From Bacillales bacterium UBA5026 (GTDB taxonomy: Bacteria > Bacillota_I > Bacilli_A > RF39 > UBA660): 64,000 nucleotides of DNA. The position numbers and the translations under genes are program-made. The stretch covers positions 26,597-90,596 of the forward strand of contig DICM01000020.1 of the NCBI GenBank assembly GCA_002416285.1, in the 5' to 3' direction. This document shows, piece after piece, positions 1-64,000 of the stretch (positions are counted from its first letter, which is position 1; the number at the start of each line of letters is the position of its first letter). Under the pieces are notes generated by a model. The model worked only from the letters and a program-made list of their open reading frames with translations. It did no database searches and was not told the origin of the DNA.

Positions 1-1094
1 TAGTTGCTGAAGATAGAAGAAATAATAAGAATTTAGTATTTTCTGTCATACCAATTTCTCTTATTATGAATCTTGTATTAATGCTTATTTTAATTATCGG
101 AGGAAGGATTATAACAGATGTTTTCTTACATGAGCCGAGAACCTATCTAGGAATTATCTCAATCGGATTTGTTTTACCTTTCATTAGTATTTCTTCTATC
201 TTACGAGGTTATTTTTTTGGGAAAGAAAAGATGTTTCCACATGTGCTTTCCAATGTGTTAGAGGATATTGTAAGACTGATATTGATTTTTCTTTTCTTAC
301 CTTATTTTCTTACAAAAGGTATCGAAATCACAGTCGCATTCTTAATTCTTTCTAATATCTTAAGTGAACTTACTTCGATCTTAGTTTTCTTTTTCTTCTT
401 ACCAAAAGGCTTTAAAATAGAAAAAAAAGACTTTATTGTTCAGAAACAAAATATGAAAGATATTTTAGGAATCAGTATTCCTACAACAGGTAGTAGATTA
501 ATTGGAAATATCGGTTACTTTTTAGAGCCAATTATTTTAACTTCAACTTTGCTCGCAATAGGTTATTCCAATTCTTTTATTGTAAAGGAGTACGGCATCA
601 TAAGTGGTTATGTATTACCATTGCTTCTTTTACCATCTTTTTTTACGATGGCAATTTCACAAGCATTAATTCCTGTCGTCAGTAAATCTTACAGTCGAGG
701 AAATAAAATTCATACCAAGAAAAAAATTAATCAAGCAATCTTTTTTTCCTTATTAATCGGCATTCCAATCACCATTTGTTTTGAATTATTCCCTGAGTTT
801 TTCTTATATTTTTTATATCATTCTATTGATGGAGTCGAGTATCTAAAAATACTTGCACCAATCTGTATTTTTCATTATGTTCAAGCACCACTCACAAGTG
901 CCCTACAAGCAATGGGGGAAGCGAAGGTTGCTATGAATGGAACGATACTTGGGGTTGTTTCTAGAACGGCTCTGCTCTTTATATGCAGTCTTATGAAAAT
1001 TGGTCTATGGGGGCTAGTTATTGCGACAAGTGTAAACATCCTACTAGTAACAGTTCATCAAGGGAAACATGTAAAAAGAATACTAAAAACTTAG
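1..1094 (+). CDS. SpoVB/MurJ-type MOP-superfamily flippase, C-terminal part (5' end outside window)
   Basis: ORF 66..1094. The same frame stays open back to nt 3, so the gene is cut by the window edge. It is a polytopic membrane protein. Segments ILRGYFFGKEKMFPHVLSNVLEDIVRL and HYVQAPLTSALQAMGE resemble SpoVB/polysaccharide flippases. Confidence 0.6.
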   Translation, partial: VAEDRRNNKNLVFSVIPISLIMNLVLMLILIIGGRIITDVFLHEPRTYLGIISIGFVLPFISISSILRGYFFGKEKMFPHVLSNVLEDIVRLILIFLFLPYFLTKGIEITVAFLILSNILSELTSILVFFFFLPKGFKIEKKDFIVQKQNMKDILGISIPTTGSRLIGNIGYFLEPIILTSTLLAIGYSNSFIVKEYGIISGYVLPLLLLPSFFTMAISQALIPVVSKSYSRGNKIHTKKKINQAIFFSLLIGIPITICFELFPEFFLYFLYHSIDGVEYLKILAPICIFHYVQAPLTSALQAMGEAKVAMNGTILGVVSRTALLFICSLMKIGLWGLVIATSVNILLVTVHQGKHVKRILKT

Positions 1095-1100
1095 TATTCT

Positions 1101-2078
1101 CTATTTTGTCGTTGCTAGCTTGACTTCATCAAGATAATTTGTTGAATTACTATAGGCATAGTAATCTTGATTCACAATATTATAAAAATGACGAACTCCC
1201 GTTAACCAATTTTGATTTAAATTATTAGGATCATTCAAAGCTCCAATCGGTGCATAAATTGGTTGCATCTGAGCTAAAAAATTGGAATCTGTTGGATTGA
1301 AATTTTCATCAATTACATAGCGATAGATATGATTCATAACAGCAGTAATCGTTGCCTCCTCACGATTTGAAAAAGTGAGCAAAGAGCCATTCGTTCCTGT
1401 GATACCATAACCATTATTAAAATCCATATATTGAGTACTTGTTTTGATGTGAGATTCATGAAGAAAAATAGAAAGTACAATTTCTTTTGGAATCATATTA
1501 CCAAAAACCTCACAAGTATGAGCAATTAAGTCCTCATCTAATTGATCTGTTGTATATTGATAATCATAAAAAATAGCTTCCTTCGTATAACCATATTTAT
1601 CTGGTCTTTCTTTTAAAGATTTTACAAAAGCAATAATCCCCGCTTCCAGATTAGAAAACACTCTTTCTTGCCCTCGAACTGTAGTTCCTGGAATGTTGAA
1701 ACTATTCTTAAATGAATCAGATTTTATATGTGATTGAGCAATTGAATTGGCAATTTCATAATTGACATTAAAAACCTTACAATAATGATTTATTAATGCT
1801 TCAATAGACTCGTCCACTACAACGATCGTTCCTTGAGTACCATCGCTTCGATTATAAGATAAAATATCTGTAACGACTCCTGTATCCATAGTTTTCTCGT
1901 CCATCTGATAATTGATATTCATCGAATGTTCCAGTTCCTTAGAATTAATATATAAAGTACCCTCTACTACATTTGAATTCTTTTCAAGTTTTACCGTTCC
2001 CAATTCTGTATACAACTGAGATAGACATAAAATGATCCCACCTGCAATTACAATTGGTTTTATTCTAACATAATTCAT
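1101..2078 (-). CDS. hypothetical membrane-anchored protein
   Basis: ORF 1101..2096. The preferred start is the ATG at 2078 (MNYVRIKPIVIAGGIILCL, a single N-terminal TM), preceded by an AGGTGG RBS. No family recognised. Confidence 0.5.
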   Translation of the reverse strand: MNYVRIKPIVIAGGIILCLSQLYTELGTVKLEKNSNVVEGTLYINSKELEHSMNINYQMDEKTMDTGVVTDILSYNRSDGTQGTIVVVDESIEALINHYCKVFNVNYEIANSIAQSHIKSDSFKNSFNIPGTTVRGQERVFSNLEAGIIAFVKSLKERPDKYGYTKEAIFYDYQYTTDQLDEDLIAHTCEVFGNMIPKEIVLSIFLHESHIKTSTQYMDFNNGYGITGTNGSLLTFSNREEATITAVMNHIYRYVIDENFNPTDSNFLAQMQPIYAPIGALNDPNNLNQNWLTGVRHFYNIVNQDYYAYSNSTNYLDEVKLATTK

Positions 2079-2195
2079 ACTACCACCTAATAACATTGTA
2101 CATGAAAAAGAAACAGATTCAAGAAAAAAATCAATTTTTCTTGATTTTTTCCTTTTTACACTGTTTTTATCAATTTTGATTTTTATTTGAAGTTA

Positions 2196-2220
2196 TAAAG
2201 AAAAACTGGTCTGCACCAGT
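2196..2220 (-). terminator. intrinsic terminator after SPFH gene
   Basis: Minus strand reads TAA-ACTGGT-GCAG-ACCAGT-TTTTTCTTT. The 6-bp stem is at 2205-2210/2215-2220 and a T-tract follows. Confidence 0.6.
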
Positions 2221-3108
2221 TTATTTCTTATCATTCAGCATTTCTTTAATTGTTGTTCCAATTGTTGCTATATTTTGTAAATCAGATGGAACAATAATCT
2301 TTGTAGCTTCTCCTTGAGCAATCTCTTTTAATGCCTCAAAGCCTTTTAAAGTTAAAACAGATTCATCAGGTTTTGCTTCCTTAATTAAACGAATCGCATC
2401 AGCTTCAGCTTGTTTCATTGTAATAAGTGCCTCAGCTTCTCCTTCGGCAATACGGATTTGGGCTTCTTTTTTTGCTTCTGCTCTTAAAATAGCACTCTCT
2501 TTTTCTCCTTCGGCAATTAAAATACTAGATTTTTTCTCACCCTCTGCTTGAAGAATTTTTTCACGACGTTCTCTTTCGGCACGCATTTGTTTTTCCATTG
2601 CTTCTTGAATATCGCGTGGTGGTAAAATATTTTTTACTTCAACACGAGTTACTTTAATTCCCCAAGGATCTGTTGCTTCATCCAATATAGCACGCATCTT
2701 AGTATTAATAACATCTCTTGAAGTTAGTGTTTGATCAAGTTCTAATTCACCAATCAAATTACGAAGTGTTGTTGCAGTTAAATTTTCGATTGCATTTAAA
2801 GGATTTTCTACCCCATAAGTATATAATTTCGCATCTGTAATTTGAAAATATACCACAGTATCTATCTGCATTGTTACATTATCCTTTGTAATTACTGGTT
2901 GTGGTGCGAAATCTTTTACAATTTCCTTTAATGTAACACTATTTGAAATACGATCTATAAATGGTATTTTAACATGTAATCCATTCTCCCAAGTTTTAAA
3001 ATAAGAACCTAATCGTTCAATAACATATGATCTCGCTTGTGGTACAATTTTCACATTTGGTACAATTAAAACCACAGCTAAAACCAAAATAATAATAAAA
3101 ATTTCCAT
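2221..3108 (-). CDS. SPFH/band-7 (stomatin-like) membrane protein
   Basis: N-terminal TM followed by VKIVPQARSYVIERLGSYFKTWENGLHVKIPFIDRI. The C-terminus is an Ala/Glu-rich coiled coil (AERERREKILQAEGEKKS...). This is a typical SPFH protein paired with NfeD. Confidence 0.9.
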   Translation of the reverse strand: MEIFIIILVLAVVLIVPNVKIVPQARSYVIERLGSYFKTWENGLHVKIPFIDRISNSVTLKEIVKDFAPQPVITKDNVTMQIDTVVYFQITDAKLYTYGVENPLNAIENLTATTLRNLIGELELDQTLTSRDVINTKMRAILDEATDPWGIKVTRVEVKNILPPRDIQEAMEKQMRAERERREKILQAEGEKKSSILIAEGEKESAILRAEAKKEAQIRIAEGEAEALITMKQAEADAIRLIKEAKPDESVLTLKGFEALKEIAQGEATKIIVPSDLQNIATIGTTIKEMLNDKK

Positions 3109-3111
3109 AAT

Positions 3112-3531
3112 CTATCCCTCCAAAATACTTACCTTTACTTTTACACCTGAAATCTCATCGATTCGTACTAAGGTGCCAGTTTCTATCATTGTTTTTGCAA
3201 TCGCTGTCCAGCGTTTACCATCTACTTTTACTTCTCCTGGTTCAAATGGCTGTATCGTCTCTGTCACAACGCCTTCCATTCCAATAATTCGATCTAAATT
3301 TGTTCGAACTGATTTCACTTTTAATTTCTTTGTTAAAAGAGGTTTTGTTAAAATCATCAAAATAACACCTAAAATGGAAAACAACCCAAATTGTAAAAGA
3401 AATGAATCTGTAAAAATAGAAATAATTAAAGCGATTATTCCGCTAAGTACAAACCAAATTGTTGTTAAATTAATTGTTAAACACTCAATAATTGCCAGTA
3501 TTATCACAATTCCTAACCATATATATGCCAT
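3112..3531 (-). CDS. NfeD-family membrane protein
   Basis: Three N-terminal TM helices plus a C-terminal OB-like tail (GMEGVVTETIQPFEPGEVKVDGKRWTAIAK...LVRIDEISGVKVKV). It lies 3 nt upstream of the SPFH gene, the classic NfeD-SPFH operon. Confidence 0.85.
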   Translation of the reverse strand: MAYIWLGIVIILAIIECLTINLTTIWFVLSGIIALIISIFTDSFLLQFGLFSILGVILMILTKPLLTKKLKVKSVRTNLDRIIGMEGVVTETIQPFEPGEVKVDGKRWTAIAKTMIETGTLVRIDEISGVKVKVSILEG

Positions 3532-3592
3532 ACCTACCTCCTACTTGAAGTATACTATATAGAACGACAAAATACAACAAAAAAGGAAAGGA

Positions 3593-5920
3593 TTATTTTC
3601 CTTTTCCCATTGTTTGTTCCTGTTCCATATTTACCTGAACTATTTCACCAGTTAATTTTTTTTTAGCATCAATATAATAGCTCTCCTTTGTTGGAGGAAT
3701 CACATTAATGTTTTTATAGAATCCAACTACAGTCGTATAAGCAATATCAAATGCAGTATCAGCTACTACTTTGTCGAATTCAGTTGTGCTAACTTTACTT
3801 TCAGTGTCAGATAATTGATTTTTTAATGAACGAATTTCTTTTGCTTGTTCAAATTGTTTTGATTTCTCTACAGTAATTGAACGAGTAGTATCATTAACTT
3901 TTCGTTCCATTTCAGCTATTTTTCTATCTTTTTCAGCTAATTTAGTTTCTGTAGAATATCTTACCTGTCGAACTTCATTTCTTAAACTAGCACTTTCGTC
4001 CTTCAATTTTGCATTTGCTGTTTCTAACAAATTCACTTCTTTTCGTGCTTCTGTTCCATAAAAATATTGCATATCACCAAGAAGAGACGTCATAACTTCT
4101 ACCACTTTTGTAACCTTATTTGTCATATTATTTTTTATGTGGCTAGGTGCATCTTGAGGTATTATAGCAGATAAAAATGATTCTAAATTAAATGTCACAT
4201 TTTGTTGTGTTGGATCATTACCAGTCATATTATCTTTTATTGTATCAATTGGTTGTACCGTTGTTTGTTCCATATTCACATCCTTTATTTCAGAGGACAT
4301 CTTTTGTGGTTGTATATCATTTAAAATATTGTCATCAGCTTGACCTTGCTCTAAAGTATGAGCAACCTCAATGTTTTCAATTGTTTCATTTGCATTTACC
4401 ATAGATTCTTCCTCTTTAGTTTCTGAAGGAACACTACTATCATTCTTATGCTCCTCTTCCTCTTTTAAAATTCTAATAGCATCTGTTAGATCATCAACAA
4501 TAATACTTGTCCCACTATTTTCAGATATCATTTTTTTATTACTGATTACATTTTTATCTAAAATATTACTATCTTCTAGAAATTGGGTATGATTCTCGAC
4601 TAAAAAAGTTAATAAAGCAGAAAATTTTCCTTTACCATTTAATTCCTTATAATGTTCTTCCCACTTATCCACAAAATTATCACAGAATTGTGTTGCCACA
4701 ATAAATCTATTTTGTAGTTCTATATTATTCTCTTTTTCAATTGATTCAGCATCTTTTTTATATTCTTTACTTGCACGCAATTCAGGCAAATTTTCTTCGC
4801 GAAGTTTTAAATGTTGCAAATAAATCTTTGTAGCGATTTGAATATGATCATCTGTATTATGATCTTTACACCACTGCTCTAAGAAATTATCCTCTTTTTC
4901 TAATTCTTTTTTTAAATCAGCAATAAGACTTTTAGCCATATCAGAATCAATTTCAGTAAGGATAGGATGTGTCTGTAAATAAATAGTCATTAAAACCATA
5001 TCAAAATAGGCATTTGCATTTGCTTTTGAAATATTTTCATCCAAAGAGATAGGAAATAAATTTTTCAAACCTCCTTTTTTAGCAAATTGATTATACTTTG
5101 TGATTGCTAATAAAAATCCTGTATTATCCTGCGTTTTATCTTCTGCTTTTTCTTGCCCCAAAAATGTTTCAGTTTCTAAATCTTCCATATATTTTTCTGT
5201 AGCAGTTATAAAAACCTTGGTATTGATAAAATTTTTTACAGCACCAGATAATCTTGTTTTTCCTGTTGTATCATCTTTGATAATTCCCTCATCACCGTCG
5301 GCTTGTAATTTATAAAATTCAGTTATAGCCATTTGGTATGCCATACTTTCTATAGGATAGTCGAAACTGTCCAATTTGTATAATCCTGTTTCAATATCCT
5401 CATATGCCATTTGAACGCCATCATATACAGCTTTTGCGAACTTATGTGACTTTCTTTTTAATGAAATATTGGTAAAAAAATCTAAAGAAACCTTTGAATT
5501 AGATTGCAATTTTTTGTACTCTTCTTTTGCAATCACTTCTGCAAAACTCTTGATAGCATAAGAATCATATTTTGTTTTTAATCGATTAATAGTTGCTTCT
5601 TTAGCTATAAGAGGAATGGAACTAAATCGATCTGTTGGATCATCCACCACATTACTTTCCATATCTTTTTTTTCATCAATTTGTTGCTCTATTTCACTAG
5701 CAAGTTCTTCTCTATCGGCAAAGTCAGCGTTATATTTATCAATTTTTTCTTGACTAGAATCTATCAGTTTTTCCAAACTTAAACTTAAGAGATTATTAAC
5801 TCCCGGTATTTTACTACGAATAGCATCAGAAATATTCTTAAGAGCTTCTCCGTTTACTTTCGTTTTTGTATCACTTACAATTTTCTTTAATTGCTCAACT
5901 ACAATCTCTATTCTATTCAT
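3593..5920 (-). CDS. large soluble hypothetical protein with C-terminal coiled coil
   Basis: 775-aa ORF with no TM or signal peptide. There is an acidic low-complexity centre and a heptad-rich region (LKDESASLRNEVRQVRYSTETKLAEKDRKIAEMERKV...). The start overlaps the upstream DUF1292-like gene by 8 nt. Confidence 0.6.
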   Translation of the reverse strand: MNRIEIVVEQLKKIVSDTKTKVNGEALKNISDAIRSKIPGVNNLLSLSLEKLIDSSQEKIDKYNADFADREELASEIEQQIDEKKDMESNVVDDPTDRFSSIPLIAKEATINRLKTKYDSYAIKSFAEVIAKEEYKKLQSNSKVSLDFFTNISLKRKSHKFAKAVYDGVQMAYEDIETGLYKLDSFDYPIESMAYQMAITEFYKLQADGDEGIIKDDTTGKTRLSGAVKNFINTKVFITATEKYMEDLETETFLGQEKAEDKTQDNTGFLLAITKYNQFAKKGGLKNLFPISLDENISKANANAYFDMVLMTIYLQTHPILTEIDSDMAKSLIADLKKELEKEDNFLEQWCKDHNTDDHIQIATKIYLQHLKLREENLPELRASKEYKKDAESIEKENNIELQNRFIVATQFCDNFVDKWEEHYKELNGKGKFSALLTFLVENHTQFLEDSNILDKNVISNKKMISENSGTSIIVDDLTDAIRILKEEEEHKNDSSVPSETKEEESMVNANETIENIEVAHTLEQGQADDNILNDIQPQKMSSEIKDVNMEQTTVQPIDTIKDNMTGNDPTQQNVTFNLESFLSAIIPQDAPSHIKNNMTNKVTKVVEVMTSLLGDMQYFYGTEARKEVNLLETANAKLKDESASLRNEVRQVRYSTETKLAEKDRKIAEMERKVNDTTRSITVEKSKQFEQAKEIRSLKNQLSDTESKVSTTEFDKVVADTAFDIAYTTVVGFYKNINVIPPTKESYYIDAKKKLTGEIVQVNMEQEQTMGKGK

Positions 5921-6203
5921 CTTCTACCTTTCTCCCCTCACGTACAGCATCTCGCATTGTTTCCTTAACACGATTCCACTCAGTTTGATCTTCAATTTTA
6001 AGAATTTCAACATTCTTATTATCTACTTCATGATAAATACCAGAATGAACTATATACATCCCATTTTTATCTTTTTCATTAAACGTATAAACGATATATT
6101 TACGTTCAGGATTTTCTTCATAACTAAAAAACATTAATACTTCTGCTTCTACTTCATCACCATCATCGGTTACAAAAGTAATCATTGGTTTAAATTCTTT
6201 CAT
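5913..6203 (-). CDS. DUF1292 (UPF0473)-like small acidic protein
   Basis: ITFVTDDGDEVEAEVLMFF...KYIVYTF...ILKIEDQTEWNRVKE fits the DUF1292 pattern as I recall it (short beta N-terminus, acidic tail with a conserved EW). GGGGATGA RBS region upstream. Confidence 0.65.
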   Translation of the reverse strand: MKEFKPMITFVTDDGDEVEAEVLMFFSYEENPERKYIVYTFNEKDKNGMYIVHSGIYHEVDNKNVEILKIEDQTEWNRVKETMRDAVREGRKVEDE

Positions 6204-6235
6204 AATTTCATCCCCTACCTACTGTTTATAGACAA

Positions 6236-6264
6236 ATTATAGCATATTTCCCTATTTGTAGCAA
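6236..6264 (-). promoter_or_regulatory. sigma-A type promoter of DUF1292/775-aa operon
   Basis: Minus strand reads TTGCTA-17 nt-TATAAT, with TGC immediately upstream of the -10 (extended -10). -35 at 6259-6264, -10 at 6236-6241. Confidence 0.65.
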
Positions 6265-6296
6265 TCTTTTTTCTTAACTTTCTTGGAAAATAAAGG

Positions 6297-6324
6297 CAAA
6301 ATAAAAAAGTTACCGAAGTAACTT
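6297..6324 (-). terminator. intrinsic terminator after YfcC-like gene
   Basis: Minus strand reads TAA-AAGTTAC-TTCG-GTAACTT-TTTTTATTTT. Stem at 6307-6313/6318-6324. Confidence 0.7.
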
Positions 6325-7800
6325 TTACACTAATAGCATTGCAAGAATTAAAATAATTAAAATTGCGATAAATGCCATTAATAAATATTTCCAAATATTC
6401 TTTAACCATTCAGTATAAGAAATATTTAAATATTTAAGACCTGCAACTAAGATAACACTTGTTGGTGCAACTAACATAACAAGTCCATGAATACTTTGAT
6501 AAATTAAACCAATTAAAGTAGTGTCTTTGTATAATGATGAAAGTTGTGAAGTTAGTGAATTAATCAAATATGGGAAGTCATTAAAGAATAGACCACCAAT
6601 TAGTGCGATTAATCCATTCATCAAAACATTCACAAAATTTCCTAAATCATAAGTTTTAGTCCATCCTAATATTCCATTTGCAACGGTATTGAAATAAGTA
6701 CTACCACTTGAATCACTATTCATTAATAAGAAAATGATAGAAGCAATCATTACATAGAATGCTACTGGGAGCATCTCTTTCATACCATCGATGAAAGAAC
6801 GAACCATATCTTTGAATTTTACATTGTAAATCCATCCAATTAAGAAACTTGTTACAATTAATAAAACTGCAAATTCATAATTTGTCCAAAATCCAAGTGG
6901 ATCAATACTACCTAGAATATTTTTGAAAATTGCAGTATTACCGATTGTGAAATCAGTAATTGCTTCATGAATGTTATTGAAGAATGTGAATTTAGCATTT
7001 ACATTCGCCCAATTATACATTCCTATTAAAGTAAGAACGAACATTAATCCAAAAATAATTAACATTGGTACGATACTTTTTTTGCTTTTTTCCTTTACTT
7101 CTAAGAATGGAATTTCTTGTTTTTCAGAAACAATAGTTTCCTCTTTTTCTTTTTTACCTTTTTTCTTTGAAATTTCTCCTTTTATCATTTTAGCAGATTT
7201 CAAAGTTACAAAAATAAGAAGTCCTACTACTAAAACAAATAATCCTAGACGATAACCAATCATCTTATTAATATCTGTTCCAAAGAAATAAGAAATGTAA
7301 CCATTGATATTAAACCCATAAGTTGAAGCCATATTACCAACTAAGATAGCACCAATTGTCGATAATAAAGCTGTTATCTTTCCATAACCTAATAGTAAGA
7401 TTACAGCAACAAAGAATGGAACTAATACAAACATTGGTAAAGTCAGAGCTGTTAAACTAGTTAAAATACTAAACACAAGAATAGAAATAACTAGAAAACT
7501 TTTCTCTTTTCCTTTGAACTTTTTCGCAATTCTTGAAACAAAAGCTCCATATGCCTCTGTTTTATTTAATACTCCATAAAGTCCTCCAATAAGAAGAATA
7601 ACAAGAGCATTAAGAACAAATACACTACTTGTAAGTGTTACAATTGGATATCTTAATATATCGAAGATTCCAAGTGGAGATGTAGAACCTTTTGTAAAAC
7701 TACCACTTGAAAAATATCCAGTTGGAACGATCCAGCTTAATACGATATAAACTAAAAAGAAAATACCAATTGCTTTTAGTAAATCATTTTTCTTTTTCAT
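6325..7800 (-). CDS. YfcC/DcuC-family integral membrane transporter
   Basis: About 12 TM segments with a charged central loop (KGEISKKKGKKEKEE). The C-terminal segment IYQSIHGLVMLVAPTSVILVAGLKYLNISYTEWLKNIWKYLL parallels the E. coli YfcC C-terminus (..IIYPTSASLMATLG....NWLK..). Confidence 0.7.
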   Translation of the reverse strand: MKKKNDLLKAIGIFFLVYIVLSWIVPTGYFSSGSFTKGSTSPLGIFDILRYPIVTLTSSVFVLNALVILLIGGLYGVLNKTEAYGAFVSRIAKKFKGKEKSFLVISILVFSILTSLTALTLPMFVLVPFFVAVILLLGYGKITALLSTIGAILVGNMASTYGFNINGYISYFFGTDINKMIGYRLGLFVLVVGLLIFVTLKSAKMIKGEISKKKGKKEKEETIVSEKQEIPFLEVKEKSKKSIVPMLIIFGLMFVLTLIGMYNWANVNAKFTFFNNIHEAITDFTIGNTAIFKNILGSIDPLGFWTNYEFAVLLIVTSFLIGWIYNVKFKDMVRSFIDGMKEMLPVAFYVMIASIIFLLMNSDSSGSTYFNTVANGILGWTKTYDLGNFVNVLMNGLIALIGGLFFNDFPYLINSLTSQLSSLYKDTTLIGLIYQSIHGLVMLVAPTSVILVAGLKYLNISYTEWLKNIWKYLLMAFIAILIILILAMLLV

Positions 7801-7928
7801 TATTTAACCTCCACTATAATTATAGCAAATATTAATGAATATAGAAAGAATTTCGTTCTTTTTTCACTATTTTTTCACAAATTCTGGAAAAAAGGTAAAA
7901 ATAAGGTATAATTGGTGGAGGTGATTAC

Positions 7929-9203
7929 ATGAATCTATTTCAATATAAGAGTGAAAACAAACGCTACTATACCCTAGATAATTTCTATAAACATACCTTT
8001 GGAGAAAAAGTATTTAAAGTCAGTTTAAATGCTGGATTTACTTGCCCAAATATCGATGGTACAGTTGGGAGAGGTGGTTGTATTTACTGTTCACCTTCCG
8101 GTAGTGGTGATTTCGCTGGTAATCTAAAAGATGGTTTAGTAAAACAATTTAACTCTGTTAAAGAAGTTCTTCATAAAAAATGGCCAAACGCAAAATATAT
8201 TGGTTACTTTCAGGCTCATACGAATACCTATGCGCCTCTTGAAATCTTAAAATCATATTATGAAACAATTTTAAATCAACCCAATGTGGTTGGTCTTGCA
8301 ATTGCGACGAGACCCGATGCAATTACGGATGAATGCATGAACTATTTAGAAGCATTAAGTAAGAAAACCTTTTTAACAATTGAATTAGGATTGCAAACAA
8401 TCCATGCCGAAACATCGAATCTTATTAATCGCTGTCACGATTTAGATACTTTTCATAGCTGTGTGATAGAACTTAGAAAAAGAAATATCAATGTTGTTGT
8501 TCATATCATTAATGGTCTTCCTTACGAAACGAAAACCATGATGTATGAAACTGTCAAATATTTAAATAAACTAGACATTCAAGGGATTAAAATTCATATG
8601 CTCCATATTTTAAAACATACTAAATTAGGAATATTATATAAAAAAAATCCTTTTCCTGTACTCTCAAAAGAAGACTATATTCAAATCGTTTGCAATCAAT
8701 TAGAACTTTTAAGACCAGAAATTGTAATTCATAGAATTACGGGAGATCCAGATCCAATCGAACTAATTGAACCATCATGGTTAACCAAAAAGTTTGGTGT
8801 ACTAAATGCGATTGATCAAGAATTAGAAAAAAGAAAAACATATCAAGGATTTCAATTATCGATTGAGCACCCATTAAAACGATTAATTGCAATAATATTA
8901 AGAGAAAGTGATGTTGTATTGAATCAAAATGAGCTTTATGAAGGTTTTATAAAGACGATTACAAAAAAAGAATCATTAACAGCAATAAATAATTCTTATT
9001 TTGGAAAGCTAAGTCTCATTCTCTTAATGAATAAAAATTATAAAGAATATCTTCCCTATTTAAATAAAAAAGGAATGATTCTAATTTTATCAAATGAAAA
9101 ACAAGATTTAACAGAGATAGGATATGATATTACATGTTATCATACAGAAGATATAAACTATCTATATTGCATTCAAAAGAAACAAAAAGCTAGTGTTAAC
9201 TAG
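7929..9203 (+). CDS. radical SAM protein, TIGR01212 (YhcC/YtqA) family, with about 115-aa C-terminal extension
   Basis: GFTCPNIDGTVGRGGCIYCSPSGSGDFAG is the family-specific Cys cluster context. A TIM-barrel-like core follows. Residues from about 310 to 424 lie beyond the usual family length. Confidence 0.85.
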   Translation: MNLFQYKSENKRYYTLDNFYKHTFGEKVFKVSLNAGFTCPNIDGTVGRGGCIYCSPSGSGDFAGNLKDGLVKQFNSVKEVLHKKWPNAKYIGYFQAHTNTYAPLEILKSYYETILNQPNVVGLAIATRPDAITDECMNYLEALSKKTFLTIELGLQTIHAETSNLINRCHDLDTFHSCVIELRKRNINVVVHIINGLPYETKTMMYETVKYLNKLDIQGIKIHMLHILKHTKLGILYKKNPFPVLSKEDYIQIVCNQLELLRPEIVIHRITGDPDPIELIEPSWLTKKFGVLNAIDQELEKRKTYQGFQLSIEHPLKRLIAIILRESDVVLNQNELYEGFIKTITKKESLTAINNSYFGKLSLILLMNKNYKEYLPYLNKKGMILILSNEKQDLTEIGYDITCYHTEDINYLYCIQKKQKASVN

Positions 9204-9774
9204 CTTTTTTAGAACATGTGTAACCATTACTACTTAAATATGATTCTAGATCAGTTCTCGTCTTAGGATAAGATATCTCTGATTCCAAAATAGAATTGTT
9301 CGTAGTAGTTGTAATTACAAAAGTACTATAATCAATATTAATCTGAATAGTATAAGCAAAATTCGGGTCATCAAAAGTCGAAGTTATTTCATACCCAGTT
9401 CCTTTAAGGTCAGTTGCTGTTTCAATATCTTCTTTCGCAAATTGATAATCATCCTCATCCTCATATTTGTAAAGTTTTGTTGTATTAATTGTAGCTAACT
9501 TGTCATTCTTCGTAGTAAACTTTACACTCTTAGTGATTTTTTCAATATCAGTATCCTCTTCTGGTAAAGAACAACTAATCTCCGTAATTACATCTTTTGT
9601 CTGTTCATTTTGCTTGTTTATATCATTATTTTTATTTGTATTTGTGGAAGTTGTAGTTTCACGAAGTTTTCTTCTACCTGACACATAATCATCAATAGTT
9701 GGTAACAATAGAATAAATAAACCAACAATACCTATAAAAGCAATCCATATATACATTTCTTTTTTATTTTCCAT
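9196..9774 (-). CDS. hypothetical membrane-anchored protein
   Basis: One N-terminal TM (MYIWIAFIGIVGLFILLL), a T/N-rich linker and a beta-rich C-terminus. AAAGGTGA RBS. The start is 7 nt after the tex stop. Confidence 0.5.
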   Translation of the reverse strand: MENKKEMYIWIAFIGIVGLFILLLPTIDDYVSGRRKLRETTTSTNTNKNNDINKQNEQTKDVITEISCSLPEEDTDIEKITKSVKFTTKNDKLATINTTKLYKYEDEDDYQFAKEDIETATDLKGTGYEITSTFDDPNFAYTIQINIDYSTFVITTTTNNSILESEISYPKTRTDLESYLSSNGYTCSKKAS

Positions 9775-9780
9775 AATTCA

Positions 9781-11937
9781 TCACCTTTCTATTAAGGATA
9801 GATTTACTCTTCCCCTATCAATATTTATATCATCAACATAGCAATCCACAATATCTCCAACACTAACTACTTCACTTGGATGTTTGATATATTGATTGCT
9901 TAATTTTGAAATGTGGGCTAAACCATCATCGTGCAAGCCAATATCAATAAACGCACCAAAGTCGACAACATTGCGAACAGTACCTTGTAATTTCATACCA
10001 ATCTTCAAATCTTCAATATGTAAAATATCACTTTTTAAAAGAGGTTTAGGCATATCATCACGTGGATCACGATTTGGTTTCTGTAAAGATCCAATCATAT
10101 CCTCTAATGTATAGTGATCTATTCCAATCTTCTTACCTAAATCAGCATTAACCATAGATAATTTTTGCTTGCCATCTTCCGTTATCACATCATTTGCAGC
10201 CATATTTAGTTCTTTTAATAGCCGTTCGGTAGCTTGATAACTTTCTGGGTGAATAGCTGTACGATCTAGAATATTTTCAGCATCTGGAATTCTCAAGAAC
10301 CCAATAGCTTGCTCGTATACTTTATCACTCAAAATCTTTTTCTTTTTAAGTTCTGCTCTAGATTTAAATTTTCCTTGCTGATCACGATACTCTAATATTT
10401 TATCAATATTTCGTTTCGTAATACCAGAAACATATTTTAACAAAGAGGCACTAGCTGTATTTATATTAACACCTACACTATTAACTGCTTTTGAAACGAC
10501 AAAGTCTAAAGACTCAGTCAACTTCTTATTTGAAACATCATGTTGATAAAGTCCAACACCAATACTCTCTGGATCAATTTTTACAAGTTCGGATAATGGA
10601 TCTTGTAGTCTTCTTCCAATACTGATAGCGCTTCTTTCCTCTACATGTAAATCTGGGAACTCTTCTATGGCTAATTTAGAAGCCGAATATACACTCGCAC
10701 CAGCCTCGCTAACAATCAAGTACTCAACTTTTCGTGACGCATCTTTAATAACATCAACAATAAATGCTTCACTTTCTCTAGATGCAGTTCCATTTCCAAT
10801 TGCTATTAAATCAATTTTATAATGCTCAATTAAATCTAACACGATCTTTTTTGCTTCCCCATATTTTTTATGTGGTTCATGAGGGTAGATTACTTTTATT
10901 GCTAGTTTTTTTCCTGTTGGATCAATAACTGCTAACTTGCATCCTGTTCGGTAAGCTGGATCAAATCCAAGCACCATTTTATCTTTCATCGGTGGTTGTA
11001 ATAACAATTTTTCTAAGTTGTTTCCAAAGTTTTCAATTGCAACTAGTTCAGCCTTTTCAGTTAATTCACTTCTGATTTCTCGCTCAATACTTGGATAAAT
11101 CAATCTTTTATAACTGTCAGAAATCGCTTCTTTTACCAAAGGTACTACAAAAGAATCAGCATTTTTAGTAACTTTAGATTCAAGATATTCAATAATAAAA
11201 TCGGTATTGCTTTCAACATTTACAGAAATTACTTTCTCTTTCTCAGCTCGATTAATAGCTAAAATACGATGTGGCTTTACTGCTTTAACTGGCTCCTCAT
11301 AAGAATAATACATTTCATATGTTTTATTTTCGTCCACTGCATCTTTTTTGACAGCAGTTTTTAAAATTCCATTTCGGTAAATTTCTCTTCTGATCCATTT
11401 TCGATAAAAGGCATTATCACTAACCCATTCAGCAATAATATATTTCGCACCTGTTAATGCATCTTCTATTGTTGGAACTTTCTCACTTATAAATGAAGTT
11501 GCCATTTTTTCAAGAGCTCCTTCTACTGGAAAAGACATTATCATTTTAGCAAGTGGTTCTAATCCATTTTGAATCGCATCTGTTGCTTTTGTTTTTTTCT
11601 TTTCTTTATATGGACGATATAAATCTTCCACTTCGACCAATTTTTCTGCGTTCATAATCGATTGCCTTAATTCATCAGTCAAGAGTCCTTTTTCATCAAT
11701 TAATCGAATGACATCTTCTTTTCGTTTTAATAAATTAATTTGATATTCATATACATCACTAATTTTGCGAATTTGTTCTTCGTCTAGATTTCCTGTTACT
11801 TCTTTTCGGTATCTTGCAATAAAAGGAATTGTATTCCCTTCAGACAGTAGTTTTAATGTTGCTTCTATCTGATTTTCTCCAATATTTTCTTTTTTACTAA
11901 TTTCATTAATAATTGTAGTGTTCAAACTATCACTCAT
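9781..11937 (-). CDS. tex: Tex transcription accessory protein (S1 RNA-binding domain)
   Basis: IPFIARYRKEVTGNLDEEQIRKI N-terminal signature, a YqgF/RuvC-like centre, a HhH region and a C-terminal S1 domain (GTVRNVVDFGAFIDIG...GLAHISKLS). Confidence 0.95.
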   Translation of the reverse strand: MSDSLNTTIINEISKKENIGENQIEATLKLLSEGNTIPFIARYRKEVTGNLDEEQIRKISDVYEYQINLLKRKEDVIRLIDEKGLLTDELRQSIMNAEKLVEVEDLYRPYKEKKKTKATDAIQNGLEPLAKMIMSFPVEGALEKMATSFISEKVPTIEDALTGAKYIIAEWVSDNAFYRKWIRREIYRNGILKTAVKKDAVDENKTYEMYYSYEEPVKAVKPHRILAINRAEKEKVISVNVESNTDFIIEYLESKVTKNADSFVVPLVKEAISDSYKRLIYPSIEREIRSELTEKAELVAIENFGNNLEKLLLQPPMKDKMVLGFDPAYRTGCKLAVIDPTGKKLAIKVIYPHEPHKKYGEAKKIVLDLIEHYKIDLIAIGNGTASRESEAFIVDVIKDASRKVEYLIVSEAGASVYSASKLAIEEFPDLHVEERSAISIGRRLQDPLSELVKIDPESIGVGLYQHDVSNKKLTESLDFVVSKAVNSVGVNINTASASLLKYVSGITKRNIDKILEYRDQQGKFKSRAELKKKKILSDKVYEQAIGFLRIPDAENILDRTAIHPESYQATERLLKELNMAANDVITEDGKQKLSMVNADLGKKIGIDHYTLEDMIGSLQKPNRDPRDDMPKPLLKSDILHIEDLKIGMKLQGTVRNVVDFGAFIDIGLHDDGLAHISKLSNQYIKHPSEVVSVGDIVDCYVDDINIDRGRVNLSLIER

Positions 11938-11992
11938 TTCTACTCTTCTATAAGTATAACATGTTTCCTTTTATGTGTAAATTAATATACTA

Positions 11993-12028
11993 CTTAGATT
12001 GAATATACTTCTTAGATTGAATATACTT
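11993..12028. repeat. perfect 18-bp tandem duplication (cttagattgaatatactt x2)
   Basis: 11993-12010 is identical to 12011-12028. It lies in the intergenic region between the J-domain gene stop and the tex start. Confidence 0.9.
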
Positions 12029-12104
12029 CCAAAAGTATGCTGTTGCAAAAGGAAAAGAAATCTTCTCGATTCCTTTTAAAAATTATTGACTATTATTTAT
12101 ATTT

Positions 12105-12776
12105 TTATGCCCTTCTAGATACATTTCTCTGTTCTGTAAGAGGTGTATTGATATTCTGTAGAGCATTCATGTATGCTGTATAGTAATTAATGATCATATC
12201 TTTATCTAAATCTTTATATATTTGATGCATATAAGCTAACAAAATAGAGAAAATTTCTTGTTCGTAAATCTCTTTTACCATATTAGCATATATATGTTGG
12301 TTCCTCCAAGTTTTATCTTCTTGAGATTGTTTTTCTGTTGTTGTATTTTCATCTGCACTATTAATTGTAGCCTTGCTTTCACTTTGTTGAAATTTAAAAT
12401 TATTGAAAAAAGCATTCTTTTCTTCTCTCTTTTGATCTCTTTTGGCCTGTTCAGAATCACTATATCTTCTATCGTAATCTTCATAGTGATAGTTAGTACT
12501 TTGAGTTTTAGATTCTTCTTTGTCAGATTCTTTTTCTTGAGTTACATTCATACTTTCTTTAGCAGTATATTCATAATAATTTTCTGATATTGTTGTATAA
12601 GCTTGATTAATTGACTGCATGTTCTTTTTAGCTTGCTCAACCTCTTCTGGTCCTCCCTTTTCATGAGCATCTGGATGCCATTCTTTGGCTTTCTTTCTAT
12701 AAGCTTTTTTAATAGAGTCAATGTCAACTTGGGTTGAATCCATTCCTAATTTTTCACAGCATTGTTCAAAACTCAT
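12105..12776 (-). CDS. J-domain (DnaJ-like) protein with low-complexity acidic tail
   Basis: IKKAYRKKAKEWHPDAHEKGG contains the HPD motif of J domains. The remainder is E/K/Q-rich, with no zinc-finger or DnaJ C-terminal domain. Confidence 0.8.
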   Translation of the reverse strand: MSFEQCCEKLGMDSTQVDIDSIKKAYRKKAKEWHPDAHEKGGPEEVEQAKKNMQSINQAYTTISENYYEYTAKESMNVTQEKESDKEESKTQSTNYHYEDYDRRYSDSEQAKRDQKREEKNAFFNNFKFQQSESKATINSADENTTTEKQSQEDKTWRNQHIYANMVKEIYEQEIFSILLAYMHQIYKDLDKDMIINYYTAYMNALQNINTPLTEQRNVSRRA

Positions 12777-12855
12777 TTTTATCCTTCTTTCTACTTATCG
12801 TATTTCTATTTAATCTATAGTCATAGCTTTAATAATTTTTAAATTTCCACATCAA

Positions 12856-15120
12856 TTAAATACGGAAGATTTGTACATAAACAGTTCCGCTGTAATAGTA
12901 ATTTTCTTGCTTACAAGAATTCATAGACTTATAACTATAATAATCATATAATCTATACAAACCAACTCTTAAACCAGGTAAAAATATGGCTTGTCGATTG
13001 AATTTCTTTAAATAATTATCATTACAAATACTAAGATTTATATCTCCTGTATTTGTTCTATTACATGATCCGAAACCTCTAAAGTCCTGAATATCATTTC
13101 CAGCTCCAAAGAGAAAAGCCGTATATCCCCATTTATCCCAAGAACTCCCTGTATCATCATAATCACCAAATCCATCATATCCATCATAAGTTGATGAATA
13201 TGACTGGGTAGTACTTGCGCTCAATACTAATACTTTTCCATTATAGATGGTTCCTGATACAAACTGTTCATATTGCCCACTACAAGCTGGTTTAGCACAT
13301 GTCTTATCATTACTCGCAGTATCTTTTTGCGTATAACAAGTACAACTTCCACTTTTTCCGTTCCCAGATACAAAAGTATATCGACTACTTTGTTTTAATG
13401 CTGTCCACGCTGCATCGCTATTTCTTAAAATACTGGATGTAACTTTTGCACAATCATACATTGCATTGCGGAATTGTTGATATTCAATATAGTTTTTAAA
13501 TAAAGCTGTGTTATTTACAATAGCTTGGAAAGCTGCTGCATCACAAGCTTTGCTTTTTGACCAGTCATAGTTGTCCGGATTATCACAACTTCCTGTATTA
13601 CAACTTTGGGATTGTGTATAACTTCCACAATAGGATCCATCATAATTTGATTTCTTATGAACCGTTCGATATTGTACTCCGCCTCCACATGTCTTACTAC
13701 ATGCTCCCCATGCATCCCACTGATAATCTACTGTTGAGCTACAACAAGTTTGAGTATTGCAACTTTGACTACCTGTTGTCGTCGAACAAACTTTAGAAGT
13801 TTTATTATCTTTTACGGTTTCACTTCTACTTTGGGTTCCTCCACCACATGCCTTGCTACAACTTCCCCAACTTCCATACGAGATAGTTGTATTTCCACTT
13901 CCACACTCATTATAAAGAACGTAATTAATAGAGCGATTTACTTTATTCCCAATCGGATCCATATAAGTAATATAGATTGTTTTGGTCTCCCCATTAATCG
14001 TTCCTCCAACATTCCATGCCTTATTGGTATTATAGATTTCCCATATACCATCTTTCTCATATCCAGTATTACTAATATACATCTGAATAATCGCACCTGA
14101 ATTATCCTTGACATCAGAAACAATAGTAATAGTAGGTACATTATAAGATATATTTGTTGATTTGACTATCAAAGTATTAATTACTGGTGGTTCTAAATCA
14201 ATTTGGCTAATCGTTAAAGTGGATGGACTTGTATCATTAAATCCATCACTCGTAATTGCTTCTATAGATCCATTACTTTCAAATAAAACTTCAAGCTTTG
14301 TTCCTTCTATCTTTATTTTTTGTCCAATTGGAATAACCTGTCCATTCATTTTAGCGACACCACTATATAATCTGATATAATTTTCTACATTGCTCGGATA
14401 GGTAATCACAACTGTTTTCGTTTTTGTCCAACCACTGGGGCTGACACTATAGGATGCGGTTGGTAATTCTTTAGTTACGGCATCAATCGTTTTTTCAGTG
14501 ACTTTATCGATACGATTGGTAACTCTTACATGAACTTCATATTTGCGACTGAATCTTAATGATTCAAACTTATAGGTATCCTCATTACTTTTTATCCAAT
14601 TTTCTTCATTCCCACAATTTTCAATACAATAGGAATATCCAGTAATTCCTGTATCATCATTAGCGGTTGCTTTGATTGTTGCACTTCTAGTAGTTGTATC
14701 AATAACCTCTAAAGATAGTGCCGCATATAAATCTTTTTGATTACTACAGTCACCCTTTGTCACTGTAAGTCCATTTTTAGATCCTGTTGCACAATAATGC
14801 CCATCGGTAAAACTTTTTAAAATATATTCTTCTTTCGTATTTTGAAAGACGAGTCCTTGGACTTTGTCCTTATTCTTAATATCTAAATTTTTAATATTGA
14901 AACCATCTTTAGATAGAGTCTCATTTTTACTTACGTAAAGATTTGCGGCATCAATTGTATTTTTTGCACTAGCAATAAAGGTATTCCTTTTCGCATTTTC
15001 AATTTGGTTTACTACCAATGGTGTTACAACTAAAGTAATAACTGCGATAATTAAAATTACAGCTAAAAGTTCTACTAAAGTAAAACCACGAATTTTATTT
15101 TCCTTACTTTTATTTTTCAT
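12856..15120 (-). CDS. giant type IV pilin-like protein with FN3/Ig-like modules, two thrombospondin type-1 repeats and a Cys-rich C-terminal domain
   Basis: Prepilin signal MKNKSKENKIRG|FTLVELLAVILIIAVI (Glu at +5). Pilin-like Cys loop HYCATGSKNGLTVTKGDC. TSR signatures SWGSCSKACGGGTQSRS and WDAWGACSKTCGGGVQYRT (residues about 405-512, nt 13585-13908). AGGTGG RBS. Confidence 0.8.
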   Translation of the reverse strand: MKNKSKENKIRGFTLVELLAVILIIAVITLVVTPLVVNQIENAKRNTFIASAKNTIDAANLYVSKNETLSKDGFNIKNLDIKNKDKVQGLVFQNTKEEYILKSFTDGHYCATGSKNGLTVTKGDCSNQKDLYAALSLEVIDTTTRSATIKATANDDTGITGYSYCIENCGNEENWIKSNEDTYKFESLRFSRKYEVHVRVTNRIDKVTEKTIDAVTKELPTASYSVSPSGWTKTKTVVITYPSNVENYIRLYSGVAKMNGQVIPIGQKIKIEGTKLEVLFESNGSIEAITSDGFNDTSPSTLTISQIDLEPPVINTLIVKSTNISYNVPTITIVSDVKDNSGAIIQMYISNTGYEKDGIWEIYNTNKAWNVGGTINGETKTIYITYMDPIGNKVNRSINYVLYNECGSGNTTISYGSWGSCSKACGGGTQSRSETVKDNKTSKVCSTTTGSQSCNTQTCCSSTVDYQWDAWGACSKTCGGGVQYRTVHKKSNYDGSYCGSYTQSQSCNTGSCDNPDNYDWSKSKACDAAAFQAIVNNTALFKNYIEYQQFRNAMYDCAKVTSSILRNSDAAWTALKQSSRYTFVSGNGKSGSCTCYTQKDTASNDKTCAKPACSGQYEQFVSGTIYNGKVLVLSASTTQSYSSTYDGYDGFGDYDDTGSSWDKWGYTAFLFGAGNDIQDFRGFGSCNRTNTGDINLSICNDNYLKKFNRQAIFLPGLRVGLYRLYDYYSYKSMNSCKQENYYYSGTVYVQIFRI

Positions 15121-15162
15121 ATTACCACCTATCTTACTATTATATTCTTATTATTATATTTT

Positions 15163-15191
15163 ATTTTACAGTAGTTATCCTTTATAGTCAA
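15163..15191 (-). promoter_or_regulatory. sigma-A type promoter of downstream TSR-pilin gene
   Basis: Minus strand reads TTGACT (15186-15191)-17 nt-TAAAAT (15163-15168). The same architecture is conserved upstream of the paralog. Confidence 0.7.
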
Positions 15192-15291
15192 ATAAAAGGC
15201 ATTCAAATTTATTTAATAAAATTATTTTAATCAGAAATTTTTATACTAACAAAAATAATAATAATCTAATGGTTTTTATTTTATCAGTATG

Positions 15292-15324
15292 AAATAAAAA
15301 AGATTGAATTTTCTATTCAATCTT
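15292..15324 (-). terminator. intrinsic terminator after upstream TSR-pilin gene
   Basis: 10-bp perfect stem AAGATTGAAT/ATTCAATCTT (15300-15309/15315-15324), followed by TTTTATTT on the minus strand. Confidence 0.85.
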
Positions 15325-15332
15325 TTCCTTAA

Positions 15333-17588
15333 TTAAATAATAAATATTTGCACATAAACAGTAGCATTATAATAGTGATTTTCAATCTTAGACCCAGACT
15401 TTCCGTTATCATAATCATAGTACCAATATAGTCCAACTCTTAGATTAGGTAAAAATAAGGATTGCCTGTTATATCGTTCTGCCCAAGTTCCACTACAAAC
15501 ATTTAGATCAAGATTTCCGTTAGTAGTACGATTACATGAACCCCATCCACGATAAGAATCGACTTTATAAGAAGATCCGAGTAAGAAATAAGATCGGTAA
15601 GTATAATCTACTGATTTTGTTTCGTTATCTGCTTTTCCAAATCCATCATCATCATACTTTGTACCTAAGTAGCGGTCTGTACTAGCACTCAACACTAAAA
15701 CTCTTCCACCATAAATAATTCCAGAAGAAAACTGATCATAAGCTCCAGCACAAGCTGGCTTTTGACAATTTTTATACGCACTACTAGAATTACTGTTGTA
15801 TTTACAAGTACAACTTGTAGCACTACCATTCCCTGATACTAACGAATAACGACTACTTTGCTTTAGCGCATTCCATGCTCCATCAGTATTCCTTAAAATA
15901 TTAGCTGTTACATTTGCACAATCATACATCGCATTTCGAAATTGTTGATGTTCGATATAATTTTTAAACAGAGTGGTATTATTAGCTATCGCTTGAAAAG
16001 CTGCTGCATCACAAGCTTTACTCTTTGACCAATCATAGTTGTCAGGATTATCACAGCTTCCTGTATTACAACTTTGTGATTGTGTATAGCTTCCACAATA
16101 GGATCCATCATAATTTGATTTCTTATGAACCGTTCGATATTGTACTCCGCCTCCACATATCTTACTACATGCTCCCCATGCATCCCACTGATAATCTACT
16201 GTTGAACTACAGCAAGTTTGGGTATTACAGCTTTGCGTACCTGTCGATGTAGAACAAACTTTAGAAGTTTTATTATCTTTCACAGTCTCACTTCTACTTT
16301 GTGTTCCTCCGCCGCAAGCTTTACTACAACTTCCCCAACTTCCGTAAGACGTGGTTGTATTTCCACTTCCACATTCGTTATAAAGAACATAATTAACAGA
16401 ACGATTTACTTTATTTCCAATCGGATCCATATAGGTAATATAAACCGTTTTTGTCTCTCCATTAATAGTTCCACCGACGTTCCACGCTTTATTAGTATTA
16501 TAAATCTCCCAAATACCATCTTTCTCATAACCAGTATTGCTAATATACATTTGTATTATCGCACCTGAATTATCTTTTACATCAGAGACAATGGTAGTAG
16601 TAGGAACATTATAAGATGCATTTGTTGATTTAACAGTTAAAGTATTAATAACCGGTGGCTCTAGATCAATTTGACTAATGGTCAAGGTTGATGGACTTGT
16701 GTCATTGAAACCATCACTAGTAATTGCTTCTATAGAACCATTCGTTTCAAATAAAACTTCAAGTGTTGTTCCCTCTATTCGTATCTTTTCTCCAATTGGA
16801 ATAACCTGTCCATTCATTTTCGCAACACCACTATATAATCTTATATAGTTTTCTACATTGCTCGGATAGGTAATGACAACTGTTTTTGTTTTTGTCCAAC
16901 CACTGGGGCTGACACTATAGGATGCAGTTGGTAACTCTTTTGTCACTGCATCAATCGTTTTTTCAGTGACCTTATCAATACGATTCGTTACTCTTACGTG
17001 AACTTCATATTTACGACTGAACTTTAAAGACTCAAATTTATAGATATCCTCATTACTTTTTATCCAATTAGCTTCATTCCCACAGTCTTCAATACAATAG
17101 GAATATCCGGTAATCCCGGTATCATCGCTAGCTGTTGCTTTTATTGTCGCACTTCTCGTAGTTGTATCAAGCACTTCTAAAGATAGTGCTGCATATAAAT
17201 CTGTTTGATCACTACAGTTTCCCTTTGTTACCAAAAGTCCATTCTTAGACCCTGTCGCACAATAATGTCCATCTGTAAAGCTTTTTAAAATATATTCTTC
17301 TTTCGTATTTTGAAATACAAGCCCTTGCACTTTATCTTTATTCTTAATATCTAAATTTTTAATATTGAAGCCATCTTCAGGTAATGACGCATTCTTACTT
17401 ACATAAAGATTTGCGGCATCAATAGTATTCTTCGCACTGGCAATAAATGTATTCTTTTTCGCATTTTCAATTTGGTTTAATACTAATGGTGTTACAACTA
17501 AAGCAATTACTGCAATAATTAAAATTACAGCTAAAAGCTCTACCAAAGTAAAACCTAAAATTCTCTTTCTCATAATTTTCTTTCTCAT
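15333..17588 (-). CDS. giant type IV pilin-like protein, paralog of 12856..15120 (two TSP1 repeats, divergent C-terminal domain)
   Basis: The ORF track begins at 17645, but that extension overlaps the promoter. ATG at 17588 gives MRKKIMRKRILG|FTLVELLAVILIIAVI, a 12-aa leader of the same length as the paralog, behind an AGGTGA RBS. TSRs at nt 16053-16376. Confidence 0.8.
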   Translation of the reverse strand: MRKKIMRKRILGFTLVELLAVILIIAVIALVVTPLVLNQIENAKKNTFIASAKNTIDAANLYVSKNASLPEDGFNIKNLDIKNKDKVQGLVFQNTKEEYILKSFTDGHYCATGSKNGLLVTKGNCSDQTDLYAALSLEVLDTTTRSATIKATASDDTGITGYSYCIEDCGNEANWIKSNEDIYKFESLKFSRKYEVHVRVTNRIDKVTEKTIDAVTKELPTASYSVSPSGWTKTKTVVITYPSNVENYIRLYSGVAKMNGQVIPIGEKIRIEGTTLEVLFETNGSIEAITSDGFNDTSPSTLTISQIDLEPPVINTLTVKSTNASYNVPTTTIVSDVKDNSGAIIQMYISNTGYEKDGIWEIYNTNKAWNVGGTINGETKTVYITYMDPIGNKVNRSVNYVLYNECGSGNTTTSYGSWGSCSKACGGGTQSRSETVKDNKTSKVCSTSTGTQSCNTQTCCSSTVDYQWDAWGACSKICGGGVQYRTVHKKSNYDGSYCGSYTQSQSCNTGSCDNPDNYDWSKSKACDAAAFQAIANNTTLFKNYIEHQQFRNAMYDCANVTANILRNTDGAWNALKQSSRYSLVSGNGSATSCTCKYNSNSSSAYKNCQKPACAGAYDQFSSGIIYGGRVLVLSASTDRYLGTKYDDDGFGKADNETKSVDYTYRSYFLLGSSYKVDSYRGWGSCNRTTNGNLDLNVCSGTWAERYNRQSLFLPNLRVGLYWYYDYDNGKSGSKIENHYYNATVYVQIFII

Positions 17589-17616
17589 ATCTTCACCTAT
17601 CTTACTATTACATTTT

Positions 17617-17645
17617 ATTTTACAGTAGTTACCATTTATAGTCAA
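17617..17645 (-). promoter_or_regulatory. sigma-A type promoter of upstream TSR-pilin gene
   Basis: Minus strand reads TTGACT (17640-17645)-17 nt-TAAAAT (17617-17622). It sits directly after the polA terminator. Confidence 0.7.
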
Positions 17646-17647
17646 AC

Positions 17648-17668
17648 AAAAAAGTGGATTAATCCACT
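17648..17668 (-). terminator. intrinsic terminator of polA (overlaps stop codon)
   Basis: AGTGGA-TTAA-TCCACT hairpin (17653-17668), followed by TTTTT on the minus strand. Confidence 0.65.
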
Positions 17669-20264
17669 ATTTTGCTTCATACCAATCGTTGCCATAAGCA
17701 ATCTCAATCTTAAGTGGAACATTAAGAGGAATAACTTGCTCCATAACTTCTGTTATAATTTCAATTACTTTTTCTTTTTCTTCAATCAAAGCATCAAATA
17801 CAAGTTCATCGTGCACTTGTAGAATCATTTTTGATTTTATATTTTGATTTTCGAAAGCCTTTTTTATATCAACCATAGCTTTCTTAATAATATCCGCACT
17901 TGTTCCCTGAATTGGGGTATTTAAAGCAATACGCTCACCACCACTACGAATCATACGGTTATCGCTATATAATTCTGGTATGTTTCTTCTTCGATTCATT
18001 AATGTTTTTACATAACCAACTTGATAAGCTTGTTCTTTTGTCTTATCCATATATTCTTTAATACCAGGATAAGTCTCTAAATAATGATCGATAAATTTTT
18101 GTGCCTCTCTAAAATCAATATCTAAGTTGTCCGCTAAACCAAAACTACTAATTCCATAAATAATTCCAAAATTAACGGCTTTAGCAATTCTACGCATATT
18201 AGAATTTACTTCGGCTGGTGTCACATGAAAAATATCGGATGCAGTTTTCGTATGAATATCAAGTCCAGCTTTAAAAGCATCAATAAGAGCTTGTACATTG
18301 GCCATATGTGCCATAATACGAAGTTCAATCTGGGAATAATCACCACTGATAATGATAGAGTTCTCACTCGGAACAAATGCCTTTCGAATTAATCGCCCAT
18401 ATTCATTACGAATTGGAATATTCTGTAAGTTTGGTTCGATTGAAGAAAGTCTACCTGTTCTAGTCAGAGTCTGGGTATAAATAGTATGTATTTTAGAATC
18501 GGATAGAATGGCAGTTTTTAATCCTTCAATATAAGTAGTATATAGTTTCGTAAGCATTCTATAGTCGATAATCTTTTCGATAATAGGATGTTCCAGTTTT
18601 ATTTTATTTAATATATCGATTGAAGTCGAATATCCACTTTTATTCTTCTTTCCATGCATTAACCCTAAACGATCAAAAAGGACTTCTCCTAATTGTTTTG
18701 GTGAAGAAATGTTAAATTCTATGCCAGCATCTAAATAAATAGCCTGTTCTAATTCATTAATCCGCTCTTTCATTTCGGATCCCATTTCATTCAGTGCATC
18801 CTCTGATACATAAACTCCATCATATTCCATATCACCTAGAACCCTTGAAAGCGGAAATTCAATATCATAATATAATGGTTCTAGTTCCTCTTGTTTTAAT
18901 CGTTCTACAAAGAGTGGATAAGTATTATAAATAAAATCTGCTTTCGCAACTGCTGTCGATGTAACAATATGTTCACTTGGAGCTTCGAAGTGGTTTCGTT
19001 TCACCTGATACATATTCTCATAATACGGTAGATCATAATTAAATTGTTTCGCTAAATAAGCTACATCATCTTTAATGTTATAATCGAGAAGATAAGCTGC
19101 CACCATTGTATCAAAAACAACATTTTCTAAAACAATACCATGCCACTTAAGTGAAACATATAATTTTTTATAATCATAGGTGTACTTCTCAACCTTTTGT
19201 AGTGGTTCTGGATTTTCCTTTAACACTGCAAAAGGAATAAATAAACGCTGATTCATGGATACGACAGCTAATCCAAGAGGTTCTGATGTATGATAGTTTG
19301 TTCCTAGAATCTCTAGGTAAACAGCACAAGGACTGTCAATCTTGACCTCATTCATATTCTGAACCATCACAACATCTACTTTTTTTTGTGTTGAGTCAAC
19401 TTCCTTTTCTTCTTTTTTTAATAAAGAATAGAATTCTAATTCCTCATAAGCTTGGTTTAAAAGAAGTCTATCTTTTGGAACAATTTTAGTATCCTTCAAA
19501 GAAATCTCCATCGGTACATCTTTATATATTGTTGCAAGGTCATAGCTCATATAAGCTTTATCTTTATCTTCAATCAACTTCTCTTTTAATTTTCCACTAA
19601 TTTGATCAATATTTTGATATACTCCATCTAAAGTACCATATTGTTGGAGTAATTTGAGTGCTGTTTTTTCTCCAACCCCTTTAACCCCTGGAATATTATC
19701 TGAAGAATCCCCCATTAATGCTTTTAGATCGATAACACGAATAGGAGTAATTCCATATTCTTCTTGGAAACTTTGTGCATTATAACGGATATAGTCTTTC
19801 TGTTTTAATAATTTTATATCAATATCAGGACTAATTAGCTGCAATAGATCATGATCACTACTAACGATCGTTCCAATAAAATCAGGATTCAAATCACACT
19901 CTTTTGCTAATGTTCCAAGAATGTCATCCGCTTCATAATTATCGCATTCATAATAGCGAATTCCCATATATCCTAATAATTCTTTTGCCTTTGGAAATTG
20001 AGCAATTAATTCCTCTGGAGTTTCATTTCGTCCACTTTTATATTCCTTATACTTCTCATGGCGAAATGTCTTTCCTTTATCAAAAGCAACAATCATATAA
20101 GTAGGTTGTTCTTCTGTGATAATTTTATTAATCATATTCGTAAATCCATATAGTGCATTAGTAGGAAATCCTTTGCTATTTCGCATTAAATTTCCGTTAT
20201 AAGCAGTTGCGAAATAACTGCGAAATAATAAATTGTTACCATCCACTAAAATAATTTTTTCCAT
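17667..20264 (-). CDS. polA: DNA polymerase I
   Basis: N-terminal 5'-3' exonuclease (ILVDGNNLLFRSYFA), a central 3'-5' exo-like domain and family A polymerase motifs (DYSQIELRIMAH, RRIAKAVNFGIIYG, QVHDELVFD). Confidence 0.97.
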   Translation of the reverse strand: MEKIILVDGNNLLFRSYFATAYNGNLMRNSKGFPTNALYGFTNMINKIITEEQPTYMIVAFDKGKTFRHEKYKEYKSGRNETPEELIAQFPKAKELLGYMGIRYYECDNYEADDILGTLAKECDLNPDFIGTIVSSDHDLLQLISPDIDIKLLKQKDYIRYNAQSFQEEYGITPIRVIDLKALMGDSSDNIPGVKGVGEKTALKLLQQYGTLDGVYQNIDQISGKLKEKLIEDKDKAYMSYDLATIYKDVPMEISLKDTKIVPKDRLLLNQAYEELEFYSLLKKEEKEVDSTQKKVDVVMVQNMNEVKIDSPCAVYLEILGTNYHTSEPLGLAVVSMNQRLFIPFAVLKENPEPLQKVEKYTYDYKKLYVSLKWHGIVLENVVFDTMVAAYLLDYNIKDDVAYLAKQFNYDLPYYENMYQVKRNHFEAPSEHIVTSTAVAKADFIYNTYPLFVERLKQEELEPLYYDIEFPLSRVLGDMEYDGVYVSEDALNEMGSEMKERINELEQAIYLDAGIEFNISSPKQLGEVLFDRLGLMHGKKNKSGYSTSIDILNKIKLEHPIIEKIIDYRMLTKLYTTYIEGLKTAILSDSKIHTIYTQTLTRTGRLSSIEPNLQNIPIRNEYGRLIRKAFVPSENSIIISGDYSQIELRIMAHMANVQALIDAFKAGLDIHTKTASDIFHVTPAEVNSNMRRIAKAVNFGIIYGISSFGLADNLDIDFREAQKFIDHYLETYPGIKEYMDKTKEQAYQVGYVKTLMNRRRNIPELYSDNRMIRSGGERIALNTPIQGTSADIIKKAMVDIKKAFENQNIKSKMILQVHDELVFDALIEEKEKVIEIITEVMEQVIPLNVPLKIEIAYGNDWYEAK

Positions 20265-20333
20265 TGAATCCCAACCCTTCTATGTTCATTATAACCAAAA
20301 AACTGATAAATTGCAATTAAAGAAAACAAGTAA

Positions 20334-21350
20334 TTAATACTTGTTTTTAATGAAATTCCAATACAAAATATAAAGAAGGCTCAATAGTGATATAGAAAAA
20401 CCAAAACATAAAAATGTTAAATCCCCCCAAAATAGAATTCCTATAAAAATTGAAACAATAGAAAAAGCGATTCCCATGTGTATGAATCGTAAAGCTTTTT
20501 CTTTTTGTTGATCTAAAGCTTTACACTCACTCTCATCATTTAATAAATTGATGTCAACCGTATGTTTCGCATATTGTTTAGATGTTTTCGGTGGGATTGA
20601 CCAATTCGGTCCATAGACATTGTCTAAATAGGCCTTCTCATTATTGGGAATTGGAAATTTTTTCCCTTCAAAGGAACCCATTTTCGCAGGAAAGATATCA
20701 TGATAATGATAACGATAGGGATCGAATGGATTCTTATATACCCAAGTTAAATCTTCCCCAATATAATCACTGTGTTTACACATTCGTCCATAAAATATAG
20801 CATAATGATAAAATAATTTTTTTAAGAATACTGGATTCCAATATAAATTTTCTAGAATAAGAATTGGAAGTGCTAAAAGAATGGATGGAACACGAGCTAA
20901 AAAATCAATAATTCGTGAGGAAGACTGATGATCCAATACAAAAACATCAATAAATATTCCATCACAATCCGAACAACGATTTGGCAAATACTTATTTCTC
21001 TCTTTGATATAAGTATTCTTTTTTCGAATCTTCATCGTTGGATAAGTAACATTATAGCGATGATCTAAAGAAAAACATTGAATCACATATTTTTCAGATA
21101 AATCTTTCTGAATTGCATTGATAAAACGATCAAAATCTTCCCTCATAATCGCGATATCGACATCATCATCCCAAGGTATAAATCCATGATGTCTTACAGC
21201 ACCTAAAGCACTCCCTCCATCTAAAATATATGGAATATCATAATTCAAGCATACTTTATTGATATCATCCAACATTGATAAAAGATCTAGTTGAAGATCA
21301 CGTACTGTTATCTTACCATCTTTTGCATTTTCTTTTAATACGTATTCCAT
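20334..21350 (-). CDS. LicD-family phosphotransferase (cholinephosphotransferase/fukutin-like) with C-terminal TM helices
   Basis: YILDGGSALGAVRHHGFIPWDDDVDIAIMREDFDRF is the LicD nucleotidyltransferase-fold signature. There are two C-terminal TM segments. Confidence 0.8.
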   Translation of the reverse strand: MEYVLKENAKDGKITVRDLQLDLLSMLDDINKVCLNYDIPYILDGGSALGAVRHHGFIPWDDDVDIAIMREDFDRFINAIQKDLSEKYVIQCFSLDHRYNVTYPTMKIRKKNTYIKERNKYLPNRCSDCDGIFIDVFVLDHQSSSRIIDFLARVPSILLALPILILENLYWNPVFLKKLFYHYAIFYGRMCKHSDYIGEDLTWVYKNPFDPYRYHYHDIFPAKMGSFEGKKFPIPNNEKAYLDNVYGPNWSIPPKTSKQYAKHTVDINLLNDESECKALDQQKEKALRFIHMGIAFSIVSIFIGILFWGDLTFLCFGFSISLLSLLYILYWNFIKNKY

Positions 21351-21441
21351 GAATCTACCTCTTTTGTATTTCTTTATTAGTATAGCATAACTTACTTATT
21401 TTGACAAATATTAAAAGGAAAAGTTGGCATCAGCCAACCTC

Positions 21442-22149
21442 CTATCCCCATGGAATATCCAGCGGATTTGTTCTTGTTGTATTCTCATACTCATTGATAA
21501 TTTTCCCACTATTCATAACAACAACATGGTCACCAATTTCAGCTATACCAGGATTGTGTGTAATAATCAGCATAGTTGTTCCAAACTTTTCATTTGCTTC
21601 AACAAGTGATTCTAAAACAACTTTACCGGTTTTCTCATCTAGCGCCCCAGTTGGTTCATCACCAAACATTACTTTGGGATTTTTCGCTAAAGCGCGAGCG
21701 ATACTAACACGTTGTTGCTCTCCACCAGAGAGTTGATACATACTCTTCCTTCGATGTTTCGTTAACCCAACAGTATCGATAATTGCATCGACAGCAGCTT
21801 TATCTCCACCCAATGAAGAACCAACTAAAACATTCTCATAAACATTTAAATGTTCCAATAAATTGTATGTTTGAAAAATAAACCCTAAATTTTTCTTTCG
21901 GAAATGAGTCATTTTTCGATCACTATATTTGCGAATATCTTTACCTTCATAGTAAATATGTCCTGCACTAGCATGATCAAGCCCTGAAATTACATTTAAC
22001 AAAGTAGTTTTACCACTACCTGATGGTCCTAAGATAACGATAATCTCACCCTTTTTTATTTTAAGGGATACGCCGTTTAAAGCATATTGCTCAATTCCAC
22101 CTTGCTTATAAACTTTTGTAACATCTTTTAACTCTATTAAGTTTTCCAT
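21442..22149 (-). CDS. ABC transporter ATP-binding protein (MacB/LolD-like)
   Basis: Walker A GPSGSGKTT, signature LSGGEQQRVSIARAL, Walker B VMFGDEPTGALD. Confidence 0.9.
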   Translation of the reverse strand: MENLIELKDVTKVYKQGGIEQYALNGVSLKIKKGEIIVILGPSGSGKTTLLNVISGLDHASAGHIYYEGKDIRKYSDRKMTHFRKKNLGFIFQTYNLLEHLNVYENVLVGSSLGGDKAAVDAIIDTVGLTKHRRKSMYQLSGGEQQRVSIARALAKNPKVMFGDEPTGALDEKTGKVVLESLVEANEKFGTTMLIITHNPGIAEIGDHVVVMNSGKIINEYENTTRTNPLDIPWG

Positions 22150-22156
22150 GATACAC

Positions 22157-24691
22157 CTACTCTCTTTTTAAAGCGATTGATAAAGGTACTTTATTTAGTA
22201 CACGTTTGGAAAGAGCAATCGCAATATAATAAGCAACTAATAGACCAATTAGTCCAAGTCCTGCTTTCCACATTGATAAAGTAATTGGAATTACCATATT
22301 CATATCACCTGTTAATAGGCTTACAATCCATTTTAAAATTGAAATCATAGTTGGAATAGATAATAAATAAGCAATAATAATAAACGGAGTATAAATATTC
22401 AATACGATTTTACTAATAAATCTATTTTGGTAACCGATTACTTTCATTAAAGAAATTGTCTTTTTATTCTCTTCCACTACAATATTAGCAATTACAGCAA
22501 TAATAATAAATGCCATGAATGCTGCAAAGAATATAACAATAGAAATACTCGCATCAAAACTATCCATTTGTTTTTGTATATTATCTTTTAAATCTTTTAA
22601 ACTTAACACAAATGCGATATTCCCTTGCTCTTCTCCAAGTTCTTCAATATTTCCATATTTCGTATCTTTCGTATAAATTTGATTATAAGCAGATTCCGTA
22701 AATCCAAGTTTTTTACTTAATTCTTCACGATTTACATATCCACTCATACCCATAAATTCTTGACTAATTCCAATAACATGATACTCAATTTTAGTTCCTT
22801 GGAAATCAAATAAAATTGTATCGCCAATTTCAATGCCTTTGACTTCACTGACATTTTGATTGATAATAATACCTTCCTGATCCGTTAAAAGAGGTAACAT
22901 CGTCTTTTCTTTATCATCGTAAATATCAATATAATTTGTCTCCGTATCCACACCTGTTAAACTAACGGTGAAATCTTTTAAGTCGATTTCTTTTGTCTTC
23001 AAAGATGCATCTTTTACTTCACTTACATTCATACTTAGTGAAAAAGCATAGTCATCTGTCTGACTGGAATTGGAGAATGCAATCTGTCTTGTGTTAACCA
23101 TATAGTCATATTTCATACCAGAAAAAGACTTATCAATTAATGACTGAAATAGATTTGCTCCAATTAGAACTAATACAATTAATAGTCCTGTACAAAAAGA
23201 TGTAATTGTAACAATCAAAAGCTTCCCAACTGATCTAGATGCTAAAGCATATTTAAAACGCGATTCAAATGAAAATAAACTTGTTATTTTATTGACTAAT
23301 CTGCTTAGGAAATTAACTTTTAAATTACTTCCCTCTCTAAGGAGAGCAAGCGGTTTTTTACGTAACATTGTAAAAGCAATGATGTAACTTAAAAGTGATA
23401 ATAAGCACATTGGAACAAAAACAGAAGTAGTGAAATATTTCGGATCAAAATTAAAACTAGCGAGTGGAATAGTATAGTAACTTCGGTATAAAAGACTAAG
23501 TGGTTGATGTAATAAAACACCAATTAAATATCCTAAAATTCCACCGATTAGAGATCCTACAATTGGATAAACTAAATAACTAAAGGCAATTGAAAAACGA
23601 CTATATCCAAGTGATTTTAAAACACCTATCTGTAAACGTTCATCATCGATTCTCTTTTTCGTAATAATCATAATAATAAGTACTGATACACCTAATAATA
23701 AATATAAGAAACAATCAGCAAATTTACGATCAGTTGAAAAATCCATTTGTAAGGCACCTATTCTTGCCACTCTTGTAACAGAATCCATACTCATAGTAAG
23801 TGTGTCTTTTTCTGCTGCGAACATTTTACTTTCTTCACTATTTTCATTTGTAAGTAAATTAGCAAAATCTCTAGAGATTGGATGATTATAATAAAGTGAA
23901 TAAGATTTTTCTTCTACACCTGCTATTTCTTCGTAAGAATTCATAGTCATAAAAACAATATTATTTTTCTTTTCATCAAAGATTGGCATACTGAATGAAA
24001 TCAAAGGATAGATATAATCTGGTGCATAAGATGTTCCAACAATTTTATATTCTCGACTTCCAATCTTATAAGTATCTCCTATTTTTAAATTATTTACTTC
24101 AGCAAAGCGAGGAAGAACGGTAATTTCATCATCATTTTTTGGAAAACGACCATCGACTAGGTATGGTACATTCATTTTTTTATCTAAACGATAAGGAATT
24201 ACCTTCATCATAACTTTATTCTGTGTAACTGTTTTAGAACGCTCGATATCATAATCAAAATCATACTTATCCGCTAATGGATCAAGTTTACTATTTTTAA
24301 GACTTAAATCAACTTCATATTTTCCAAAGATCAATGATACTTGATTTAAAAGGGGTAAATTGTATTCCCGATTGCTTGTCGATAAATATGTTTTGTATTG
24401 CTCTAAGATTACTTTTTCTTCATCGGTAAAAGGATATTGATTTAAAATATCATCTATTTTCGATACACTGATATCTTTTTCATAATCCAGTACAACATCA
24501 ATACTGAAATGCTCTACTTTTTGTTCTTCTAAATAATCGTAATAACGATTTTCAAGACGGTCTAGAGCTAAATTCATACAAACATAGATTCCTGTTGATA
24601 AAAGAACCATGAGAATAATTCCTAACATCTGAACTTTTTTCTTTTTAAGACCTTTTAATGAATTTAAAAATAATAATCCCACTATGCCCAC
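22157..24691 (-). CDS. FtsX/MacB-type ABC permease with duplicated FtsX module (about 10 TM)
   Basis: 844 aa. There are two large extracytoplasmic domains, each followed by a 3-4 TM FtsX-like bundle. It is flanked on both sides by ABC ATPase genes and overlaps the upstream ATPase gene by 10 nt. Confidence 0.8.
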   Translation of the reverse strand: MGIVGLLFLNSLKGLKKKKVQMLGIILMVLLSTGIYVCMNLALDRLENRYYDYLEEQKVEHFSIDVVLDYEKDISVSKIDDILNQYPFTDEEKVILEQYKTYLSTSNREYNLPLLNQVSLIFGKYEVDLSLKNSKLDPLADKYDFDYDIERSKTVTQNKVMMKVIPYRLDKKMNVPYLVDGRFPKNDDEITVLPRFAEVNNLKIGDTYKIGSREYKIVGTSYAPDYIYPLISFSMPIFDEKKNNIVFMTMNSYEEIAGVEEKSYSLYYNHPISRDFANLLTNENSEESKMFAAEKDTLTMSMDSVTRVARIGALQMDFSTDRKFADCFLYLLLGVSVLIIMIITKKRIDDERLQIGVLKSLGYSRFSIAFSYLVYPIVGSLIGGILGYLIGVLLHQPLSLLYRSYYTIPLASFNFDPKYFTTSVFVPMCLLSLLSYIIAFTMLRKKPLALLREGSNLKVNFLSRLVNKITSLFSFESRFKYALASRSVGKLLIVTITSFCTGLLIVLVLIGANLFQSLIDKSFSGMKYDYMVNTRQIAFSNSSQTDDYAFSLSMNVSEVKDASLKTKEIDLKDFTVSLTGVDTETNYIDIYDDKEKTMLPLLTDQEGIIINQNVSEVKGIEIGDTILFDFQGTKIEYHVIGISQEFMGMSGYVNREELSKKLGFTESAYNQIYTKDTKYGNIEELGEEQGNIAFVLSLKDLKDNIQKQMDSFDASISIVIFFAAFMAFIIIAVIANIVVEENKKTISLMKVIGYQNRFISKIVLNIYTPFIIIAYLLSIPTMISILKWIVSLLTGDMNMVIPITLSMWKAGLGLIGLLVAYYIAIALSKRVLNKVPLSIALKRE

Positions 24692-25389
24692 CTCAAATCC
24701 ATCGCATCTTTTACAACATCATTTATAGCAACTTCTTTAATATGACCACTATTCATACGAATCACCGTATTGGCCATATCAGCTATACTTGGATTATGCG
24801 TTACAATAATCATTGTTGTATTATACTTTTTATTAATTTTCTGGAGTAATTCTAAAATTTTCTTCCCAGTTTCCTCATCAAGAGCACCAGTTGGTTCATC
24901 ACAAAACAGGACTTTTGGATTCTTGACAAGAGCTCTTGCAATAGCAACTCGCTGCATTTGTCCACCTGATAATTGATAAGGATATTTATGAATATGTTCT
25001 GTTAAACCAACTGCTTCAACAATCTCTTCCAGATTTAGAAGATTGGTTCCTAGTTGTGCACCTAGTTCGATATTTTCTTTTACAGTCAGATTAGGAATTA
25101 GGTGATAACTTTGAAAAATAAAACCGAGATTATCTTTTCGATACTCAGTAAGCTCCTTATCATTTTTGGTATCAATCCGCTCATCTGTAAAAAATATTTT
25201 TCCTTTTGATGGCTGATCAATTCCCGAAAGAAGATTCAAAAATGTGGACTTTCCACTTCCGGAAGGTCCTAAAATTACAATCATTTCTCCCCTATTTAAA
25301 GTTAAGTCTATATTTTCTAGTGCGTGAGTAGTTTCACTATAGCTTTTATATAGTTTAGATACTTTTTCAAGTTTATATATAGGATCCAT
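24682..25389 (-). CDS. ABC transporter ATP-binding protein (second, paralogous)
   Basis: Walker A GPSGSGKST, signature LSGGQMQRVAIARAL, Walker B VLFCDEPTGALD. GAAGGAGGGA RBS. Confidence 0.9.
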   Translation of the reverse strand: MDPIYKLEKVSKLYKSYSETTHALENIDLTLNRGEMIVILGPSGSGKSTFLNLLSGIDQPSKGKIFFTDERIDTKNDKELTEYRKDNLGFIFQSYHLIPNLTVKENIELGAQLGTNLLNLEEIVEAVGLTEHIHKYPYQLSGGQMQRVAIARALVKNPKVLFCDEPTGALDEETGKKILELLQKINKKYNTTMIIVTHNPSIADMANTVIRMNSGHIKEVAINDVVKDAMDLRWA

Positions 25390-25580
25390 AAATCCCTCCT
25401 TCTTTCTTACTTATGCGAATATTTGTCAAATGATGACTGTTATAAGTATACCATATGAAAATTTAAATGTCATTTTTTTTAAAATAAATTGACGTTATTA
25501 TAACAAAAATTTTATAGACAGCAAACGAATTCTTCTTAGAAAAGAAGAAAGAAAAATATACAAATAATATTATTTTTAGT

Positions 25581-25611
25581 AACAAAAAGAAAAACGAATG
25601 AGCTCATTCGT
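25581..25611 (-). terminator. intrinsic terminator of polC
   Basis: Palindrome ACGAATGAGCTCATTCGT (25594-25611) lies one nt after the TAA stop and is followed by TTTTTCTTTTT on the minus strand. Confidence 0.85.
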
Positions 25612-25612
25612 T

Positions 25613-28600
25613 TTAAAATAAAGATAATTGACTAGATTCATCCATTCCTTCAAAAATTCCCATCATCCGCATCTTTTCAATTAATGTAGTTGAAACTTTC
25701 GCTCTCTTTTGGAAATCTTCAATACTTAAGAATTCTTGTTTTGCACGTTCTGCTACAATATTCTTAGCAACAGTATCACCCAGTCCATCGATAGATGAGA
25801 ATGGTGGATAAATCGTTTTATCATCTTTTACAGCAAAGGTTGTTGCATTGCTATGATATAAATCAATATTAGCAAATTTAATACCTCTAGCTGTTGCTTC
25901 TAAGGCAACGTGTAGACATTCGGAAATTCCAGCATCTTTATTAGTTGCTTCATTTCCTTTGTTAGCAATTTCTATAATTTTATTTTTTATAGCACTATAT
26001 CCAGCAATCATGGCATCAACGTCAAAGTCGGTCGCCTTTGTTGAAAGCCAAGATGCATAATAGTAAACTGGCATATGAACTTTATACCAAGCAATACGGA
26101 AAGCACTGATAACATAGGCTGCTGCATGAGCTTTCGGGAACATGTATTTAATCTTCCTACAAGATTCAATAAACCATGGTTCAATCCCTGCTTCACGCAT
26201 TTCAGCATCCATTTCTTTCCATGCTTCTGGGTCTTTTGAAGCTCTTCCTTTACGCACAAATTCCATTATTTTAAAGGCTCTTTTTGGAGCGAGACCATGA
26301 TACATCAAGTAAACCATGATATCATCACGACAACCAATAACTTCCTTGAATGGTACCACTTTATTACGAATTAAATCTTGGGCATTTCCAAGCCAAACAT
26401 CAGTACCATGAGATAGTCCTGAAATTTTAATTAATTCGGCAAAAGAGGTTGGTTTGGTATCGGCGAGCATTTGTAGTGTGAACTTCGTACCAAATTCGGG
26501 AATTCCAAGTGTTCCTGTCTCACACATGATTTGTTCTTTCGTAACACCGAGCGGTTCAGGTGATAAGAATATTCCCATCGTTTCTTTATCATCTAATGGA
26601 ACTGTTGTAACATCCATTCCCGTTAAATCTTGAATCATACGAAGTTGCGTTGGATCAGAGTGTCCTAAAATATCCAATTTCAATACGTCTTGATCAATGG
26701 CATGATAATCGAAATGCGTTGTTCTCCATGCCGAATTCGGATCATCGGCTGGATATTGAAATGGTGTAAAATCAAATACATCCATATATCCAGGTATTAC
26801 AACTATTCCACCAGGATGTTGTCCTGTTGTTCTTTTCACACCTGTACATCCCATTGCCAAACGTTCTACTTCAGCAGTACGCATCACGATGTTATGTTCT
26901 TCACAATACCCTTTGACATAACCGAATGCTGTCTTGTCAGCAACGGTACCAATCGTTCCGGCACGATAGACATTATCGACACCAAATAATACTTTTGTAT
27001 ATTCATGTGCATCTGCTTGATTCAAATCGGAGAAGTTAAGATCAATATCTGGTACTTTATCCGCATCAAATCCAAGGAAAGTCGCGAATGGCATATCTTG
27101 TCCATCCTTTACCATTAAAGTGTTGCAATGTGGACAATTATAATCTGGTAAATCGAATCCAGATGAGTACTCTGCTCCAAGTACCTTTCCATCTAATTCA
27201 AAGATACTATGTTTACAATTAGGGCAACGATAATGTGCTGGAAGTGGATTTACTTCAGTAATACCCATCATCGTTGCAACAAATGATGATCCTACCGATC
27301 CACGACTTCCAACTAAATATCCATCATCGTTCGATTTTTTTACTAATTTTTGAGCAATTAAGTAAATAACGTCAAATCCACCTTTGATAATACCGGTTAA
27401 CTCCTGATTAATTCTGTCATCGATAATTTTAGGTAGAGGTTCTCCATACCATTCTTTTGCTTTTCCATAAACAAGTTCATTTACTGTCTCTATGGAATTT
27501 TCAATCTTCGGAGAAAATGGAATTCCATCAGTATCGATGATAACTTCTATTTCTTCAATTTGATCAGCGACTAAATTGGTATTTTTAACGACAATTTCAA
27601 AGGCTTTCTCAGAACCTAGAAAAGCAAAATCCTCTAACATTTCACGAGTTGTTCTAAAATGTTGTGAAGGAATGCTTGTAATTCCTGATCTTGAAAGTGG
27701 ATGTCTTCCTCCTCCAGGTACTTTTTGATTAACGATAATTTCACGGTAAATCTTATCTTCTCTTTTTGTTTGATGTACATCACCTGTAGCTACAATAAGC
27801 TTACCAGAATCCTCTGTAACAGATACAATTTTTTTGATATGTTCCTCTAATTCACTTTTGTTTCCAAAATCTCCCATCTGAATTAGATGATCGTAAACTT
27901 CTGGTGGTTGAACTTCAACATAATCATAAAAATTAATAATATTAGTTAATTCCTCATTTGATTTACTTCTCGCTTCGGTAAATACCTCTGATTCATAGCA
28001 CCCACTACCAACGAGTAGACCTTCTCTTAATCGATCAATTTCACTTCTTAAAATTCTTGGGGTCTTGTACAGATAGGTTGTATTAGCTAGACTGATAATT
28101 CGAAATAAGTTTTTAAGACCAACTTTATTTTTGGCAAGCAGGTTTACATGATAAGTACGACCATATTTGTGTATTTCATCCTTTGATACTAATTTATCTA
28201 AATCAATAATTGTTTCAAAATTACGATCATGTAATTTTTTTAACATTTTATGAAATACTAAAGCGGTTGCTTCCGCATCGTAATCACCTCGGTGATGAGA
28301 ATCTTCATCAAATGGAACATTGTATCGTTTTACCAATGCGGATAAACTATGACGTGCATAGTTGTTATCCATCGTTCTTGATAGTTCGAGTGTATCAATA
28401 ACGGTATTTTCAAATGTACCTAAATGATATTTTTGATAAGCCATCTCTACGAATGAGGTATCAAATTTTGCATTGTGAGCAACCATTGGCAAATTTCCAA
28501 CCCAAGCGATAAACTCTTTGAAAGCTGTTTCTTCATCTGGTTTACCCTCTAACATCTCATCTGTAATTGCTGTTAATTCAGTGATTTTGGATGGTAATTT

Positions 28601-30025
28601 TCTACCAGGATTAATTAATTGATCGTACCGATCAATAACTTCACCATTAAATAATTTAACCGCTCCAATTTCAATCGTCGAATCTCCACCACCAGCATTA
28701 AATCCTGTTGTTTCAAGGTCAAATACGACATAAGCAGTGTCTAACAATTTTTTATCGTTCGGGCGAACGACAATTCGGATTGTATCATCAACCATTATAA
28801 GTTCTGTTCCGTAAAGGACTTTAAAACGATCTTCTGGATTTTCAATCTTTTTATTGATACTATTTACTGCTGAAAAGGCAATTGGAAAAGCCTGACAACC
28901 ATTATGATCGGTAATGGCAATTGCTTTATGACCCCATTTGCGGGCTAAATCAACAATTTCAATTGTATGTTTTCCAAGATCAAGTTTTGAAACACCATCC
29001 ATTTGGCTCATCATCGTATGTACATGAAGTTCCACCCTTTTTTCAGGTGCATCATCGATAACTTCCTCTACTTGTTTCTCAAATATATTAATATCACGAA
29101 TTTGGAATGTAAGTTCATTTGAGTATTTATCATCCTTTACCATTCCACGCATTTTAAACCATTTACCTTTTTTTAATTGCTTAATGATTTTAGGATAATT
29201 TTCTTCGTCATCAATAAATATCTTTCCATAGATACTATCGGTGTAATCAGTAATTTTTAAAGTTACAATCTTTAAAGTGGTTTTTGTTTCGCGAACATCT
29301 GGATCGGCAAATAAACATGCTTCAATGGTAAGGTTATTAGTCGGTCCAATCACAGTGTCTAGTCTTGCTAGAGTATCTTCGATTTTTCTTCCAATAATAA
29401 CTTCTGGATTATCCGGTTCTTCTATAATTGGTGGACGTTTATAGTCTTTTGGTACAAATTTCTTTTTTTGTTCAGGAACTGGTTCATTTGGAACAAAGAT
29501 TTCTTTGGGAACGTTGACGACTAATTCTTGTTCGATTTCTTTTTGAAATTCTTCTGATTTCGCTTCATCAACTTTAGTTTTAATTTTAAAGGTATAACCG
29601 ATGCGCAAAAACTCTTTTTGTAAATCGTTTAAAATACTATTAAATTTCATTTCTTCAGCTTTATTATTTAGAACAATCGTTAAGATTGAATCGGATAAAT
29701 GAATCGGAAACTCTTTAAACATAGAGAAAAGTGGAGATTCTTTCTCATATTTTTCTAGAAAGAAACGGTAATATTCAGCTAAATAATTCTCAGCTTCATG
29801 ATCAACTTGAAAACAAGCTTGCACTTCAATTCCAGCATAAGATTTTCGCAATGTTTTAGAGAATTGTTGTTCTAAAGCTGGAGATAAAGTGTTTTCAAGA
29901 TGAATAACAAATCGATATTTTGTTTTATCTTGATTTCCAATAATGCGTACTAAAGAGGCATTTTGAAAATATTCTAGATCTTTCCATCCCATATGTTTTA
30001 AAAGTTGTTCTAGTTTTTGTTCCAT
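25613..30025 (-). CDS. polC: DNA polymerase III alpha subunit, Gram-positive PolC type
   Basis: PHP domain (VELHVHTMMSQMDG), inserted DEDDh exonuclease (VVFDLETTG...HNAKFDTSF), zinc module (CPNCKH...CPHC) and polymerase core. The track starts at GTG 30037. I prefer ATG 30025 (MEQKLEQLL) behind GGAGTGGGTGA. Confidence 0.95.
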   Translation of the reverse strand: MEQKLEQLLKHMGWKDLEYFQNASLVRIIGNQDKTKYRFVIHLENTLSPALEQQFSKTLRKSYAGIEVQACFQVDHEAENYLAEYYRFFLEKYEKESPLFSMFKEFPIHLSDSILTIVLNNKAEEMKFNSILNDLQKEFLRIGYTFKIKTKVDEAKSEEFQKEIEQELVVNVPKEIFVPNEPVPEQKKKFVPKDYKRPPIIEEPDNPEVIIGRKIEDTLARLDTVIGPTNNLTIEACLFADPDVRETKTTLKIVTLKITDYTDSIYGKIFIDDEENYPKIIKQLKKGKWFKMRGMVKDDKYSNELTFQIRDINIFEKQVEEVIDDAPEKRVELHVHTMMSQMDGVSKLDLGKHTIEIVDLARKWGHKAIAITDHNGCQAFPIAFSAVNSINKKIENPEDRFKVLYGTELIMVDDTIRIVVRPNDKKLLDTAYVVFDLETTGFNAGGGDSTIEIGAVKLFNGEVIDRYDQLINPGRKLPSKITELTAITDEMLEGKPDEETAFKEFIAWVGNLPMVAHNAKFDTSFVEMAYQKYHLGTFENTVIDTLELSRTMDNNYARHSLSALVKRYNVPFDEDSHHRGDYDAEATALVFHKMLKKLHDRNFETIIDLDKLVSKDEIHKYGRTYHVNLLAKNKVGLKNLFRIISLANTTYLYKTPRILRSEIDRLREGLLVGSGCYESEVFTEARSKSNEELTNIINFYDYVEVQPPEVYDHLIQMGDFGNKSELEEHIKKIVSVTEDSGKLIVATGDVHQTKREDKIYREIIVNQKVPGGGRHPLSRSGITSIPSQHFRTTREMLEDFAFLGSEKAFEIVVKNTNLVADQIEEIEVIIDTDGIPFSPKIENSIETVNELVYGKAKEWYGEPLPKIIDDRINQELTGIIKGGFDVIYLIAQKLVKKSNDDGYLVGSRGSVGSSFVATMMGITEVNPLPAHYRCPNCKHSIFELDGKVLGAEYSSGFDLPDYNCPHCNTLMVKDGQDMPFATFLGFDADKVPDIDLNFSDLNQADAHEYTKVLFGVDNVYRAGTIGTVADKTAFGYVKGYCEEHNIVMRTAEVERLAMGCTGVKRTTGQHPGGIVVIPGYMDVFDFTPFQYPADDPNSAWRTTHFDYHAIDQDVLKLDILGHSDPTQLRMIQDLTGMDVTTVPLDDKETMGIFLSPEPLGVTKEQIMCETGTLGIPEFGTKFTLQMLADTKPTSFAELIKISGLSHGTDVWLGNAQDLIRNKVVPFKEVIGCRDDIMVYLMYHGLAPKRAFKIMEFVRKGRASKDPEAWKEMDAEMREAGIEPWFIESCRKIKYMFPKAHAAAYVISAFRIAWYKVHMPVYYYASWLSTKATDFDVDAMIAGYSAIKNKIIEIANKGNEATNKDAGISECLHVALEATARGIKFANIDLYHSNATTFAVKDDKTIYPPFSSIDGLGDTVAKNIVAERAKQEFLSIEDFQKRAKVSTTLIEKMRMMGIFEGMDESSQLSLF

Positions 30026-30085
30026 AGTATCACCCACTCCATTGTATCAAAAAAAAGAGTTTCTTGAAACCCTTTTAGAATTGTT

Positions 30086-30110
30086 AAAGAAAAAAAGATC
30101 TTAAGATCTT
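30086..30110 (-). terminator. intrinsic terminator after pilin gene 1
   Basis: AAGATC-TTAA-GATCTT palindrome (30095-30110), directly after the TAA stop and followed by TTTTTTT on the minus strand. Confidence 0.75.
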
Positions 30111-30566
30111 TTATTCACCGATTGTTGAAAAATTTTCTACAACTTTAGCAGTTTTACCATCATATTCAACTTTATAACCGTTGATTGTTAATTGAGCTAA
30201 CTTAATTTCACCACCGTCAACAACTACTTTTCCACCATCGACTGGATTTTTACCTTTGAAATCAACTGTAATTGTAATGGCTTTATCATCAGTAGTTTTT
30301 TCTGTATCTGCAGTAAGTGTTTTTCCTTCTAATGATGTTGTATAAGTATCATCTACAATTTTAGCTTCACTAGCATTAGTAAGCATATTTTTTAAAGTTG
30401 ATTTTTCAACAGAATCAATATACCCGTATGCACTACTTTCAGCAGCACCTTTCTTAGCACTATCAATAACTCCTAAAATCATTGGTGTAGCAATTAACGC
30501 AATGATTGCAAGAATAACGATAACAGCTAGTAATTCAATTAATGTAAAACCTTTTGTATTTTTCAT
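30111..30566 (-). CDS. type IV pilin-like protein (short, major-pilin-like), copy 1
   Basis: MKNTKG|FTLIELLAVIVILAIIALIATPMILGVIDSAKKGAAESSAYGY. This is a prepilin cleavage/methylation motif with Glu at +5. GGAGG RBS at 30576-30580. Confidence 0.9.
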   Translation of the reverse strand: MKNTKGFTLIELLAVIVILAIIALIATPMILGVIDSAKKGAAESSAYGYIDSVEKSTLKNMLTNASEAKIVDDTYTTSLEGKTLTADTEKTTDDKAITITVDFKGKNPVDGGKVVVDGGEIKLAQLTINGYKVEYDGKTAKVVENFSTIGE

Positions 30567-30597
30567 GTATAACTTCCTCCTATTTTTCTACAGTATT

Positions 30598-30626
30598 AAT
30601 ATACCATAGGTTCTTCGCCCAGTCAA
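30598..30626 (-). promoter_or_regulatory. sigma-A type promoter of pilin gene 1
   Basis: Minus strand reads TTGACT (30621-30626)-17 nt-TATATT (30598-30603). The TTCGACAAAAT motif lies just upstream (30631-30641). Confidence 0.7.
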
Positions 30627-30776
30627 TATAATTTTGTCGAATTTTAGAATATACTACATTAAAATTGAATTAAATTTCATATTTTTTTTAGAAGGAAATA
30701 AGCTGTTAGCTCGTAGATAATATTTTTAATTCTTAACAGGTAAAATATCTATCAAAAAAAAAGACCTTTCGATCTT

Positions 30777-31232
30777 TTATCCTTCAATTGCAGAAAAGTT
30801 TTCTACAACTTTAGCAGTTTTACCATCATATTCAACTTTGTAACCGTTGATTGTTAATTGTGCTAATTTAATTTCTCCACCATCAACAACTACTTTTCCA
30901 CCATTCTCTGGATTTTTACCTTTGAAATCAACTTTGATTTTAACTGGTGCAGCTGGTGTACCAACCGCTTTTGTACCTGTTAGTGTTTTTCCAGCATCAC
31001 TGATTGTGTAAGTATCATCTACGATTTTAGCTTCTGAAGCATTAGCTAGCATATTTTTTAAAGTTGATTTTTCTACTGCATCAACATACCCATATGCACT
31101 ACTTTCAGAAGCACCTTTCTTAGCACTATCGATTACTCCTAAAATCATTGGTGTTGCAATTAACGCAATGATTGCAAGAATAACGATAACAGCAAGTAAT
31201 TCAATTAATGTAAAACCTTTTGTATTTTTCAT
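30777..31232 (-). CDS. type IV pilin-like protein, copy 2
   Basis: Same length (151 aa) as copy 1. It is near-identical over residues 1-75 and from about 101 to 151, but differs over residues about 76-100. Confidence 0.9.
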   Translation of the reverse strand: MKNTKGFTLIELLAVIVILAIIALIATPMILGVIDSAKKGASESSAYGYVDAVEKSTLKNMLANASEAKIVDDTYTISDAGKTLTGTKAVGTPAAPVKIKVDFKGKNPENGGKVVVDGGEIKLAQLTINGYKVEYDGKTAKVVENFSAIEG

Positions 31233-31262
31233 GTATAACTTCCTCCTATCTTATACAATAAT

Positions 31263-31291
31263 AATATATCACAGCTAAATTACACAGTCAA
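31263..31291 (-). promoter_or_regulatory. sigma-A type promoter of pilin gene 2
   Basis: Minus strand reads TTGACT (31286-31291)-17 nt-TATATT (31263-31268), the same hexamers as copy 1. Confidence 0.7.
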
Positions 31292-31296
31292 TATGA

Positions 31297-31336
31297 TTTT
31301 GTCGAAATAATGTAAATTTTGTCGAAATAATGTAAA
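31297..31336. repeat. perfect 20-bp tandem duplication (ttttgtcgaaataatgtaaa x2)
   Basis: 31297-31316 is identical to 31317-31336. It sits immediately upstream of the -35 of pilin gene 2. Each unit contains the TTCGACAAAA motif (minus strand) also found upstream of pilin gene 1. Confidence 0.9.
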
Positions 31337-31364
31337 TTATGGAATATTTAATTTTTTATTAAAA

Positions 31365-31400
31365 TAAAAGAAAAATAGAAGTTATTTCTTCATAACTTCT
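31365..31400 (-). terminator. intrinsic terminator after pilin gene 3
   Basis: 9-bp stem AGAAGTTAT/ATAACTTCT (31377-31385/31392-31400) overlaps the TAG stop. TTTTTCTTTTATTTT follows on the minus strand. Confidence 0.8.
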
Positions 31401-31839
31401 ATCTTGCGGCTGTTGCTTTTTTACCATCATATGTAACAACATAACCATTAATCGTCAATGTAGCTGCAGTAATCTCTCCACCAGCAATTGTAACGGAGTC
31501 ATCTACACCTTTTGGACTATCTCCTTTGAATGATACATTGATTGTTACTGGGGTAGTTCCATCTGCTTCCATCTTTGTGTTAGCAGTAAGAACTTTACCA
31601 TCACTACTAATTGAATAAGTATCATCAACTAATGTATTACCATTATTATCAATCATATCTTTTAAACTTGATTTTTCAACTGAATCGACATACCCGTAGG
31701 CACTACTTTCAGCAGCACCTCTTTTAGCACTATCAATAACTCCTAAAATCATTGGTGTTGCAATTAAGGCAATGATCGCTAAAATAACGATTACAGCTAG
31801 TAATTCAATTAAGGTAAAACCTTTTCTATTTGCTTTCAT
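31399..31839 (-). CDS. type IV pilin-like protein, copy 3 (more divergent)
   Basis: MKANRKG|FTLIELLAVIVILAIIALIATPMILGVIDSAKRGAAESSAYGY. The globular part is about 50% similar to copies 1 and 2. AGGAGGTAG RBS. Confidence 0.9.
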   Translation of the reverse strand: MKANRKGFTLIELLAVIVILAIIALIATPMILGVIDSAKRGAAESSAYGYVDSVEKSSLKDMIDNNGNTLVDDTYSISSDGKVLTANTKMEADGTTPVTINVSFKGDSPKGVDDSVTIAGGEITAATLTINGYVVTYDGKKATAAR

Positions 31840-32043
31840 TTTTTCTACCTCCTATTCTTTTCTTTATAGTATTTCATTTCACATACTTTCCCACAGTGAT
31901 ATTACAGTGAGATATATTAGAAAAAGCGAATTTATTTTTACTACAATTTAAACCTCCTTTATTTCTATTATGAAGCAAATTCTAGAATTTATGCAGTTTT
32001 TCCCATGGAAATAAAGTAAAAAGAACCAAATTGGTTCTCTTTT

Positions 32044-34557
32044 CTAAATACTTTTTTCTAAGAACATTAATTCTTGCTGTTCTTTTTCTAATGTTGCCTT
32101 TTCTTGGTCAACTAAATGTTTTGGAGCTTTATTAATATAATTCTCATTATTTAATAAATTTGATCTTCTTTCAATACTTGACTTTAGTCTAGTAATTTCT
32201 TTTAATTTGAATTCTTTTTCTTTTTGTAAATTTTCACTATCATCATAGTAAAATTCTATTTTATATTGTTCACTTTCTAAACCATGTCCATTTTCTTGTT
32301 TCGATATTTTTTGTTCTTCATTTAGTCTTAATATTTTTTCGATTAATGGATCTCCTTCAAAATAGAAATTCGCATTTGCTGGAATTTTATTCTCTAATTT
32401 ATAAGCTCTTACCTTAGTGATAAAGTCGATCATTTGATTTACCTCATCACTTGTATCTTCCCACTCGTTATGGCAAGTAGGATAAGCATCTAACATAATC
32501 GTTTCCTTATGAATTGGTAATATTTGATAAATTTCTTCTGTTACATATGGCATAAATGGGTGTAAAAGTTTTAGAATATTTGTTAAAACTTCAAGTAATA
32601 CCGATTTTGTTGTCATCGTTGGTTCTATTTTAGAAAATTCAATATACCAATTACAGAAGTCCTCCCAAATAAAATTATAAAGTTCAGTTCCAACAACATT
32701 AAATTCATATAAATCTAAGTGATTACGGGTTTTCTTGATTACTTCATTTAATCTATTTAAAATCCACTTATCTGTTTTTTGTAAATTTTCCAAAGTATAA
32801 TCCGTTTCACTGAATTCTCCAATTGTCATTAATACAAAACGACTCGCATTCCATAGTTTATTAATAAAATTCCAAGTTGATTTTACTTTTTCCTCATCAT
32901 AACGTAAATCTGTTCCAAGAGCAGTTGACGTAGCTAAGAAAAATCTTAAAGCATCACAACCATACTCTTCGATTACATCCATAGGATCGACACCATTTCC
33001 AAGTGATTTACTCATTTTACGTCCTTCTTTATCACGTATTAAACCATGAATTAAACAGTCCTTGAATGGACGTTTTCCCGTAAATTCAAGACCTTGAAAT
33101 GTCATACGATTTACCCAAAAAGGAATAATATCATACCCAGTTACTAAAACATTGTTAGGATAATAACGTTTAAAGTCTGCTGTTTCCTCTGGCCAACCTA
33201 ATGTTGAAAATGGCCATAATGCACTTGAGAACCAAGTATCAAGTACATCTGGATCTTGGATCCATCCTTCCCCAGTTGGTGCTTCCATTCCAACATATAC
33301 TTCTTCATTCCGATACCAAGCAGGTATTTGATGTCCCCACCATAATTGCCTAGAAATACACCAGTCATAGGTGATTTCCATCCAATGATTCATTGTTTTC
33401 TCATAACGTTCTGGAACAAAATTAACTTTATTATCTGTTTTTTGATTTTCTAAAACACGGTCAGCAAGAGGTCGCATTTTAACAAACCATTGTTTTGATA
33501 GATAAGGTTCAACAATCGCATCTGTTCTTTCACTATGCGGTTCAGAGTGAGTCATTTTTTCAGTACGAATTAATAAATCAGCTTTCTCTAAATCCTCTAA
33601 TAATTTCTTTCTACATTCATAACGATCTAAACCAGCATAAACCCCAGTATTTTCTTTCATTGTTGCATCTGGATTCATAATTACTAATCGTTCTAGATTA
33701 TGTCTATTTCCAACTTCAAAGTCATTTGGATCATGAGCCGGTGTAATTTTAACAACACCTGTTCCAAATTCAGGATCCGCATGTTCATCTCCAACAATTG
33801 GAATCTCTCTACCAACTACTGGTAGAATTACGGTTTTTCCAATTAAATCTTTGTATCGTTCATCATTGGGATTTACCGCTACAGCCATATCACCAAATAA
33901 TGTTTCTGGTCGGGTTGTAGCAACATCTAAATAACGATCTTCACCGACAATATAATATTTTAAGTGATAAAAAGCTCCTTCTGTCTCTTTATAGATAACT
34001 TCCTCATTGGATAAAGCAGTCATAGCTTCTGGATCCCAGTTGATAATACGTTCACCACGGTAAATTAATCCTTTTTTATAGAGTTCATTAAATACATATC
34101 GAACCGTATAACTCAGTTTCTCATCCATTGTAAAACGTTCTTTATTATAGTCTAAGCTAAGTCCTAATTTTCCCCATTGCTCATAGATATTATTCGCATA
34201 CTCTGCTTTCCATGCCCAAGCATGTTTTAACCATTCTTCCCGGCCTAAACTTCTAGGATTGATTCCTTGTTCTCTTAATTTTTTATCTACTTTCGCTTGC
34301 GTTGCAATACCAGCATGATCCATTCCTGGCAGCCATAAAGCATCATAACCATCCATTCGTTTATAACGAATTAAAATATCTTGCATAGTCGTATCCCAAG
34401 CATGTCCTAAATGTAATTTTCCAGTAACATTTGGTGGAGGAATAACAATACAGTATGGTTTCTTGCTTAAATCTCCAGAAGAAAAATAACCATTTTCCTT
34501 CCATTTGTTATACTTCCCTTTTTCGATTTCTTTATGATTATATTTCGTATCTAACAT
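32044..34557 (-). CDS. valS: valyl-tRNA synthetase
   Basis: Class I HIGH motif ([13 protein letters not shown]), KMSKS motif ([10 protein letters not shown]), a CP1 editing domain and a C-terminal coiled coil. Confidence 0.97.
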
Positions 34558-34559
34558 AT

Positions 34560-35312
34560 TTATTTTCCTCTCTTTTCTAAATAATTATTGACAAGTTCTT
34601 TTATTTTTAATAGTTTTTGATTTTCATTAGGATTATATTTTATTAATTCATCTACAATCCAATTAATAGAATTGTGATATTTTAAATATTGGAAACTATA
34701 TGAAAAATTAAAATCAAACAAGAATGAAATAATTAGCAATGTATGATCCATGTTGGTTTGGACATCTTTTTTGTTGACCGAATTACAACTCATCAACTGG
34801 GTAAAACAGTCATCTGTAATTGCGCCTAAATCAGAATTGATTTTTAAATCACCCATTTGATATAAATATAAGATATCTAATTTGTCCGCATCACGAATAA
34901 TCTTACAAAATAGTAAAGTTCTTTCATCCAGTCCATCATCGATTGTTAATTTATTATGATTTTCTATAGCGGTTAATATAAGTTCTTGAACTTCTATATC
35001 CATTACATATTCTTGAATATAATAATTCATCTTTAATATTTCAACACCTAAAATGGCATGATCAACCGAAGTATTATCATTAAATGTATCATAAATTCTT
35101 AACTGTTCAAATCTGCCTATATCATGTAATAATCCAATTAAAGATGCGATATTAATATCTTCTTCTTTCAAATTTAAAGAAATAGCTATTTCTCTGCAAA
35201 AATTCATGACTCTAAAAGTATGATCTCGCTTCTGTCGAATCTTAAAATTATTCATATCATAATTTTTAATATATTCCTCAAATCTTATTTTACATTTATT
35301 TAAGTCAATCAT
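34560..35312 (-). CDS. HD-domain phosphohydrolase (function unknown)
   Basis: HTFRVMNF...[13 protein letters not shown]...DHAILG give the H..HD..D metal ligands. The track ORF (to 35456) runs through a T-box leader. The real start is ATG 35312 (MIDLNKCK) behind AGAAGGTGA. The stop lies 2 nt before the valS ATG. Confidence 0.8.
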
Positions 35313-35328
35313 AGTTTCACCTTCTAAC

Positions 35329-35545
35329 AAAAAAACAATCCATCCATAAAGGACGAATTGCTCGTGGTACCACCTTAGTTTCATATCTTGCGATATGCTT
35401 AATTCTTTAACGCAGAATACGGAATTTTCTACTGAATTCAAAAATTCGACTCCCAAGCTACCTTCCTAAATTTCTTTGTTCCGTTTTCACCACCCACGAA
35501 CTCTCTATTCAAATCCATCTAGTAATCCTCTTGTTCTTCATCATT
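35329..35545 (-). promoter_or_regulatory. T-box riboswitch leader (tRNA-sensing transcription attenuator), probably Val-specific
   Basis: Minus strand carries an AGAGAG box and a GGTGAAAA distal-loop-like element (35481-35510). The conserved T-box sequence AAACTAAGGTGGTACCACGAG is at 35361-35380. The terminator CAATTCGTCC-TTTAT-GGATGGATTG-TTTTTTT is at 35329-35360. A candidate GUA specifier lies within GGAAGGUAGC (35459-35461). Confidence 0.85.
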
Positions 35546-35551
35546 AGAACT

Positions 35552-35580
35552 ATTATATTCATTTCGTTATTATTTGTCAA
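35552..35580 (-). promoter_or_regulatory. consensus sigma-A promoter driving the T-box/HD/valS operon
   Basis: Minus strand reads TTGACA (35575-35580)-17 nt-TATAAT (35552-35557). Confidence 0.85.
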
Positions 35581-35581
35581 T

Positions 35582-36874
35582 TTATTTTCGTACTAAATTA
35601 ACTCCAGTATAATAATGTTTTAAAATTTGTTCATAATTGTATCCAGCATTAGCCATTCCATTTGCACCATATTGACTCATACCAACACCATGACCATAAC
35701 CCCTCGTTGTGATTACTAAGTTTCCATTTTGGATAGTTAAATCAAAATCAGTGGAACGTAATCCTAGCATCGTTCTTAAATCAATTCCAGAATATATTTT
35801 TCCTCCAACTGCTACTGTTTCAACTCGTCCACTCACATTTCTAGAAATAGAGGCATTTACTAAATCTGTCTCATTAATTCCTAAAATTGATAAGACGATA
35901 CCTAATTCCTTTTCTGTCGTTCGTAGATAAGATGTTGCCGATTGATCCCAAGGACTATCGACACTGACTAAGTATGGAACATAATTTCCCCAAACATTCT
36001 GTGCCGATTCTGTTTTACCATTACTCGTTGAATGGTAAACTGCTTCGATATAATTGCCCTGGTAAGTCAGAACTAGATCTTTGGTACTTTCTACTGCACT
36101 TTTTATCTTATTATAATAAATAGAATAGCTTCCACCCCATAAATTCTGCATCTCTCTTTCATCGATATAAGCTTGGGTTGAAACCGAATCAGTTAACCGT
36201 ACTCCCTGACTTAATTTTTTTAGTGTATAAGTACGGGCAACAACTACTTGTGCTTTTAAAGCTTCATTTGAAAAAGAGGCAGGCATTTCAGCAGCTACTA
36301 CACCGATTAAATAATCACTAAGTGCTAAAGTTACCACACTTCCATTTGTCCGATAAATAGTAACTGTTTGCTCCTGAACAATTGGTTCTGTTGGAATATT
36401 CGGTTGACTATTTTCTATTTGTGTGTTATTTACGTTATTTGATTTTGCCGTCGTGGATACACTACTTTGACTGGCCGGGTGATCATTGGTAATATCCATT
36501 TTTTCCTGTACTTCATCAGCTTCTTCTGAACTAGAAGTCTCAGTTTCCAATCCTTCGCTTTCATCACTCTGTATTATGTTTTGAGAAACATTACTGATAC
36601 TTTCTACAATACTCGCATTATGGTAAAGATTGTAGTCTACTTTTCTTTCAGAAATTGGCAAAAATAAAGTTACTAAAGCAATCCCACCAATTACTAGTAC
36701 AATCTTTGTTCCATTGAAGTCGATTTTTTTATCAAACAAATATTCTTTCACTTCCTCTAAAAAGGTATGTTTTTCTTTTTTACCATTGAAAGAAGAAAAC
36801 TCATAATTAAAATTTAAATGCAATACAAGAACTTCTTCTCCATTTATATTTTTAATATCATAATTATCAATCAT
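35582..36874 (-). CDS. SpoIID/LytB-domain protein (lytic transglycosylase / amidase enhancer)
   Basis: N-terminal TM. C-terminal SpoIID motifs: VVARTYTLKK, YHSTSNGKTE, GYGHGVGMSQYGANGMA. Confidence 0.85.
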   Translation of the reverse strand: MIDNYDIKNINGEEVLVLHLNFNYEFSSFNGKKEKHTFLEEVKEYLFDKKIDFNGTKIVLVIGGIALVTLFLPISERKVDYNLYHNASIVESISNVSQNIIQSDESEGLETETSSSEEADEVQEKMDITNDHPASQSSVSTTAKSNNVNNTQIENSQPNIPTEPIVQEQTVTIYRTNGSVVTLALSDYLIGVVAAEMPASFSNEALKAQVVVARTYTLKKLSQGVRLTDSVSTQAYIDEREMQNLWGGSYSIYYNKIKSAVESTKDLVLTYQGNYIEAVYHSTSNGKTESAQNVWGNYVPYLVSVDSPWDQSATSYLRTTEKELGIVLSILGINETDLVNASISRNVSGRVETVAVGGKIYSGIDLRTMLGLRSTDFDLTIQNGNLVITTRGYGHGVGMSQYGANGMANAGYNYEQILKHYYTGVNLVRK

Positions 36875-36946
36875 ACTATCACCAGTTTTAGCTTAACCCA
36901 AAACCTTTATTCCATACTGCTGCAAACAAAAAAGCACAACGTGCTT

Positions 36947-39280
36947 TTAGGATTTTAACGATATATTTTTCTCTGGATAAATTGATTTTAAATAAACCTT
37001 GTCTTTACCATCTAATAATTCATCGATTATTTGATTTTCAACTTTATCTTCAATCATCTTATCAAGTTGTCTAGCACCAAAGTCTTCATAATGTGATTCC
37101 TCTAACAATTCATCATTAATTTGTTTATCAAATGATAATTTAATATTCTTCTTTTGATAATTTGTTTTTAATAGATCTAATTTCTGAGTAATCAGTGTCT
37201 TTATCGTTTCCTTTTCTAGCAATTTAAAAACAACTAACTGGTCAATTCGATTGACAAACGGAATTCCAAAATGTTCCTTTAATTTACTAATGACATTACT
37301 CTTTCCAAGTTCTGCAAAACCAACTTTCTTTTGTTCAAATCCGATATTTGAAGTCATCATGATAACAATGTGATCAAAACGAATTGTTCGTCCTGTTGCA
37401 TCTTTTATTTTTCCTTCTTCCAAAATCTGCAAAAATAAATGAAGAATACTAGGATGCGCTTTCTCTATTTCATCGAGTAACAAAACAGAATATGGTTTAC
37501 TACGAACCTCTTCTAAAATGTTTCTATTGTCATCATAGCCAACATATCCTGGAGCTGCACCAACGATTTTCGTAACCGAACTAGAATCCACAAATTCACT
37601 CATATCCAGACGAATCACATTTTTAGGCGCGACATGTTCTCCAAATAGTTTTGCTAAAGCAGTTTTCCCTACTCCCGATGGTCCCATAAATAAAATAGAA
37701 TACGGTTGTTTGCTTTCCTTTAATCCAAAGCGCATCTTTTTAGCAATATGAACCGTTTCTCGCACAGCTTCTTCCTGACCCAGTATTTGTTCTTGTAAAG
37801 TATGATCAAGGTGTTCGATCCATTCTTTTTGATCTACTAGAATATCCGCAACAGGTATCTTGGTTTTTAAGCTTACAACAGAAGCGATATCCTCTTTCGT
37901 AACTTCTTTGTAATTGGCATTTTGATAGAGTTTTAATTCGAGTGTATTAATCTCATCCATATAAGAATTTTCTTCTTCTTTATATTTAGAAGCTACGACA
38001 AACTCATTATTCAAAATTGCTTCATTTTTACTTTTAATTTTTTCTTGGAGTTCTCTTTTTAATTGATTGTATCGCTTTAATTCTTTACTTTCTTTTAAAC
38101 TTACTTTCGCGCAAACCTCATCTAAAATATCAATTGTTTTATCAGGCTCATTACGATCATAAATATAGTGTTCCGATAACTCCATCATATAATTAATCAT
38201 ACTTTCACTGATTGTTACAAAATGATACTTTTCATAGATTTCTTTAAGACGCATTAAAATTTCTTTTACGACTTTTTGATCTGGAATATCAATTAAAACT
38301 GTCTGAAATCTACGTTCTAAAGCTCCATCTTTTTCAATGTATTTTTTATATTCTGCTGTAGTGGTAGCACCGATACATCTTAATTTATTACGAGCAAGTG
38401 CCGGTTTAAAAATGTTAGAAGCATCAATCGCTCCTTCTGCTCCACCAGCACCAACTAACGTATGAATTTCATCGATAAAAAGAATAATCTCATCATTTTC
38501 TTCTATTTCTTTTAAAATCTTCTGCATACGTTCTTCAAACTCACCACGGTACTTAGTACCAGCTACAGCACTCGCCATATCCAGACTTAAAATTCTTTTA
38601 TTCTTTAATGATAATGGTACTTCTCCATTTACAATACGCCTGCTGAGTTCTTCTACAATCGCTGTTTTACCAACACCTGCTTCGCCAATTAATAACGGAT
38701 TATTTTTTGTTCTTCTCGATAATATTTCTAATACTCGAATAATTTCCTTTTCTCTTCCAACGACTGGATCAATCTCACCATCTTCGGCTTTTTTGGTAAG
38801 ATCAGTAGCAAGTTCTTCTAACAACAATTTTTTGTTCTTTTTTCGTTTTTTTGAAGACGCTATTTTATAAGAGAATTCACTATAAAGATCATCGATATCA
38901 ATATTCATCCCCATCATAATACGAATAGCGACTCCTTCACCTTCTTCCAATAAACTTGAAAAAAGGTGCTCTACCGTTACCGTACCATTATTATTTTCTT
39001 TACTATCAGCAATCGCATTTTCTAATATTCTACGTAGTAGTGGTGTATATAAAAACCAGTTACTAGGAGTTGACCCAACACCAATTACATCCATAATCTC
39101 TTCCCTTAACCGATCATAATCGAGTCCAAATTCTTTTAACCTAATCGTAACACTATTTTCTTCTTTTAAAATACCTAAAAGTAAATGTTCACTACCAACA
39201 TAGGGATGTTTTAACTCAAACATTTCCTTTTTAGCGCGAACTAAAATTAATCTTGCTTCCTCTGCGAAATTTCCAAACAT
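36947..39280 (-). CDS. clpC: ATP-dependent Clp protease ATP-binding subunit ClpC-like (class I AAA+)
   Basis: Clp_N repeats ([14 protein letters not shown]). Two AAA modules ([12 protein letters not shown]; [12 protein letters not shown]). UVR-like middle domain ([13 protein letters not shown]). The gene name is by family resemblance only. Confidence 0.85.
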
Positions 39281-39420
39281 AATCGTTCTCCTTTCATTCT
39301 CAGTTTATCTTTATTATGAGTCTTCTTTTGTCAGTTTAAACAAATTAAGAACTTTTCTAATACTAAATTATCGACAATTTAAAGTAACAAAAAAGTAGAT
39401 AAATAATATCTACTTATAGG

Positions 39421-41052
39421 TTATCGATTTCGAGTAAAAAGATTCATCTTTTTCTTCAAATTTTCCTTTCCAAACAACTCTTTCAAAATTCCACTTTTTA
39501 AAACTAAAATAAAATAAAGAATCATTCCAAATACTCCGTATAGTAAAATTGTTATCAAAGACAGGAACCTGCTTTCACCAGTATATAGAAGAAAACTACC
39601 AATAATTTTAAGTGTTACAAACATGATAAGACTACATAGTAATGTCATAATGCAATAATAGACCGTACGTTTCGTAGAATAGTCATTTTTGTGTAAATAA
39701 AACATTAAATAGAGAGCTCCTAACAACTCTGAAGTAATCGTGATAAATAAAGGACCAAAGTATGGTGGAATATTAAAATAAGAAAAGATATACATTGAAG
39801 GAACATTCATGATGACTTTTCCTAAGAACATATAAAAGAGTACCTTCATTACTAATTTTGTATGATCCATTGTTTGACAAATATTAATTAGTAAACTGAA
39901 AAAAGAGAATGATACAGTAGCGAAAATAAAGAATTGAAACAAAGAACTTGCTAATTCATTTTTACCATAAAACAATGTCCACATTGGTGTACTTAAAAAA
40001 CTTAGACCAAAAGCAAGTGGTAACACAAACAGGGCCAAAGACAAGACTGATTGGTGGATTTTTTTATTTGCTTCTACTTTATCTTTTCTAGCTACACTAG
40101 AAGAAATATGTGGAACGATACTAACTGTAATGCCAAGTGAAATAGAAATAACAATCATATTCAATTTACTGCCCCAAGTTGTTACTATACTCTGAATGAG
40201 TTCTGCGTCTACTGCACTATACTTTAGTTTTACTAAAGTCTGAACTAAGGTAAAGGTATCAACTAGAGAGAATGCTGCCTTTACACCTTCTATGATTAAA
40301 AATGGAAGCGCATAGATTAGAATTTTTCGGATTAAAAAGGAATTTGTAAAGTTTTTTTCAGCTGCATTAATTGGGCCATCGTAAGATGATATCTTCTTCT
40401 TATGCTTTTTTTCAATCAAATAAAAGTATCCAACTAGTGCACCTATAGTTGCTCCAAAAACAGAAACACCAACTGCTGTTCTAATAGAAAGATGAAAAAC
40501 TTTAAGCGAAAAATAACTACCAACTAAAATGACCGTAACTCTTCCAAGTTGTTCTAGAATACTAGAAACACTAGATTGCCTCATCAGATTATGACCTTGA
40601 AAATAGCCGCGCACGACTGCTAGTACCGGAACAACCAATAACGAAGTTGAAATAACTCGAATTGCAAAAGCAACATCTGTTACTGTATTTCCGCCTTTCG
40701 CACTTCCTAAAATCAAGGTTGCAATCATAGGAGCGAAAAGAAATAGAATTAAAAATAGAAGGAATCCGAATAGACCAATCATCATGATTCCTAGTTTATA
40801 AACTTTTTCCTTAGTATGTTGATATCCAAGAGCACGATATTCACTTACTAGTTTTGATATAGCAAGTGGTATCCCACCCGTAGAAAAACTGATGAACACC
40901 GCATAAATCGCATAAGCGTAACCATATAGAGCACCACCCTGTTCACCAATCATCGCATAAAAAGGAATTACATAAAGAGCGCCAATAATTTTACAAATAA
41001 TAATTCCTGTTGTTGCAAAAAAAGCACCCTCAAAAAAACTACTGCGTTTCAT
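39421..41052 (-). CDS. MOP-superfamily flippase (YtgP/SpoVB/MurJ-like)
   Basis: 543 aa, about 14 TM. N-terminus FFATTGIIICKIIGALYVIPFYAMIGEQGGALYGYAY is typical of Firmicute putative lipid II / polysaccharide flippases. Confidence 0.75.
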   Translation of the reverse strand: MKRSSFFEGAFFATTGIIICKIIGALYVIPFYAMIGEQGGALYGYAYAIYAVFISFSTGGIPLAISKLVSEYRALGYQHTKEKVYKLGIMMIGLFGFLLFLILFLFAPMIATLILGSAKGGNTVTDVAFAIRVISTSLLVVPVLAVVRGYFQGHNLMRQSSVSSILEQLGRVTVILVGSYFSLKVFHLSIRTAVGVSVFGATIGALVGYFYLIEKKHKKKISSYDGPINAAEKNFTNSFLIRKILIYALPFLIIEGVKAAFSLVDTFTLVQTLVKLKYSAVDAELIQSIVTTWGSKLNMIVISISLGITVSIVPHISSSVARKDKVEANKKIHQSVLSLALFVLPLAFGLSFLSTPMWTLFYGKNELASSLFQFFIFATVSFSFFSLLINICQTMDHTKLVMKVLFYMFLGKVIMNVPSMYIFSYFNIPPYFGPLFITITSELLGALYLMFYLHKNDYSTKRTVYYCIMTLLCSLIMFVTLKIIGSFLLYTGESRFLSLITILLYGVFGMILYFILVLKSGILKELFGKENLKKKMNLFTRNR

Positions 41053-41059
41053 ACCTCAC

Positions 41060-41233
41060 CTACTTTGTATAAACAATCATTGCAGAAAAACAAAATACTT
41101 GCTCCTCTGAAAAAATACTAACTGCAACTTGATATTTGATATCGATAATCTCTCCTTCAAAATCACTTAAAAATTCATTAATAGCAGTTTCTAAATCTTT
41201 TTCATGATTCTCATCAAATAATTTTACTTTCAT
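41060..41233 (-). CDS. Cse60-like small protein (57 aa; not in ORF track)
   Basis: Hand translation gives MKVKLFDENHEKDLETAINEFLSDFEGEIIDIKYQVAVSIFSEEQVFCFSAMIVYTK. GGTGAT RBS. It starts 11 nt after the upstream flippase stop. The pattern matches my recollection of the sporulation protein Cse60 (YteV) family. Confidence 0.5.
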   Translation of the reverse strand: MKVKLFDENHEKDLETAINEFLSDFEGEIIDIKYQVAVSIFSEEQVFCFSAMIVYTK

Positions 41234-41244
41234 ATGATCACCAA

Positions 41245-42798
41245 TTAGATGGTATCATATATACCTTTTCTTTTCTGTCGAAAACGAGCGATAAAACCAA
41301 TTAATTTATCATAGAAATAATGAAATTCTCCAGTATCATGGAAAATACCAAAATAGATTATATTTACAATTAAGAATGTCAAAATTCCTTTTACCATAAG
41401 CCATAAAAATCCAGATGGCAATAAATTTACAATGGAGAAGCAAATCCCGTTTACCACTAAAAATAGAAGTAAAAATATAACATATTTTATAAAATAACGA
41501 GTACTACTTCTCTTAAAACCATATTCATAAACAATATGTGGATCCATCCATACAACTGTTGTCAGACGACTTACGATGGTTCCGATTAAAACTCCAGTAA
41601 TTCCTAATGGTTTTACCAATAAGATAGATACAACTAAGTTAATAATAATCATTGCAACTGGACGGTATTTTCCCTTCCAGAATAATCCATAGGCATTACG
41701 AAAAGAATTAGTGACACTTCCCATTCCAACCAAATAAAAATTGATACTGAGTAGCCACACAACCATATTACTTAATAAGTAGTCTTTTCCAATCCAAATT
41801 TCAATAAAAGGATTGAATAAAACACAAAGTAAGATGGAACAAAGGGCATAGATCCAAAAATTTAAAAATGTTAGGCATTCATAAACTGCTTTACTTCTTC
41901 GCTCATTAGTTGTTACTACTAGATTACCAATGCTAGAAGTAATCGCATTAAATAACTGTATTACGATATTATTAACAGAGTTTACAATCATAATGTAATT
42001 GGAATAAACACCAACCGCAACGATACCAATAAACTTTGAAATAACTAAGTTATCAGTACCGTTGGTAATAACAGATCCGATTTTATAAATGAACAGTGCA
42101 GAAATATTCTTTTTAATATCTTCTAAATCTTCTGAATCCATTTTTTCTTTTGTTTTATTTTTTAAATATGGATACAGCCTCATTGCTTTATGCGAAATAT
42201 AGACATTTTGGATAATTACTAAAATAACGGATGATACAAGGTAGAAAATAAAATTTTGAAAAGCAATTAAAATAATACCTTGTACAATATTTAAAAGAAC
42301 CGAAAAGAAGAATGATATTCGTGTTGTAATATAGCCTTTCTGATCGGATTCAATTAAAAATCTTTTATATACAAAGAAATAACTGGATGCTGAATGAATC
42401 ACAAACAAGGCATATAATAGTTCTATATTAGGAACTACTGTTCCACCTTTGATAAAAAATCCCAAAAATGGAATTAACGAAAGACCGAAAACTAGAACAA
42501 TCGTACCAATCGTATTATATATTTTCGCGTAGAAATTCATCAGTATATTAATCTTCTTATGATTTTTCTCAGCCAGTGGTTTATATAGACTATAAGGAAT
42601 TGCAATTCCAATTCCTAAATCTGCTAAAGAAAGCATCGTGATAATATTTGAAAATAAGCCATTCACTCCTAAATAGACACTTCCAAGTTGTTGAATAAAT
42701 ATGGTTTTTACAACAAAATTCATTACGACTAAAATAATCTGTGTAATGATGGAGGTCATAGAATTTAAAATTGATTTTTTCGTTCTAGAATCAGCCAT
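41245..42798 (-). CDS. Wzx-like oligosaccharide/teichoic-acid flippase (MOP superfamily)
   Basis: About 14 TM. The N-terminus after MADSRTKKSILNSMTSIITQII resembles the PST family. The track start of 42858 adds a non-membrane leader, so I prefer ATG 42798. The start is uncertain. Confidence 0.7.
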   Translation of the reverse strand: MADSRTKKSILNSMTSIITQIILVVMNFVVKTIFIQQLGSVYLGVNGLFSNIITMLSLADLGIGIAIPYSLYKPLAEKNHKKINILMNFYAKIYNTIGTIVLVFGLSLIPFLGFFIKGGTVVPNIELLYALFVIHSASSYFFVYKRFLIESDQKGYITTRISFFFSVLLNIVQGIILIAFQNFIFYLVSSVILVIIQNVYISHKAMRLYPYLKNKTKEKMDSEDLEDIKKNISALFIYKIGSVITNGTDNLVISKFIGIVAVGVYSNYIMIVNSVNNIVIQLFNAITSSIGNLVVTTNERRSKAVYECLTFLNFWIYALCSILLCVLFNPFIEIWIGKDYLLSNMVVWLLSINFYLVGMGSVTNSFRNAYGLFWKGKYRPVAMIIINLVVSILLVKPLGITGVLIGTIVSRLTTVVWMDPHIVYEYGFKRSSTRYFIKYVIFLLLFLVVNGICFSIVNLLPSGFLWLMVKGILTFLIVNIIYFGIFHDTGEFHYFYDKLIGFIARFRQKRKGIYDTI

Positions 42799-42899
42799 AT
42801 CGTCCCAACTTTCTATTATCATTATAGCTGATTTTAAGGATAAAGTAAAATAGAACATAAGTTTTTTACTACTTTCATATATTCTAATGAGGTGTTGTA

Positions 42900-43958
42900 A
42901 TGAAAAAAAAGTTGTATTGGATGATTGGTATTCTCCTAGTGATCATCCTTGGAATTATTTTAATATTTTTCACACAAAAGAAAAAATCAAATGAACAGTT
43001 TCCAATGCTTACCTTAAAGGGAGATAAGATAATCACCGTAAAAATCGGCACGGACTATCAAGAACCAGGTTTTGAAGCAATTGATAAATTAGATGGAAAC
43101 ATCACCAGTAAGGTTAAAATTGAAAATACGATAAATCCTGAAACTCCTGGAACTTATGAAATTATCTATTCTGTTACAAATTCACGAAATATAACGATAA
43201 AAGAAAAACGATTTGTTAAACTTATACTACCAGAAGCTCCAACTTATAAGTCTTCTTATGATAATATCGATAACTCCTTCCAAGCTTGGGGAACGAATAA
43301 TAAAAAGAATCATGAACGCTCTATTTATAAAGAGGAAGAAAGTCTAAAGAAATATCATGCCTATCTTCAAGGACCAGATGAAAAAGTAATTTACTTAACA
43401 TTCGACGAGGGGACAAATGAAACCTATTTAGGTAAAATTGTAGATGTGTTAAATGAAAATAATGTGAAAGCAACATTCTTTTTATGCAAAGGTTTTATTG
43501 TGCATAATCCAGAGCTAATGAAAATATTAGTTGAAACGGGTCATTCCGTAGGGAATCATACTGCCAATCATAAACATATGCCAACACTAGCAACCAAAGT
43601 TAATTTTGAAAAATATGTTAATGAAATTACATCAGTAGAAAAAGCTTTCTATGAAATCACTGGAAAAGAAATGGATAAGGTTTACCGTGAACCAAAAGGT
43701 GAATGGAGTTACAGAAGTCTTCAAATCATGAAGGATATGGGCTATAAAACATATTTTTGGAGCGCATCTTATGTAGATTTTAATGGGACTTTATCAAAAG
43801 AAACTGCCCTTTCTTATATGAAGGAACGATACTATAATGGCGTAATTTATTTAATGCACCCAACTAATAAAGGAAACTATGACGCAATTGATGACTTTAT
43901 AAAATATATGAAAGATCTAGGATATCGATTTGATTTAGTAAAAAATATTCCCGAATAA
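42900..43958 (+). CDS. membrane-anchored polysaccharide deacetylase (NodB homology, PdaA-like) with N-terminal Ig-like (DUF5011-type) domain
   Basis: TM helix, then LTLKGDKIITVKIGTDYQEPGFEAIDKLDGNITSKV...PGTYEIIYSVTN. NodB motifs: LTFDEG, HSVGNHTANH, LMHP. Confidence 0.8.
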   Translation: MKKKLYWMIGILLVIILGIILIFFTQKKKSNEQFPMLTLKGDKIITVKIGTDYQEPGFEAIDKLDGNITSKVKIENTINPETPGTYEIIYSVTNSRNITIKEKRFVKLILPEAPTYKSSYDNIDNSFQAWGTNNKKNHERSIYKEEESLKKYHAYLQGPDEKVIYLTFDEGTNETYLGKIVDVLNENNVKATFFLCKGFIVHNPELMKILVETGHSVGNHTANHKHMPTLATKVNFEKYVNEITSVEKAFYEITGKEMDKVYREPKGEWSYRSLQIMKDMGYKTYFWSASYVDFNGTLSKETALSYMKERYYNGVIYLMHPTNKGNYDAIDDFIKYMKDLGYRFDLVKNIPE

Positions 43959-44067
43959 GAAAAGATGAATAAATTTTGAAAAAAACAACTTAATATAATA
44001 AGAAAAAGAATGAGTAGGATGAACCCCCACTCCTTTTTTACATACATTATGTTAGAGGAGGATAAAT

Positions 44068-45450
44068 ATGTACGATTTTCAAGTAGTAATTGATGCCGGA
44101 CATGGTGGTGAAGATGCTGGGGCTACAGCAAATGTTGTAAAAGAAAAAGATCTTAATTTAGAAATTTCCCGTTATATGTATGAGCAATTTCAAAAGCGTG
44201 GGGTTCCTGTTACTTTAATTCGTTCTACTGATGAAACTATTTCTCCTACGGAGCGAGTACAAAGAATTCTAGATGCTTATGGAAATAAACCAAGTGTCGT
44301 TGTTATTTCCAATCATATTAATGCAGCTGGATCCGATATTACAGGTGCTGAAGGCGCTGAGGTGATTTATGCTCTTCGCAATAATGATACTTTAGCAAAA
44401 AATATTTTACAGGCGCTCGGCAATGAGGGGCAAGTTGTAAGAAAGTATTACCAACGAAGATTGCCGAGTGATACTTCAAAGGATTACTATTTTATTCATA
44501 GAAATACTGGAGTAACACAACCAGTAATTGTAGAATATGGTTTTATTGATAATCCACAGGATTTAGCTAGAATCCAAAATAATTATAAACGCTATGTAGA
44601 CGCTGTTGTTAATGCTGTAATTACCACCAAAGCTGGTGGTACAATCAACCCTACTCCAGGAAGTGGAACTACTTATATTGTAAAAAGTGGGGATAGTTTA
44701 TGGAGTATTGCGAACAAATATAATACCACGGTTGATATTCTTAGAACATTAAATGGATTAACTAGTAACAATCTTACAGTTGGGCAAGTACTGGAGCTTC
44801 CAAGTTCTGGAACATCTGAGACAGGTTCGACCTATACGGTAAAATCTGGGGATAGTTTATGGAGCATTGCCAATAGGTATAATACTACAGTAAATGCGAT
44901 TAAAACATTGAATAATTTAAAAACAGAACAATTATATATAGGACAAATTTTACAATTACCAACAACTGCAGAAACACCAAGTACTGGCTCTACTTATACA
45001 GTAAAGTCTGGGGATAGTTTATGGAGTATCGCTAATCAATACAATACAACTGTAGATAATTTAAAAGCGTTAAATGGTTTAAGCGGTAGTTCACTGTCAG
45101 CTGGGCAAGTATTAAAAGTTCCTAGTTCGACTGGAACAGAACCCACTCCTACAGGTTCGACCTATACGGTAAAATCTGGAGACAGTCTATGGAGTATCGC
45201 CAATCGATACAATACTACCGTAGATAACTTAAAAGCATTAAATGGTTTAAGTGGAAATTCACTGTCAGTTGGGCAAATACTAAGAGTTCCTAGTAGCTCT
45301 GCACCTACAGGTTCTACCTATACGGTAAGGTCTGGAGACAGTTTATGGAGTATTGCCAATCGATATAACACTACTGTAGATAATTTAAAAGCATTAAATG
45401 GTTTAACAAATAACTCATTATCAATTGGGCAAGTATTACGTGTGCCATAA
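44068..45450 (+). CDS. N-acetylmuramoyl-L-alanine amidase (Amidase_3) with five C-terminal LysM domains
   Basis: VVIDAGHGGEDAGA...ISNHINA...EYGFIDN amidase_3 motifs. Five copies of YTVKSGDSLWSIANRYNTTVDNLKALNGL. No N-terminal signal peptide is visible. GAGGAGGA RBS. Confidence 0.9.
   Translation: MYDFQVVIDAGHGGEDAGATANVVKEKDLNLEISRYMYEQFQKRGVPVTLIRSTDETISPTERVQRILDAYGNKPSVVVISNHINAAGSDITGAEGAEVIYALRNNDTLAKNILQALGNEGQVVRKYYQRRLPSDTSKDYYFIHRNTGVTQPVIVEYGFIDNPQDLARIQNNYKRYVDAVVNAVITTKAGGTINPTPGSGTTYIVKSGDSLWSIANKYNTTVDILRTLNGLTSNNLTVGQVLELPSSGTSETGSTYTVKSGDSLWSIANRYNTTVNAIKTLNNLKTEQLYIGQILQLPTTAETPSTGSTYTVKSGDSLWSIANQYNTTVDNLKALNGLSGSSLSAGQVLKVPSSTGTEPTPTGSTYTVKSGDSLWSIANRYNTTVDNLKALNGLSGNSLSVGQILRVPSSSAPTGSTYTVRSGDSLWSIANRYNTTVDNLKALNGLTNNSLSIGQVLRVP
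44671..45447 (+). repeat. five tandem LysM-coding repeats (about 150 nt period)
   Basis: Protein residues 202-460. The last three units are near-identical at the DNA level (ggttc.acctatacggtaa..tctgg.gacagt.tatggagtat.gccaatcgata.aa.act). Confidence 0.9.
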
Positions 45451-45480
45451 AAAAAAGAGATCTAATGATCTCTTTTAAAA
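45449..45480. terminator. bidirectional intrinsic terminator between convergent amidase and M23 genes
   Basis: AAGAGATC-TAAT-GATCTCTT hairpin (45455-45474), flanked by an A-run upstream and a T-run downstream. Confidence 0.85.
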
Positions 45481-46707
45481 TTTTTCATAACGATTATCAA
45501 AGCGAACTCCAGCTGAAGGAGCATTGACAACATTTCTCGGATTGAACATTTTAGCAGTAAATGTTGACCATGCCGTATAATCACTTCCATAAAGTCCTGA
45601 TGCGATTGATAAATGGACATGATACCCAGTGGAACAAGCATCCCAACCCCAAGTCTCAGGACCTCCACCTTGGATCCCTATTACACTATCTTTCGTAACC
45701 AATTGTCCGACAGAGACATTGATACTAAGTAAATGAGCATACATACTTGTATAAGTAGTACCGTTGATATTATGATGAACCATAACCATTTTTCCACCAC
45801 ATCCAGTAGAGGTTGGATTCAAAATTCCTGAAACCATTCCGTTTGCGATAGAATATACAGGTGTTGTTGTTGATGAACCAGCAGTAAAATCGATTCCATC
45901 ATGAAATGTTGCCGGGTTTGCAATTCCACCAACTGTTCCACGATAGCCAAATTCACTAGATACTTTACCAGCAATAATCGGTCTTAAGAAAGAAGTGTCC
46001 TTTGGAAGATAATTCCTACCACAGGTTTTAATATCATCGTTTTCGCCACAACCCTTATCTTTATATAGCTTAATCAATTCTTTTTGATATTTAATTTGTT
46101 CTTCGATGTCTACTTGAACATCTTTTTTTTCGCTCATAACAGATTTTAGCGATTCATATTTTTTTGCTAGCTCAGCTTGCTTAACTGATAGCTCTTTATT
46201 CTTATTTTGTAAGTCAATCTTTTTTTGTTCGTTTTCTTTTATCATTGCATTGTATTGATCAATTAATTTTTCATTATATTTTGTTAATTGCTCACTTACT
46301 GCAATACGATAAATAAAATCTGTAAAATCTTTTGCACCAAAAGCATACTCAAGATAAGCAGATTCTCCATTAGATACTTGTACAAAGTTTACAATCTCTT
46401 TCATTTGCTTCTTTTTTGTTTCAATATCCTCATTTAATTTTACAATCGATTCCTCGGTATTTTTTATATCAGTAAAAATATTTTGAATATCCGTTTGAAT
46501 TTGCTGTACTGCTGCGTTAGTAGCATTCATTTCTTCCTGTGTTAATTGTTGTTCCTCTTTATTTTTATTCAAATCAGCTTCTTGTTGTTCTAATTCTTTC
46601 CTCAAATCACCTAGTGTTTGTGCTGATGCAGTAGGCATCGATACAAAAGATAATAAAACCACACTGATTCCTAAAAATAAAATTCCAATTTTTCTCACAA
46701 TGCTCAC
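45475..46707 (-). CDS. secreted M23 family metallopeptidase with N-terminal coiled coil
   Basis: Signal peptide ...SMPTASA|QT. Long coiled coil. M23 motifs: FHDGIDF, YAHL, GYHVHLSI. GTG start per the track (uncertain). Confidence 0.85.
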   Translation of the reverse strand: MSIVRKIGILFLGISVVLLSFVSMPTASAQTLGDLRKELEQQEADLNKNKEEQQLTQEEMNATNAAVQQIQTDIQNIFTDIKNTEESIVKLNEDIETKKKQMKEIVNFVQVSNGESAYLEYAFGAKDFTDFIYRIAVSEQLTKYNEKLIDQYNAMIKENEQKKIDLQNKNKELSVKQAELAKKYESLKSVMSEKKDVQVDIEEQIKYQKELIKLYKDKGCGENDDIKTCGRNYLPKDTSFLRPIIAGKVSSEFGYRGTVGGIANPATFHDGIDFTAGSSTTTPVYSIANGMVSGILNPTSTGCGGKMVMVHHNINGTTYTSMYAHLLSINVSVGQLVTKDSVIGIQGGGPETWGWDACSTGYHVHLSIASGLYGSDYTAWSTFTAKMFNPRNVVNAPSAGVRFDNRYEKF

Positions 46708-46709
46708 CC

Positions 46710-47345
46710 TTACTCTTTCATTTCCTTACGGATTTTCTTATAATTTGGACAATATCTATGAACAATCTCCCAAAATTCTGGAGAATGGTTAAACTCAATA
46801 AAATGTGATAATTCATGAATAATTACATAATCAATCTTAGATAGATCAAAGCGAAACAATTCACTATTCAATGTAACACTATTATTTTTACGATTGCAAA
46901 CTCCCCATCTCGTTTTCATTTTTCGAATTTTTAGTATTGGATATGGTATTGTCTCATCAAATTCATAATACCAATAATCGACTCTACTATGGTAGAGTTT
47001 TTTCATCTCTTTTAAATACCATTTTTCTAGGTATTTCAAATCAGGAGTAATAATTACATCTTCATTTATCTCAAATGTTGATCCTTCCTGTACTATTATA
47101 TCATATTTTTTACCTAAATAAGAAAAAGTTTGTTGCTCAACAGTCCTTTTATTTGAACGTTCTAACATTCTAATAATCGTACTTTGATTTTGATATATCA
47201 TTTCCTCTATTTGTTTTTTCGTTACAAAATAAGGTGTTGTAACCGAAATAGAACGATCTTCTTTGACACGTAGATAAGTGTTCTTATTACGTTTTCTTGT
47301 GATTATTATTGGATATTTTTGGTTATTCCATTCAAAGTACATCAT
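46710..47345 (-). CDS. YgjP-like (DUF45) zinc metallohydrolase
   Basis: C-terminal HELSHFIEFNHSPEFW (HExxH...H). Size and layout are typical of DUF45/M48-like proteins. Confidence 0.75.
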   Translation of the reverse strand: MMYFEWNNQKYPIIITRKRNKNTYLRVKEDRSISVTTPYFVTKKQIEEMIYQNQSTIIRMLERSNKRTVEQQTFSYLGKKYDIIVQEGSTFEINEDVIITPDLKYLEKWYLKEMKKLYHSRVDYWYYEFDETIPYPILKIRKMKTRWGVCNRKNNSVTLNSELFRFDLSKIDYVIIHELSHFIEFNHSPEFWEIVHRYCPNYKKIRKEMKE

Positions 47346-47434
47346 ATCACCTTTCTTATTATAACAAAAAGAAAAAGTTTCGCCAACTTTTTCTAGACAG
47401 TTAATTTATACCTGTATAAATACTTTACAACTAA

Positions 47435-48415
47435 TTAATTACTTTCTTTTTTAGATAATTCAAACGATTTTACCTTGTCATTTATTTGTTCATTAATAAA
47501 ACTATATACTGTATCCCAATATAAAACTGGATTTTTATAATAAGATTCGGCATGCTCAGCATTTTTTACAATTAATTTTTTCTTATATACTAAAGTAGAA
47601 TCATATAATTTCTCAATCATATAAGATGGAACAAAAGTATCTTGATCTCCCTGAATAAATAAAATTGGTGTTTGATTCTTATTTAATTGCTTGATAACAT
47701 TTACGTCTTTCAGAGAATATCCTGTCTTTAATTTCACAAAAACATCAAAAATATTTAATATTGGAAAAGGTGGTAATTTATATAACTTCTTTACTTGATA
47801 AGAAAATTCTTCATATGCGGAAGTATAACCACAATCAGCAATAATACACCTTACATTCTTAGGTAATTCTTCTCCAGATGCCATCATTGTTGAGGCTGCC
47901 CCCATTGAGATTCCATATAAGACAATATTTGAATTATCAATATGATCATTTAAATATTTAATCCAATTTAAAATATCAATTCTATCATACCAACCCAGTC
48001 CAATATAATCTCCCGAACTTTTTCCATGTCCTCTTGCTTCAATTGCTAACACGTTAAAATCATTTTCTATAAAATTTTTGATAACATGACTAAGTTGTTC
48101 TACATTGCCAAAATATCCATGTGATACAATAACCCAGTTTGAACTCTTGCTATCGCATTCCATTCTATATGCATGTAATTTTAAGTAGTCAAAGGATTCT
48201 ATATATACCTCCGTTTTGGGGTATTTCTTAAACCACTGAATCTCTTCATCATGATTTCTGGAAATAGAATCTGAAGATTGATTTTTATTAGCATCTAATA
48301 CAAATGATTTGTCAGTTCTAGAATTAATAGCTATATTATATAATTTATTCAATATGATATAACTAAATATCATAAATAAGAACATTACAATTATAATTCC
48401 TATTACTAAATCCAT
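47435..48415 (-). CDS. membrane-anchored alpha/beta hydrolase
   Basis: N-terminal TM. HGYFGN oxyanion region, nucleophile elbow GISMGA, and later D...H (QGDQDTFV, AEHAES). Confidence 0.75.
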   Translation of the reverse strand: MDLVIGIIIVMFLFMIFSYIILNKLYNIAINSRTDKSFVLDANKNQSSDSISRNHDEEIQWFKKYPKTEVYIESFDYLKLHAYRMECDSKSSNWVIVSHGYFGNVEQLSHVIKNFIENDFNVLAIEARGHGKSSGDYIGLGWYDRIDILNWIKYLNDHIDNSNIVLYGISMGAASTMMASGEELPKNVRCIIADCGYTSAYEEFSYQVKKLYKLPPFPILNIFDVFVKLKTGYSLKDVNVIKQLNKNQTPILFIQGDQDTFVPSYMIEKLYDSTLVYKKKLIVKNAEHAESYYKNPVLYWDTVYSFINEQINDKVKSFELSKKESN

Positions 48416-48587
48416 ACTTAATCGAGAATAATATCTCGATTCACCTCACTTTCAATTGTAGTATATTTAAATAAACTACTAAACCTAATTTTAATTGTAA
48501 CAAAGAGAAAACGTTTATCCAACCCTTATATACATTAAATTTACATATAATTAGAAAATTATTTACTACGTTGTATTATATTCCCTT

Positions 48588-48610
48588 AAAAAAAGAGTAT
48601 TAATTAATAC
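48588..48610 (-). terminator. probable intrinsic terminator after hybrid kinase 1
   Basis: GTATTAATTAATAC palindrome (48597-48610), followed by TCTTTTTTT on the minus strand. The stem is short and AT-rich. Confidence 0.45.
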
Positions 48611-48616
48611 CCCTAT

Positions 48617-50655
48617 TTATATATATCTTGTAACAATTTCTAATATCTTATTTACTTCTTGCATCAATACATTATAGTTTTGCTTGATATATTCATTATC
48701 ATTTTCTTTACTTGCAATCTCATGATTGAATGCAGTTTCTGCTAAAGTTTTAAATCCTAAATATTTAGAATCACTCTTTAAGGCGTGTACCTCAATTGCA
48801 TAGTTTGCCATATCACCAGTTTTCTTAAATGAAGTTAATTTGGCAATTCTCATATCGATTGCATCTAAGAAATCTTTCAAGGTATCATTATACATATTGA
48901 TATCTCCTAAAATCTGAATTCCTTGCGCAACATCAATTCCGTTTTCTTTTAAGTAATCAATATTCCCCTTCGTAACTACAGTAACTGGGGTTACAAATTC
49001 TGTTGTAGGCTCTTTTGCAGTATTGCTAGCCTCTTCTTTGTTCACTGTTTGATTGGTATCTACATTTTTATCTAAGAATAGATGAATAATGCGATCAAGT
49101 TCAAACTTATCGATTGGTTTAGAAATATATTCATCAAACCCCTCCCCTAAGTATTTTTCTCTTGATCCAGCAATCGCATTTGCTGTCAAAGCAATAATTG
49201 GTGTTTTAATTCCCATATCTTTTAATTTATGCATTGTTTCCGTACCTGTTGTTACTGGCATCATATCATCCATAAATATTAGGTCATAATTAGATCCAGA
49301 TTCTATTTTTTCAATACTTGACTCACCACTTAAAACTTCTTCAATCGTAAAGTTATATGGTTGTAAAAACTTAGAAGCAATTTTAATATTAATCCTATTA
49401 TCATCGACGATTAAGACTCTTTTTCTTGCATAATTTGAAAAACAAATTGTATTCTCTTTTGATATTGTTGGTTTTAAATATTTTGTCAAAACTTTGATCA
49501 ATTCTTCTTTTTCAATCGGCTTTGCCAAGTAATCCTCAAAACCTTCCTTCATGTAATGTTCTCTCATACCCGTGATAGCATTAGCGGTTAAAGCAATAAC
49601 CGGAATACTAAAACCGTCAATCTCCTTTAAATGTTTTAATGCTTCAACACCTTTCATAACAGGCATCATATCATCCATCAAAATGAGATCATAATGTTCA
49701 TGTTTCTTGATTCGTTCAATTGCTTCAACACCACTGTCTACTAAAACAGTATTTAGTTCATAACGTTTTAAAATCTTATCAGCAACTTTTAAATTTAATT
49801 TATTATCATCAACTATTAAAACTCTTGAATTAGAAAATTTTAAATTTTCTTCCTCTTCATTTATGACTCTTAATTCTTCTCCACCATGCAATTGAAGAAT
49901 TTTCTGTTTCAGATAAATGGTAAATTTAGACCCTTCACCATATACACTTTGTACAACTATCTTTCCACCCATCATTTCAGCAAGTGACTTGGTAATGGCA
50001 AGACCAAGGCCAGTTCCTTCTAACGTTGTATTTTTATCCTCATCTAATCGGTTAAACTTCGTAAATAAGCTATCAATTTTTTCTGGCTTAATTCCTCGAC
50101 CGGTATCTTCAATCGAGATAACAAGAGAACATTCATCATTCTCATTAATACAGTTTACAGTAAAAATAATTTTCCCTTTTTCAGTATATTTGACGGCATT
50201 GGTTAATATATTCGTTATAATTTGTTTAATTTTTCCCAGATCTCCATACATAACAGCTGGAATATCAGGAGCAAAAGAGGTAATAAATTCAATTGGTTTT
50301 TCTGCGAGTCTCGGTCCAATTAGTTTTGAAAGATTCTCTAAATTAGGGCGTAATTCATATTTCATATTAACGATTTCCATTTTATTTGCTTCAATCTTTG
50401 AAATATCTAGAATACCATTGACAATTTCCAACAAATTTTGCGAAGCCATGATAATATCGGCTGCATCCTTTTGGATTGCTTCCATCGAAGTTTCTGTTTT
50501 AATGCATTCCGAGAATCCCACAATTGCATTTAATGGAGTACGAATCTCGTGGGACATACTAGATAGGAACTCTGATTTTGCACGATTTGCCTTCTCTGCA
50601 TGTTCTTTTGCAAGCTCTAATTCTGAAAGCATTTTCATGTCCGGATTTTCTATGG
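48617..50655 (-). repeat. about 2.0-kb high-identity segment shared with 53511..55565
   Basis: The cytoplasmic parts of the two kinases (from [18 protein letters not shown] to the C-terminus) are nearly identical in protein and very similar in DNA. The membrane sensor parts (50656-51286 versus 55566-56210) are divergent. Confidence 0.85.
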
Positions 50656-51286
50656 TATGATACATCAGTACAACAATAAAACTTATTAGTGGTGACATTA
50701 ATAAATATTCCGGATTAGTCATTTGTAGATAAATAATCGGAGCTACCATAGTAATAAATGTAACGATTGGAATATTCTTTTTCTTTTTCATTTTTTTTAC
50801 ATCTCTAATGAGATAGGATATCCAAATTAGAATTACAATTCCAGCAACTAAATACAAAAAATTTGTATTAGCACCGTATGCATATATAATATTATCCTGT
50901 TTGTAATAATAAACAGGTAAAATGTAGTTTACTACGGTAGCAATAATATACATTATAGAGAAACACATTAGTTTCCGTTTGCCAATTAATGATAATTTTG
51001 AAGAATTCTCTGAAATAAACATATACGTTGACAATAGATATATAATAGTCAATAAATACGTATAGTAAAGCTTTAGCACAAACCATCTAACAATACTTGA
51101 ATCATCAATATACAAACTTGCATAAACTCCTATCAAATCCATTACTACACCAAATATAGCAAAAAGGAGAATATATTTATAGATTGTGGTTTCAAATGAA
51201 ACAATTTTCTTTTTTGAAAAATATAAAATAGCAATTAGTATAAGATAACACAAACTTGCAACCATTAATAATACATTTGCATTCAT
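48617..51286 (-). CDS. hybrid sensor histidine kinase: polytopic N-terminal sensor, HisKA, HATPase_c, two receiver domains, C-terminal Hpt
   Basis: About 6-7 TM helices. H-box [13 protein letters not shown] boxes ([20 protein letters not shown]). Two REC domains (LIVDDN...LILMDDMMP; LIVDDN...LIFMDDMMP). Hpt ([16 protein letters not shown]). Confidence 0.9.
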
Positions 51287-51342
51287 AACATCCCTACCTT
51301 ACTAATAAGTATAACATGTATATTTATAATTGTGTAGCATAA

Positions 51343-51376
51343 ATAAAAAAAATAAGAATCATTAATGATTCTTATT
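51343..51376 (-). terminator. strong intrinsic terminator after HAD/acyltransferase gene 1
   Basis: 12-bp palindrome arms AATAAGAATCAT/ATGATTCTTATT (51351-51376), followed by TTTTTTTT on the minus strand. Confidence 0.9.
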
Positions 51377-51402
51377 AGCAAACTAGAATATGATAGAGTT
51401 TT

Positions 51403-52935
51403 TTATAAAGATCTTATATTTTGTGATAAAACCTTTACTTTATTAACACTTTCAGCATCATCTTTCTTTGTATTAATCTTTACTAATTCTTCTATTATAG
51501 TATTAATTCCGTTAATCGCATTATTAACAGAAGTAGTCCAACGTTGAGCAATTTCACTTGCTTTTAATCCTTCTGTATAAATAGGTTTTAAAAAGGCAAT
51601 GATAACTCTATTTGGAATATCAACTTCTTTTGGTACCCATACCATAGCGATTGGACGAACAACACCTTTTCCATCTTCAGCAATTTTAAAAGCTTGATTT
51701 GATTTCAAAGGTAATATATTTCCATTTTCATCTGGTTTTCGATTAATGGTTCCTTCTGGGTAAATAGCAGTTGCAGATCCTGCTGCCAAATAATCATTTA
51801 TATATTTAAAAGTTTGAAGATTAGTTATCATATAATCAGTGTCTTCTGGTCGTGCAATAGGAAGTGCTCCTGCTGATTTTACTAAGAAAGTAGTAGCATA
51901 AGTTCCAAGATTATTTCCTACTGTACCAAATATATTCTCATTATTTTCAAACATTCTTTTTAATGCAGCAAAATGTGTTGGATGTTTTAGCAGAGCCATA
52001 GTTATTAGTGGATCCTTTATATTTCTATGATTACTTACAAACACATCCGGTCCTTTTTCTTTTGGAATATTTTCTTCACCAATAATCAAAGGATTTAAAT
52101 CATATACTTTTGAATATATTTTCGCACTAACCCGAATTAATTTATAGAAATTTTCTGTATAAAATTTTTGATACATTTTTAAACTTTTAATTTTACGTTT
52201 GTTTTTTTCTTTTTGGGTTAATTCTCTTTTTGGTTTCTTTACAAGCTTATTCTTCTCAGCATTATTAACAACTGCCATTACAGATTCGTGTGTAAAAGGA
52301 ACTCTAACTACTCTTTCATTTTCAAATTCTTCTAAAACATTATGCAGTGTCTCTACACAAACAGGGATTGTATCAATATCACTTAAATCGTTTATTACCT
52401 CTATAGTATCTTCAAAAACAAAAGACGGTTTTAAATCTGCAATTATTTGTTTTTTATCCTCTACCTTTTCTACTAAAACCAGTTGTTTGTATTTAATATC
52501 ATTTAGTTTTAATTGTAGCTTTGTAAGTAAAGGAACAGCTACTTTTCTCAGAAAAACATCTTTTATTGTCTCTTCCTCTTTAGTTTTAATACCACGTAAA
52601 GAGACAAATGTTATTTTATATCCTCTACTAGTTAAATCATTTATAATGTTTGTCGCATCAGGACGTAAAGGTTGAAAATTATATTTGAGAAACATTTTAG
52701 CATTATATGAAGCAATTGCTTTTTTACATTTTAAAGTTAATTCTTCTTCACTAAGAGTACTATCCTTTGACTTAAAAAATTCATATAGTCCAAAAATTTC
52801 TGCGACATTTTTACCATTTGGATTTACAACTTTCGCATCCATTCCATATTTCTTTTTTAAATATGCTGGGGCTTCTTTTAAAATAAACCCAGTTTCATCA
52901 ATAATTGTATCATCAATATCAAAAACAATATTCAT
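51403..52935 (-). CDS. fusion protein: N-terminal HAD-like hydrolase + C-terminal PlsC/LPLAT-type acyltransferase
   Basis: HAD motif I FDIDDTIID. Acyltransferase H(x)4D box VSNHRNIKD and IYPEGTINR box. GAGGGGGA RBS. Confidence 0.8.
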   Translation of the reverse strand: MNIVFDIDDTIIDETGFILKEAPAYLKKKYGMDAKVVNPNGKNVAEIFGLYEFFKSKDSTLSEEELTLKCKKAIASYNAKMFLKYNFQPLRPDATNIINDLTSRGYKITFVSLRGIKTKEEETIKDVFLRKVAVPLLTKLQLKLNDIKYKQLVLVEKVEDKKQIIADLKPSFVFEDTIEVINDLSDIDTIPVCVETLHNVLEEFENERVVRVPFTHESVMAVVNNAEKNKLVKKPKRELTQKEKNKRKIKSLKMYQKFYTENFYKLIRVSAKIYSKVYDLNPLIIGEENIPKEKGPDVFVSNHRNIKDPLITMALLKHPTHFAALKRMFENNENIFGTVGNNLGTYATTFLVKSAGALPIARPEDTDYMITNLQTFKYINDYLAAGSATAIYPEGTINRKPDENGNILPLKSNQAFKIAEDGKGVVRPIAMVWVPKEVDIPNRVIIAFLKPIYTEGLKASEIAQRWTTSVNNAINGINTIIEELVKINTKKDDAESVNKVKVLSQNIRSL

Positions 52936-52961
52936 AATCTTCCCCCTCTTTTATGGCTTGT

Positions 52962-52989
52962 ATTATACACATAAATTTTATTTTGTCAA
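52962..52989 (-). promoter_or_regulatory. sigma-A type promoter (conserved block A, copy 1)
   Basis: Minus strand reads TTGACA (52984-52989)-16 nt-TATAAT (52962-52967). An identical arrangement is at 59769-59796. Confidence 0.75.
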
Positions 52990-53188
52990 ATTTTACCATT
53001 ATTTTTCTAAAAAGTCTTAAAAATAATTGATTTATATAAAAAAGTAAAGAACTTCATAAACTCTTTCGATGGGTTTGGTGAACACTTTTAACAAGTATTT
53101 GTTATAAGAAGAAGCTAAAATTTATAATAGTCTTATCTATTGTAATTATAACACAAACTTTCTTTAAAAGACTAGTTTAAAGAAAAAA

Positions 53189-53389
53189 TTAAAGAAAAAA
53201 AGAGTTTTTATACTCTTTTGGTAAATATTGTGTAAAATAATTTAATGAATAAGTATTCTCTCTTATATTTAAAGCAAATGTCAATTCATGGTACTCATAA
53301 AGAATTTCTGTAACAACACTTTCTATATGATTAAAATGTATAATATTTACCAAAATTATAAATAAAGTAATAAATAATATATCAACCAT
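53189..53389 (-). CDS. doubtful small membrane ORF (66 aa from ATG 53389)
   Basis: AAGGGGAG RBS and one TM (MVDILFITLFIILVNII). However, its last 17 or so codons read through a sequence block, including a terminator hairpin, that is non-coding in the paralogous copy at 59975-60016. Confidence 0.3.
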   Translation of the reverse strand: MVDILFITLFIILVNIIHFNHIESVVTEILYEYHELTFALNIRENTYSLNYFTQYLPKEYKNSFFL

Positions 53390-53510
53390 AATTCTCCCCT
53401 TAGAAATTTGTTTCTGATAATATATCAAAATTCCTAGTTTGGCAAGAAAAGGTGATAAAAATTGGTATTTATTTTAATAAAAAAAGGACATAAAAGTCCT
53501 CTTTATACAA

Positions 53511-56210
53511 CTAAATATATCTTGTAACAATTTCTAATACGTTATTTACTTCTTGCATCAATACATGATAATTTTGTTTGATATATTCAATGTCATTTTC
53601 TTTACTTGCAATTTCATGATTAAACGCTGTTTCTGCTAAAGTTTTAAAGCCTAAATATTTAGCATCACTCTTTAATGCATGTACCTCGATTGCATAGTTG
53701 GCCATATCACCAGTTTTTCTAAATGATGTTAACTTAGCAATTCTCATATCAATCGCTGCTAAAAATTCTTTTAAAGTATCATTGTACATATTAATATCAC
53801 CCAGAATTTGTATACCTTGTCTGATATCAATTCCATTTTCTTTTAAATAATCTACATTCCCCTTCGTAACTACAGTAATTGGAGTTACAAATCCTGTTGT
53901 AGATTCTTTTACAGTTTTGCTTGGCTCTTCTTTTGTTACTGTTTGATTGGTATCTACATTTTTATCCAAGAATAAATGAATAATACGATCAAGTTCAAAC
54001 TTGTCGATTGGTTTAGAAATGTATTCATCAAAACCTTCTCCTAAGTATTTTTCTCTTGATCCAGCAATGGCATTTGCTGTTAAAGCAATAATTGGTGTTT
54101 TTATTCCTATATCTTTTAACTTATGCATTGTTTCTGTACCAGTTGTTACAGGCATCATATCATCCATGAATATTAGGTCATAATTAGATCCAGATTCTAT
54201 TTTTTCAATACTCGCCTCCCCACTTAAAACTTCTTCGATGATAAAGTTATATGGTTGTAAAAAATTAGAAGCAATCTTGATATTAATTTTGTTATCATCT
54301 ACCACTAAAACCTTATGACCAGAGTAATCGGAAAAATTAATCTCGACATTTTTTGCATCCTCTGCACTAGAAGTTGGTTTTAAATATTTCTTTAGCACTT
54401 TAATTAATTCTTCTTTTTCAATTGGTTTTGCTAAATAATCCTCAAAGCCTGCTTTCATATAATGTTCTCTCATACCTGTAATAGCATTAGCCGTTAGTGC
54501 AATAACGGGAATATTAAAGCCATTAATTTCTTTTAACCGTTGTAATGCTTCAACACCTTTCATGATAGGCATCATATCATCCATCAAAATCAAATCATAG
54601 CGTTCATTTCTTTTAATTCGCTCAATTGCTTCAATTCCACTGTCTACTAGAACAGTATTCAATTCATAACGTTTTAAAATCTTATCAGCTACTTTTAAGT
54701 TAAGTTTATTATCATCTACTATTAAGACTCTTGAACTTGAAAATTTTAAATTTTCTTCCTCATCAGTTATGGTTCTTAATTCTTCTCCACCATGTAATTG
54801 AAGAATCTTTTGTTTTAGATAAACGGTAAATTTAGAGCCTTGTCCATAGACACTTTGGACAACAATCTTACCACCCATCATTTCTGCTAAAGATTTTGTA
54901 ATAGCCAATCCTAATCCAGTACCCTCTAACGTTGTATTTCGATCCTCATCTAAACGATTAAACTTTGTAAAAAGACTATCAATTTTTTCAGGTTTGATAC
55001 CACGTCCTGTATCTTCAATCGAGATAACAAGAGAGCACTCATCATTTTCATTGATACAATTTACAGAAAAAATAATTTTTCCCTTTTCGGTATATTTTAC
55101 TGCATTAGTTAATATATTGGTGATGATTTGTTTAATTTTACCCAAATCCCCATACATAACTGCCGGAATATCAGGAGCAAAAGACGTAATAAACTCAATT
55201 GGTTTCTCTGCAAGTCTAGGTCCAATTAATTTTGAAAGATTTTCTAAATTAGGAAGTAACTCATATTTCATGTTAACAATTTCCATTTTGTTTGCTTCAA
55301 TCTTTGAAATATCTAGAATACCATTAACAATTTCCAGCAAATTTTGCGAAGCCATTATAATATCTTCCGCATCTTTGCGTACAGCCTGCATAGAGGCTTC
55401 CGTTTTAATACATTCTGAAAATCCTACAATAGCATTTAATGGGGTACGTATTTCATGAGACATACTAGATAGGAACTCTGATTTAGCACGATTGGCTTTT
55501 TCTGCATGTTCTTTTGCTAATTCTAATTCTGAAAGCATTTTCATATCTGGATTTTCAATTGTAAAATACATTAAAAAAGTGATAAAGGTTTCCATAGATG
55601 TCATTAATAAAATTCCGGGATTAATCTTTTGAATCGCAATAACTATTATTCCTATAATCATGTAAGCAAAAATAGGAACACATTTTATTCTTTTAATATT
55701 TTGAAAATTTCTTACCATAACAATAATCCAAGAAAGAATACATAAACCACTAACCAAATACAATACGTTCGAGCTAGGACCATAGGAATATACTATATTA
55801 TTTTCATGAAAATAATATAGCGGAAGCACCATAATTAAAATCAAAACAATCAAATATAATATCACAAAAATAATATGCTTAGATAAATATTTCAATACTG
55901 ATTCATTCACATCATAATTTTCTTTTTTCTTTGATATTATAAAAATATAAATTGTAATAGTAAATATCCATGTCAATAAATATAACAAATATAATTTAGT
56001 AACAATAAAATTTAATATTGGATATTGTTCCATATGAATAATAGTAAAAATACTGGATATATCTAAAATCAAGCCAAATGCATTTGTAATCATCAAAATT
56101 CTATAAATTTTATTTTCTAACAAATTTAATCTTTTTTTAAAGAAAAAAACACAGATAAGTAAAACAATATAAAACAAACTACAAATTTGAAAATATACAC
56201 TACTAAACAT
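53511..56210 (-). CDS. hybrid sensor histidine kinase, paralog of 48617..51286 with a different membrane sensor domain
   Basis: Same HisKA-HATPase-REC-REC-Hpt layout and near-identical cytoplasmic sequence. The N-terminal 220 aa or so (6-7 TM) show only weak similarity to the paralog. Confidence 0.9.
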
Positions 56211-56324
56211 ACCAACATCTCCATTCTTTACTATTAATAGTATAACATAAAAAAAAGAACTATCAAACGATAATTCTTATAATATTGATGATTTTATAAG
56301 TTAACGAGTATTGTGCACTATATA

Positions 56325-57863
56325 TTAATGCATATTTCTATTCTGTTTAACTAAACTTAAGATTTTTGTTCTTAATTGTAATTCCGCTTCTTCAAAAGAC
56401 AATTTACTAGTATCAATCGGTTCATCATATCTAACAGTTAAATCCTTACTATTTTTCTCATAACTACCGGTTACTGCAAATGGAACAATTAAGGAATTCT
56501 TTTTTTTTGACATTGATACTGCTCCATGTTTAAATGGCAATAACAGTGAATCATAATATTCTTCTTCTGTAAGAGTACCATTAATTAATAATTTTATTAA
56601 ACAATCTCCCTTAGAATTTAATAATAATTCAAGAAATGTATATTCATCTACTCTGTTGCTTTTTAATAATTGTTGTAAAACTTGAACTTGTGATAATAAT
56701 AAAGATTGACTTGTAATGTTTTCAATAAACTGTTCTTTTAAAATATTAAAATGAAGTTCACTTGTTATAAATTTGTGCAATTGTTCTATATACTCTCTCT
56801 TCAAATGATTTCTAGTTCCTTCTGCAAATAGCCCTACTGCACTCCCAACATCTAAATAATTTTCTGCTACTAATTTTGACTGACTTGGATCTCCAAATCT
56901 ATCCACACTGATTGCTCCAGTATGTCTAAAAAAGGATCCAAGTTTACCATCAAAGTATTCTTTTTTAGCCATCCAATGCGTTGTTCTTTTTGTTGAACAA
57001 ATAACAGGAAATTGATCTAATACGTGTAAATGATTTCCACATAAAATGACTGGTCCATCCTTCGGTATAAATTCTCTATCAATAATCGTTGGATTATAAT
57101 AATTTTGAAAACATGGACTTCCAATTGCCCTTACAATACCATATTGAATTTTAAATTGATCTCTTTTGAACGGAATGTAATCCACATTCTTTACTTCTTT
57201 ATTTAAATTGTCCTCATTAGAAGAATTATCTTGTGATAAAGATGTCTCCTGTCTTAATAGTTCAATTTTACTAGTAAAATCAGACATCTCTTGACCATTA
57301 TTCGCCATATAAATATTGCTATTATATTTTACATCTTCATTTGTTGGATTCTTTTTACCAATCACTGGGCAGAAACTACTAATTTCTTCAATATTTTCTT
57401 TTTTATCTTCTATCATTATATCAATGTTAAGACTTTTACAAACTTCTAATTTTTCAGATGCATTATTAGACTCTGAAACATACTTAATCTCATGATATTT
57501 AACACCATATTCTTTCAGACTATTTTCTAATAGTTTTCTAAATATATATCCCAACAAACTTTTTTCAGTTGTATGTGCATGCCCTGTTATAATATATATT
57601 TTCTTGCCTTCATCATATTGTTGATTTATATATTCAATAACATCTTCGTCTAAAGGTAACTTCTCATATTTTAAAATATTTTTAAGCCAAAATTTGCCTT
57701 GTTGCTTCTTTGTACAAGCGAACATATCTTTTATTTCAAATCCCTTTTCGTTTACAACTGCATCCTCTCCAAAATATTGTTTTCCCTGCTTTAATTGAAA
57801 TCCATAGATATCTTTTAAAACACCATCAAAATCTACTCCAACATTCTTAATACTTTTATTCAT
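56325..57863 (-). CDS. fusion protein: N-terminal HAD-like hydrolase + C-terminal PlsC/LPLAT-type acyltransferase (distant paralog of 51403..52935)
   Basis: HAD motif I VDFDGVLKD. H(x)4D box CGNHLHVLD and FAEGTRNH box. Confidence 0.75.
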   Translation of the reverse strand: MNKSIKNVGVDFDGVLKDIYGFQLKQGKQYFGEDAVVNEKGFEIKDMFACTKKQQGKFWLKNILKYEKLPLDEDVIEYINQQYDEGKKIYIITGHAHTTEKSLLGYIFRKLLENSLKEYGVKYHEIKYVSESNNASEKLEVCKSLNIDIMIEDKKENIEEISSFCPVIGKKNPTNEDVKYNSNIYMANNGQEMSDFTSKIELLRQETSLSQDNSSNEDNLNKEVKNVDYIPFKRDQFKIQYGIVRAIGSPCFQNYYNPTIIDREFIPKDGPVILCGNHLHVLDQFPVICSTKRTTHWMAKKEYFDGKLGSFFRHTGAISVDRFGDPSQSKLVAENYLDVGSAVGLFAEGTRNHLKREYIEQLHKFITSELHFNILKEQFIENITSQSLLLSQVQVLQQLLKSNRVDEYTFLELLLNSKGDCLIKLLINGTLTEEEYYDSLLLPFKHGAVSMSKKKNSLIVPFAVTGSYEKNSKDLTVRYDEPIDTSKLSFEEAELQLRTKILSLVKQNRNMH

Positions 57864-57891
57864 AATATCATTTCCCCCTCTTTTATAGTAT

Positions 57892-59751
57892 TTATGCTAA
57901 AAATTTCATTTTAACTTTAGATTGCGATTTTTCATCGGTAACATCTTGTGAAAGTTTCTCTCTATTATTAATGCGGCCTAACTCTTCTTTAAGCCTATTA
58001 TGGCTAACTTTACCTAGTAAAGATTGTGGTAACTCTTTTAAAATTTCAAAATCATAAGGAATTGCATACTTATTTAATTTCTTTTCACATAAGCGTTTTA
58101 GTTCTTGTTTAATTTCATCGTTAGCAACAAATCCCTCTTTTAAAACTATATAGGCTTTAGGAATCTCCATTTTATATGGATGGGAAACTCCAATTACTGC
58201 ACAAATAGAGACTGCAGGATGACTTTCAATAATTTTTTCAATTTCAATCGGATAAACATTTATACCACTAACTACAATCATGTCCCCTTTTCTAGAAGAA
58301 AAGTAAAATTGACCATCTTTATAATATCCTAAATCACCTGTATGTAACCAATTTTCTCTAATTGTGCGATCAGTCTCTTCTGGTTTGTTATAGTATCCTT
58401 TCATTACAGTCTCTCCAGAAACACAAATTTCCCCAACTTCGCCTTCTGTTAGTTCCTCTTTTGTATCAATTGAAACTATTTTAATGTTAGTATTCACCAT
58501 TGGAATGCCAATAGAAGATTGTGCATTATAATCCTTTGAAGCAAACGTTACTCCAGCTACCGCTTCAGCAAGACCATACCCTTTACATAATTTAGCTTTA
58601 GAGTTATGCGTTGCAAAAAAAGAATTAACTTTCTCTTCAAACTGGTCTTTAAGCATATCTCCACCAGAAACAGCATATTTTAAACAAGACATATCGATAT
58701 TTTTCATTTTCTTATTATTAATTATTCCTTGAAATAATGTAGGAACTCCTAACAAATGATTTGGTTTAACTTTTTTAAATAATTTATGAAAATTTTTTAT
58801 ATCAACCTTTGGAATTAAAACAGAGGTAACACCAAGTGACAAAGGTAAATGTATAGAACTACACAATCCAAAACCATGAAATACTGGCATGATTGTAAGC
58901 ATTTTATCTCCCACTGAAAAATTGTCTTCTGATTGTTTAAATTGATCTACCATACTATTAAAATTATGATTTGTTATCATAGCACCTTTGGGTGTTCCTG
59001 TCGTACCACCGGTTCTTAAAATAACTGCTACTTTATCTTTTTTATTTGTTCCTTTATCATCTTCAACAAATGAAACATCTTTTCCTTGTTGAACAAAGTT
59101 ATTCCAAGTTTTTGATTTATCATTTAAAGAAACTTTACTCTTTTCTAAAAATAAGGTATAAGCCATTTTTTTAAGCAGTGGCATTGAATCTTTTGGAGAA
59201 ATAACAACAATTTCTTTAATGTTAGCCTCATTTTGAATATTTTTAAATTTATTATATGATGAATCAATAGTAAAAATATATTGAGAATTAGTTTCAATAA
59301 CAAATGATTTAATTTCATCTTCTGCAGAAAATGGATGAATCATATGTGCGACTGCACCAATTTTATTTAAAGCATAAAAAGCAATAACAGCCTCTGGAGT
59401 GTTGCCCATACAAATAGTTACAATGCTTTCAGATTTAATACCATTCTTAATCATACTTTTAGCACAATCATCTATTTTTTCTATTAATTGTTGAAACGTG
59501 ATTTTCTTACCGAAATATTCAAGAGCAGTAATATCAGGATAATTATCAACATCTTTTTTTATATACTCATAAATGGTCATTTCAGGAGTCTCTGCCATAA
59601 TCTGTTTTTCAGAATAGTATTTTAACCATGGCATATCAACACTCAATTTACCAACCATTGGTCCATATATTTCACCTTTGGCAATTTTTGATAAATAGAC
59701 TTTTCTTAATTTCCATTCATTAATAGTAAGATTCCTAATCATATAGTTCAT
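57892..59751 (-). CDS. AMP-dependent acyl-CoA/acyl-ACP ligase (FadD/Aas-like)
   Basis: AMP-binding signature LRTGGTTGTPKGAM. GYGLAEA. TGDLGYY..G...SSRKGDMIVVSGINVYP. It ends 28 nt upstream of the acyltransferase gene. Confidence 0.9.
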   Translation of the reverse strand: MNYMIRNLTINEWKLRKVYLSKIAKGEIYGPMVGKLSVDMPWLKYYSEKQIMAETPEMTIYEYIKKDVDNYPDITALEYFGKKITFQQLIEKIDDCAKSMIKNGIKSESIVTICMGNTPEAVIAFYALNKIGAVAHMIHPFSAEDEIKSFVIETNSQYIFTIDSSYNKFKNIQNEANIKEIVVISPKDSMPLLKKMAYTLFLEKSKVSLNDKSKTWNNFVQQGKDVSFVEDDKGTNKKDKVAVILRTGGTTGTPKGAMITNHNFNSMVDQFKQSEDNFSVGDKMLTIMPVFHGFGLCSSIHLPLSLGVTSVLIPKVDIKNFHKLFKKVKPNHLLGVPTLFQGIINNKKMKNIDMSCLKYAVSGGDMLKDQFEEKVNSFFATHNSKAKLCKGYGLAEAVAGVTFASKDYNAQSSIGIPMVNTNIKIVSIDTKEELTEGEVGEICVSGETVMKGYYNKPEETDRTIRENWLHTGDLGYYKDGQFYFSSRKGDMIVVSGINVYPIEIEKIIESHPAVSICAVIGVSHPYKMEIPKAYIVLKEGFVANDEIKQELKRLCEKKLNKYAIPYDFEILKELPQSLLGKVSHNRLKEELGRINNREKLSQDVTDEKSQSKVKMKFLA

Positions 59752-59768
59752 CCCCTTTTATGGCCTGT

Positions 59769-59796
59769 ATTATACACATAATTTTTATTTTGTCAA
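59769..59796 (-). promoter_or_regulatory. sigma-A type promoter (conserved block A, copy 2)
   Basis: Minus strand reads TTGACA (59791-59796)-16 nt-TATAAT (59769-59774). Confidence 0.75.
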
Positions 59797-60019
59797 ATTT
59801 TACCATTCCATATAAAATTCATATGGTAAATATAATTAATACATAAATTCATTTAATGGATAATTTTAATAATTATTTATAAAAAGATGTCGGAATATAC
59901 AATAGTCTTATCTATTGTAATTATAACACAAACTTTCTTTAAAAGACCGATTTAAAGAAGAAATTAAAGAAAAAAAGAGTTTTTTATACTCTTTTGGCAA
60001 ACATTGTGTAAAATAACAA

Positions 60020-60583
60020 CTATTTTACTAATCTTTTTTGTCCTGAAAAATCTACTAATTTATCTTCATTACCAACTAAAGTTTCCTTTTCATTTGATAT
60101 ATCCAAAGCATTTTTAGATACTAAATCAATTTTTTGAATCAATTGATAATTTTGATAGAAACTTGCAACTCCATTAAAATCTATAAAAACTACCATTATC
60201 ATATTTTCAGTTTGTTCTCGAAATAGCAAATCCTTTTTGCTTATCCGATCATCCCTATATATATCATAGAGATTTTCAAAGCCCCTTGTAGCTTTTAAGG
60301 ATTTACCATCATATCTCGTTACATACCAATCATTGTCGGTAACCGTTTCATATATTATTGTTTGAGTTTCTTTTCTATATACCGCATAATAATAATCGCT
60401 AAAAGTAGTATCCTTTTTTTTAATATCTTCTGTTTTTGTATCACTAGTAGATGAACTGCATCCAGTAAGAACACTAGTAGTTAAAATTGGAGTTATCAAT
60501 AAATAAGTTGCTAATTTCAATTGTTGTAAAAAAGTATATTTTTTTAATGTTTTATTTTGTTCAGAATTATCCATATTTTTCAT
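60020..60583 (-). CDS. putative lipoprotein, unknown family
   Basis: Lipobox-like LLITPILTTSVLTG|CSSS. The C-terminal half (VVFIDFNGVASFYQNYQLIQKIDLVSK) is paralogous to 60760..61314. Confidence 0.7.
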   Translation of the reverse strand: MKNMDNSEQNKTLKKYTFLQQLKLATYLLITPILTTSVLTGCSSSTSDTKTEDIKKKDTTFSDYYYAVYRKETQTIIYETVTDNDWYVTRYDGKSLKATRGFENLYDIYRDDRISKKDLLFREQTENMIMVVFIDFNGVASFYQNYQLIQKIDLVSKNALDISNEKETLVGNEDKLVDFSGQKRLVK

Positions 60584-60759
60584 TAATATTTCCCCCTTTT
60601 CCTAAATTGATGCTTATACTAACACTTCTTCATTTTATTGTCAAATTATGAAACAATTCAATTGTGTAAAATAATTTCGAGAAAATAAAAATAGTAAACT
60701 TTAATCATTAGTGTTTACTATTTACAATACTTTTTTGGCAAACTATATTTAAGTAATAA

Positions 60760-61314
60760 TTACTTAATTAGTTTTTTCTGTTTTGAATATTCATGTGCCT
60801 TTTCAGGATTTGCTACTAATGTTTCAGATTCTTCAGTAATATCAATCACTTTTTTTGATACCAGATCTATTTTTTCTACTAACTGATAATTTTCATAAAA
60901 ACTCGCAACACCATTATTATCAATGAAAACTATGATACCATCTCTATTAGCTGTTTGTTCTTGAATCAGCAAATCTACTTTACTAATATCAATAGCACTA
61001 TATATTTCACTGACTTCTGTAATGCCATTACATAATCCTATATGTTTTAAATCTCTAGTATAATCCACAGATTGACCTTTATATTCAAAAGTATCATATA
61101 TTGTGGTCTTATCTTTTCCTCTAAACACATAATACTCTCTCGATTTATTGACAAAATTATTGTTTGCATTCAATTTAGCTTCATGATGCATTATAGCAAT
61201 GAACAATGGCAAAGATACTATTACCATAGCAGGAACTCGAAAAATAGACTTTTGACCACTCTCTTTATTTGTTTTTATTGGAGCATTCTGATTATTCTGC
61301 TTATAATTTTTCAT
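60760..61314 (-). CDS. membrane-anchored paralog of the 60020..60583 lipoprotein
   Basis: IVFIDNNGVASFYENYQLVEKIDLVSK is shared with the neighbouring gene. It has a TM anchor (VPAMVIVSLPLFIAIM) and no lipobox Cys. I prefer ATG 61314 (MKNYKQ) behind GGTGGA over the track start of 61335. Confidence 0.65.
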   Translation of the reverse strand: MKNYKQNNQNAPIKTNKESGQKSIFRVPAMVIVSLPLFIAIMHHEAKLNANNNFVNKSREYYVFRGKDKTTIYDTFEYKGQSVDYTRDLKHIGLCNGITEVSEIYSAIDISKVDLLIQEQTANRDGIIVFIDNNGVASFYENYQLVEKIDLVSKKVIDITEESETLVANPEKAHEYSKQKKLIK

Positions 61315-61488
61315 ATATATTCCACCATTTTCCAACTTTGAATGTATGCTAACATTTTTCTACCATACTGTCAAATTATAGATAACAATAATTGTATATC
61401 GTAGTTTTTAATTTAAACTAAACTTAATTTTCTTTGACAAATCATAACAATTACTATAAACTATAATTCTATAAAAAGGAGTTATTAT

Positions 61489-62076
61489 ATGAAAAAATAT
61501 ATAGAAATAATAAAAAATATGAAGATATGGGTTGCTGAATTAATAATGGAACTATCATCTGTCTCAAATCTCCATAATAAAGAAAAGTTTAATAGAGATG
61601 CTACTTTCTTTTTAGAAAAACGAGAAAAATTGGAGCAAGAAGTACTCATGTTGAAAAAAAGAATTGCTACCGATACTAAAATCAAATTACTACTACTAAT
61701 ACTATCAATCTTAACTACAGTGATTAGTTCAAATTTAAAACAATCAATTTTCGATTATATCTCTTCTGTAACAATAGTAATAACTGTTATAAAAACAAAA
61801 CGGATTAACACTGATATACGAAGAATAAAATTCGAAACAGAAGAGAAATGCAATAACATGATTGATGACTTTCAGTGCCTAGAAGAAATAAAAAAGACTA
61901 TTTTAGAAATCGAAAAAGAAAGAGAAAATAATCATGATAATCTAGATGAACAAGATAGTTATACTTCATTCCAAGTAAATAGTTCTATCTCTACCATAAG
62001 ACAACAACAAATTAATGAGCTTTATTCTATAAAAGAGAGTTTTAATGAAAAAGGATATCAAAAATTCAAAAAATAA
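61489..62076 (+). CDS. hypothetical membrane protein
   Basis: AAGGAG RBS. Two central TM helices flanked by charged helical regions. GGAGAGT/ACTCTCC hairpin just downstream. Confidence 0.55.
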   Translation: MKKYIEIIKNMKIWVAELIMELSSVSNLHNKEKFNRDATFFLEKREKLEQEVLMLKKRIATDTKIKLLLLILSILTTVISSNLKQSIFDYISSVTIVITVIKTKRINTDIRRIKFETEEKCNNMIDDFQCLEEIKKTILEIEKERENNHDNLDEQDSYTSFQVNSSISTIRQQQINELYSIKESFNEKGYQKFKK

Positions 62077-62156
62077 AGGAGAGTATCATAACTCTCCTCC
62101 GACTGTTGAAAAATTACTTTGTCAACAGTTTAAAATAATCGGTAATACAATACCGA

Positions 62157-62717
62157 TTATTTTTTTTGCTTTACATGTTTATCTAATGAAAGAATAGCTC
62201 TATCGATATCATCATCTTCTCGTTGAATAGCACTCTCATAAACTTTAGAACTTTTTTTCACTTCTTCGTGATATATTTTTAATAAAAAATCTGTTTTAAC
62301 CATATCTATAAAATTAATTGAATCTAAAATATGATATTGATTTAAAAGAAGTTTTATTCCTTCCATTTCACTTTCCTTCTTTGAAATTTGATTGGAATAA
62401 AAAGTATTGTTATTCATTAGTTGATCTAAAGACATTTCTTCCGTTTCTTTTTCCAATTTCAAATATTTTTGATAAATGCGAATTAATTTATTTTCCTCTG
62501 CAGGAGTTATAACCTTTTGTTCTGTTAATAACTTAATACGATAAAATGAAATGATTTGAATTATTGTTTTAGAATAGCATTCCGGATCAACCTCAAGATT
62601 CACCATAGAACTACGCTCCGCTGCACGAATTACATCTCCACCAGTCAAAGTAGTAAGTGGTATATCAAACTCTTTACCATATTGAACTAAAATTTTTTCT
62701 AAGTCTTGCTTTTTCAT
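62157..62717 (-). CDS. hypothetical soluble protein
   Basis: 186-aa ORF, helical and charged, with no recognisable motif. AATCGGTA/TACCGATT hairpin after the stop. Confidence 0.5.
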   Translation of the reverse strand: MKKQDLEKILVQYGKEFDIPLTTLTGGDVIRAAERSSMVNLEVDPECYSKTIIQIISFYRIKLLTEQKVITPAEENKLIRIYQKYLKLEKETEEMSLDQLMNNNTFYSNQISKKESEMEGIKLLLNQYHILDSINFIDMVKTDFLLKIYHEEVKKSSKVYESAIQREDDDIDRAILSLDKHVKQKK

Positions 62718-62761
62718 AAATTTCTCCTCTTTTATATCATATCATAATCCGGAAAATTTTA

Positions 62762-63274
62762 CTATTTATGATTCTTTAAGTATTCTTTAATTACTTCTAT
62801 TGTATCTAAAACCACATTGGAATTAGAACAAAAATCTACATTCTCTTCGAGTTCTTTTAAAATTGTTCTTTTAGAGAGATATTTTAATTCAAACATTCCC
62901 TCTTTCTCATTGTCAGTTAAGTTAATTTTTTGATAGTTTGGTTCAAAAACGGTATCCACTTCATAATAATTAGCAATGTATTTTGTATTCTGTCCTTGTT
63001 CAGGATAATCTCTACAATAATATTTAATAACTAAAAAAGGCTGTCTTACTTTCTTTTCAATTTCAATTCCTGTCTCTTCTTCAACTTCACGTACTAAAGC
63101 ATCCTCAAAGGTTTCTCCCTCTTCTACATGTCCCCCAATCAATTGAAAATTCTTATGCCCAAATCCTAGTAAAATTCCATTCTTATTATTCACTACAACA
63201 GCCTTTACCCTTACTACGACATTATTAATCTCATCTTCTTCTAAATAATCATAGTTATAAATTATTTCTTTCAT
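62762..63274 (-). CDS. Nudix hydrolase
   Basis: Nudix box GGHVEEGETFEDALVREVEEETGI. GAGGTGA RBS. Confidence 0.9.
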   Translation of the reverse strand: MKEIIYNYDYLEEDEINNVVVRVKAVVVNNKNGILLGFGHKNFQLIGGHVEEGETFEDALVREVEEETGIEIEKKVRQPFLVIKYYCRDYPEQGQNTKYIANYYEVDTVFEPNYQKINLTDNEKEGMFELKYLSKRTILKELEENVDFCSNSNVVLDTIEVIKEYLKNHK

Positions 63275-63278
63275 GTTA

Positions 63279-63527
63279 TCACCTCACTAGTTTTTTTAAA
63301 TACTTAGTAATTCCATCCTCATTATTAGATGCAGTTACAACTGTAGCATATTTTAATAATTCTTCAGTTGCATTTGAAACAGCAATACCAGATACCTCAA
63401 ACATTCAAATATTAAAATACTTGGCAAGTTCACTTAATGAGGTTCCCTTCGAAGCTTGTTCTGATGCGCCCACAAAGTACATCTCTTTTCCTTGAATATC
63501 AAAATTAAATGAAGCGAATACATTCAT
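63279..63527 (-). pseudogene. remnant of a Cof-type HAD-IIB phosphatase (C-terminal fragment with in-frame TGA)
   Basis: Hand translation gives MNVFASFNFDIQGKEMYFVGASEQASKGTSLSELAKYFNI*MFEVSGIAVSNATEELLKYATVVTASNNEDGITKYLKKLVR. It resembles the Cof C-terminus (..SKG.al..L....i..[GDxxND missing]M...aG.gVAM.NA....K..A..VT.SN.edGv...L). The stop is at 63405-63407. Confidence 0.55.
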
Positions 63528-63539
63528 ATTTCTCTCCTA

Positions 63540-64000
63540 TCAATTATCAAAATAATTTTTATAATCTTGCAGACCACGATTAATAAATTTATTTTTTTTC
63601 ATTCTTATTTCATCCATTAATCCAATTGCAATTTCATAGGCAAAGTCAAACTGTTTCTTTGTTATCTCACCATTTTTTAGTGCTGCTATTAATTCATTTT
63701 CATCAACTAAGGTAATGAACTCACAAGTTTCAGTTGAATAAGTTGTATCATAAACTACATCTAAATAAAGATCCTCGTAGAAAATCTCCGAATTTTTTAA
63801 TTGACTATTTAGTATAATATCAAAATAATACTCTAATATATTTCCATTATTATCAATGAAAATTCTTACATTATAAAATTTATCGCATGGTGAATATTCC
63901 ATTATTGTATAATCTTTATCCACAATTGTTATTCGTTTCCCATTAATAAACGTAGTACACTTTTGAGATGTATTAAAAATTCTTTTAAAAATAATGTAAG
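63540..64000 (-). CDS. DUF402 (Ntdp/FomD-like nucleoside di/triphosphatase) family protein, 5' end outside window
   Basis: YYFDIILNS...EIFYEDLYLDVVYD...VDENELIAALKNGEITKKQFDFA fits DUF402. The frame remains open upstream of the track's GTG (63923) to the window end (..TTFINGKRITIVDKDY..). Confidence 0.7.
   Translation of the reverse strand, partial: YIIFKRIFNTSQKCTTFINGKRITIVDKDYTIMEYSPCDKFYNVRIFIDNNGNILEYYFDIILNSQLKNSEIFYEDLYLDVVYDTTYSTETCEFITLVDENELIAALKNGEITKKQFDFAYEIAIGLMDEIRMKKNKFINRGLQDYKNYFDN

Follow-up and report, generated by a model that had tools for sequence, protein, structure and literature searches.

Tandem genes encode giant prepilins with thrombospondin type-1 repeats and divergent C-terminal domains, probable modular minor pilins

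Two tandem genes on the minus strand of the window (the whole 64-kb stretch of DNA analysed, from an uncultured Bacilli bacterium of gut type) encode giant prepilins, A and B, in which a pilin head is followed by three β-sandwich domains, two thrombospondin type-1 repeats (TSRs) and a C-terminal domain. We interpret both proteins as probable tip-presenting, modular minor type IV pilins. They most likely belong to a known general kind of protein, the modular pilins, with an architecture that is not known to have been studied. The fusion had been thought undescribed, but among the 120 best database clusters (metagenomic) at least 71 join a prepilin head to TSRs, and the N_methyl+TSP1+TSP1 arrangement (IPR012902-IPR000884-IPR000884) appears once, uncommented, in Dataset S1 of the study by which modular pilins were established as widespread (Raynaud et al., 2021; PMC8179133).

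Results

Gene organization

Gene A (12856..15120, minus strand) encodes 754 residues with a mature mass of ~81.9 kDa, and its paralogue, gene B (15333..17588, minus strand), encodes 751 residues; both ORFs, located in the preliminary description, are present and were supported by Pfam. The product of gene A is identical to a protein (P0001) in NCBI MAG GCA_032085635.1. A and B are 82% identical over their full lengths and 50% identical over the last 160 residues. Gene B starts with the ATG at 17588, which has an AGGTG ribosome-binding site in front of it; the longer start proposed by the ORF lister, a TTG at 17645, falls within a promoter-like element (TTGACT-17-TAAAAT; 17617..17645, minus strand). 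This element upstream of B recurs once upstream of A (15163..15191, minus strand), each copy being a consensus match only.

The head and its genomic setting

Both proteins open with a class III (prepilin) leader of 12 residues (MKNKSKENKIRG in A, 15085..15120; MRKKIMRKRILG in B, 17553..17588; both minus strand), which is basic, ends in Gly and is followed by FTLVELLAVILIIAVI, with Phe at +1, Glu at +5 and Pro at +22. Cleavage of A is predicted from its sequence to occur after Gly12. The signal had been called a textbook one, as is borne out in both proteins by scores above the curated cut-offs of N_methyl (PF07963; 24.4 and 21.8 bits, cut-off 21.2) and TIGR02532 (21.2 and 17.6 bits, cut-off 16.3). 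The pilin module (residues 13–130; 14731..15084 in A, 17199..17552 in B, minus strand) consists in A of an α1 helix, a four-stranded sheet and a Cys110-Cys125 loop. The AlphaFold (AF2) model of the A head has the helix at residues 15–64 and strands within residues 88–122 (pLDDT 80–93), a PDB sequence search matches the head to Streptococcus sanguinis PilE1 (8pfb), and Cys110 and Cys125 are at least 90% conserved among 68 relatives. The modelled sheet and the conserved cysteines uphold the small pilin-like head with a Cys...Cys loop that had been noticed before.

A tandem array of three small type IV pilin genes (products of 151, 151 and 146 residues; 30111..31839, minus strand; N_methyl 35–37 bits, with TIGR02532) sits 13 kb from A and B, and the products are candidates for the major subunits of the filament in which A and B would be displayed. 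The α1 helices of A and B hardly differ from those of the small pilins, with 45% identity measured over α1 (E = 1e-14). Significant similarity between the head and the small pilins is confined to α1, which counts against the modular-pilin reading.

That reading is also weakened by the neighbourhood. No genes for PilB, PilC, PilD or PilM-O were found across the window and the 10 kb of contig that follow it, and in the eight genomic contexts examined giant pilin genes lie amid housekeeping genes, not pilus operons. In favour of the reading, the contig with the gene of P0118, a distant family member, has a T2SSF platform protein and an A24 prepilin peptidase encoded ~8 kb from that gene. The genome holds at least four giant TSR pilin genes (A, B and at least two elsewhere), and its provision for disulfide handling also speaks for the reading: within ~4 kb upstream of one of the others are a DsbD_TM-thioredoxin fusion with a CVAC motif, ~260 bp from that gene, and a PrsA-like rotamase. 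In several relatives a translationally coupled small membrane-protein gene lies directly downstream. A bile-salt-hydrolase-family gene adjoins the window and anaerobic markers are found in relatives; the source organism looks gut-associated.

Scattering among housekeeping genes, with the machinery not adjacent, would also suit a membrane-tethered surface adhesin that does not polymerize, with a class III signal peptide serving only for export and N-terminal anchoring, as in those archaeal sugar-binding proteins that have such signals, and an FN3/TSR stalk that spans the thick cell wall and exposes the tip. Five tandem stalk domains would be about long enough to cross a Gram-positive wall, and the coupled small membrane protein could be a dedicated partner and not a pilus component. 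We nevertheless regard a tethered protein as unlikely. The pilin module that forms the head is complete and conserved, including E5, P22 and the disulfide loop, and a mere anchor is disfavoured because it need not conserve all of this; α1 closely matches that of the co-resident small pilins, three of which, canonical in form, the genome retains; and the modular pilins studied by experiment are assembled into pili (PMC8179133). The broader class named earlier, a pilus-displayed or membrane-tethered adhesin, stays the best functional class for pilin-like proteins with real TSRs on a β-sandwich stalk.

The stalk and the TSRs

Three FN3/Ig-like β-sandwich domains (residues 131–405; 13906..14730 in A, 16374..17198 in B, minus strand), 94.5% identical between the paralogues, form the first part of the stalk. 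The AF2 model (pLDDT >90 for residues 130–400) and Foldseek matches to tandem FN3 arrays (E ~1e-9) bear out the three modules proposed earlier, and the stalks of relatives match Y_Y_Y, fn3 and Ig_J. The Pfam fn3 model itself, to which one module had been likened, stays below threshold in A and B (E = 0.17) and reaches significance in 7 of 21 relatives.

Two six-Cys TSRs follow, in A at residues 406–459 (TSR1, YGSWGSCSKACGGGTQSR; 13744..13905) and 460–512 (TSR2, WDAWGACSKTCGGGVQYR; 13585..13743), and in B at residues 406–512 (16053..16373; all minus strand; 96% identical to those of A). The presence of two such repeats per protein, the central claim of the preliminary description, was confirmed: TSP_1 (PF00090; 35.1 and 39.6 bits, cut-off 21.6) and TSP1_spondin (PF19028; 47.1 and 50.0 bits, cut-off 41) exceed their curated cut-offs, with two stretches in A and B alike. 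In a PDB sequence search the repeat pair aligns in tandem with thrombospondin-1 TSR2-3 (3r6b, 1lsl, 7yyk; E = 4e-6). The AlphaFold model contains two three-stranded TSRs at high confidence, as anticipated, but the Trp/Arg ladder expected with them is reduced in prepilin-linked TSRs to one conserved W and one conserved R. The six-Cys units are likewise real, although their N-terminal spacings had been slightly miscounted: 14 residues separate Cys406 from Cys421 in TSR1 (10 of them before SWGS), and 7 residues separate Cys460 from WDAW in TSR2. The disulfide load, flagged as odd, is indeed unusual, with 24 conserved Cys and 12 putative disulfides.

Such repeats could be the functional part of A and B, acquired from a eukaryote and mimicking the host by binding CD36, glycosaminoglycans or matrix proteins. 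In eukaryotes TSRs serve for adhesion, the bacterial repeats are genuine and align in tandem with those of thrombospondin-1, and the organism's gut-associated look would fit. We consider host mimicry, put forward in the preliminary description, improbable. The nearest neighbour of 216 of the 219 prepilin-linked TSRs lies in another prepilin protein, and these TSRs form their own cluster; because of this, and because the G+C content of the gene matches that of its surroundings, recent transfer from a eukaryote, which had been raised as a question, is unlikely. The ladder is reduced, some close relatives (P0018–P0020) are without any TSR, and no region is better conserved between the paralogues than the TSRs, in contrast to the diverging tip. 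With a dN/dS of 0.04 between A and B and a spacer-like copy number of 1–12 in prepilin relatives, the TSRs act like conserved building blocks of the stalk.

The C-terminal domain

The most unusual part of A, undescribed in the preliminary description, is its orphan C-terminal tip domain (residues 513–754; 12859..13584, minus strand), which corresponds to residues 513–751 of B (15336..16052, minus strand). The tip of A is modelled as a six-helix bundle and then a β-sandwich, with an invariant VYVQIFxI at the end (AF2 pLDDT 92.8, pTM 0.88). No Pfam or PHROG family was found for it, and a search of 1.84 billion representatives returned only 18 clusters; matches that include the N-terminus are all prepilins, with or without TSRs, in which the domain is always C-terminal. 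Its sole structural neighbours in Foldseek are phage tail-fibre and receptor-binding proteins, namely the Myoviridae sp. ctGRa7 tail fibre (A0A8S5MZY8, BFVD; E = 2.5e-5, TMq 0.43) and the C. difficile phage CDHS-1 receptor-binding protein (7qlr; E = 9e-4), at TM-scores of 0.23–0.43 that lie under the usual line of 0.5. At the sequence level no phage record or PHROG resembles the tip, which, like the low TM-scores, counts against the modular-pilin reading; IMG/VR contains nothing of the family except generic prepilin N-termini.

Between A and B, the helical part of the tip is 83% identical and the β-sandwich part 50%, with a dN/dS of 0.36 for the tip versus 0.04–0.08 for the stalk; the stalk is under strong purifying selection and the distal sandwich has sharply diverged. 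Across relatives the stalks align and the C-termini are unrelated: prepilin-TSR clusters carry at least 25 unrelated end domains, mostly unannotatable (25 tip clusters among 63 proteins). The variable C-terminal domain is likely the ligand-binding part.

Minor pilins of a Com pseudopilus or other non-adhesive type IV filament, capturing DNA or another substrate with the large C-terminal part, are a very doubtful reading: the N-termini have sub-threshold similarity to ComGC, ComGD and GspG, and two related contigs have comEA and comEC no more than ~10 kb from family members, but ComG equivalog scores fall far under the cut-off (28 versus 75 bits), the small pilins (~150 residues) match type IV pilus major pilins and not ComGC, and no nucleic-acid-binding domain was detected in Pfam or Foldseek searches.

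Discussion

As modular minor pilins, A and B would be cleaved by prepilin peptidase after Gly12, and their hydrophobic α1, which hardly differs from that of the three small pilins, would let them join the type IV pilus that these form. Incorporation would probably occur at the pilus tip or at low frequency. A rigid-looking stalk of ~20–25 nm (estimated from typical domain lengths) would hold the C-terminal domain off the filament, where it could bind ligand. The TSRs may be disulfide-stapled stalk modules and not necessarily the binding site, and A, B and at least two further paralogues may each present a binding specificity of their own on a shared scaffold. It counts against this arrangement that a subunit of 82 kDa, with 12 putative disulfides, would need to fold outside an anaerobic Firmicute.

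Phage tail fibres and receptor-binding proteins (7qlr, A0A8S5MZY8) share with A and B a conserved shaft and a variable distal binding head, but the low TM-scores and lack of sequence similarity set them apart. The TSRs resemble those of thrombospondin-1 (TSR2-3), F-spondin, properdin and TRAP in their length (~54 residues), six Cys, CSxxCGxG core with Trp before and Arg after, three strands and tandem arrangement, and they fit best the spondin-like Pfam subtype with an N-terminal Cys, as in eukaryotic TSRs. They differ in the reduced ladder (Y/W-x-x-W, single R), and the bacterial subfamily clusters apart. Bacteria are not expected to have machinery for C-mannosylation or O-fucosylation.

CofB (ETEC), TcpB (V. 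cholerae) and ComZ (Thermus) also carry extra β-rich domains on a linker after a pilin head, and are located at the pilus tip (PMC8179133). Unlike A and B, they come from diderm hosts, lack TSRs and are encoded within the pilus operon, and they have no sequence or domain relationship to A and B. Two modular pilins of S. sanguinis, PilB with a vWA module and PilC with a lectin module, are demonstrated pilus adhesins (PMC8179133; Shahin et al., 2023, PMC9934059). They share with A and B a monoderm host, a class III signal peptide with E5, a functional module grafted C-terminal to a small pilin module, several co-resident small major pilins and, as predicted for A and B, an adhesin role. A and B are ~30 kDa larger, with a five-domain stalk (three FN3/Ig and two TSR) between head and effector, an orphan fold as effector in place of vWA or lectin, and a heavy load of putative disulfides; unlike PilB and PilC, they are encoded outside any pil operon, in a genome with several paralogues whose tips are swapped.

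Two tandem genes encode giant pilin-like proteins

Gene A (12856–15120, minus strand, 754 amino acids) and its paralogue, gene B (15333–17588, minus strand, 751 amino acids), are tandem ORFs with polA, which has its own terminator hairpin, upstream of the pair and a J-domain gene and tex downstream. A promoter-like TTGACT-17-TAAAAT element precedes each gene and was duplicated together with it, and both genes have an AGGTG ribosome-binding site. The alternative, longer TTG start of B falls within the promoter-like element, so the B coordinates of the preliminary description are right, as are those of A. The G+C content of the two genes (~0.31–0.34) is near that of the rest of the window (0.26–0.37, mostly ~0.30). 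An identical giant pilin protein is present in an NCBI MAG (GCA_032085635.1, contig DAMCXE010000004.1), and a genome-collection scan with the alignment gave three relative loci only, all from 'Bacilli bacterium' MAGs.

Elsewhere in the window, a duplicated module on the minus strand (48617–59751) encodes hybrid histidine kinase/receiver proteins (889 and 899 amino acids), each followed by a HAD plus acyltransferase protein (510 and 512 amino acids), and further holds an AMP-binding enzyme (619 amino acids) after the duplicated pairs. Six ORFs have no Pfam match: a 775-residue ORF (3593–5920, minus strand), a 331-residue ORF (1101–2096, minus strand), and four ORFs of ~190 residues in 60020–62717. 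An NCBIfam scan of five of the six gave no match. The small ORFs at 60020–60583 and 60760–61335 look like paralogues by eye. An HD-domain gene and valS are preceded by a T-box leader (35346–35547, minus strand, 120.7 bits). Because the leader overlaps with the 5' end of ORF 34560–35456 as listed mechanically, translation of that ORF must really start further downstream.

The N-terminal head is a predicted pilin fold

A and B begin with a class III signal peptide of the type IV pilin kind (IPR012902): a short, basic leader of 12 residues ending in Gly, followed by mature F1, E5, P22 and ~20 hydrophobic residues. The scores exceed the curated cut-offs of both PF07963 N_methyl (A, 24.4 bits; B, 21.8 bits; cut-off 21.2) and TIGR02532 (A, 21.2 bits; B, 17.6 bits; cut-off 16.3), bearing out the prepilin signal first read from the sequence by eye. 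In the AF2 model (pLDDT 80–93 in the head), a long α1 helix (residues 15–64) packs on a four-stranded antiparallel sheet (strands 88–93, 99–105, 109–113 and 119–122), which is the pilin fold as predicted. Cys110 and Cys125, both at least 90% conserved, correspond to the C-terminal disulfide loop of that fold. A PDB sequence search aligned residues 13–67 to the Streptococcus sanguinis pilin PilE1 (8pfb). No LPXTG sorting signal, the mark of sortase pilins, was found in A or B (C-termini ...TVYVQIFRI and ...TVYVQIFII).

The stalk comprises three β-sandwiches and two thrombospondin type-1 repeats

Built from an alignment of 68 sequences, the full-length AF2 model is confident over residues ~20–510 (tip pLDDT <50). 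Beyond the four-stranded head sheet (88–122), it places three β-sandwiches at residues 134–401. In Foldseek searches this stalk matches tandem FN3 arrays such as those of neogenin, Tie2 and fibronectin (E ~1e-9). Two thrombospondin type-1 repeats (TSRs) follow in each protein, every one ~50–60 residues long with six Cys and a CSxxCGxG core, and scoring above the gathering thresholds of PF19028 TSP1_spondin (A, 47.1 bits; B, 50.0 bits; cut-off 41) and PF00090 TSP_1 (A, 35.1 bits; B, 39.6 bits; cut-off 21.6). The TSP1_ADAMTS model is likewise above threshold. Residues 415–513 align in tandem to TSR2-3 of thrombospondin-1 (PDB sequence search: 3r6b, E = 3.8e-6; 1lsl; 7yyk), and AF2 models three strands per TSR (pLDDT ~80–90). 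The Trp/Arg ladder is short, with Y-x-x-W plus one R in TSR1 and W-x-x-W plus one R in TSR2.

Since curated thresholds are passed and the PDB alignment and the AF2/Foldseek model agree, the architecture reported in the preliminary description, with three β-sandwich modules and two TSRs behind a pilin head, is confirmed. Two details fell: the N-terminal Cys spacings were slightly miscounted, and the fn3 hit is sub-threshold. At conserved positions, A and B each contain 24 Cys, enough for 12 putative disulfides (one in the head, one in the first sandwich, three in each TSR and four in the tip).

The C-terminal tip is an orphan domain with a tail-fibre-like predicted fold

Residues 513–754, which the preliminary description left out, match no family in Pfam, NCBIfam or PHROG. 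Only 18 proteins with this tip came out of an exhaustive HMMER search against 1.84 billion cluster representatives. All those with a recorded N-terminus are prepilin-headed, some lacking a TSR; one other match begins inside the hydrophobic helix and the remainder are fragments. By these sequence matches the tip is a rare module confined to giant pilins.

AF2 prediction of the tip from a dedicated 16-sequence alignment (pLDDT 92.8, pTM 0.88) gave a six-helix bundle followed by a β-sandwich that ends in a near-invariant strand, VYVQIFxI. Fold searches with this model gave a single match at E <1e-3 in the PDB, the RBP of the Clostridioides difficile phage CDHS-1 (7qlr, E = 9e-4, TMq 0.23), and a single such match in BFVD, a Myoviridae tail fibre protein (E = 2.5e-5, probability 1.0, TMq 0.43). 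The tip thus shows neither the sequence homology nor the TM >0.5 that would define a phage tail fibre or RBP. It had no tblastn match in 50,697 phage records and nothing significant in PHROG, and IMG/VR, searched with the stalk alignment, yielded generic prepilin N-termini only. In the absence of a sequence link to phages we rejected homology of the tip to phage proteins and retain only a weak fold resemblance. That predicted resemblance points to a receptor-binding role.

A constant shaft and a variable tip across the family

The prepilin motif was found in 75 of the best 120 database clusters, and 71 of these 75 carry 1–12 TSRs. Their layout does not vary: the head is followed by a β-sandwich stalk of 260–670 residues, at least one TSR, and a C-terminal tip of 55–345 residues. 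The tips of 63 family proteins fall into 25 unrelated clusters, and close relatives can be aligned over the stalk and first TSR but not beyond: the family-wide rule is a constant shaft and a variable tip. Scanning 22 distinct tip representatives gave no confident Pfam family for any of the 22, the best matches being DUF7743 (E = 0.0013) and F5_F8_type_C (E = 0.0056). The tips of prepilin-TSR proteins seem to be a source of surface domains still lacking annotation.

A and B follow the same rule. They are 85% identical over residues 1–130 (head, residues 13–130: dS 0.57, dN/dS 0.08), 94.5% over the sandwiches (131–405; dS 0.76, dN/dS 0.04) and 96% over the TSRs (406–515; dS 0.50, dN/dS 0.04). 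Identity is 83% in the helical part of the tip (516–590; dS 1.6, dN/dS 0.06) and 50% in its distal sandwich (591–754; dS 1.25, dN/dS 0.36). A related genome has a counterpart pair of proteins, P0003 with a tip like that of A (66% identity) and P0004 with a tip like that of B (81%), on stalks that resemble each other (96–99%). These comparisons suggest two old tip types on stalks held similar within each genome. The pattern of A/B and P0003/P0004 hints at concerted evolution, but stalk dS is 0.5–0.8, so any homogenisation is not recent; we rejected recent gene conversion of the stalk, and purifying selection accounts for most of the stalk similarity.

Several copies can occur in one genome. The MAG that holds the identical protein has at least two further giant TSR pilins on another contig (DAMCXE010000001.1), of 779 amino acids (10001–12340 of locus L046) and 864 amino acids (16792–19386). 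The same locus encodes prepilin-type proteins of 136 amino acids (3678–4088) and 362 amino acids (21373 to the locus end, which truncates it), and its prepilin-type genes are dispersed among housekeeping genes.

Genomic setting

In all eight contexts examined, giant pilin genes lie amid housekeeping genes (e.g. polA, polC, smc, ligA, nrdD and rpmF). In several relatives a membrane-protein gene begins 2–13 nt past the giant-pilin stop (L047 12319–12942 and 15327–15929; L011 12301–12945; L048 11883–12596; L006/L010 ~11987–13609). The products are N-terminally anchored, of 200–240 or 420 amino acids, and have no Pfam match; three are homologous to one another (E = 1e-17 to 1e-40). A and B have no homologue of these coupled proteins beside them, and a conserved downstream partner is therefore excluded for the locus in the window.

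In the window's own genome, at L046, a DsbD_TM-thioredoxin fusion (384 amino acids, CVAC active site; 15379–16533) is encoded ~260 bp upstream of the 864-residue pilin gene; a PpiC rotamase resembling PrsA (13228–14193) is encoded ~2.6 kb upstream of the same pilin gene. These two may be folding or disulfide factors for the Cys-rich giant pilins. Export of a protein with 12 putative disulfides by an anaerobic Firmicute raises the question of extracytoplasmic disulfide handling, and it is a sister gene of A and B that the DsbD-thioredoxin fusion adjoins. The nrdD, pfl and ferredoxin genes on relatives' contigs, an anaerobic C4-dicarboxylate carrier gene in the window and a flanking bile-salt-hydrolase-family gene would fit a gut anaerobe.

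A and B as probable modular minor pilins

In the interval between polC and valS are three tandem, closely related small pilin genes (30111–30566, 30777–31232 and 31399–31839, minus strand; 146–151 amino acids) that have strong N_methyl matches and no adjoining pilus machinery genes. Their α1 is 45% identical to that of A/B over 56 residues (E = 1e-14), and they are obvious candidates for major subunits. We consider A and B reasonably likely to be minor type IV pilins of the modular kind. Both would be cleaved after Gly12 and inserted via α1 into pili composed of the small pilins, with a receptor-binding tip held out at the end of the FN3/TSR stalk; the two paralogues might then have different specificities. 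Processing and assembly of A and B, like their tip location and ligand binding, are inferred by analogy with PilB and PilC of S. sanguinis, two modular pilins with demonstrated pilus-mediated adhesion (PMC8179133).

Neither the 64-kb window nor the 10 kb of contig that follow it were found to encode an assembly ATPase, a platform protein or an A24 prepilin peptidase. A search for a PilC (T2SSF) homologue in the genome of the window returned, among the best 120 matches, close relatives of the query organism only. On the contig of a distant family member (P0118), T2SSF and Peptidase_A24 genes lie together (L048 191–2472), ~8 kb upstream of the P0118 gene, with no assembly ATPase adjacent; the lineage thus does possess such machinery. 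From this pair, the machinery genes themselves seem dispersed in the lineage. That A and B are instead membrane-tethered adhesins that do not polymerise is unlikely, though it is the strongest of the alternatives.

The preliminary description proposed host mimicry, with the TSRs as the active part, a role compatible with modular minor pilins. In the consensus of prepilin-linked TSRs the Trp/Arg ladder is reduced, with a single Trp kept alongside six Cys and the motif CSKxCGGGTQxR, and for 216 of 219 such TSRs the nearest neighbour is a TSR of another prepilin protein. By sequence these TSRs appear to have diversified inside bacteria, with no recent acquisition. We regard host mimicry as improbable. 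That A and B are parts of a Com pseudopilus is very improbable, since they score below the cut-offs of the NCBIfam competence pseudopilin equivalogs ComGC–ComGG (ComGC, 28.2 versus 75 bits; ComGD, 27.8 versus 70 bits).

Beyond modular minor pilins, a broader reading is tentative when all its parts are taken jointly. A and B would belong to an undescribed large display system in uncultured gut-type Bacilli, with a conserved pilin-FN3-TSR shaft, dozens of exchangeable, unrelated orphan tips and several copies per genome, as a pilus-borne counterpart of the host-range diversification of phage tail fibres. The A/B tip would be truly related to the receptor-binding heads of phages and perhaps trimeric, and the TSRs would be stalk modules native to bacteria and not borrowed from metazoans.

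Relation to known modular pilins

The modular pilins are already established as a diverse group, for which InterPro listed 264 architectures in 2021 (Raynaud et al., 2021; PMC8179133). A and B fit their definition, an N-terminal IPR012902 module joined to domains not specific to type IV pili (Raynaud et al., 2021). Dataset S1 of that study contains the architecture IPR012902-IPR000884-IPR000884 (N_methyl-TSP1-TSP1) once, so the bare prepilin-TSR fusion is already catalogued, though it is not known to have been described; our literature search turned up no paper on pilins with TSRs or on TSRs of bacteria. The tips constitute a store of confidently folded, unannotated putative binding domains, which are candidates for roles in colonising the gut or in recognition between microbes. 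The TSR, usually viewed as a eukaryotic adhesion module, recurs in predicted surface filaments across a lineage of uncultured Bacilli, and the modular-pilin concept, so far one of a single grafted domain, widens to include a long stalk of several domains whose tips can be exchanged. Compared with the catalogued fusion, what is new is that long multi-domain stalk, the recurrent use of the TSR in bacterial stalks, an orphan tip resembling tail fibres in its predicted fold, and a multi-copy family with swapped tips.

Follow-up and report, generated by a model that had tools for sequence, protein, structure and literature searches.

Modular pilins offer a likely explanation of how a simple type IV filament can take on many functions; few have been studied, and we know of no study of a pilin with thrombospondin type-1 repeats (TSRs). 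In PilV, a minor type IV pilin adhesin of the thin pili of plasmid R64 (IncI1), the N-terminal part is constant and receptor specificity depends on which alternative C-terminal segment is present; the segment is selected within one gene by the R64 shufflon through Rci-mediated inversion at sfx repeats. The pilS copies of Neisseria are silent and have neither a promoter nor a 5′ end. Two modular minor pilins of the type IV pili of Streptococcus sanguinis, PilB and PilC, carry a vWA module and a lectin module, respectively (Raynaud et al., 2021, PMC8179133; Shahin et al., 2023, PMC9934059), and these modules were proposed to lie at the pilus tip and to mediate adhesion (PMC8179133; PMC9934059). 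The architecture IPR012902 - TSP1 - TSP1 has one listing in Dataset S1 of PMC8179133.

The locus described here carries two tandem genes, A and B. Like PilB and PilC, their predicted products have a class III signal peptide and a small pilin module with modules grafted at the C-terminal side, but they are much longer, contain several modules, and are encoded outside a pil operon; their terminal module has no database signature, and strains exchange the tip cassettes. The genome also contains small major-type pilin genes in tandem, like PilE1 and PilE2 of S. sanguinis. A constant N-terminal part followed by an alternative C-terminal part is shared with R64 PilV; in contrast to the R64 shufflon, the alternatives are full genes or alleles, and homologous recombination exchanges them. 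Inverted repeats were at most 24 nt long and 79–89% complementary, with none at the segment borders, and no recombinase was found among the neighbouring genes scanned against Pfam (6.3–59.8 kb). A shufflon or inversion was rejected on these two grounds. The best explanation, to which we assign a probability of roughly 70%, is that modular type IV pilin-like adhesins, with tips swapped by recombination, occupy two slots in the interval from polA to the J-domain and Tex genes.

Both genes lie within the 64-kb stretch of DNA that was analysed (the window), with polA on one side and the J-domain and Tex genes on the other (Table 1). Their proteins shared 82% overall identity (BLASTP). The repeat unit is approximately 2.47 kb long; it starts about 6 nt before the −35 box and ends about 17 nt after the stop codon, and the genes are separated by a unique 212-nt spacer with a putative terminator and promoter. 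A tandem duplication that includes the promoter, as proposed in the sequence-only reading, was supported by the upstream block (15146–15197 versus 17600–17651), which is 90% identical over 52 nt, and the same promoter-like site and an RBS were found upstream of both genes. The promoter call is based on the site being conserved in both copies and in the sister species, and not on a consensus scan, which gave 34 matches in the region versus 32.6 in shuffled sequences and thus no excess. The 5′ end of gene A had previously been placed at 17645; this position is not the real start, because the TTG-start ORF there begins inside the −35 box, and the true ATG is at 17588. The upstream copy had also been credited with a strong terminator. 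The hairpin and U-run are present, and “plausible intrinsic terminator” describes them better than “strong”; a consensus scan that requires GC did not call the hairpin because its stem has too few G-C pairs. A promoter-like site for each gene and a terminator-like hairpin for gene A are consistent with the proposal that the two genes are independent transcription units.

Table 1. Positions of the features of the gene pair in the window.
Feature	Position	Strand	Details
Gene A (slot 1)	15333..17588	-	751 aa from RBS-preceded ATG; alpha-type tip; ORF and Pfam
Gene B (slot 2)	12856..15120	-	754 aa; architecture as gene A; beta-type tip; ORF, BLASTP, Pfam, structure models
Promoter-like site, gene A	17617..17645	-	TTGACT-17-TAAAAT; conserved with copy B and the sister-species upstream region
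Promoter-like site, gene B	15163..15191	-	TTGACT-17-TAAAAT; within the duplicated 52-nt block 15146-15197
Putative intrinsic terminator, gene A	15296..15328	-	AU-rich 14-bp hairpin, then U-run; -14.1 kcal/mol, z = -3.5
Class III signal peptide, gene B	15016..15120	-	12-aa leader, G|FTLVELL, Glu5, hydrophobic alpha1-N; gene A equivalent 17484-17588
Two thrombospondin type-1 repeats, gene B	13585..13890	-	aa 411-512; Pfam; gene A equivalent 16053-16358
Putative gene-conversion tract, gene A TSR2 (probable recipient)	16089..16205	-	codons 462-500
Matching TSR2 tract, gene B (probable donor)	13621..13737	-	
Alpha tip cassette, gene A	15333..15812	-	codons ~593-751; predicted beta-sandwich subdomain ending VYVQIFII
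Beta tip cassette, gene B	12856..13344	-	codons ~593-754; ends VYVQIFRI
Strain-variable block	12846..15812	-	A tip, intergenic region and all of gene B; elsewhere beta-prime tip and 854-aa pilin

Sequence matches and structure models predicted that the products of genes A and B are modular type IV pilin-like proteins, with the domain order class III signal peptide and pilin head, three FnIII/Ig-like domains, two TSRs, helix bundle, and beta-sandwich tip. The 12-aa leader described earlier is present in both copies (MKNKSKENKIRG and MRKKIMRKRILG, each followed by FTLVELL), and Gly at −1, Phe at +1, and Glu at +5 identify it as a class III signal peptide, which is defined as a short basic leader with a terminal Gly, followed by some 21 hydrophobic residues with Glu at +5. 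The two proteins scored 24.4 and 21.8 bits with Pfam N_methyl (gathering score 21.2) and 21.2 and 17.6 with TIGR02532 (cut-off 16.3), and the N-terminus matched S. sanguinis PilE1 (8pfb) among the PDB sequences (E = 0.0026). The full-length AF2 model contained an alpha1 helix at residues 15–64 and beta-head strands at residues 88–122 (pLDDT 77–90), corresponding to the pilin fold of an extended alpha1 packed on an antiparallel beta-sheet head. It also contained three beta-sandwich domains (pLDDT > 90) that match arrays of FnIII domains and the extender regions of adhesins (6xi3, SiiE).

The TSRs scored 47–50 bits with TSP1_spondin (gathering score 41) and 35–40 bits with TSP_1 (gathering score 21.6), and PDB sequence matches to the human thrombospondin-1 TSRs 3r6b/1lsl had E values of 4e-6 to 1.5e-4. 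Both contain the CSxxCGxG core and, like human TSP-1 TSR2-3 (1lsl/3r6b), the W/R motif and the cysteine pattern. Unlike eukaryotic TSRs, they occur in a bacterial exported protein, are fused to a pilin, and belong to the conserved stalk and not to the variable end. A pilin module combined with two TSP1 repeats, FnIII-like domains, and a C-terminal module corresponds to a modular pilin in the sense of Raynaud et al. (2021). The retention of cysteines noted previously applies to the 24 that the two proteins have in common; gene B has one more, C736 (25 versus 24). The conserved C-terminal end was confirmed as VYVQIFII in gene A and VYVQIFRI in gene B.

In the favoured explanation, each protein would be inserted into a type IV filament by way of its prepilin leader and pilin head, beyond which the three FnIII/Ig-like domains and the two disulfide-rich TSRs would form a rigid stalk that carries the six-helix bundle and then the terminal sandwich. 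The proteins would be located at the pilus tip, perhaps of pili made from three conventional pilins (146–151 aa) that are encoded at 30.1–31.8 kb, 13 kb away. A rather unlikely alternative retains the same genetics, but the proteins would be a pilin-like membrane anchor or part of a Com-type/T2SS-like pseudopilus, with the stalk displaying the tip from the cell surface. It is in line with the lack of genes for pilus assembly in the 64-kb window, where no ATPase, platform protein, or prepilin peptidase was found, and with the genes, which have further paralogues in the same genome, occurring one by one amid housekeeping genes both here and on another contig. In addition, a major pilin cannot have 750 aa, and the best partial NCBIfam matches were ComGC, GspG, and ComGD, all far under their cut-offs. 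The canonical class III signal peptide, the predicted head with a pilin alpha1-plus-beta-sheet fold, and the three nearby pilin genes argue against it, as do PilB and PilC of S. sanguinis, characterised monoderm modular pilins that are pilus-borne (PMC8179133).

The C-terminal module is predicted to consist of a six-helix bundle and a beta-sandwich. It appears to be folded and not disordered, since a tip-only structure model based on an alignment of 17 homologues reached a pLDDT of 91.3 and a pTM of 0.87. The full-length AF2 model gave no usable information on the tip (pLDDT < 50), as no tip homologues were in its alignment. The tip sequence had no match in PHROGs, Pfam, or the PDB sequences, and the terminal module probably represents a domain family that is new and lacks relatives in Pfam and the PDB. 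In fold comparisons, the tip came closest to phage receptor-binding proteins, namely 7qlr (CDHS-1; E = 1.3e-3, TM 0.24) and the BFVD tail fibre A0A8S5MZY8 (E = 7e-5, TM 0.41), both weak and without sequence support. A conserved shaft, an exchanged distal domain, and a sharp junction are features shared with tip exchange in phage tail fibres and receptor-binding proteins (e.g., 7qlr), but the fold match is weak (TM 0.24–0.41), no relation was found in PHROGs, and the genes lie in a chromosomal housekeeping context and not in a prophage. A receptor-binding function is plausible.

An exhaustive HMMER search with the tip profile recovered 22 clusters, compared with only four short fragments in a word-indexed search. 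A prepilin motif together with 1–11 TSRs and varied C-termini was found in 58 of the 120 best relatives. The TSR pilins are a whole, unannotated family in uncultured animal-gut Bacilli. No relatives were found by a scan of GTDB genomes with the TSR-pilin alignment or by a scan of JGI metagenomes, and no TSR pilin followed polA in any of the 80 loci from a polA-anchored GTDB scan (best PolA identity 68%). In a few of these 80 loci, other pilin-like genes lay just upstream.

Genes A and B did not diverge uniformly. Over residues 36–550, they are 94% identical in protein and 87% in nucleotide sequence, and the protein identity remains at 92–94% up to residue ~582; over residues 581–754, it is 51%, with 61% nucleotide identity. 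This agrees with the uneven divergence reported in the sequence-only reading, which placed the break at residue ~555 and gave the tail about 200 aa. A gradual fall in identity does start at ~555, but the phylogenetic break lies at ~583–596. The helical part (516–582) travels with the stalk, and the exchanged unit is the terminal beta-sandwich of approximately 160–170 aa.

The C-terminal module had been described as swapped or divergent, and comparison with the sister species favours the former. The tip of gene A is 79% identical in amino acids to that of the sister-species allele P0004 and the tip of gene B is 66% identical to that of P0003, whereas the two tips are only 49–51% identical to each other; each is therefore nearer to a tip from another species than to its neighbour. 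The gene B tip groups with P0003, P0156, and P0121 at 58–74% identity, versus 47–62% to alpha tips, and in P0121 the beta-type tip is attached to an unrelated pilin stalk. Informative sites among genes A and B and two sister-species alleles were scored as grouping the sequences by genome or by tip type. Residues 1–582 contained 100 sites that group by genome and none by tip type, and residues 583–754 contained 1 and 21, respectively (Fisher p = 1e-22 versus 1–582), so the alpha and beta tip types must have existed before the two species separated. At the same polA-Tex locus, the sister species has a single gene, of which alpha and beta are alleles; their flanks and stalk are ~95% identical in nucleotide sequence, the last ~560 nt are 61–75% identical, and identity returns to 93–97% directly after the stop codon.

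A similar exchange was seen among strains of the window's own species. Six other contigs carry the gene A stalk (99.1% nucleotide identity) with a beta-prime tip, and their slot 2 holds a different 854-aa pilin instead of gene B. Between gene A and the slot-1 allele of strain L090, identity drops from 95–100% to 42–65% at A nt ~1780 (codon ~593), so that the comparison of alleles recommended earlier yields a constant stalk and an abruptly switched tip. A second sharp break lies just beyond the gene B stop codon, with identity resuming at window position 12845, and the flanks of the variable block are 98.2% and 98.6% identical to L090. The tandem of one alpha and one beta tip, each gene with its own promoter-like site, occurs in one genome only among those compared, all from metagenome assemblies, and the window strain is the sole such strain so far.

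The dN/dS ratio was 0.04–0.06 in the stalk and 0.10–0.36 in the tip (0.10 and 0.22 for same-type tips), where saturated dS limits the test. The stalk dS was 0.70 for A-B, 0.21 for P3-P4, and 1.6–1.95 between species; the tip dS was ~1.1–1.3 in five of six pairs and 2.67 for B-P4, which is near saturation. No dN/dS above 1 was found in the gene pair, where omega was below 0.4 everywhere and tip dS was saturated, and positive selection was rejected as a demonstrated feature for these reasons. Diversifying selection after the duplication, as suggested in the sequence-only reading, did not hold: the tip types predate the split of the sister species, and the tip ratios are low, including those of the same-type pairs. 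We consider it very unlikely that a recent in situ tandem duplication was followed by rapid divergence of the C-terminal ~200 aa under diversifying or relaxed selection, with the stalk constrained. The adjacency of the genes, the duplicated promoter, and the higher dN/dS of the tip (0.36 versus 0.04–0.06) would fit such a history, but both tips are closer to those of another species (79% and 66%) than to each other (49%), 21 of 23 informative tip sites are cross-species while 100 of 100 stalk sites are within-genome, and same-type tips evolve at an omega of 0.10–0.22. Moreover, it is contradicted by the one-codon tip switch within the species, since in situ divergence cannot yield such an abrupt change next to 99% upstream identity. 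The tip difference is best attributed to cassette exchange and not to fast divergence after duplication, and the pattern seen is that recombination moves tip types of long standing, each of which is under purifying selection. Among the four lineages, the order of events may have been either an ancestral two-gene array with concerted evolution or the later capture of a second allele.

Recombination also appears to act within the stalk. In TSR2, the tracts of genes A and B have at most one difference in 116 nt against a background of 11.9% (p = 0.0004), and it is precisely in this tract that allele S1 departs from A: a 60-nt window within it (A nt 1421–1480) gave values of 0.87 for S1-A and 0.98 for A-B. 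The tract shows a recent B-to-A gene conversion, and conversion between the copies keeps the two stalks alike. Neisseria pilE/pilS likewise combines a conserved N-terminus and a variable C-terminus with conversion between linked copies; in contrast, genes A and B are both complete with promoter-like sites, and the conversion seen here homogenises the stalk and does not diversify the tip. A silent-cassette mechanism was rejected because both copies are full-length with a promoter-like site, RBS, and start codon. It is extremely improbable that a metagenome assembler joined two strain alleles of a single gene in tandem: although the source is a MAG and the sister species does have single-gene alleles that differ in their tips, the stalks differ by a dS of 0.70 and by 12–13% in nucleotides (codons 1–580) versus 1–2% strain divergence in the flanks, the 212-nt spacer that links the copies is unique and has its own putative terminator and promoter, the two-slot layout was assembled independently in six other contigs, and the TSR2 conversion tract implies that both copies were in one genome.

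At the two-slot site, strains exchange tips and whole downstream genes by homologous recombination, with the conserved stalk upstream and the conserved downstream flank as recombination arms. The sequence comparisons indicate that the terminal sandwich behaves as an exchangeable cassette and that at least two ancient types of tip (alpha and beta) have been maintained across the two species. The proteins would act as adhesins, and a change of tip would bring a different ligand specificity in the animal gut.

One stalk with at least three different tips provides a clean natural experiment, and the junction, placed within a few codons, defines which 160–170 residues form the tip unit to study. 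Eukaryote-like TSRs on the pilus of a commensal may offer a plausible handle on host-matrix or glycan binding. More tentatively, and with odds clearly below even, these genes may represent a family of pilus tip adhesins with a TSR stalk, in which a VYVQIFKI-ending cap resembling phage receptor-binding proteins is traded between strains, species, and pilin stalks, the tip types being a long-lived trans-species polymorphism kept by balancing selection. If so, the tips would be a bacterial counterpart of the host-range modules of phage tail fibres, setting which host or partner surface is bound.

The tandem pair of thrombospondin type-1 repeat (TSR) pilin genes and their neighbors are listed below. 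The proteins of genes A and B are 82% identical overall, and a 52-nt upstream block (15146–15197 versus 17600–17651) is 90% identical and carries TTGACT-17-TAAAAT in both copies. The duplicated unit spans approximately 2.47 kb and ends approximately 17 nt beyond the stop codons. The sequence-only reading of a tandem pair with a duplicated promoter was therefore borne out, but its strand and the start of gene A (17588, not 17645) required correction. The 770-aa ORF reaching 17645 starts at a TTG within gene A's own −35 box, which is probably a mis-called start. Database entries such as P0160 and the mechanical ORF call add these 19 residues (MTINGNYCKIKCNSKIGE/DD..., 17589–17645) to gene A; the extension masks the prepilin motif in some precomputed Pfam annotations, and N_methyl is absent for database protein P0002. 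The terminator proposed for the upstream copy corresponds to an AU-rich 14-bp hairpin followed by a U-run 3′ of gene A (−14.1 kcal/mol, z = −3.5), although the word "strong" needs adjusting. A palindromic hairpin with T-runs on either side (AGTGGATTAATCCACT, 17653–17668) has a terminator score on either strand; polA ends with it, 8 nt ahead of the gene A −35 box. No obvious terminator was seen between gene B and the J-domain gene, whose product has a low-complexity, acidic C-terminal half.

Coordinates of the TSR-pilin genes and other features in the window
Feature	Position	Strand	Product length	Remarks
Gene A	15333–17588	minus	751 aa	From ATG after AGGTG ribosome-binding site; directly downstream of polA
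Gene B	12856–15120	minus	754 aa	
J-domain gene	12105–12776	minus	223 aa	Next after gene B
Tex gene	9781–11937			After J-domain gene
Three tandem type IV pilin genes	30111–31839	minus	151, 151, 146 aa	Between polC and valS
Second tandem duplication	48617–57863	minus	889 + 510 aa, then 899 + 512 aa	Hybrid histidine kinase/response-regulator gene + acyltransferase gene

In Pfam, both proteins scored above threshold for the N-terminal methylation motif and for TSP1 repeats; they also passed TIGR02532 and have a canonical 12-residue leader (G|FTLVELL, Glu at +5). The full-length model consists of a pilin α1 helix (residues 15–64) with a β head, three β-sandwich domains (134–401, pLDDT > 90), and two TSRs. 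Its PDB matches were FnIII arrays and giant-adhesin extender regions; the TSR pair aligned to human thrombospondin-1 and the N-terminus to Streptococcus sanguinis PilE1. The literature describes modular pilins as widespread, and those examined in detail are S. sanguinis PilB and PilC; a supplementary table lists the pilin-TSP1-TSP1 architecture once (PMC8179133), with no study devoted to it. A literature text search returned no papers on TSR pilins.

The C-terminal 241 residues, modeled with 17 homologues, are confidently predicted to fold into a six-helix bundle and then a β-sandwich (pLDDT 91.3, pTM 0.87). This module is rare (22 clusters among 1.84 billion representatives), lies at the C-terminal end in all full-length matches, usually terminates in ...VYVQIFKI or a near variant, and is carried by pilin-like proteins wherever the N-terminus is present. 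No sequence relatives were detected in Pfam, PHROG, or PDB; the best fold matches, both weak, were to the receptor-binding protein of a Clostridioides difficile phage (E = 1.3e-3, TM 0.24) and to the tail fibre of a phage (E = 7e-5, TM 0.41).

Divergence between the two genes is non-uniform, as the sequence-only reading had proposed. Codons 1–580 are 92% identical in protein and 87% in nucleotides (dN 0.04, dS 0.71, ω 0.06), versus 51% and 61% from codon 580 to the end (dN 0.445, dS 1.23, ω 0.36). Neither region reached ω > 1, so that dN/dS per domain gave no sign of the diversifying selection anticipated. Synonymous divergence in the stalk (residues 1 to approximately 582) is already substantial, so the duplication is not a recent one.

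Only two other close relatives were found in the protein database, P0003 (746 aa) and P0004 (744 aa), both from a sister species with 78% PolA identity. They are alleles of the single gene that there lies between polA and Tex; the J-domain gene, found in both haplotypes of the window's species, is absent, and the pilin gene abuts Tex. The two loci are approximately 95% identical in the flanks and the first approximately 1650 nt, fall to 61–75% in the last approximately 560 nt, and return to 93–97% immediately past the stop. Stalk identity was 94% for A/B, 97% for P0003/P0004, and 76% between species, whereas tip identity was 79% for P0004 versus gene A (α type), 66% for P0003 versus gene B (β type), and 49–51% for A versus B. 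Among informative residues, 100 grouped by genome and none by tip type in positions 1–582, versus 1 and 21, respectively, in positions 583–754 (Fisher p = 1e-22). Stalk dS was 0.70 (A–B), 0.21 (P0003–P0004), and 1.6–1.95 across species; tip dS was near saturation, at approximately 1.1–1.3 in five of six pairs and 2.67 for B–P0004. Same-type tips had ω of 0.10 (α) and 0.22 (β). Accelerated divergence after duplication does not account for this pattern, in which tips group by type across species and stalks by genome. The groupings and dS values reflect recombination, which has combined stalks specific to each genome with two ancient types of tip common to both species.

Five more proteins (P0156–P0160), from the window's own species, fall in the 90% cluster of gene B; they combine a stalk identical at every residue to that of gene A with a third, β-type tip. 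Their contigs (L087–L092, drawn from five samples or more) match the window at 98.2% identity over a stretch that starts upstream of polA and extends into gene A, and at 98.6% again from 12845, just beyond the gene B stop, across the J-domain gene and Tex. Gene A and this slot-1 allele share 99.1% identity over the first 1300 nt and 95–100% up to nt ~1780, then 42–65% to the stop. The junction falls at codon ~593, after ...SGNGSAT, in the early β-sandwich subdomain shortly past the helix bundle in the model. Slot 2 in these strains holds a TSR-pilin of 854 aa (P0015; contig L090, 10327–12891) in which the Ig-like region has an additional copy, the C-terminal module differs, and the stalk has only approximately 68% nucleotide identity. 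That module is unrelated and ends in ...RLDYLKYSPLV, similar to the end of P0007. Since both the tip and the slot-2 gene differ, the strain-variable block of the window is approximately 12846–15812. P0121, whose pilin stalk is unrelated, likewise carries a β-type tip. The locus thus has strain-level haplotypes and a sharp, reused recombination junction. The inverted repeats did not suggest a shufflon, and the neighboring genes scanned against Pfam (6.3–59.8 kb) included no recombinase.

Within TSR2 (codons 462–500), A and B show at most one difference over 116 nt, compared with 11.9% in the background (p = 0.0004, codon shuffling). In a 60-nt window inside this tract (gene A nt 1421–1480), gene A matched its own allele in other strains at 0.87 and gene B at 0.98, so the tract went from B to A. 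This transfer directly documents the process by which the stalks are kept alike. Two orders of events would fit: a two-gene array may be ancestral and have undergone concerted evolution and loss, or an allelic dimorphism may have come first and been captured in tandem later.

The host belongs to uncultured gut Bacilli, and its nearest GTDB relatives (at most 68% PolA identity) are labeled uncultured Bacilli, Tenericutes, and Candidatus Pelethosoma. Among the 120 best relatives of the proteins, 58 had a prepilin motif with 1–11 TSRs and diverse C-termini; the 20 closest shared head and stalk. Large pilin-like genes directly upstream of polA were seen in more distant gut Bacilli (L008 8086–9744, L021 8241–9497, and L024 8157–9869; 418–570 aa, pilin head alone matching), and a pilin gene next to polA may be a feature that recurs in the lineage. 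Additional TSR-pilin paralogues lie on another contig of the window's genome, DAMCXE010000001.1, where two of 779 and 864 aa flank a DsbD_TM-thioredoxin/redoxin fusion (15379–16533) and a PrsA-like rotamase (13228–14193). The TSR-pilins have 24–25 cysteines, unusual in exported proteins of an anaerobic monoderm, and they may be linked with an extracytoplasmic thiol-disulfide system of their own.

The three small pilins share identical first ~40 residues (KGFTLIELLAVIVILAIIALIATPMILGVIDSAK) and conserved C-termini, with variation at aa ~60–110, and are candidate major pilins of the filament that would carry the TSR-pilins. Genes for an assembly ATPase, a platform protein, or a prepilin peptidase were not found within the window. 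In the C-terminal module, type-specific substitutions cluster at residues ~126–172 (e.g., WDKWGxT versus VDYTYRS), and the core strands VLVLSAST, LRVGLY, and TVYVQIF are invariant. We infer that the A and B proteins are pilus-tip adhesins, the tips of which would determine ligand specificity and whose two types would be kept by balancing selection.

What the first reader, a model, noticed from the sequence alone, without database searches (positions are those of the whole stretch)
30111..31839. Three tandem, individually transcribed short pilin genes between polC and valS
Three ORFs of 146-151 aa all start with M-K-x-x-(R)-K-G|FTLIELLAVIVILAIIALIATPMILGVIDSAK, a prepilin methylation motif. Copies 1 and 2 each have a near-identical TTGACT-17-TATATT promoter, a strong GGAGG RBS and a downstream hairpin. 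Copy 3 has the RBS and a terminator, but I could not identify a promoter for it. This looks like three alternative major-pilin genes rather than a comG/pil operon. No PilB/PilC/PilD/PilM-type genes occur anywhere in the 64 kb. The combination with the TSR-pilins 13 kb away suggests a dispersed pilus system whose structural genes are inserted between core replication and translation genes.
Basis: partly seen in the sequence, partly recalled or inferred. Interest (0 to 1): 0.65.

Follow-up and report, generated by a model that had tools for sequence, protein, structure and literature searches.

The report
Tandem type IV pilin gene array
Three side-by-side, separately switched genes for pilus building blocks sit next to the valS gene in an uncultured gut bacterium; this array is conserved across its lineage, and the assembly machinery lies elsewhere in the genome, so it is a new example of a known kind of system, not a new kind.

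Summary
Three minus-strand ORFs (30111-30566, 30777-31232, 31399-31839) encode 146-151 aa proteins with a class III (prepilin) signal, Glu5, a predicted ~55-residue N-terminal helix and a beta-sheet head. Copies 1 and 2 have a TTGACT-17-TGnTATATT promoter, a GGAGG RBS and a terminator hairpin. The same promoter precedes homologous pilin genes in five other genomes. Copy 3 lacks it.

The window comes from MAG GCA_032085635.1, an uncultured gut 'Bacilli/Tenericutes' lineage. In at least 10 related genomes, 1-4 such pilin genes follow valS, so this is an old, copy-number-variable locus and not an insertion. Distal copies are mosaic and fast-evolving; the valS-proximal copy is conserved.

No machinery lies on the 92-kb contig. 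Another contig of the same MAG carries a Tad-type operon (flp-tadE-tadE/G-tadZ-cpaF-tadB-tadC). A close relative has both loci on one 585-kb scaffold. Other lineage members also carry PilB/PilC/PilD genes with no pilin gene beside them. Which machine polymerises these pilins is unresolved, and no prepilin peptidase was located in this MAG.

Verdict: real, probably major pilins of a dispersed type IV filament system, and a new member of a known kind. The closest analogue is Streptococcus sanguinis PilE1/PilE2. Interest is moderate.

The parts
30111..30566 (-). Pilin copy 1 (polC-proximal), 151 aa. Leader MKNTKG, then mature FTLIE...
   Evidence: ORF. PF07963 and TIGR02532 above cut-off. AF2 model pLDDT 84.8, helix 9-63 plus 7 strands. 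Exact protein present in GCA_032085635.1.
30598..30626 (-). Promoter of copy 1: TTGACT-17-TATATT with TG extended -10. The -10 element ends 31 nt before the ATG.
   Evidence: Same architecture upstream of homologous genes in five other genomes.
30576..30580 (-). RBS GGAGG of copy 1
30049..30112 (-). Two tandem hairpin + U-run terminators after copy 1, directly abutting the polC start
   Evidence: -13.8 kcal/mol, z -2.1.
30777..31232 (-). Pilin copy 2 (middle), 151 aa
   Evidence: 83% identical to copy 1, with differences concentrated in residues about 76-112.
31263..31291 (-). Promoter of copy 2: TTGACT-17-TATATT with TG
31242..31246 (-). RBS GGAGG of copy 2
31297..31338 (-). Two direct copies of a 21-bp element (ATTTACATTATTTCGACAAAA on the minus strand) upstream of the copy 2 -35 hexamer. 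A single TTCGACAAAAT motif sits at the same place upstream of copy 1 (about 30630-30645) and of the L002 homologues.
   Evidence: Read from the sequence. Function inferred only: UP element or regulator site.
30750..30778 (-). Terminator hairpin (GAAA loop) + U9 after copy 2
   Evidence: -12.7 kcal/mol, z -2.5.
31399..31839 (-). Pilin copy 3 (valS-proximal), 146 aa. The most conserved copy: 93% identical to its orthologue in the relative L002.
   Evidence: pN 0.015-0.075 against pS 0.33-0.45 for W3-R3.
31848..31852 (-). RBS GGAGG of copy 3
31361..31403 (-). Terminator hairpin (12 bp) + U-rich tail after copy 3
   Evidence: -13.2 kcal/mol, z -3.3.
31853..32017 (-). Leader between the valS terminator and copy 3, about 165 nt, strongly conserved. 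No sigma-70-like promoter. Contains AAGGAGG-N6-TTG-TAG (a start-stop).
   Evidence: Conserved between the window and L002 well beyond synonymous-site identity. No Rfam hit. No stable fold, z -0.6. Function unexplained.
32018..32042 (-). valS intrinsic terminator (context: it separates valS from copy 3)
12856..15120 (-). Large modular pilin, 754 aa, prepilin motif + 2 TSP1 repeats. Belongs to the same dispersed pilin repertoire.
15333..17645 (-). Second large modular pilin with TSP1 repeats. Likely start at Met20, coordinate 17588. 82% identical to the first.

Best explanation
The three genes encode paralogous type IV (class III signal) pilins. They are most likely the major, shaft-forming subunits of a type IV filament in an uncultured, low-GC gut Bacilli ('Tenericutes'-labelled) bacterium. 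Copies 1 and 2 are each made from their own strong promoter as a monocistronic mRNA. Copy 3 is made from an unidentified promoter, or by read-through from valS across a conserved leader. The prepilins insert in the membrane. A prepilin peptidase cuts after Gly6 (Gly7 in copy 3), exposing F-T-L-I-E. An ATPase and platform machine encoded elsewhere in the genome then polymerises them through their identical N-terminal helices. The variable alpha-beta-loop, beta-sheet and C-tail face outwards. Because the helices are identical, the paralogues can probably co-assemble or substitute for each other, giving a mosaic or switchable surface. The array evolves by duplication and gene conversion downstream of valS. 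My preferred machine is a minimal PilB/PilC/PilD set like the one seen in other lineage members, where it has no pilin gene of its own. The Tad machine, which is demonstrably present in this MAG, is the alternative. Shown here: gene structure, prepilin motif, conserved promoters, conserved synteny, mosaicism, and the Tad operon in the same MAG. Inferred: processing, polymerisation, major-subunit role and choice of machine.
For: Pilin identity: PF07963 and TIGR02532 above cut-off, and Glu at +5. AF2 gives a 55-residue helix plus a beta head, pLDDT 84-85. PDB sequence hits to PilE1, MshA, PilA and geopilin cover the alpha-1 region. High, independent expression: the promoter ATTGACT-17-TGnTATATT and GGAGG are conserved at a fixed distance in six genomes, and each gene has a terminator. 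Conserved locus: HD-valS-pilin with 1-4 copies in L002, L003/4/6, L013, L014, L021, L038, L049, L050 and L090/91. Selection pattern: identical alpha-1. For W1-W2 the mid-region pN/pS is 0.63, against 0.13-0.15 in the N- and C-terminal regions. The copy-3 orthologues are under purifying selection. Strain alleles are chimeric: P0122 is copy 1 with the copy-2 tail, and P0004 is a different allele. Machinery: a CpaF/TadA operon lies on contig DAMCXE010000007.1 of the same MAG. Both loci lie on one 585-kb scaffold in the 79%-identical relative. PilC (4e-48 to 3jc8), bifunctional-type PilD (CxxC...CxxC plus GGGDIKL) and PilB occur in lineage loci L117, L159 and L160 with no adjacent pilin gene. PilB-type ATPases are widespread in 'Bacilli bacterium' MAGs. 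Analogue: the S. sanguinis PilE1/PilE2 heteropolymer, with identical alpha-1 and differences in the alpha-beta loop and C-tail (PMC10628169).
Against: No prepilin peptidase and no PilB-type ATPase were shown in this MAG. The fingerprint search for PilB found no hit on known contigs of this species or its close relative, although that list was cut off at about 67% identity. The only machine shown here has its own Flp pilin. The head domain has no significant structural neighbour in the PDB, pilins included. There are no expression data. Copy 3 has no recognisable promoter. The contigs of a MAG are linked by binning, not by assembly.
Confidence: 0.72

Rival explanations
1. The GFTLIE pilins are substrates of the Tad (type IVc) machine. 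In this lineage a CpaF/TadB/TadC machine would polymerise or display T4a-like pilins with globular heads, alongside or instead of Flp.
For: Tad is the only type IV filament machine shown in the same MAG. In L072, N_methyl pilin genes lie between tadA and tadB. In L059, a 334-aa N_methyl pilin occupies the flp position 72 nt upstream of tadE, and no flp is present. In L089, two small family members lie 4.3 kb upstream of a Tad operon that lacks flp. N_methyl genes directly follow the tadC-mur ligase pair in L092-94, L109, L116, L120, L122 and L132, and follow tadC in L168. Rough expectation for a direct abutment by chance is about 0.05 in 80 pilin-anchored loci; 2 were observed (my estimate).
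Against: No characterised Tad system assembles headed GFxxxE pilins. The Tad operon here has its own Flp (G|QALVEY) and TadE-like subunits. No N_methyl ORF lay inside the Tad operon in any of the 80 TadA-anchored metagenome loci. These genomes are dense in N_methyl genes (5 in 64 kb here), so mere proximity is weak evidence. Many linked loci belong to a few species groups.
Confidence: 0.22
2. They are pseudopilins of a competence (ComG-like) or T2SS-like piston and not subunits of a long surface pilus.
For: There are weak N-terminal matches to ComGC and GspG models. Related Erysipelotrichales carry comG operons (PMC12786226). The PilB of the lineage is short (425 aa) and is named GspE/PulE.
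Against: Scores are far below the equivalog cut-offs: ComGC 24-26 against 75 bits, GspG 27-28 against 88.85. The matches are confined to alpha-1. At 146-151 aa with a beta head they differ from the roughly 100-aa ComGC. They are not in an operon with comGA/GB or minor pilins. Tandem diversifying paralogues with strong own promoters are typical of exposed major pilins.
Confidence: 0.1
3. They are not polymerised. They would be small surface or membrane proteins that use the prepilin signal only as an export and anchor device.
For: The lineage encodes many large N_methyl proteins carrying adhesin-like domains (TSP1, LRR_5, DUF285, ALK_LTK_GRD). RFN20 and ML615J-28 relatives are reported to lack sortases (PMC10868615). 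The class III signal could therefore be a general display route.
Against: The perfectly conserved alpha-1 with Glu5 in all family members is what filament packing demands. The small size and the absence of any functional domain fit a structural subunit.
Confidence: 0.06
4. One expressed gene plus silent cassettes for antigenic variation, as in Neisseria pilE/pilS.
For: Mosaic alleles and signs of gene conversion between copies. Copy 3 lacks a canonical promoter.
Against: All three are full-length ORFs with leader, RBS and terminator. Copies 1 and 2 both have the conserved promoter. The promoterless copy 3 is the one under the strongest purifying selection, the opposite of what is expected for a silent donor cassette.
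Confidence: 0.04

Closest known systems
Streptococcus sanguinis PilE1/PilE2 (two major pilins of a heteropolymeric type IV pilus in a monoderm; PMC10628169, PMC4832360, PMC6497953)
   Same: Adjacent paralogous pilin genes of about 140-150 aa in a Bacillota member. The alpha-1 N-terminus is identical and differences are concentrated in the alpha-beta region and a C-terminal tail. That is the copy 1 against copy 2 pattern here (FSTIGE against FSAIEG tails, variable residues 76-112).
   Different: PilE1 and PilE2 lie inside the pil operon with PilB/C/D/M/N/O/T and the minor pilins. Here the genes are monocistronic, three in number (1-4 across the lineage), far from any machinery and linked to valS. 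Sequence similarity is confined to alpha-1 (residues 7-55), and Foldseek finds no head-domain match.
Orphan pilin genes outside biosynthetic operons in Gram-positive genomes (PilFind 'TBG-' pilins; Imam et al. 2011, PMC3244431)
   Same: Prepilin-motif genes located away from pilB/pilC/tad/com operons, with several type IV filament operon types per genome.
   Different: That survey listed such genes without a conserved locus. Here a specific family occupies a conserved valS-downstream site with a conserved private promoter. The lineage was not sampled in that study, whose Mollicutes had none.
Neisseria pilE/pilS antigenic variation system
   Same: Several related pilin sequences, a variable exposed region, and mosaic alleles consistent with gene conversion.
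   Different: pilS copies are promoterless and 5'-truncated. Here all copies are complete and at least two are expressed units. No G4 or recombination signal was looked for or seen.
Tad/Flp (type IVc) pilus systems of monoderms (for example Bifidobacterium, Bulleidia; PMC12786226)
   Same: The same MAG has flp-tadE-tadE/G-tadZ-cpaF-tadB-tadC. Its CpaF scores 2e-104 to Caulobacter CpaF.
   Different: The three pilins are not Flp-type: there is no Tyr6, they carry a globular head, and they are twice as long. No tadV is present in or near the operon. A functional link to the Tad machine is only suggested by gene neighbourhood in some relatives.
Modular type IV pilins (S. sanguinis PilB/PilC; PMC8179133, PMC9934059)
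   Same: A head-only profile of these small pilins finds 250-600 aa N_methyl proteins that have the same module at residues about 70-130 followed by extra domains. The window's TSP1 pilins fit this concept.
   Different: The three genes of the finding are the unadorned module. TSP1, ALK_LTK_GRD, DUF285 and LRR_5 grafts have not, to my knowledge, been described on pilins.

Membership tests
Type IV pilin (type IV filament subunit) | Class III signal peptide: short basic leader ending in Gly, followed by a hydrophobic stretch of about 20 residues | tested here: met
   PF07963 at 35.7-37 bits (cut-off 21.2) and TIGR02532 at 32.6-35.4 bits (cut-off 16.3) for all three.
Type IV pilin (type IV filament subunit) | Glu at position +5 of the mature protein | tested here: met
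   G|F-T-L-I-E in all three copies and invariant in 36 family members.
Type IV pilin (type IV filament subunit) | Extended alpha-1 helix of about 50 residues packed against a C-terminal beta-sheet head | tested here: inconclusive
   AF2 predicts helix 9-63 plus 7 strands, pLDDT 84-85. Foldseek finds no solved pilin or any other structure at E < 0.4.
Type IV pilin (type IV filament subunit) | Prepilin peptidase (Peptidase_A24) encoded in the same genome | not testable with these tools
   None found in the roughly 110 kb of the MAG that could be read. PilD-type peptidases exist in lineage members L117, L159 and L160.
Type IV pilin (type IV filament subunit) | Assembly ATPase and polytopic platform protein in the same genome | tested here: met
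   CpaF/TadA (P0227), two T2SSF proteins and TadZ lie on contig DAMCXE010000007.1 of GCA_032085635.1. Whether this is the cognate machine is not shown.
Type IV pilin (type IV filament subunit) | Polymerises into a filament | not testable with these tools
   Needs experiment.
ComGC competence major pilin (NF040999) | Equivalog score of 75 bits or more, length about 100 aa, encoded in a comGA-GG operon | tested here: not met
   24-26 bits over residues 5-54 only. Length is 146-151 aa. No comG genes lie nearby.
T2SS major pseudopilin GspG (TIGR01710) | Equivalog score of 88.85 bits or more, within a gsp operon | tested here: not met
   27-28 bits, N-terminus only.
Flp/Tad pilin | G|XXXXEY motif, about 50-80 aa, no globular head, encoded in a tad locus | tested here: not met
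   The mature N-terminus is FTLIEL, with Leu at +6. A head domain is present, and the genes are not in the tad locus. A true Flp (G|QALVEY, 65 aa) exists separately at L098 8268-8465.
Neisseria-type silent pilin cassettes (pilS) | Promoterless, 5'-truncated copies lacking the leader and alpha-1 | tested here: not met
   All three are complete ORFs with leader, RBS and terminator.
PilE1/PilE2-like co-polymerising major pilin paralogues | Paralogues with identical alpha-1N that differ on the surface; both incorporated in one filament | tested here: inconclusive
   The sequence pattern is met. Co-assembly cannot be tested. There is no head-domain homology to PilE1.

The most novel reading that the evidence does not exclude
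In this genome-reduced and probably sortase-poor gut Bacilli lineage, the prepilin (class III) pathway may have become the main route for building and decorating the cell surface. A conserved valS-linked array of diversifying small pilins would form the shaft. Dozens of dispersed modular pilins (TSP1, LRR, DUF285, glycine-rich domains) would be displayed on it. Assembly would be carried out, at least in part, by a Tad/CpaF (type IVc) machine that accepts T4a-like headed pilins. That machine-substrate pairing has not been described.
Probability: 0.2. Interest if true: 0.7.

Novelty: new member of a known kind. Interest (0 to 1): 0.4.

Why it matters
The uncultured gut Bacilli labelled RF39/RFN20/'Tenericutes' are abundant in human and animal guts, yet the lineage papers I checked do not mention pili. 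This locus shows that they keep a conserved, strongly promoted and rapidly diversifying pilin array, together with many modular pilins. That points to a filament-based way of interacting with host, mucus, phage or other microbes. It also offers a natural system for asking how several major pilins share one machine, and whether a Tad machine or a minimal PilBCD machine serves orphan pilins. As a single finding it extends known type IV pilus biology and does not overturn it.

Tried and rejected
1. Foldseek of the full-length and the N-terminally truncated AF2 models against the PDB gave no hit better than E = 0.4. The top hits were sliding clamps and are meaningless. No structural family can be assigned to the head.
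2. Rfam and folding of the conserved valS-copy 3 leader found no family and no stable structure.
It did not return the window's own species (best hit 46-51%), so it gave lineage context but not the genome.
4. Motif and phmmer searches for PilB/PilC/PilD/PilM found nothing in the Bacilli-MAG loci among L001-L107. The only hits were the classical pil operons of L073 and L081 and weak PilB matches to the Tad ATPases.
5. A contig-length 'fingerprint' search worked for TadA (then). For PilB it failed: no listed hit lay on a known contig of this species or its relative, and the list ended at 67% identity. The result is inconclusive.
6. Extending beyond the window ends found only housekeeping genes.
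7. A mobile-element or horizontal-transfer origin is rejected. GC is about 30%, like the genome as a whole. There is no integrase, and synteny is conserved.
8. The head-only profile gave weak repeated matches to Listeria-Bacteroides repeat (Flg_new) giants. The pilins themselves do not hit Flg_new in Pfam. I treat this as compositional or remote similarity and not as a domain assignment.
9. The extra 192-aa ORF in L002 is unrelated to the 192-aa ORF at window 9196-9774.
Full report
**1. What is in the sequence**

Three ORFs lie on the minus strand at 30111-30566 (151 aa), 30777-31232 (151 aa) and 31399-31839 (146 aa). They sit between polC (25613-30037) and valS (32044-34557).
- All three begin MK(A)N(T/R)KG|FTLIELLAVIVILAIIALIATPMILGVIDSAK.
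- All three pass the curated thresholds of PF07963 (N_methyl) and TIGR02532.
- Every other NCBIfam hit (GspG, ComGC, PilA and others) covers only the N-terminal helix and falls far below its cut-off.
- Copies 1 and 2 are 83% identical; copy 3 is 63-66% identical to them. Residues 1-56 are nearly invariant.
- AlphaFold2 with a 36-sequence family alignment gives a confident model (pLDDT 84.8): one long helix (residues 9-63) followed by seven beta strands. That is the general pilin shape.
- Neither that model nor an N-terminally truncated one finds any significant neighbour in the PDB.
- By sequence, PDB matches (S. sanguinis PilE1, MshA, PilA, geopilin) are restricted to alpha-1.

**2. Transcription signals**

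- The scan finds TTGACT-17-TATATT with a TG extension upstream of copies 1 and 2, and nothing comparable upstream of copy 3.
- Promoter-like hits in the region as a whole are not enriched over shuffles. The real support is comparative.
- The same ATTGACT-17-TGnTATATT element ends 28-33 nt before the ATG of homologous pilin genes in L002, L003, L087, L089 and L090. GGAGG lies 12-14 nt before the ATG in all of them.
- Each gene is followed by an AT-rich hairpin plus U-run. Copy 1 has two in tandem, ending 12 nt from the polC start region.
- Units 1 and 2 share a TTCGACAAAAT motif just upstream of the -35 hexamer. Unit 2 has it within a 21-bp direct repeat.
- The 165-nt leader of copy 3 has no sigma-70-type promoter. 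It is nevertheless much better conserved between the window and L002 than synonymous sites are.
- That leader contains a Shine-Dalgarno sequence followed by TTG-TAG. It matches no Rfam family and has no stable fold. This is unexplained.
- In arrays of three or more copies, the valS-proximal gene lacks the canonical promoter (W3, R3, L090a). The single gene in L003 has it.

**3. Whose genome, and how general**

- The exact proteins are on contig DAMCXE010000004.1 (92 kb) of MAG GCA_032085635.1.
- Full-length homologues (45-85% identity) are numerous in gut metagenomes.
- In species-representative genomes they occur in MAGs labelled uncultured Bacilli, Tenericutes or Mycoplasmatota, from human, rabbit, deer, sheep and chicken guts.
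- The ClpC-SpoIID-HD-valS-pilin neighbourhood is conserved. Three pilins occur in a relative with 85% ValS identity (L002). One occurs in L003/4/6, L013, L014, L021 and L038. Two occur in L049 and L050. Four occur in L090/91.
- Other family members form tandem pairs or triplets elsewhere (L011, L054, L087, L089).
- GC content is the genomic 30% and no mobility genes are present.
- The array is therefore an old, copy-number-variable locus and not an insertion.

**4. Evolution of the copies**

- The orthologous valS-proximal copies (W3/R3) are 93% identical, with pN 0.015-0.075 against pS 0.33-0.45. That indicates purifying selection.
- The distal copies are far more divergent between the two genomes (58-78%). 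They show high pN/pS in residues 58-112: 0.63 for W1-W2 and 0.72 for W2-R2.
- Patterns are mosaic. W1 shares its middle with R1 but its C-terminus with W2.
- Strain alleles confirm exchange. P0122 is copy 1 carrying the copy-2 tail. P0004, on the same short contig, is a different mosaic at the copy-2 position.
- This is the behaviour of an exposed, diversifying filament surface with a constant assembly interface.

**5. Where the machinery is**

- Pfam scans of all ORFs of 100 aa or more in the window found no T2SSE, T2SSF, A24 or PilM/N/O. The flanks beyond the window have none either.
- In the 80 genome loci anchored on pilins, two show an N_methyl pilin gene embedded in or abutting a Tad-like operon: L059 and L072. 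A further family member (L089) has two small pilins 4.3 kb upstream of the same operon.
- I searched with the L089 ATPase and used contig length as a fingerprint. This led to P0225 on the 585-kb scaffold that also carries the valS-pilin-polC locus of the close relative.
- It also led to P0227 on contig DAMCXE010000007.1 of GCA_032085635.1, the window's own MAG.
- That operon reads flp (65 aa, G|QALVEY), tadE, a TadE/G-like gene, a TadZ-like ParA ATPase, CpaF/TadA, two T2SSF proteins (one with an Ig-like insert), then a Mur ligase. CpaF/TadA scores 2e-104 to Caulobacter CpaF.
- An assembly ATPase and platform therefore exist in this genome, but they are of the Tad class and come with their own Flp pilin.

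**6. A second candidate machine**

- Eighty TadA-anchored metagenome loci show the same operon.
- Three of them (L117, L159, L160) have, right next to it, a PilC (4e-48 to M. xanthus PilC) and a bifunctional-type PilD. The PilD has CxxC...CxxC, the SD motif and GGGDIKL. L159 also has a 425-434 aa PilB/GspE-type ATPase.
- No N_methyl pilin gene accompanies these, so their substrates must be encoded elsewhere.
- PilB-type ATPases of this kind are common in 'Bacilli bacterium' MAGs.
- I could not show one in this MAG. The hit list stopped at 67% identity and no fingerprint matched.

**7. Weighing the two machines**

- Parsimony pairs Flp, TadE and TadF with the Tad machine, and the GFTLIE pilins with PilB/C/D.
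- Gene neighbourhood in several relatives pairs N_methyl pilins with Tad. They lie within the operon in L072 and at the flp position in L059. They lie directly after tadC or the Mur ligase in L092-94, L109, L116, L120, L122, L132 and L168.
- These genomes are rich in N_methyl genes and many of these loci come from a few species, so I treat the neighbourhood evidence as suggestive only.
- I put about 0.5 on a PilBCD-type machine and about 0.2-0.25 on Tad. The remainder goes to non-filament or Com/T2SS-like roles.

**8. Relation to other pilins of the genome**

- A profile of the head domain alone recovers small pilins. It also recovers 250-600 aa N_methyl proteins that carry this module at residues about 70-130, followed by other domains (ALK_LTK_GRD, DUF6273).
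- The window's two TSP1 pilins (82% identical to each other, divergent in the last ~170 aa) show a large repertoire of modular pilins. So do the LRR_5, DUF285 and other N_methyl proteins near the Tad operons.
- The three small genes are the plain module. With their strong promoters, they are the best candidates for the major subunit.

**9. Comparison with what is known**

- The closest characterised case is S. sanguinis PilE1/PilE2. These are two paralogous major pilins with identical alpha-1. They differ in an alpha-beta loop and a C-terminal tail, and they are stochastically co-polymerised (PMC10628169).
- The differences here: three monocistronic genes, a location away from any machinery, a conserved valS linkage, and no detectable head homology.
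- Orphan pilin genes and flp-less tad operons in Gram-positives were noted by Imam et al. 2011 (PMC3244431).
- Related Erysipelotrichales with both tad and comG loci are described in PMC12786226.
- The papers on RF39, RFN20 and ML615J-28 that I checked do not mention pili.

**10. Verdict**

The corrections are that the locus is ancestral and not inserted, that the machine present is Tad-type, and that 'alternative' use is unproven. This is a new member of a known kind, namely type IV major-pilin paralogues. It has some attractive features: a conserved private promoter, a valS-linked variable array and an unassigned head fold. It also leaves an open and testable question about which machine serves it. 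Interest 0.4.

Noticed in passing
window 12856-15120 and 15333-17645 (minus strand): Two tandem prepilin-motif proteins of 754 and 770 aa, each with two thrombospondin type 1 (TSP1) repeats. They are 82% identical, with divergence concentrated in the last ~170 residues. They look like modular adhesin-type pilins, and TSP1 is mostly known from animal proteins (my background knowledge, not tested here).
   Followed up: partly
window 31853-32017 (minus strand): The leader between the valS terminator and pilin copy 3 is conserved with L002 well beyond synonymous-site identity. It has no sigma-70-like promoter, Rfam match or stable fold. It contains AAGGAGG-N6-TTG-TAG, a start-stop mini-ORF.
   Followed up: partly
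window 31297-31338 and about 30630-30645: A TTCGACAAAAT motif lies immediately upstream of the -35 hexamer of the pilin promoters. It is duplicated as a 21-bp direct repeat before copy 2 and is also present before the L002 homologues. It may be a regulator site or a UP element.
   Followed up: no
window 30038-30112: polC starts only 73 nt after the pilin-1 stop, directly behind two hairpin + U-run terminators. A TGATACAAT (extended -10-like) overlaps the second U-tract. How this essential gene is transcribed here is unclear.
   Followed up: no
window 48617-57863 (minus strand): A duplicated two-gene module: a hybrid histidine kinase with two receiver domains (889 and 899 aa), each followed by an acyltransferase (510 and 512 aa).
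   Followed up: no
L098 7833-15669 (contig DAMCXE010000007.1 of the same MAG); also L092-L101, L106, L107: The Tad-type operon flp-tadE-tadE/G-tadZ-cpaF-tadB(Ig-like insert)-tadC is always followed by a Mur-ligase gene. In L092-L101 it is preceded by a divergent DUF192 gene, and in L106 and L107 by a divergent 101-110 aa ORF with no Pfam hit. No tadV is nearby.
   Followed up: partly
L117 4682-7748; L159 6864-10676; L160 12067-14486: PilC, a bifunctional-type PilD and (in L159) a short PilB are encoded next to the Tad operon in some lineage members, with no pilin gene beside them.
   Followed up: partly
L004 1323-8767: valS is split into 302-aa and 558-aa ORFs by an insert of about 5 kb. The insert carries a second class I aaRS-like gene (803 aa), a nitroreductase-YcaO fusion (706 aa) and a 35-aa ORF, which looks like a RiPP-type cluster.
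   Followed up: no
P0253, P0257, P0259 and other hits: The C-terminal half of the pilin head gives weak, repeated profile matches to Listeria-Bacteroides repeat (Flg_new) surface proteins of 900-2500 aa. The pilins themselves do not hit Flg_new in Pfam.
   Followed up: partly
L002 10532-11110: The close relative has an extra 192-aa ORF with no Pfam match between the pilin array and polC. It is absent from the window and unrelated to the 192-aa ORF at window 9196-9774.
   Followed up: partly
window 3593-5920, 1101-2096, 41245-42858, 60020-62717: Several sizeable ORFs (775, 331, 537 and four of 186-195 aa) have no Pfam family at E <= 1e-4.
   Followed up: no

Follow-up and report, generated by a model that had tools for sequence, protein, structure and literature searches.

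Acyl-enzyme genes linked to 7TM hybrid kinases in gut Bacilli point to a candidate lipid-sensing signalling system

Acyl enzymes and polytopic hybrid kinases are paired in the genome of Bacillales bacterium UBA5026, an uncultured gut Firmicute, and the comparison with related loci confirms that this pairing is real, conserved, and far from chance. The 7TM sensor of these kinases is inherited together with the adjacent enzyme and not with its own transmitter, while the transmitters have been homogenised between paralogous kinases. Domain content, intact motifs, operon structure, and conserved linkage are established here, and on this basis each unit could be a ligand-enzyme/receptor cassette, in which the 7TM sensor recognises an acyl compound of the adjacent enzymes and paralogous receptors feed one phosphorelay; we give this reading a probability of about 0.4. 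No published description of a cassette of acyl enzymes and a 7TM kinase was found in the literature, in line with the first-pass annotation, which had not recognised a described system, and the cassettes suggest a lipid-sensing signalling system that is common among gut Bacilli and has yet to be described.

The locus lies in a 64 kb stretch of DNA, hereafter the window, and comprises five ORFs, all on the minus strand, in the order ligase (619 aa), HAD/LPLAT protein AT2 (512 aa), hybrid kinase HK2 (899 aa), HAD/LPLAT protein AT1 (510 aa), and hybrid kinase HK1 (889 aa), with catalytic and phospho-acceptor motifs that are all intact. This order and strand, and the double occurrence of the acyltransferase/kinase pairing (AT2-HK2 and AT1-HK1, with domains assigned by Pfam/NCBIfam), are as the first-pass annotation had described them. 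The ORFs form two transcription units, with a duplicated perfect-consensus promoter ahead of each and a strong terminator 3′ of HK2. The promoters lie in two nearly identical blocks of about 60 nt (block B), one immediately 5′ of the ligase start codon (59748..59807, minus strand) and one 5′ of AT1 (52941..53000, minus strand), each with an RBS and a putative TTGACA-16-TATAAT promoter (59796-59769 and 52989-52962, respectively) matching 12/12 consensus positions; a 39-mer of this block occurs at these two sites only in the window, with 0 expected by chance. The predicted intrinsic terminator after HK2 (53470..53505, minus strand) folds into a hairpin (-11.6 kcal/mol, z -3.4) ahead of a U-run. 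A second duplicated block (block A, 88% identity between copies, with 53097-53209 as the aligned part of copy 1) lies upstream of each promoter. Its copy 2 (59872..59990, minus strand) contains a terminator-like hairpin of the preceding gene, as judged from its computed fold, and a conserved 47-nt segment, GTCTTTTAAAGAAAG...GACTATT, which is the same in both copies, absent from the rest of the window, and a candidate operator or second promoter. Copy 1 (53097..53215, minus strand) overlaps the 3′ end of a 79-aa ORF (53189-53428) that had been listed as a small ORF between the two units; it is probably not a gene, as the intergenic block 5′ of the ligase recurs in its 3′ end, and no homologue was found among the 149 related loci. 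An N-terminally anchored, esterase/lipase-like alpha/beta-hydrolase (47435..48415, minus strand; Abhydrolase_1/Hydrolase_4 E about 1e-15) is encoded 201 nt 3′ of HK1. Its homologues stand immediately 5′ of the ligase in loci L088, L090, and L091, most modules are without one, and it might be an accessory of the module. None of six proteins screened matched the PADLOC anti-phage defence models at E<=1e-5.

The ligase (57892-59751, minus strand) belongs to the ANL superfamily of AMP-binding carboxylate ligases (AMP-binding PF00501, E 8e-76, and AMP-binding_C PF13193). Among NCBIfam models it is matched best by those of long-chain fatty-acid-CoA ligases, at 349, 342, and 329 bits against cut-offs of 766, 476, and 1116, and the closest solved structures are 4-coumarate ligases (4CL), luciferase, and FACS. 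AT2 (56325-57863, minus strand) joins a HAD phosphatase-like domain (aa 1-205; weak NT5C match) to a PlsC-type LPLAT domain (aa 235-512; PF01553, E 2e-14), which matches the profile of T. maritima PlsC (5KYM, E 3e-12) and has about 85 additional, helical residues inserted past the EGT motif. AT1 (51403-52935, minus strand) has the same architecture (PF01553, E 8e-11; HAD models, E about 1e-4 to 1e-5) without the insert, and forms a separate subfamily of about 47 clusters. Both proteins score over the PF01553 cut-off and thus fall in the PlsC/LPLAT superfamily. As had been noted before, the two fusions are only distantly related (24% identity, E 5e-16) and keep their motifs: the HAD DxD, K, and D residues and the LPLAT NHx4D and EGTxN motifs (the latter two in 23 sequences) are invariant in both families, corresponding in AT2 to D11, D13, K138, D153, H278, D283, and EGT348-350. 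The Pfam HAD models match weakly (E 1e-4 to 1e-5), and motifs and predicted fold together assign the N-terminal domains to the HAD phosphatase superfamily; in the AF2 model of AT2 (pLDDT 87), this domain resembles the capped HADs of the beta-phosphoglucomutase type, with a Foldseek probability of 1.0 to beta-phosphoglucomutase, BT2127, and AphA. No TM segment is predicted in the ligase, AT1, or AT2. Neither acyltransferase reaches the cut-off of the housekeeping 1-acyl-G3P acyltransferase PlsC (TIGR00530; 30.4 and 56.5 bits against 102.95), and a related MAG has, in addition to the module, ordinary PlsC genes that lack HAD and stand in housekeeping surroundings (L011, L043), which argues against a housekeeping plsC role for the module.

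Both kinases begin with a 7TM sensor. That of HK2 (aa 1-218; 55557..56210, minus strand) is modelled by AF2 (pLDDT 88, pTM 0.86) as a compact bundle of seven helices with an outer beta-hairpin, short loops, and no extracellular domain, the N-terminus being predicted outside and the C-terminus inside. It shares 58-62% identity with the sensors of AT2-type modules elsewhere, versus 33% with the HK1 sensor, whereas the HK1 sensor (aa 1-212; 50651..51286, minus strand) is of the AT1 type by its 62-68% identity to AT1-type module sensors of other species (L006, L009, L064, L067, L068). The two had been regarded as very different, a description that needs correction, since they are members of one homologous 7TM family with 33-36% identity, equal length, and common motifs. 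This family comprises about 1,000 clusters. The domain searches proposed at the outset recovered PF01553, AMP-binding, and, weakly, HAD, but left HisKA_7TM and 5TMR-LYT unmatched: there was no relevant match to known Pfam input domains (HisKA_7TM, 5TMR-LYT, 7TMR-DISM, MASE) for either window sensor at E<=10 or for 25 family members at E<=1, and no structural relative in the PDB by Foldseek at E<=1e-3.

The cytoplasmic parts of HK2 (53511-56210; transmitter 53511..55556, minus strand) and HK1 (48617-51286; transmitter 48617..50650, minus strand) are HisKA-class phosphorelay transmitters of the order HisKA-HATPase_c-REC1-REC2-Hpt, as found by Pfam (E 1e-15 to 1e-45), NCBIfam, and motif search; in HK1 the domains span HisKA (236-300), HATPase_c (349-462), REC1 (489-600), REC2 (about 623-745), and Hpt (about 775-889). 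The H-box His, the Asp of both REC domains within two DLxxMDDxMP motifs, and the Hpt His in VHALKSD were all located, bearing out the complete His-Asp-(Asp)-His relay ending in an Hpt that had been proposed. The Pfam match of the Hpt is weak, and we assign the C-terminal domain to this family because stand-alone Hpt-REC proteins in related loci, themselves over the Pfam Hpt threshold, share 40-48% identity with it (E about 1e-38). HK1 and HK2 share 77% identity over the whole protein. Their near-identical cytoplasmic parts, noted in the first reading, have a DNA identity of 85-93% across about 2.05 kb. In the sensor it falls to about 50%, and the change is abrupt, at about 50670/55576, where TM7 ends on the cytoplasmic side. 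The transmitter cores are 94% identical to each other and <=62% identical to any other kinase, and differ over 387 codons by 123 synonymous and 24 non-synonymous changes. The rest of the 64 kb window codes for neither a REC nor an Hpt domain, consistent with the reported lack of a response regulator with an output domain. Across all loci, no DNA-binding regulator is linked to the module, the separate phosphorelay proteins are Hpt-REC only, and neither an export function nor an output regulator is linked.

Conservation of the pairing had been set beforehand as a test and was compared across 149 related loci, drawn entirely from MAGs and metagenomes of gut Bacilli, with reduced-genome gut Bacilli/'Tenericutes' MAGs as hosts. 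A kinase immediately follows 37/48 HAD-associated LPLATs (7 further ones are at a contig end) versus 0/38 HAD-less LPLATs; seeded from the sensor, 81 of 82 kinases have an acyl enzyme, ligase or LPLAT, immediately 5′. The supposed pairing of kinase and acyltransferase is therefore conserved and non-random, but the acyltransferase is not the defining partner, because the AMP-ligase, usually alone, is the partner in 69/82 cases and HAD/LPLAT is an optional insert. The chromosomal neighbourhoods of the modules vary between loci. The HAD domain is fused to the LPLAT in some loci and to the ligase in others, which indicates that the ligase, LPLAT, and HAD activities form one pathway. AT1-type units have no acid-activating enzyme and keep the sensor linkage, and thus look like synthases rather than scavengers.

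The suggestion that sensors are matched to particular acyltransferases is upheld by their co-variation. Acyltransferase identity follows sensor identity with rho 0.85, compared with 0.17 for the transmitter core, and the correlation persists within each type (rho 0.53 and 0.61; Mantel p <= 0.0005 and 0.011). Likewise, in 48 ligase-only modules, the ligase co-varies with the sensor (rho 0.47) more than with the core (0.18). HK1 itself is a mosaic, with a sensor closest to AT1-type modules of other species and a core 94% identical to that of HK2, and the same mosaic recurs in tandem arrays elsewhere (sensor/core identity 0.29/1.00 in L141, 0.27/0.80 in L077, and 0.38/0.76 in L038). Both options raised at first reading, membrane-lipid sensing with remodelling and the production of a lipid signal, are compatible with the sequences, and a mosaic of this kind is better explained by a specific ligand-receptor relation than by sensing of the bulk membrane. 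The excess of synonymous changes and the duplicated promoters indicate a common partner and common regulation of the kinases, and therefore signal integration fits better than substrate-specific induction.

In the ligand-receptor model, the ANL ligase would activate a carboxylic acid, probably a fatty acid, the PlsC-type acyltransferase would esterify the activated acid to a phosphorylated acceptor, and the capped HAD phosphatase would then take the phosphate off the acylated acceptor. Jointly they would yield an acyl ester that is neutral and amphipathic, for example a monoacylglycerol-like lipid, with AT1-type units perhaps taking acyl donors from the cell's own pool. The adjacent enzymes would thus make (or consume) the acyl compound, and the hybrid kinase transcribed with them would recognise it in the membrane through its 7TM domain, with the outer leaflet as the probable side of access. 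The compact sensor without an extracellular domain agrees with this, as does the location of 11 of its 15 type-specific residues in the outer half, an enrichment that is not significant (p 0.11). HK1 and HK2 would differ in specificity and, because of their near-identical transmitter and the same promoter, feed one His-Asp-His phosphorelay towards a terminal receiver encoded elsewhere, giving a many-to-one circuit of autocrine or quorum type. The chemistry, the product rather than the substrate as ligand, the convergence on one partner, and the output are the parts of this model that we infer. Against the model weigh the lack of a linked export function or output regulator and a ligase that scores under every NCBIfam cut-off, with 4-coumarate ligases among its closest solved structures. 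In most modules, moreover, the ligase stands by itself and is not an obvious signal synthase; it could alternatively consume the sensed acid.

The last point leads to a somewhat less probable reading, in which a fatty acid (or another amphipathic carboxylate) of host, dietary, or microbial origin is sensed within the membrane by the 7TM domain and trapped by the ligase as acyl-AMP/acyl-CoA, and the LPLAT and HAD, where present, route it into lipids; the ligase may also end the signalling, in the way that free fatty acids are mobilised by RpfB. Enzyme and sensor would then co-vary because the substrate is common to both. The predominance of ligase-only partners, the ligase-sensor correlation, the sporadically linked membrane-anchored esterase/lipase, and the RpfB precedent of a ligase acting on free fatty acids beside a signalling locus (PMC4504480) agree with such a role, and lipid scavenging is plausible in reduced-genome hosts. 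Nevertheless, AT1-type modules retain the sensor linkage while lacking the activating enzyme, and the transmitter and promoter common to paralogous modules would abolish substrate-specific induction. Moreover, exogenous fatty acids in Firmicutes normally enter via FakAB/PlsX/PlsY instead of acyl-CoA.

Docking between enzyme and sensor would produce the same co-variation as common substrate specificity, and it is the basis of an unlikely third reading, in which the soluble enzyme docks on the membrane or REC domain of the kinase, which reports enzyme activity or local lipid composition without a diffusible signal, and feedback tunes lipid remodelling. Enzymes without a TM segment are in need of a membrane partner, interacting proteins are expected to co-vary, the REC domain of RpfC binds RpfF (PMC4504480), and the absence of a linked DNA-binding regulator, with only Hpt-REC as separate proteins, fits protein-level control. 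However, co-variation with the enzyme does not extend to the REC and Hpt parts, 11/15 type-specific sensor residues lie in the outer half and 4 do not (enrichment not significant, p 0.11), away from the cytoplasmic docking face, and bulk membrane sensing does not readily account for the several divergent paralogues in each genome. Ligases and PlsC-type enzymes are common lipid-metabolism genes and the data come from MAGs only, so that a housekeeping plsC/fadD might adjoin an unrelated hybrid kinase through chance synteny and local duplication; this is very improbable, given the near-universal linkage in both directions whatever the neighbourhood, the co-inheritance of enzyme and sensor across species, the switching of HAD between fusion partners, and the separate ordinary PlsC genes.

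The combination of LPLAT and ANL ligase recalls lysolipid re-acylation by E. coli Aas (2-acyl-GPE acyltransferase/acyl-ACP synthetase), a likeness proposed at first reading that holds at the domain level, the Aas model being the second-best NCBIfam match of the AT2 LPLAT (E 9e-12), but not at the level of membership, as NF006386 gives 43.5 and 16.5 bits against a cut-off of 1221 and the LPLAT and ligase are on separate genes. Unlike Aas, which is not known to have a kinase partner, the cassette enzymes have a HAD domain and no TM segments. Plant GPAT4/6/8 combine an N-terminal HAD-like phosphatase with a PlsC-type acyltransferase and produce sn-2 monoacylglycerol; their domain order offers a precedent for acylating a phosphorylated acceptor and then removing the phosphate to leave a neutral acyl ester, although the likeness is one of domain order, and the cassette HAD is of the beta-phosphoglucomutase-like capped type and the enzymes are linked to a kinase.

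As signalling units, the cassettes resemble rpfB/F/C, CqsA/S, and agr in their logic. Clusters of rpf genes link a fatty-acyl-CoA ligase and a synthase to a polytopic HK-REC-Hpt sensor, their signal DSF is a fatty-acid derivative, and RpfF-1/RpfC-1 and RpfF-2/RpfC-2 pair the synthase with TM input-domain variants (PMC4504480). The cassettes are comparable to rpfB-rpfF-rpfC(-rpfG) of Xanthomonas/Stenotrophomonas in combining a ligase with a hybrid kinase and in tying enzyme variants to input variants, but fall outside the DSF/rpf system: their enzymes are HAD and PlsC-type LPLAT instead of the crotonase-type RpfF, the 7TM input has no detectable homology to known inputs and differs from the five TM helices of RpfC, no RpfG-like HD-GYP regulator is linked, no further REC occurs in the window, and the genes are co-directional in one operon of Gram-positive gut Bacilli. 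In Vibrio CqsA/CqsS and LuxM/LuxN, the synthase gene adjoins that of a multi-TM hybrid kinase whose membrane domain is the binding site of a hydrophobic, acyl-derived autoinducer, and the receptors CqsS and LuxN converge on one Hpt, LuxU. The cassettes appear analogous in gene arrangement, with the differences that CqsA (PLP-dependent) and LuxM use other synthase chemistry and that the Hpt of the cassettes is part of the kinase or belongs to a stand-alone Hpt-REC protein. Of the cassette kinases, the NCBIfam models for LuxQ, BarA, and TorS cover the cytoplasmic part alone, with scores far under cut-off. Finally, in the specificity groups of staphylococcal agr, AgrB/AgrD and the polytopic, hypervariable sensor half of AgrC diverge together while the kinase half and promoter are conserved, a pattern that the cassette mosaic, with joint divergence of enzyme and sensor and a conserved transmitter and promoter, seems to parallel. 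Whereas agr uses a peptide signal, a non-hybrid HPK10-class kinase, and allelic variation between strains, the cassettes combine acyl enzymes with a HisKA-class hybrid kinase, and their variants are paralogues in one genome.

Five genes on the minus strand make up the locus, with the coordinates and strand that the first-pass annotation had given. In order of reading, they encode an AMP-binding (ANL) ligase (LIG, 57892-59751), a HAD-like domain fused to a PlsC-type acyltransferase (AT2, 56325-57863), a hybrid kinase (HK2, 53511-56210), a second HAD-acyltransferase fusion (AT1, 51403-52935) and a second hybrid kinase (HK1, 48617-51286). Pfam and NCBIfam recognized the ligase, the HAD-like and acyltransferase domains, and HisKA, HATPase_c and two REC domains followed by a weak Hpt match in each kinase; for the N-terminal sensor there is no Pfam model. 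At related loci, separate Hpt-REC proteins pass the Pfam threshold, and their Hpt halves are 40-48% identical (E ~1e-38) to the Hpt domains of HK1 and HK2, which are therefore real. The phosphorelay that had been claimed for the kinases is complete, for the His of the H-box, the Asp motifs of the two receivers and the His of the Hpt were all located; REC2 is not a terminal receiver but a duplicate of REC1 within the same protein. LIG, AT1 and AT2 have no transmembrane segments. No further REC or Hpt domain is encoded within the 64-kb window, and a response regulator with an output domain, already reported as missing, was found neither in the window nor in any related locus, where only Hpt-REC proteins come after the short kinases.

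The window itself is chromosomal DNA of a low-GC Firmicute, encoding PolC, PolA, ValRS, ClpC and Tex. Tandem paralogous genes at 12856-15120 and 15333-17645 (both minus strand) encode large proteins of 754 and 770 aa with thrombospondin type-1/spondin repeats (PF19028, E ~1e-11 to 1e-12), a domain unusual in bacteria, and these may be host-adhesion proteins. Beside PolC, three successive ORFs of ~150 aa each (30111-31839, minus strand) start with the prepilin N-methylation motif (PF07963) and resemble an array of type IV pilins or competence pseudopilins. Two ABC ATPase genes (21442-22149 and 24682-25389, 235 aa each) flank a gene for an FtsX/MacB-type permease of 844 aa (22157-24691), and this minus-strand group (21442-25389) is a predicted MacB-like exporter cluster. 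Just upstream of the ligase lie two paralogous lipoprotein-like ORFs of ~190 aa (60020-60583 and 60760-61335, minus strand; mutual E ~1e-27), the former without a Pfam family; they were rejected as parts of the module, since no homologue of either adjoins the modules at related loci.

AT1 and AT2 each belong to a small family of ~50 clusters, whose members occur in two layouts, ligase, HAD-LPLAT fusion and hybrid kinase (AT2-type) or HAD-LPLAT fusion and hybrid kinase (AT1-type), among housekeeping genes that are unrelated between contigs. All relatives come from MAG or metagenome contigs, retrieved by short peptide patterns and analyzed as best-scoring subsets. The 60 loci returned by a scan of species-representative genomes all belong to MAGs of uncultured gut Bacilli, of 'Tenericutes' or of the Erysipelotrichaceae type, with humans, mice, rabbits, ruminants and chickens as hosts. 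The kinase lies immediately downstream of 37 of the 48 HAD-associated LPLATs (seven others reach the contig end and four are without it) but of none of the 38 HAD-less ones, and the neighborhoods differ, so the suspected pairing is conserved and chance adjacency is excluded. At many loci the HAD domain is carried on the C-terminus of the ligase rather than the N-terminus of the LPLAT, which links the three activities in one pathway. Reciprocally, a metagenome scan with the sensor-domain alignment, from which the best 80 of at least 558 confirmed matches were taken, showed a ligase alone directly upstream in 69 of 82 sensor kinases with upstream room, a HAD-LPLAT fusion in 7/82, an LPLAT in 5/82 and nothing recognizable in 1/82. 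The arrangement of an acyl-activating and/or acyl-transferring enzyme followed by a 7TM hybrid kinase is therefore a family-wide rule, of which the window modules are two richer variants.

Further arrangements were seen at related loci. A second hybrid kinase of ~725-730 aa follows the module in L016 (10755-12947), L018 (8850-11024) and L025 (10084-12261), and in L016 it matches only HisKA, HATPase_c and REC in Pfam, behind a long matchless N-terminal region. The closest AT1 relative (62% identity; L009, 358-7406) likewise stands in a tandem two-module array. There, an ORF of 369 aa and a REC fragment of 66 aa seem to be the remains of the first kinase, and the second is divided into 607 and 119 aa; this could reflect decay or an assembly error. 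A related triad of LPLAT (~190 aa), ligase and LPLAT (~200 aa) with neither HAD domain nor kinase recurs in further gut Bacilli and in 'Clostridium sp. CAG' lineages (L041, L044, L046-L048, L050-L053). A plasmid-like contig with MobA/MobL and resolvase (L008, 2575-16366) bears two ligases and seven genes for PlsC-type acyltransferases, among them a HAD fusion of the AT1 family, but no kinase, and looks like a mobile acyl-lipid biosynthesis island.

Within the window, HK1 and HK2 are 77% identical overall and bipartite along their length. The near identity of their cytoplasmic parts, seen at first pass, amounts to 85-93% at the DNA level over ~2.05 kb against ~50% in the first ~640 nt, and the jump (at ~50670 in HK1 and 55576 in HK2) falls where TM7 ends on the cytoplasmic side (motif MY.TIENPD). 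The two acyltransferase fusions are indeed only distantly related (24% identity). Common to the upstream regions of both units are two blocks of ~120 and ~60 nt, the shorter one holding a perfect TTGACA-16-TATAAT promoter and a ribosome-binding site and stopping at the start codon. These blocks occur nowhere else in the window and have no exact match among the 149 related loci, and are thus specific to this genome; together with a strong terminator 3′ of HK2, they divide the locus into two transcription units, each built of a shared promoter, variable enzymes plus sensor, and a shared transmitter. The small ORF that had been listed between HK2 and AT1 (79 aa) is not regarded as a gene, as the duplicated intergenic block makes up part of it and it has no homologue. 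Recent tandem duplication was rejected as the sole explanation, since each sensor and acyltransferase is far closer to its orthologues in other species than to its neighbor and the transmitters also differ at one third of third-codon positions. Because the two transmitter copies show 123 synonymous versus only 24 non-synonymous codon differences, they are old copies kept alike by selection rather than the result of a fresh duplication.

Enzyme and sensor are inherited as one, and the transmitter is not. Across 37 acyltransferase-kinase modules, LPLAT identity follows sensor identity closely (Spearman 0.85), also within the AT2-type (0.53, Mantel p <= 0.0005) and the AT1-type (0.61, p = 0.011) alone, whereas its correlation with the kinase core is merely 0.17, and within single proteins of this set the sensor shows no significant correlation with the core. 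The same holds for 48 ligase-only modules, with a correlation of 0.47 between ligase and sensor versus 0.18 between ligase and core. The HK1 sensor is 62-68% identical to AT1-type sensors of other species but 33% identical to the HK2 sensor, whereas its core is 94% identical to that of HK2 and at most 62% to every other kinase core. This mosaic recurs in other tandem arrays (sensor/core identity 0.29/1.00 in L141, 0.27/0.80 in L077 and 0.38/0.76 in L038), and two non-tandem copies on one contig show no mosaic (0.43/0.48). Our comparisons show that the specificity cassette comprises the enzyme and the receptor half of the kinase.

The catalytic residues of the HAD (DxD, K, D) and LPLAT (NHx4D, EGTxN) domains are invariant in both acyltransferase families. 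In the AT2 model (pLDDT 87), the HAD fold is capped and nearest to those of the small-molecule phosphatases beta-phosphoglucomutase, BT2127 and AphA; because this domain dominated the Foldseek search, the LPLAT domain was judged by sequence profile instead, with T. maritima PlsC as its nearest solved relative. A confidently modelled helical insertion of ~85 residues directly follows the EGT motif of AT2 (residues ~355-440); it is absent from AT1-type enzymes and PlsC, and could serve as a lid or for interactions. LIG is a generic ANL enzyme whose best models are long-chain fatty-acid-CoA ligases, every one below its cut-off, and whose nearest structures are 4CL, luciferase and FACS; a fatty acid is its likely substrate. 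In the light of known enzymology, the trio suggests a route from an acid via acyl-AMP/CoA to an ester on a phosphorylated acceptor, which would then be dephosphorylated to a neutral acyl ester; plant bifunctional GPATs also form an ester on a phosphorylated acceptor before dephosphorylation. The acyltransferases are not simply the housekeeping plsC that the first-pass annotation had considered, because they score far below the PlsC cut-off and because in MAG MGBC165561 a module coexists (L011) with two ordinary HAD-less PlsC-type genes by prs, nadD and NAD kinase (L043). Downstream of HK1, a membrane-anchored alpha/beta-hydrolase (47435-48415, minus strand), with homologues that immediately precede the ligase in three further modules (L088, 3135-4058; L090/L091, 2995-3963), may serve the system as an accessory esterase or lipase.

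Every kinase of this family opens with a membrane domain of 210-230 aa with the conserved motifs YFSKKR..EN.IY, an Asp in TM2, LPLYY....IYSYGP, IQ..NP..LL and TIENPD, and no consistent Pfam match was obtained for either window sensor or for 25 family members. Its AlphaFold model (pLDDT 88, pTM 0.86) has seven helices with short loops, an outer N-terminus, an inner C-terminus and a beta-hairpin in the conserved outer TM4-TM5 loop. Q8, S53, N67 and E207 (HK2 numbering) line a cavity on the side of the outer leaflet, a candidate site for a lipid. Foldseek found no solved relative in the PDB at E <= 1e-3, and the weak generic likeness to eukaryotic GPCR bundles (E >= 6e-3) is one of topology, not homology. 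An exhaustive profile search placed the family at ~1,000 clusters at the 50% identity level (1,013 at E <= 1e-30); the profile took in part of HisKA, which inflated the counts obtained at E <= 1e-3 and 1e-10, and only the 1e-30 count and the architecture of the best 150 matches were used. In these 150, the sensor is N-terminal or the match is a truncated fragment, except for one protein in which it starts at residue 218 (P0296), and the full-length proteins span 590-1040 aa.

It is reasonable to suggest, with a probability of roughly 0.4, that the 7TM domain senses the product of the adjacent enzymes, an amphipathic compound, and that the paralogous receptors would converge on one phosphorelay. 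This reading is preferred because AT1-type units are without an acid-activating step and look like synthases, because signal integration accounts better than substrate-specific induction for the identical promoters and transmitters of the paralogues, and because CqsA/S, LuxM/N and agr, like rpfB/rpfF/rpfC, are precedents for linked signal-enzyme/receptor systems. A somewhat less likely alternative, favored by the predominance of ligase-only modules and by a sporadically linked membrane esterase, is that the kinase senses an exogenous acid before the ligase uses it up. Sensing of flux or membrane state through an enzyme-kinase complex is less likely still; type-specific sensor residues lie in the outer half in 11 of 15 cases versus 4 in the inner half, which leans against cytoplasmic docking, although this trend is not significant (p = 0.11) and is for that reason not used as proof.

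Extending the preferred reading of enzyme-product sensing, we tentatively propose that the modules are a widespread and previously undescribed form of lipid-based cell-cell (quorum-type) signaling in uncultured gut Bacilli, in which a dedicated ligase/HAD/LPLAT synthase would make a neutral acyl ester, detected by a bacterial 7TM kinase with a GPCR-like helical bundle. New specificities would arise as cassettes of enzyme and sensor are swapped between a fixed promoter and a fixed transmitter, and several 'languages' would meet in a single output. Lipids active on the host could also be among the products. In a further variant, which seems highly improbable, the HAD domain, phosphorylated on Asp, would take its phosphate from the Hpt, and the enzyme itself would serve as the relay's output.

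Uncultured RF39, 'Tenericutes' and Erysipelotrichaceae-type Bacilli abound in the guts of humans and animals, and to our knowledge almost nothing is known of how they sense their surroundings. Defined here are a large sensor-kinase family whose 7TM input domain had no annotation, a strict rule of gene order tying the sensor to acyl-activating or acyl-transferring enzymes, and a cassette-like evolution that is the hallmark of ligand-receptor specificity. Gram-positive signaling has so far been mostly peptide-based; if the ligand is the enzyme product, the system would add a new chemical class to it and a source of bacterial acyl esters, possibly acting on host lipid receptors, and should the ligand instead be a fatty acid that is scavenged, the system would account for the monitoring of host or dietary lipids by gut bacteria that depend on lipids. 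In both cases direct tests are possible, with two natural, orthogonal enzyme/sensor pairs offered on a common transmitter by one locus. We found no description of such a system in the literature, PADLOC defense-system models gave no match for the module proteins, and no curated model covers the 7TM sensor. In rpfB/rpfF/rpfC, RpfF variants pair with input-domain variants of RpfC (PMC4504480). The linkage of a hydrophobic-signal enzyme to a polytopic hybrid kinase is of an already known kind, and the novelty lies in the sensor family, the partner set of HAD, LPLAT and ligase, the host group, and the paralogous cassettes with homogenized transmitters.
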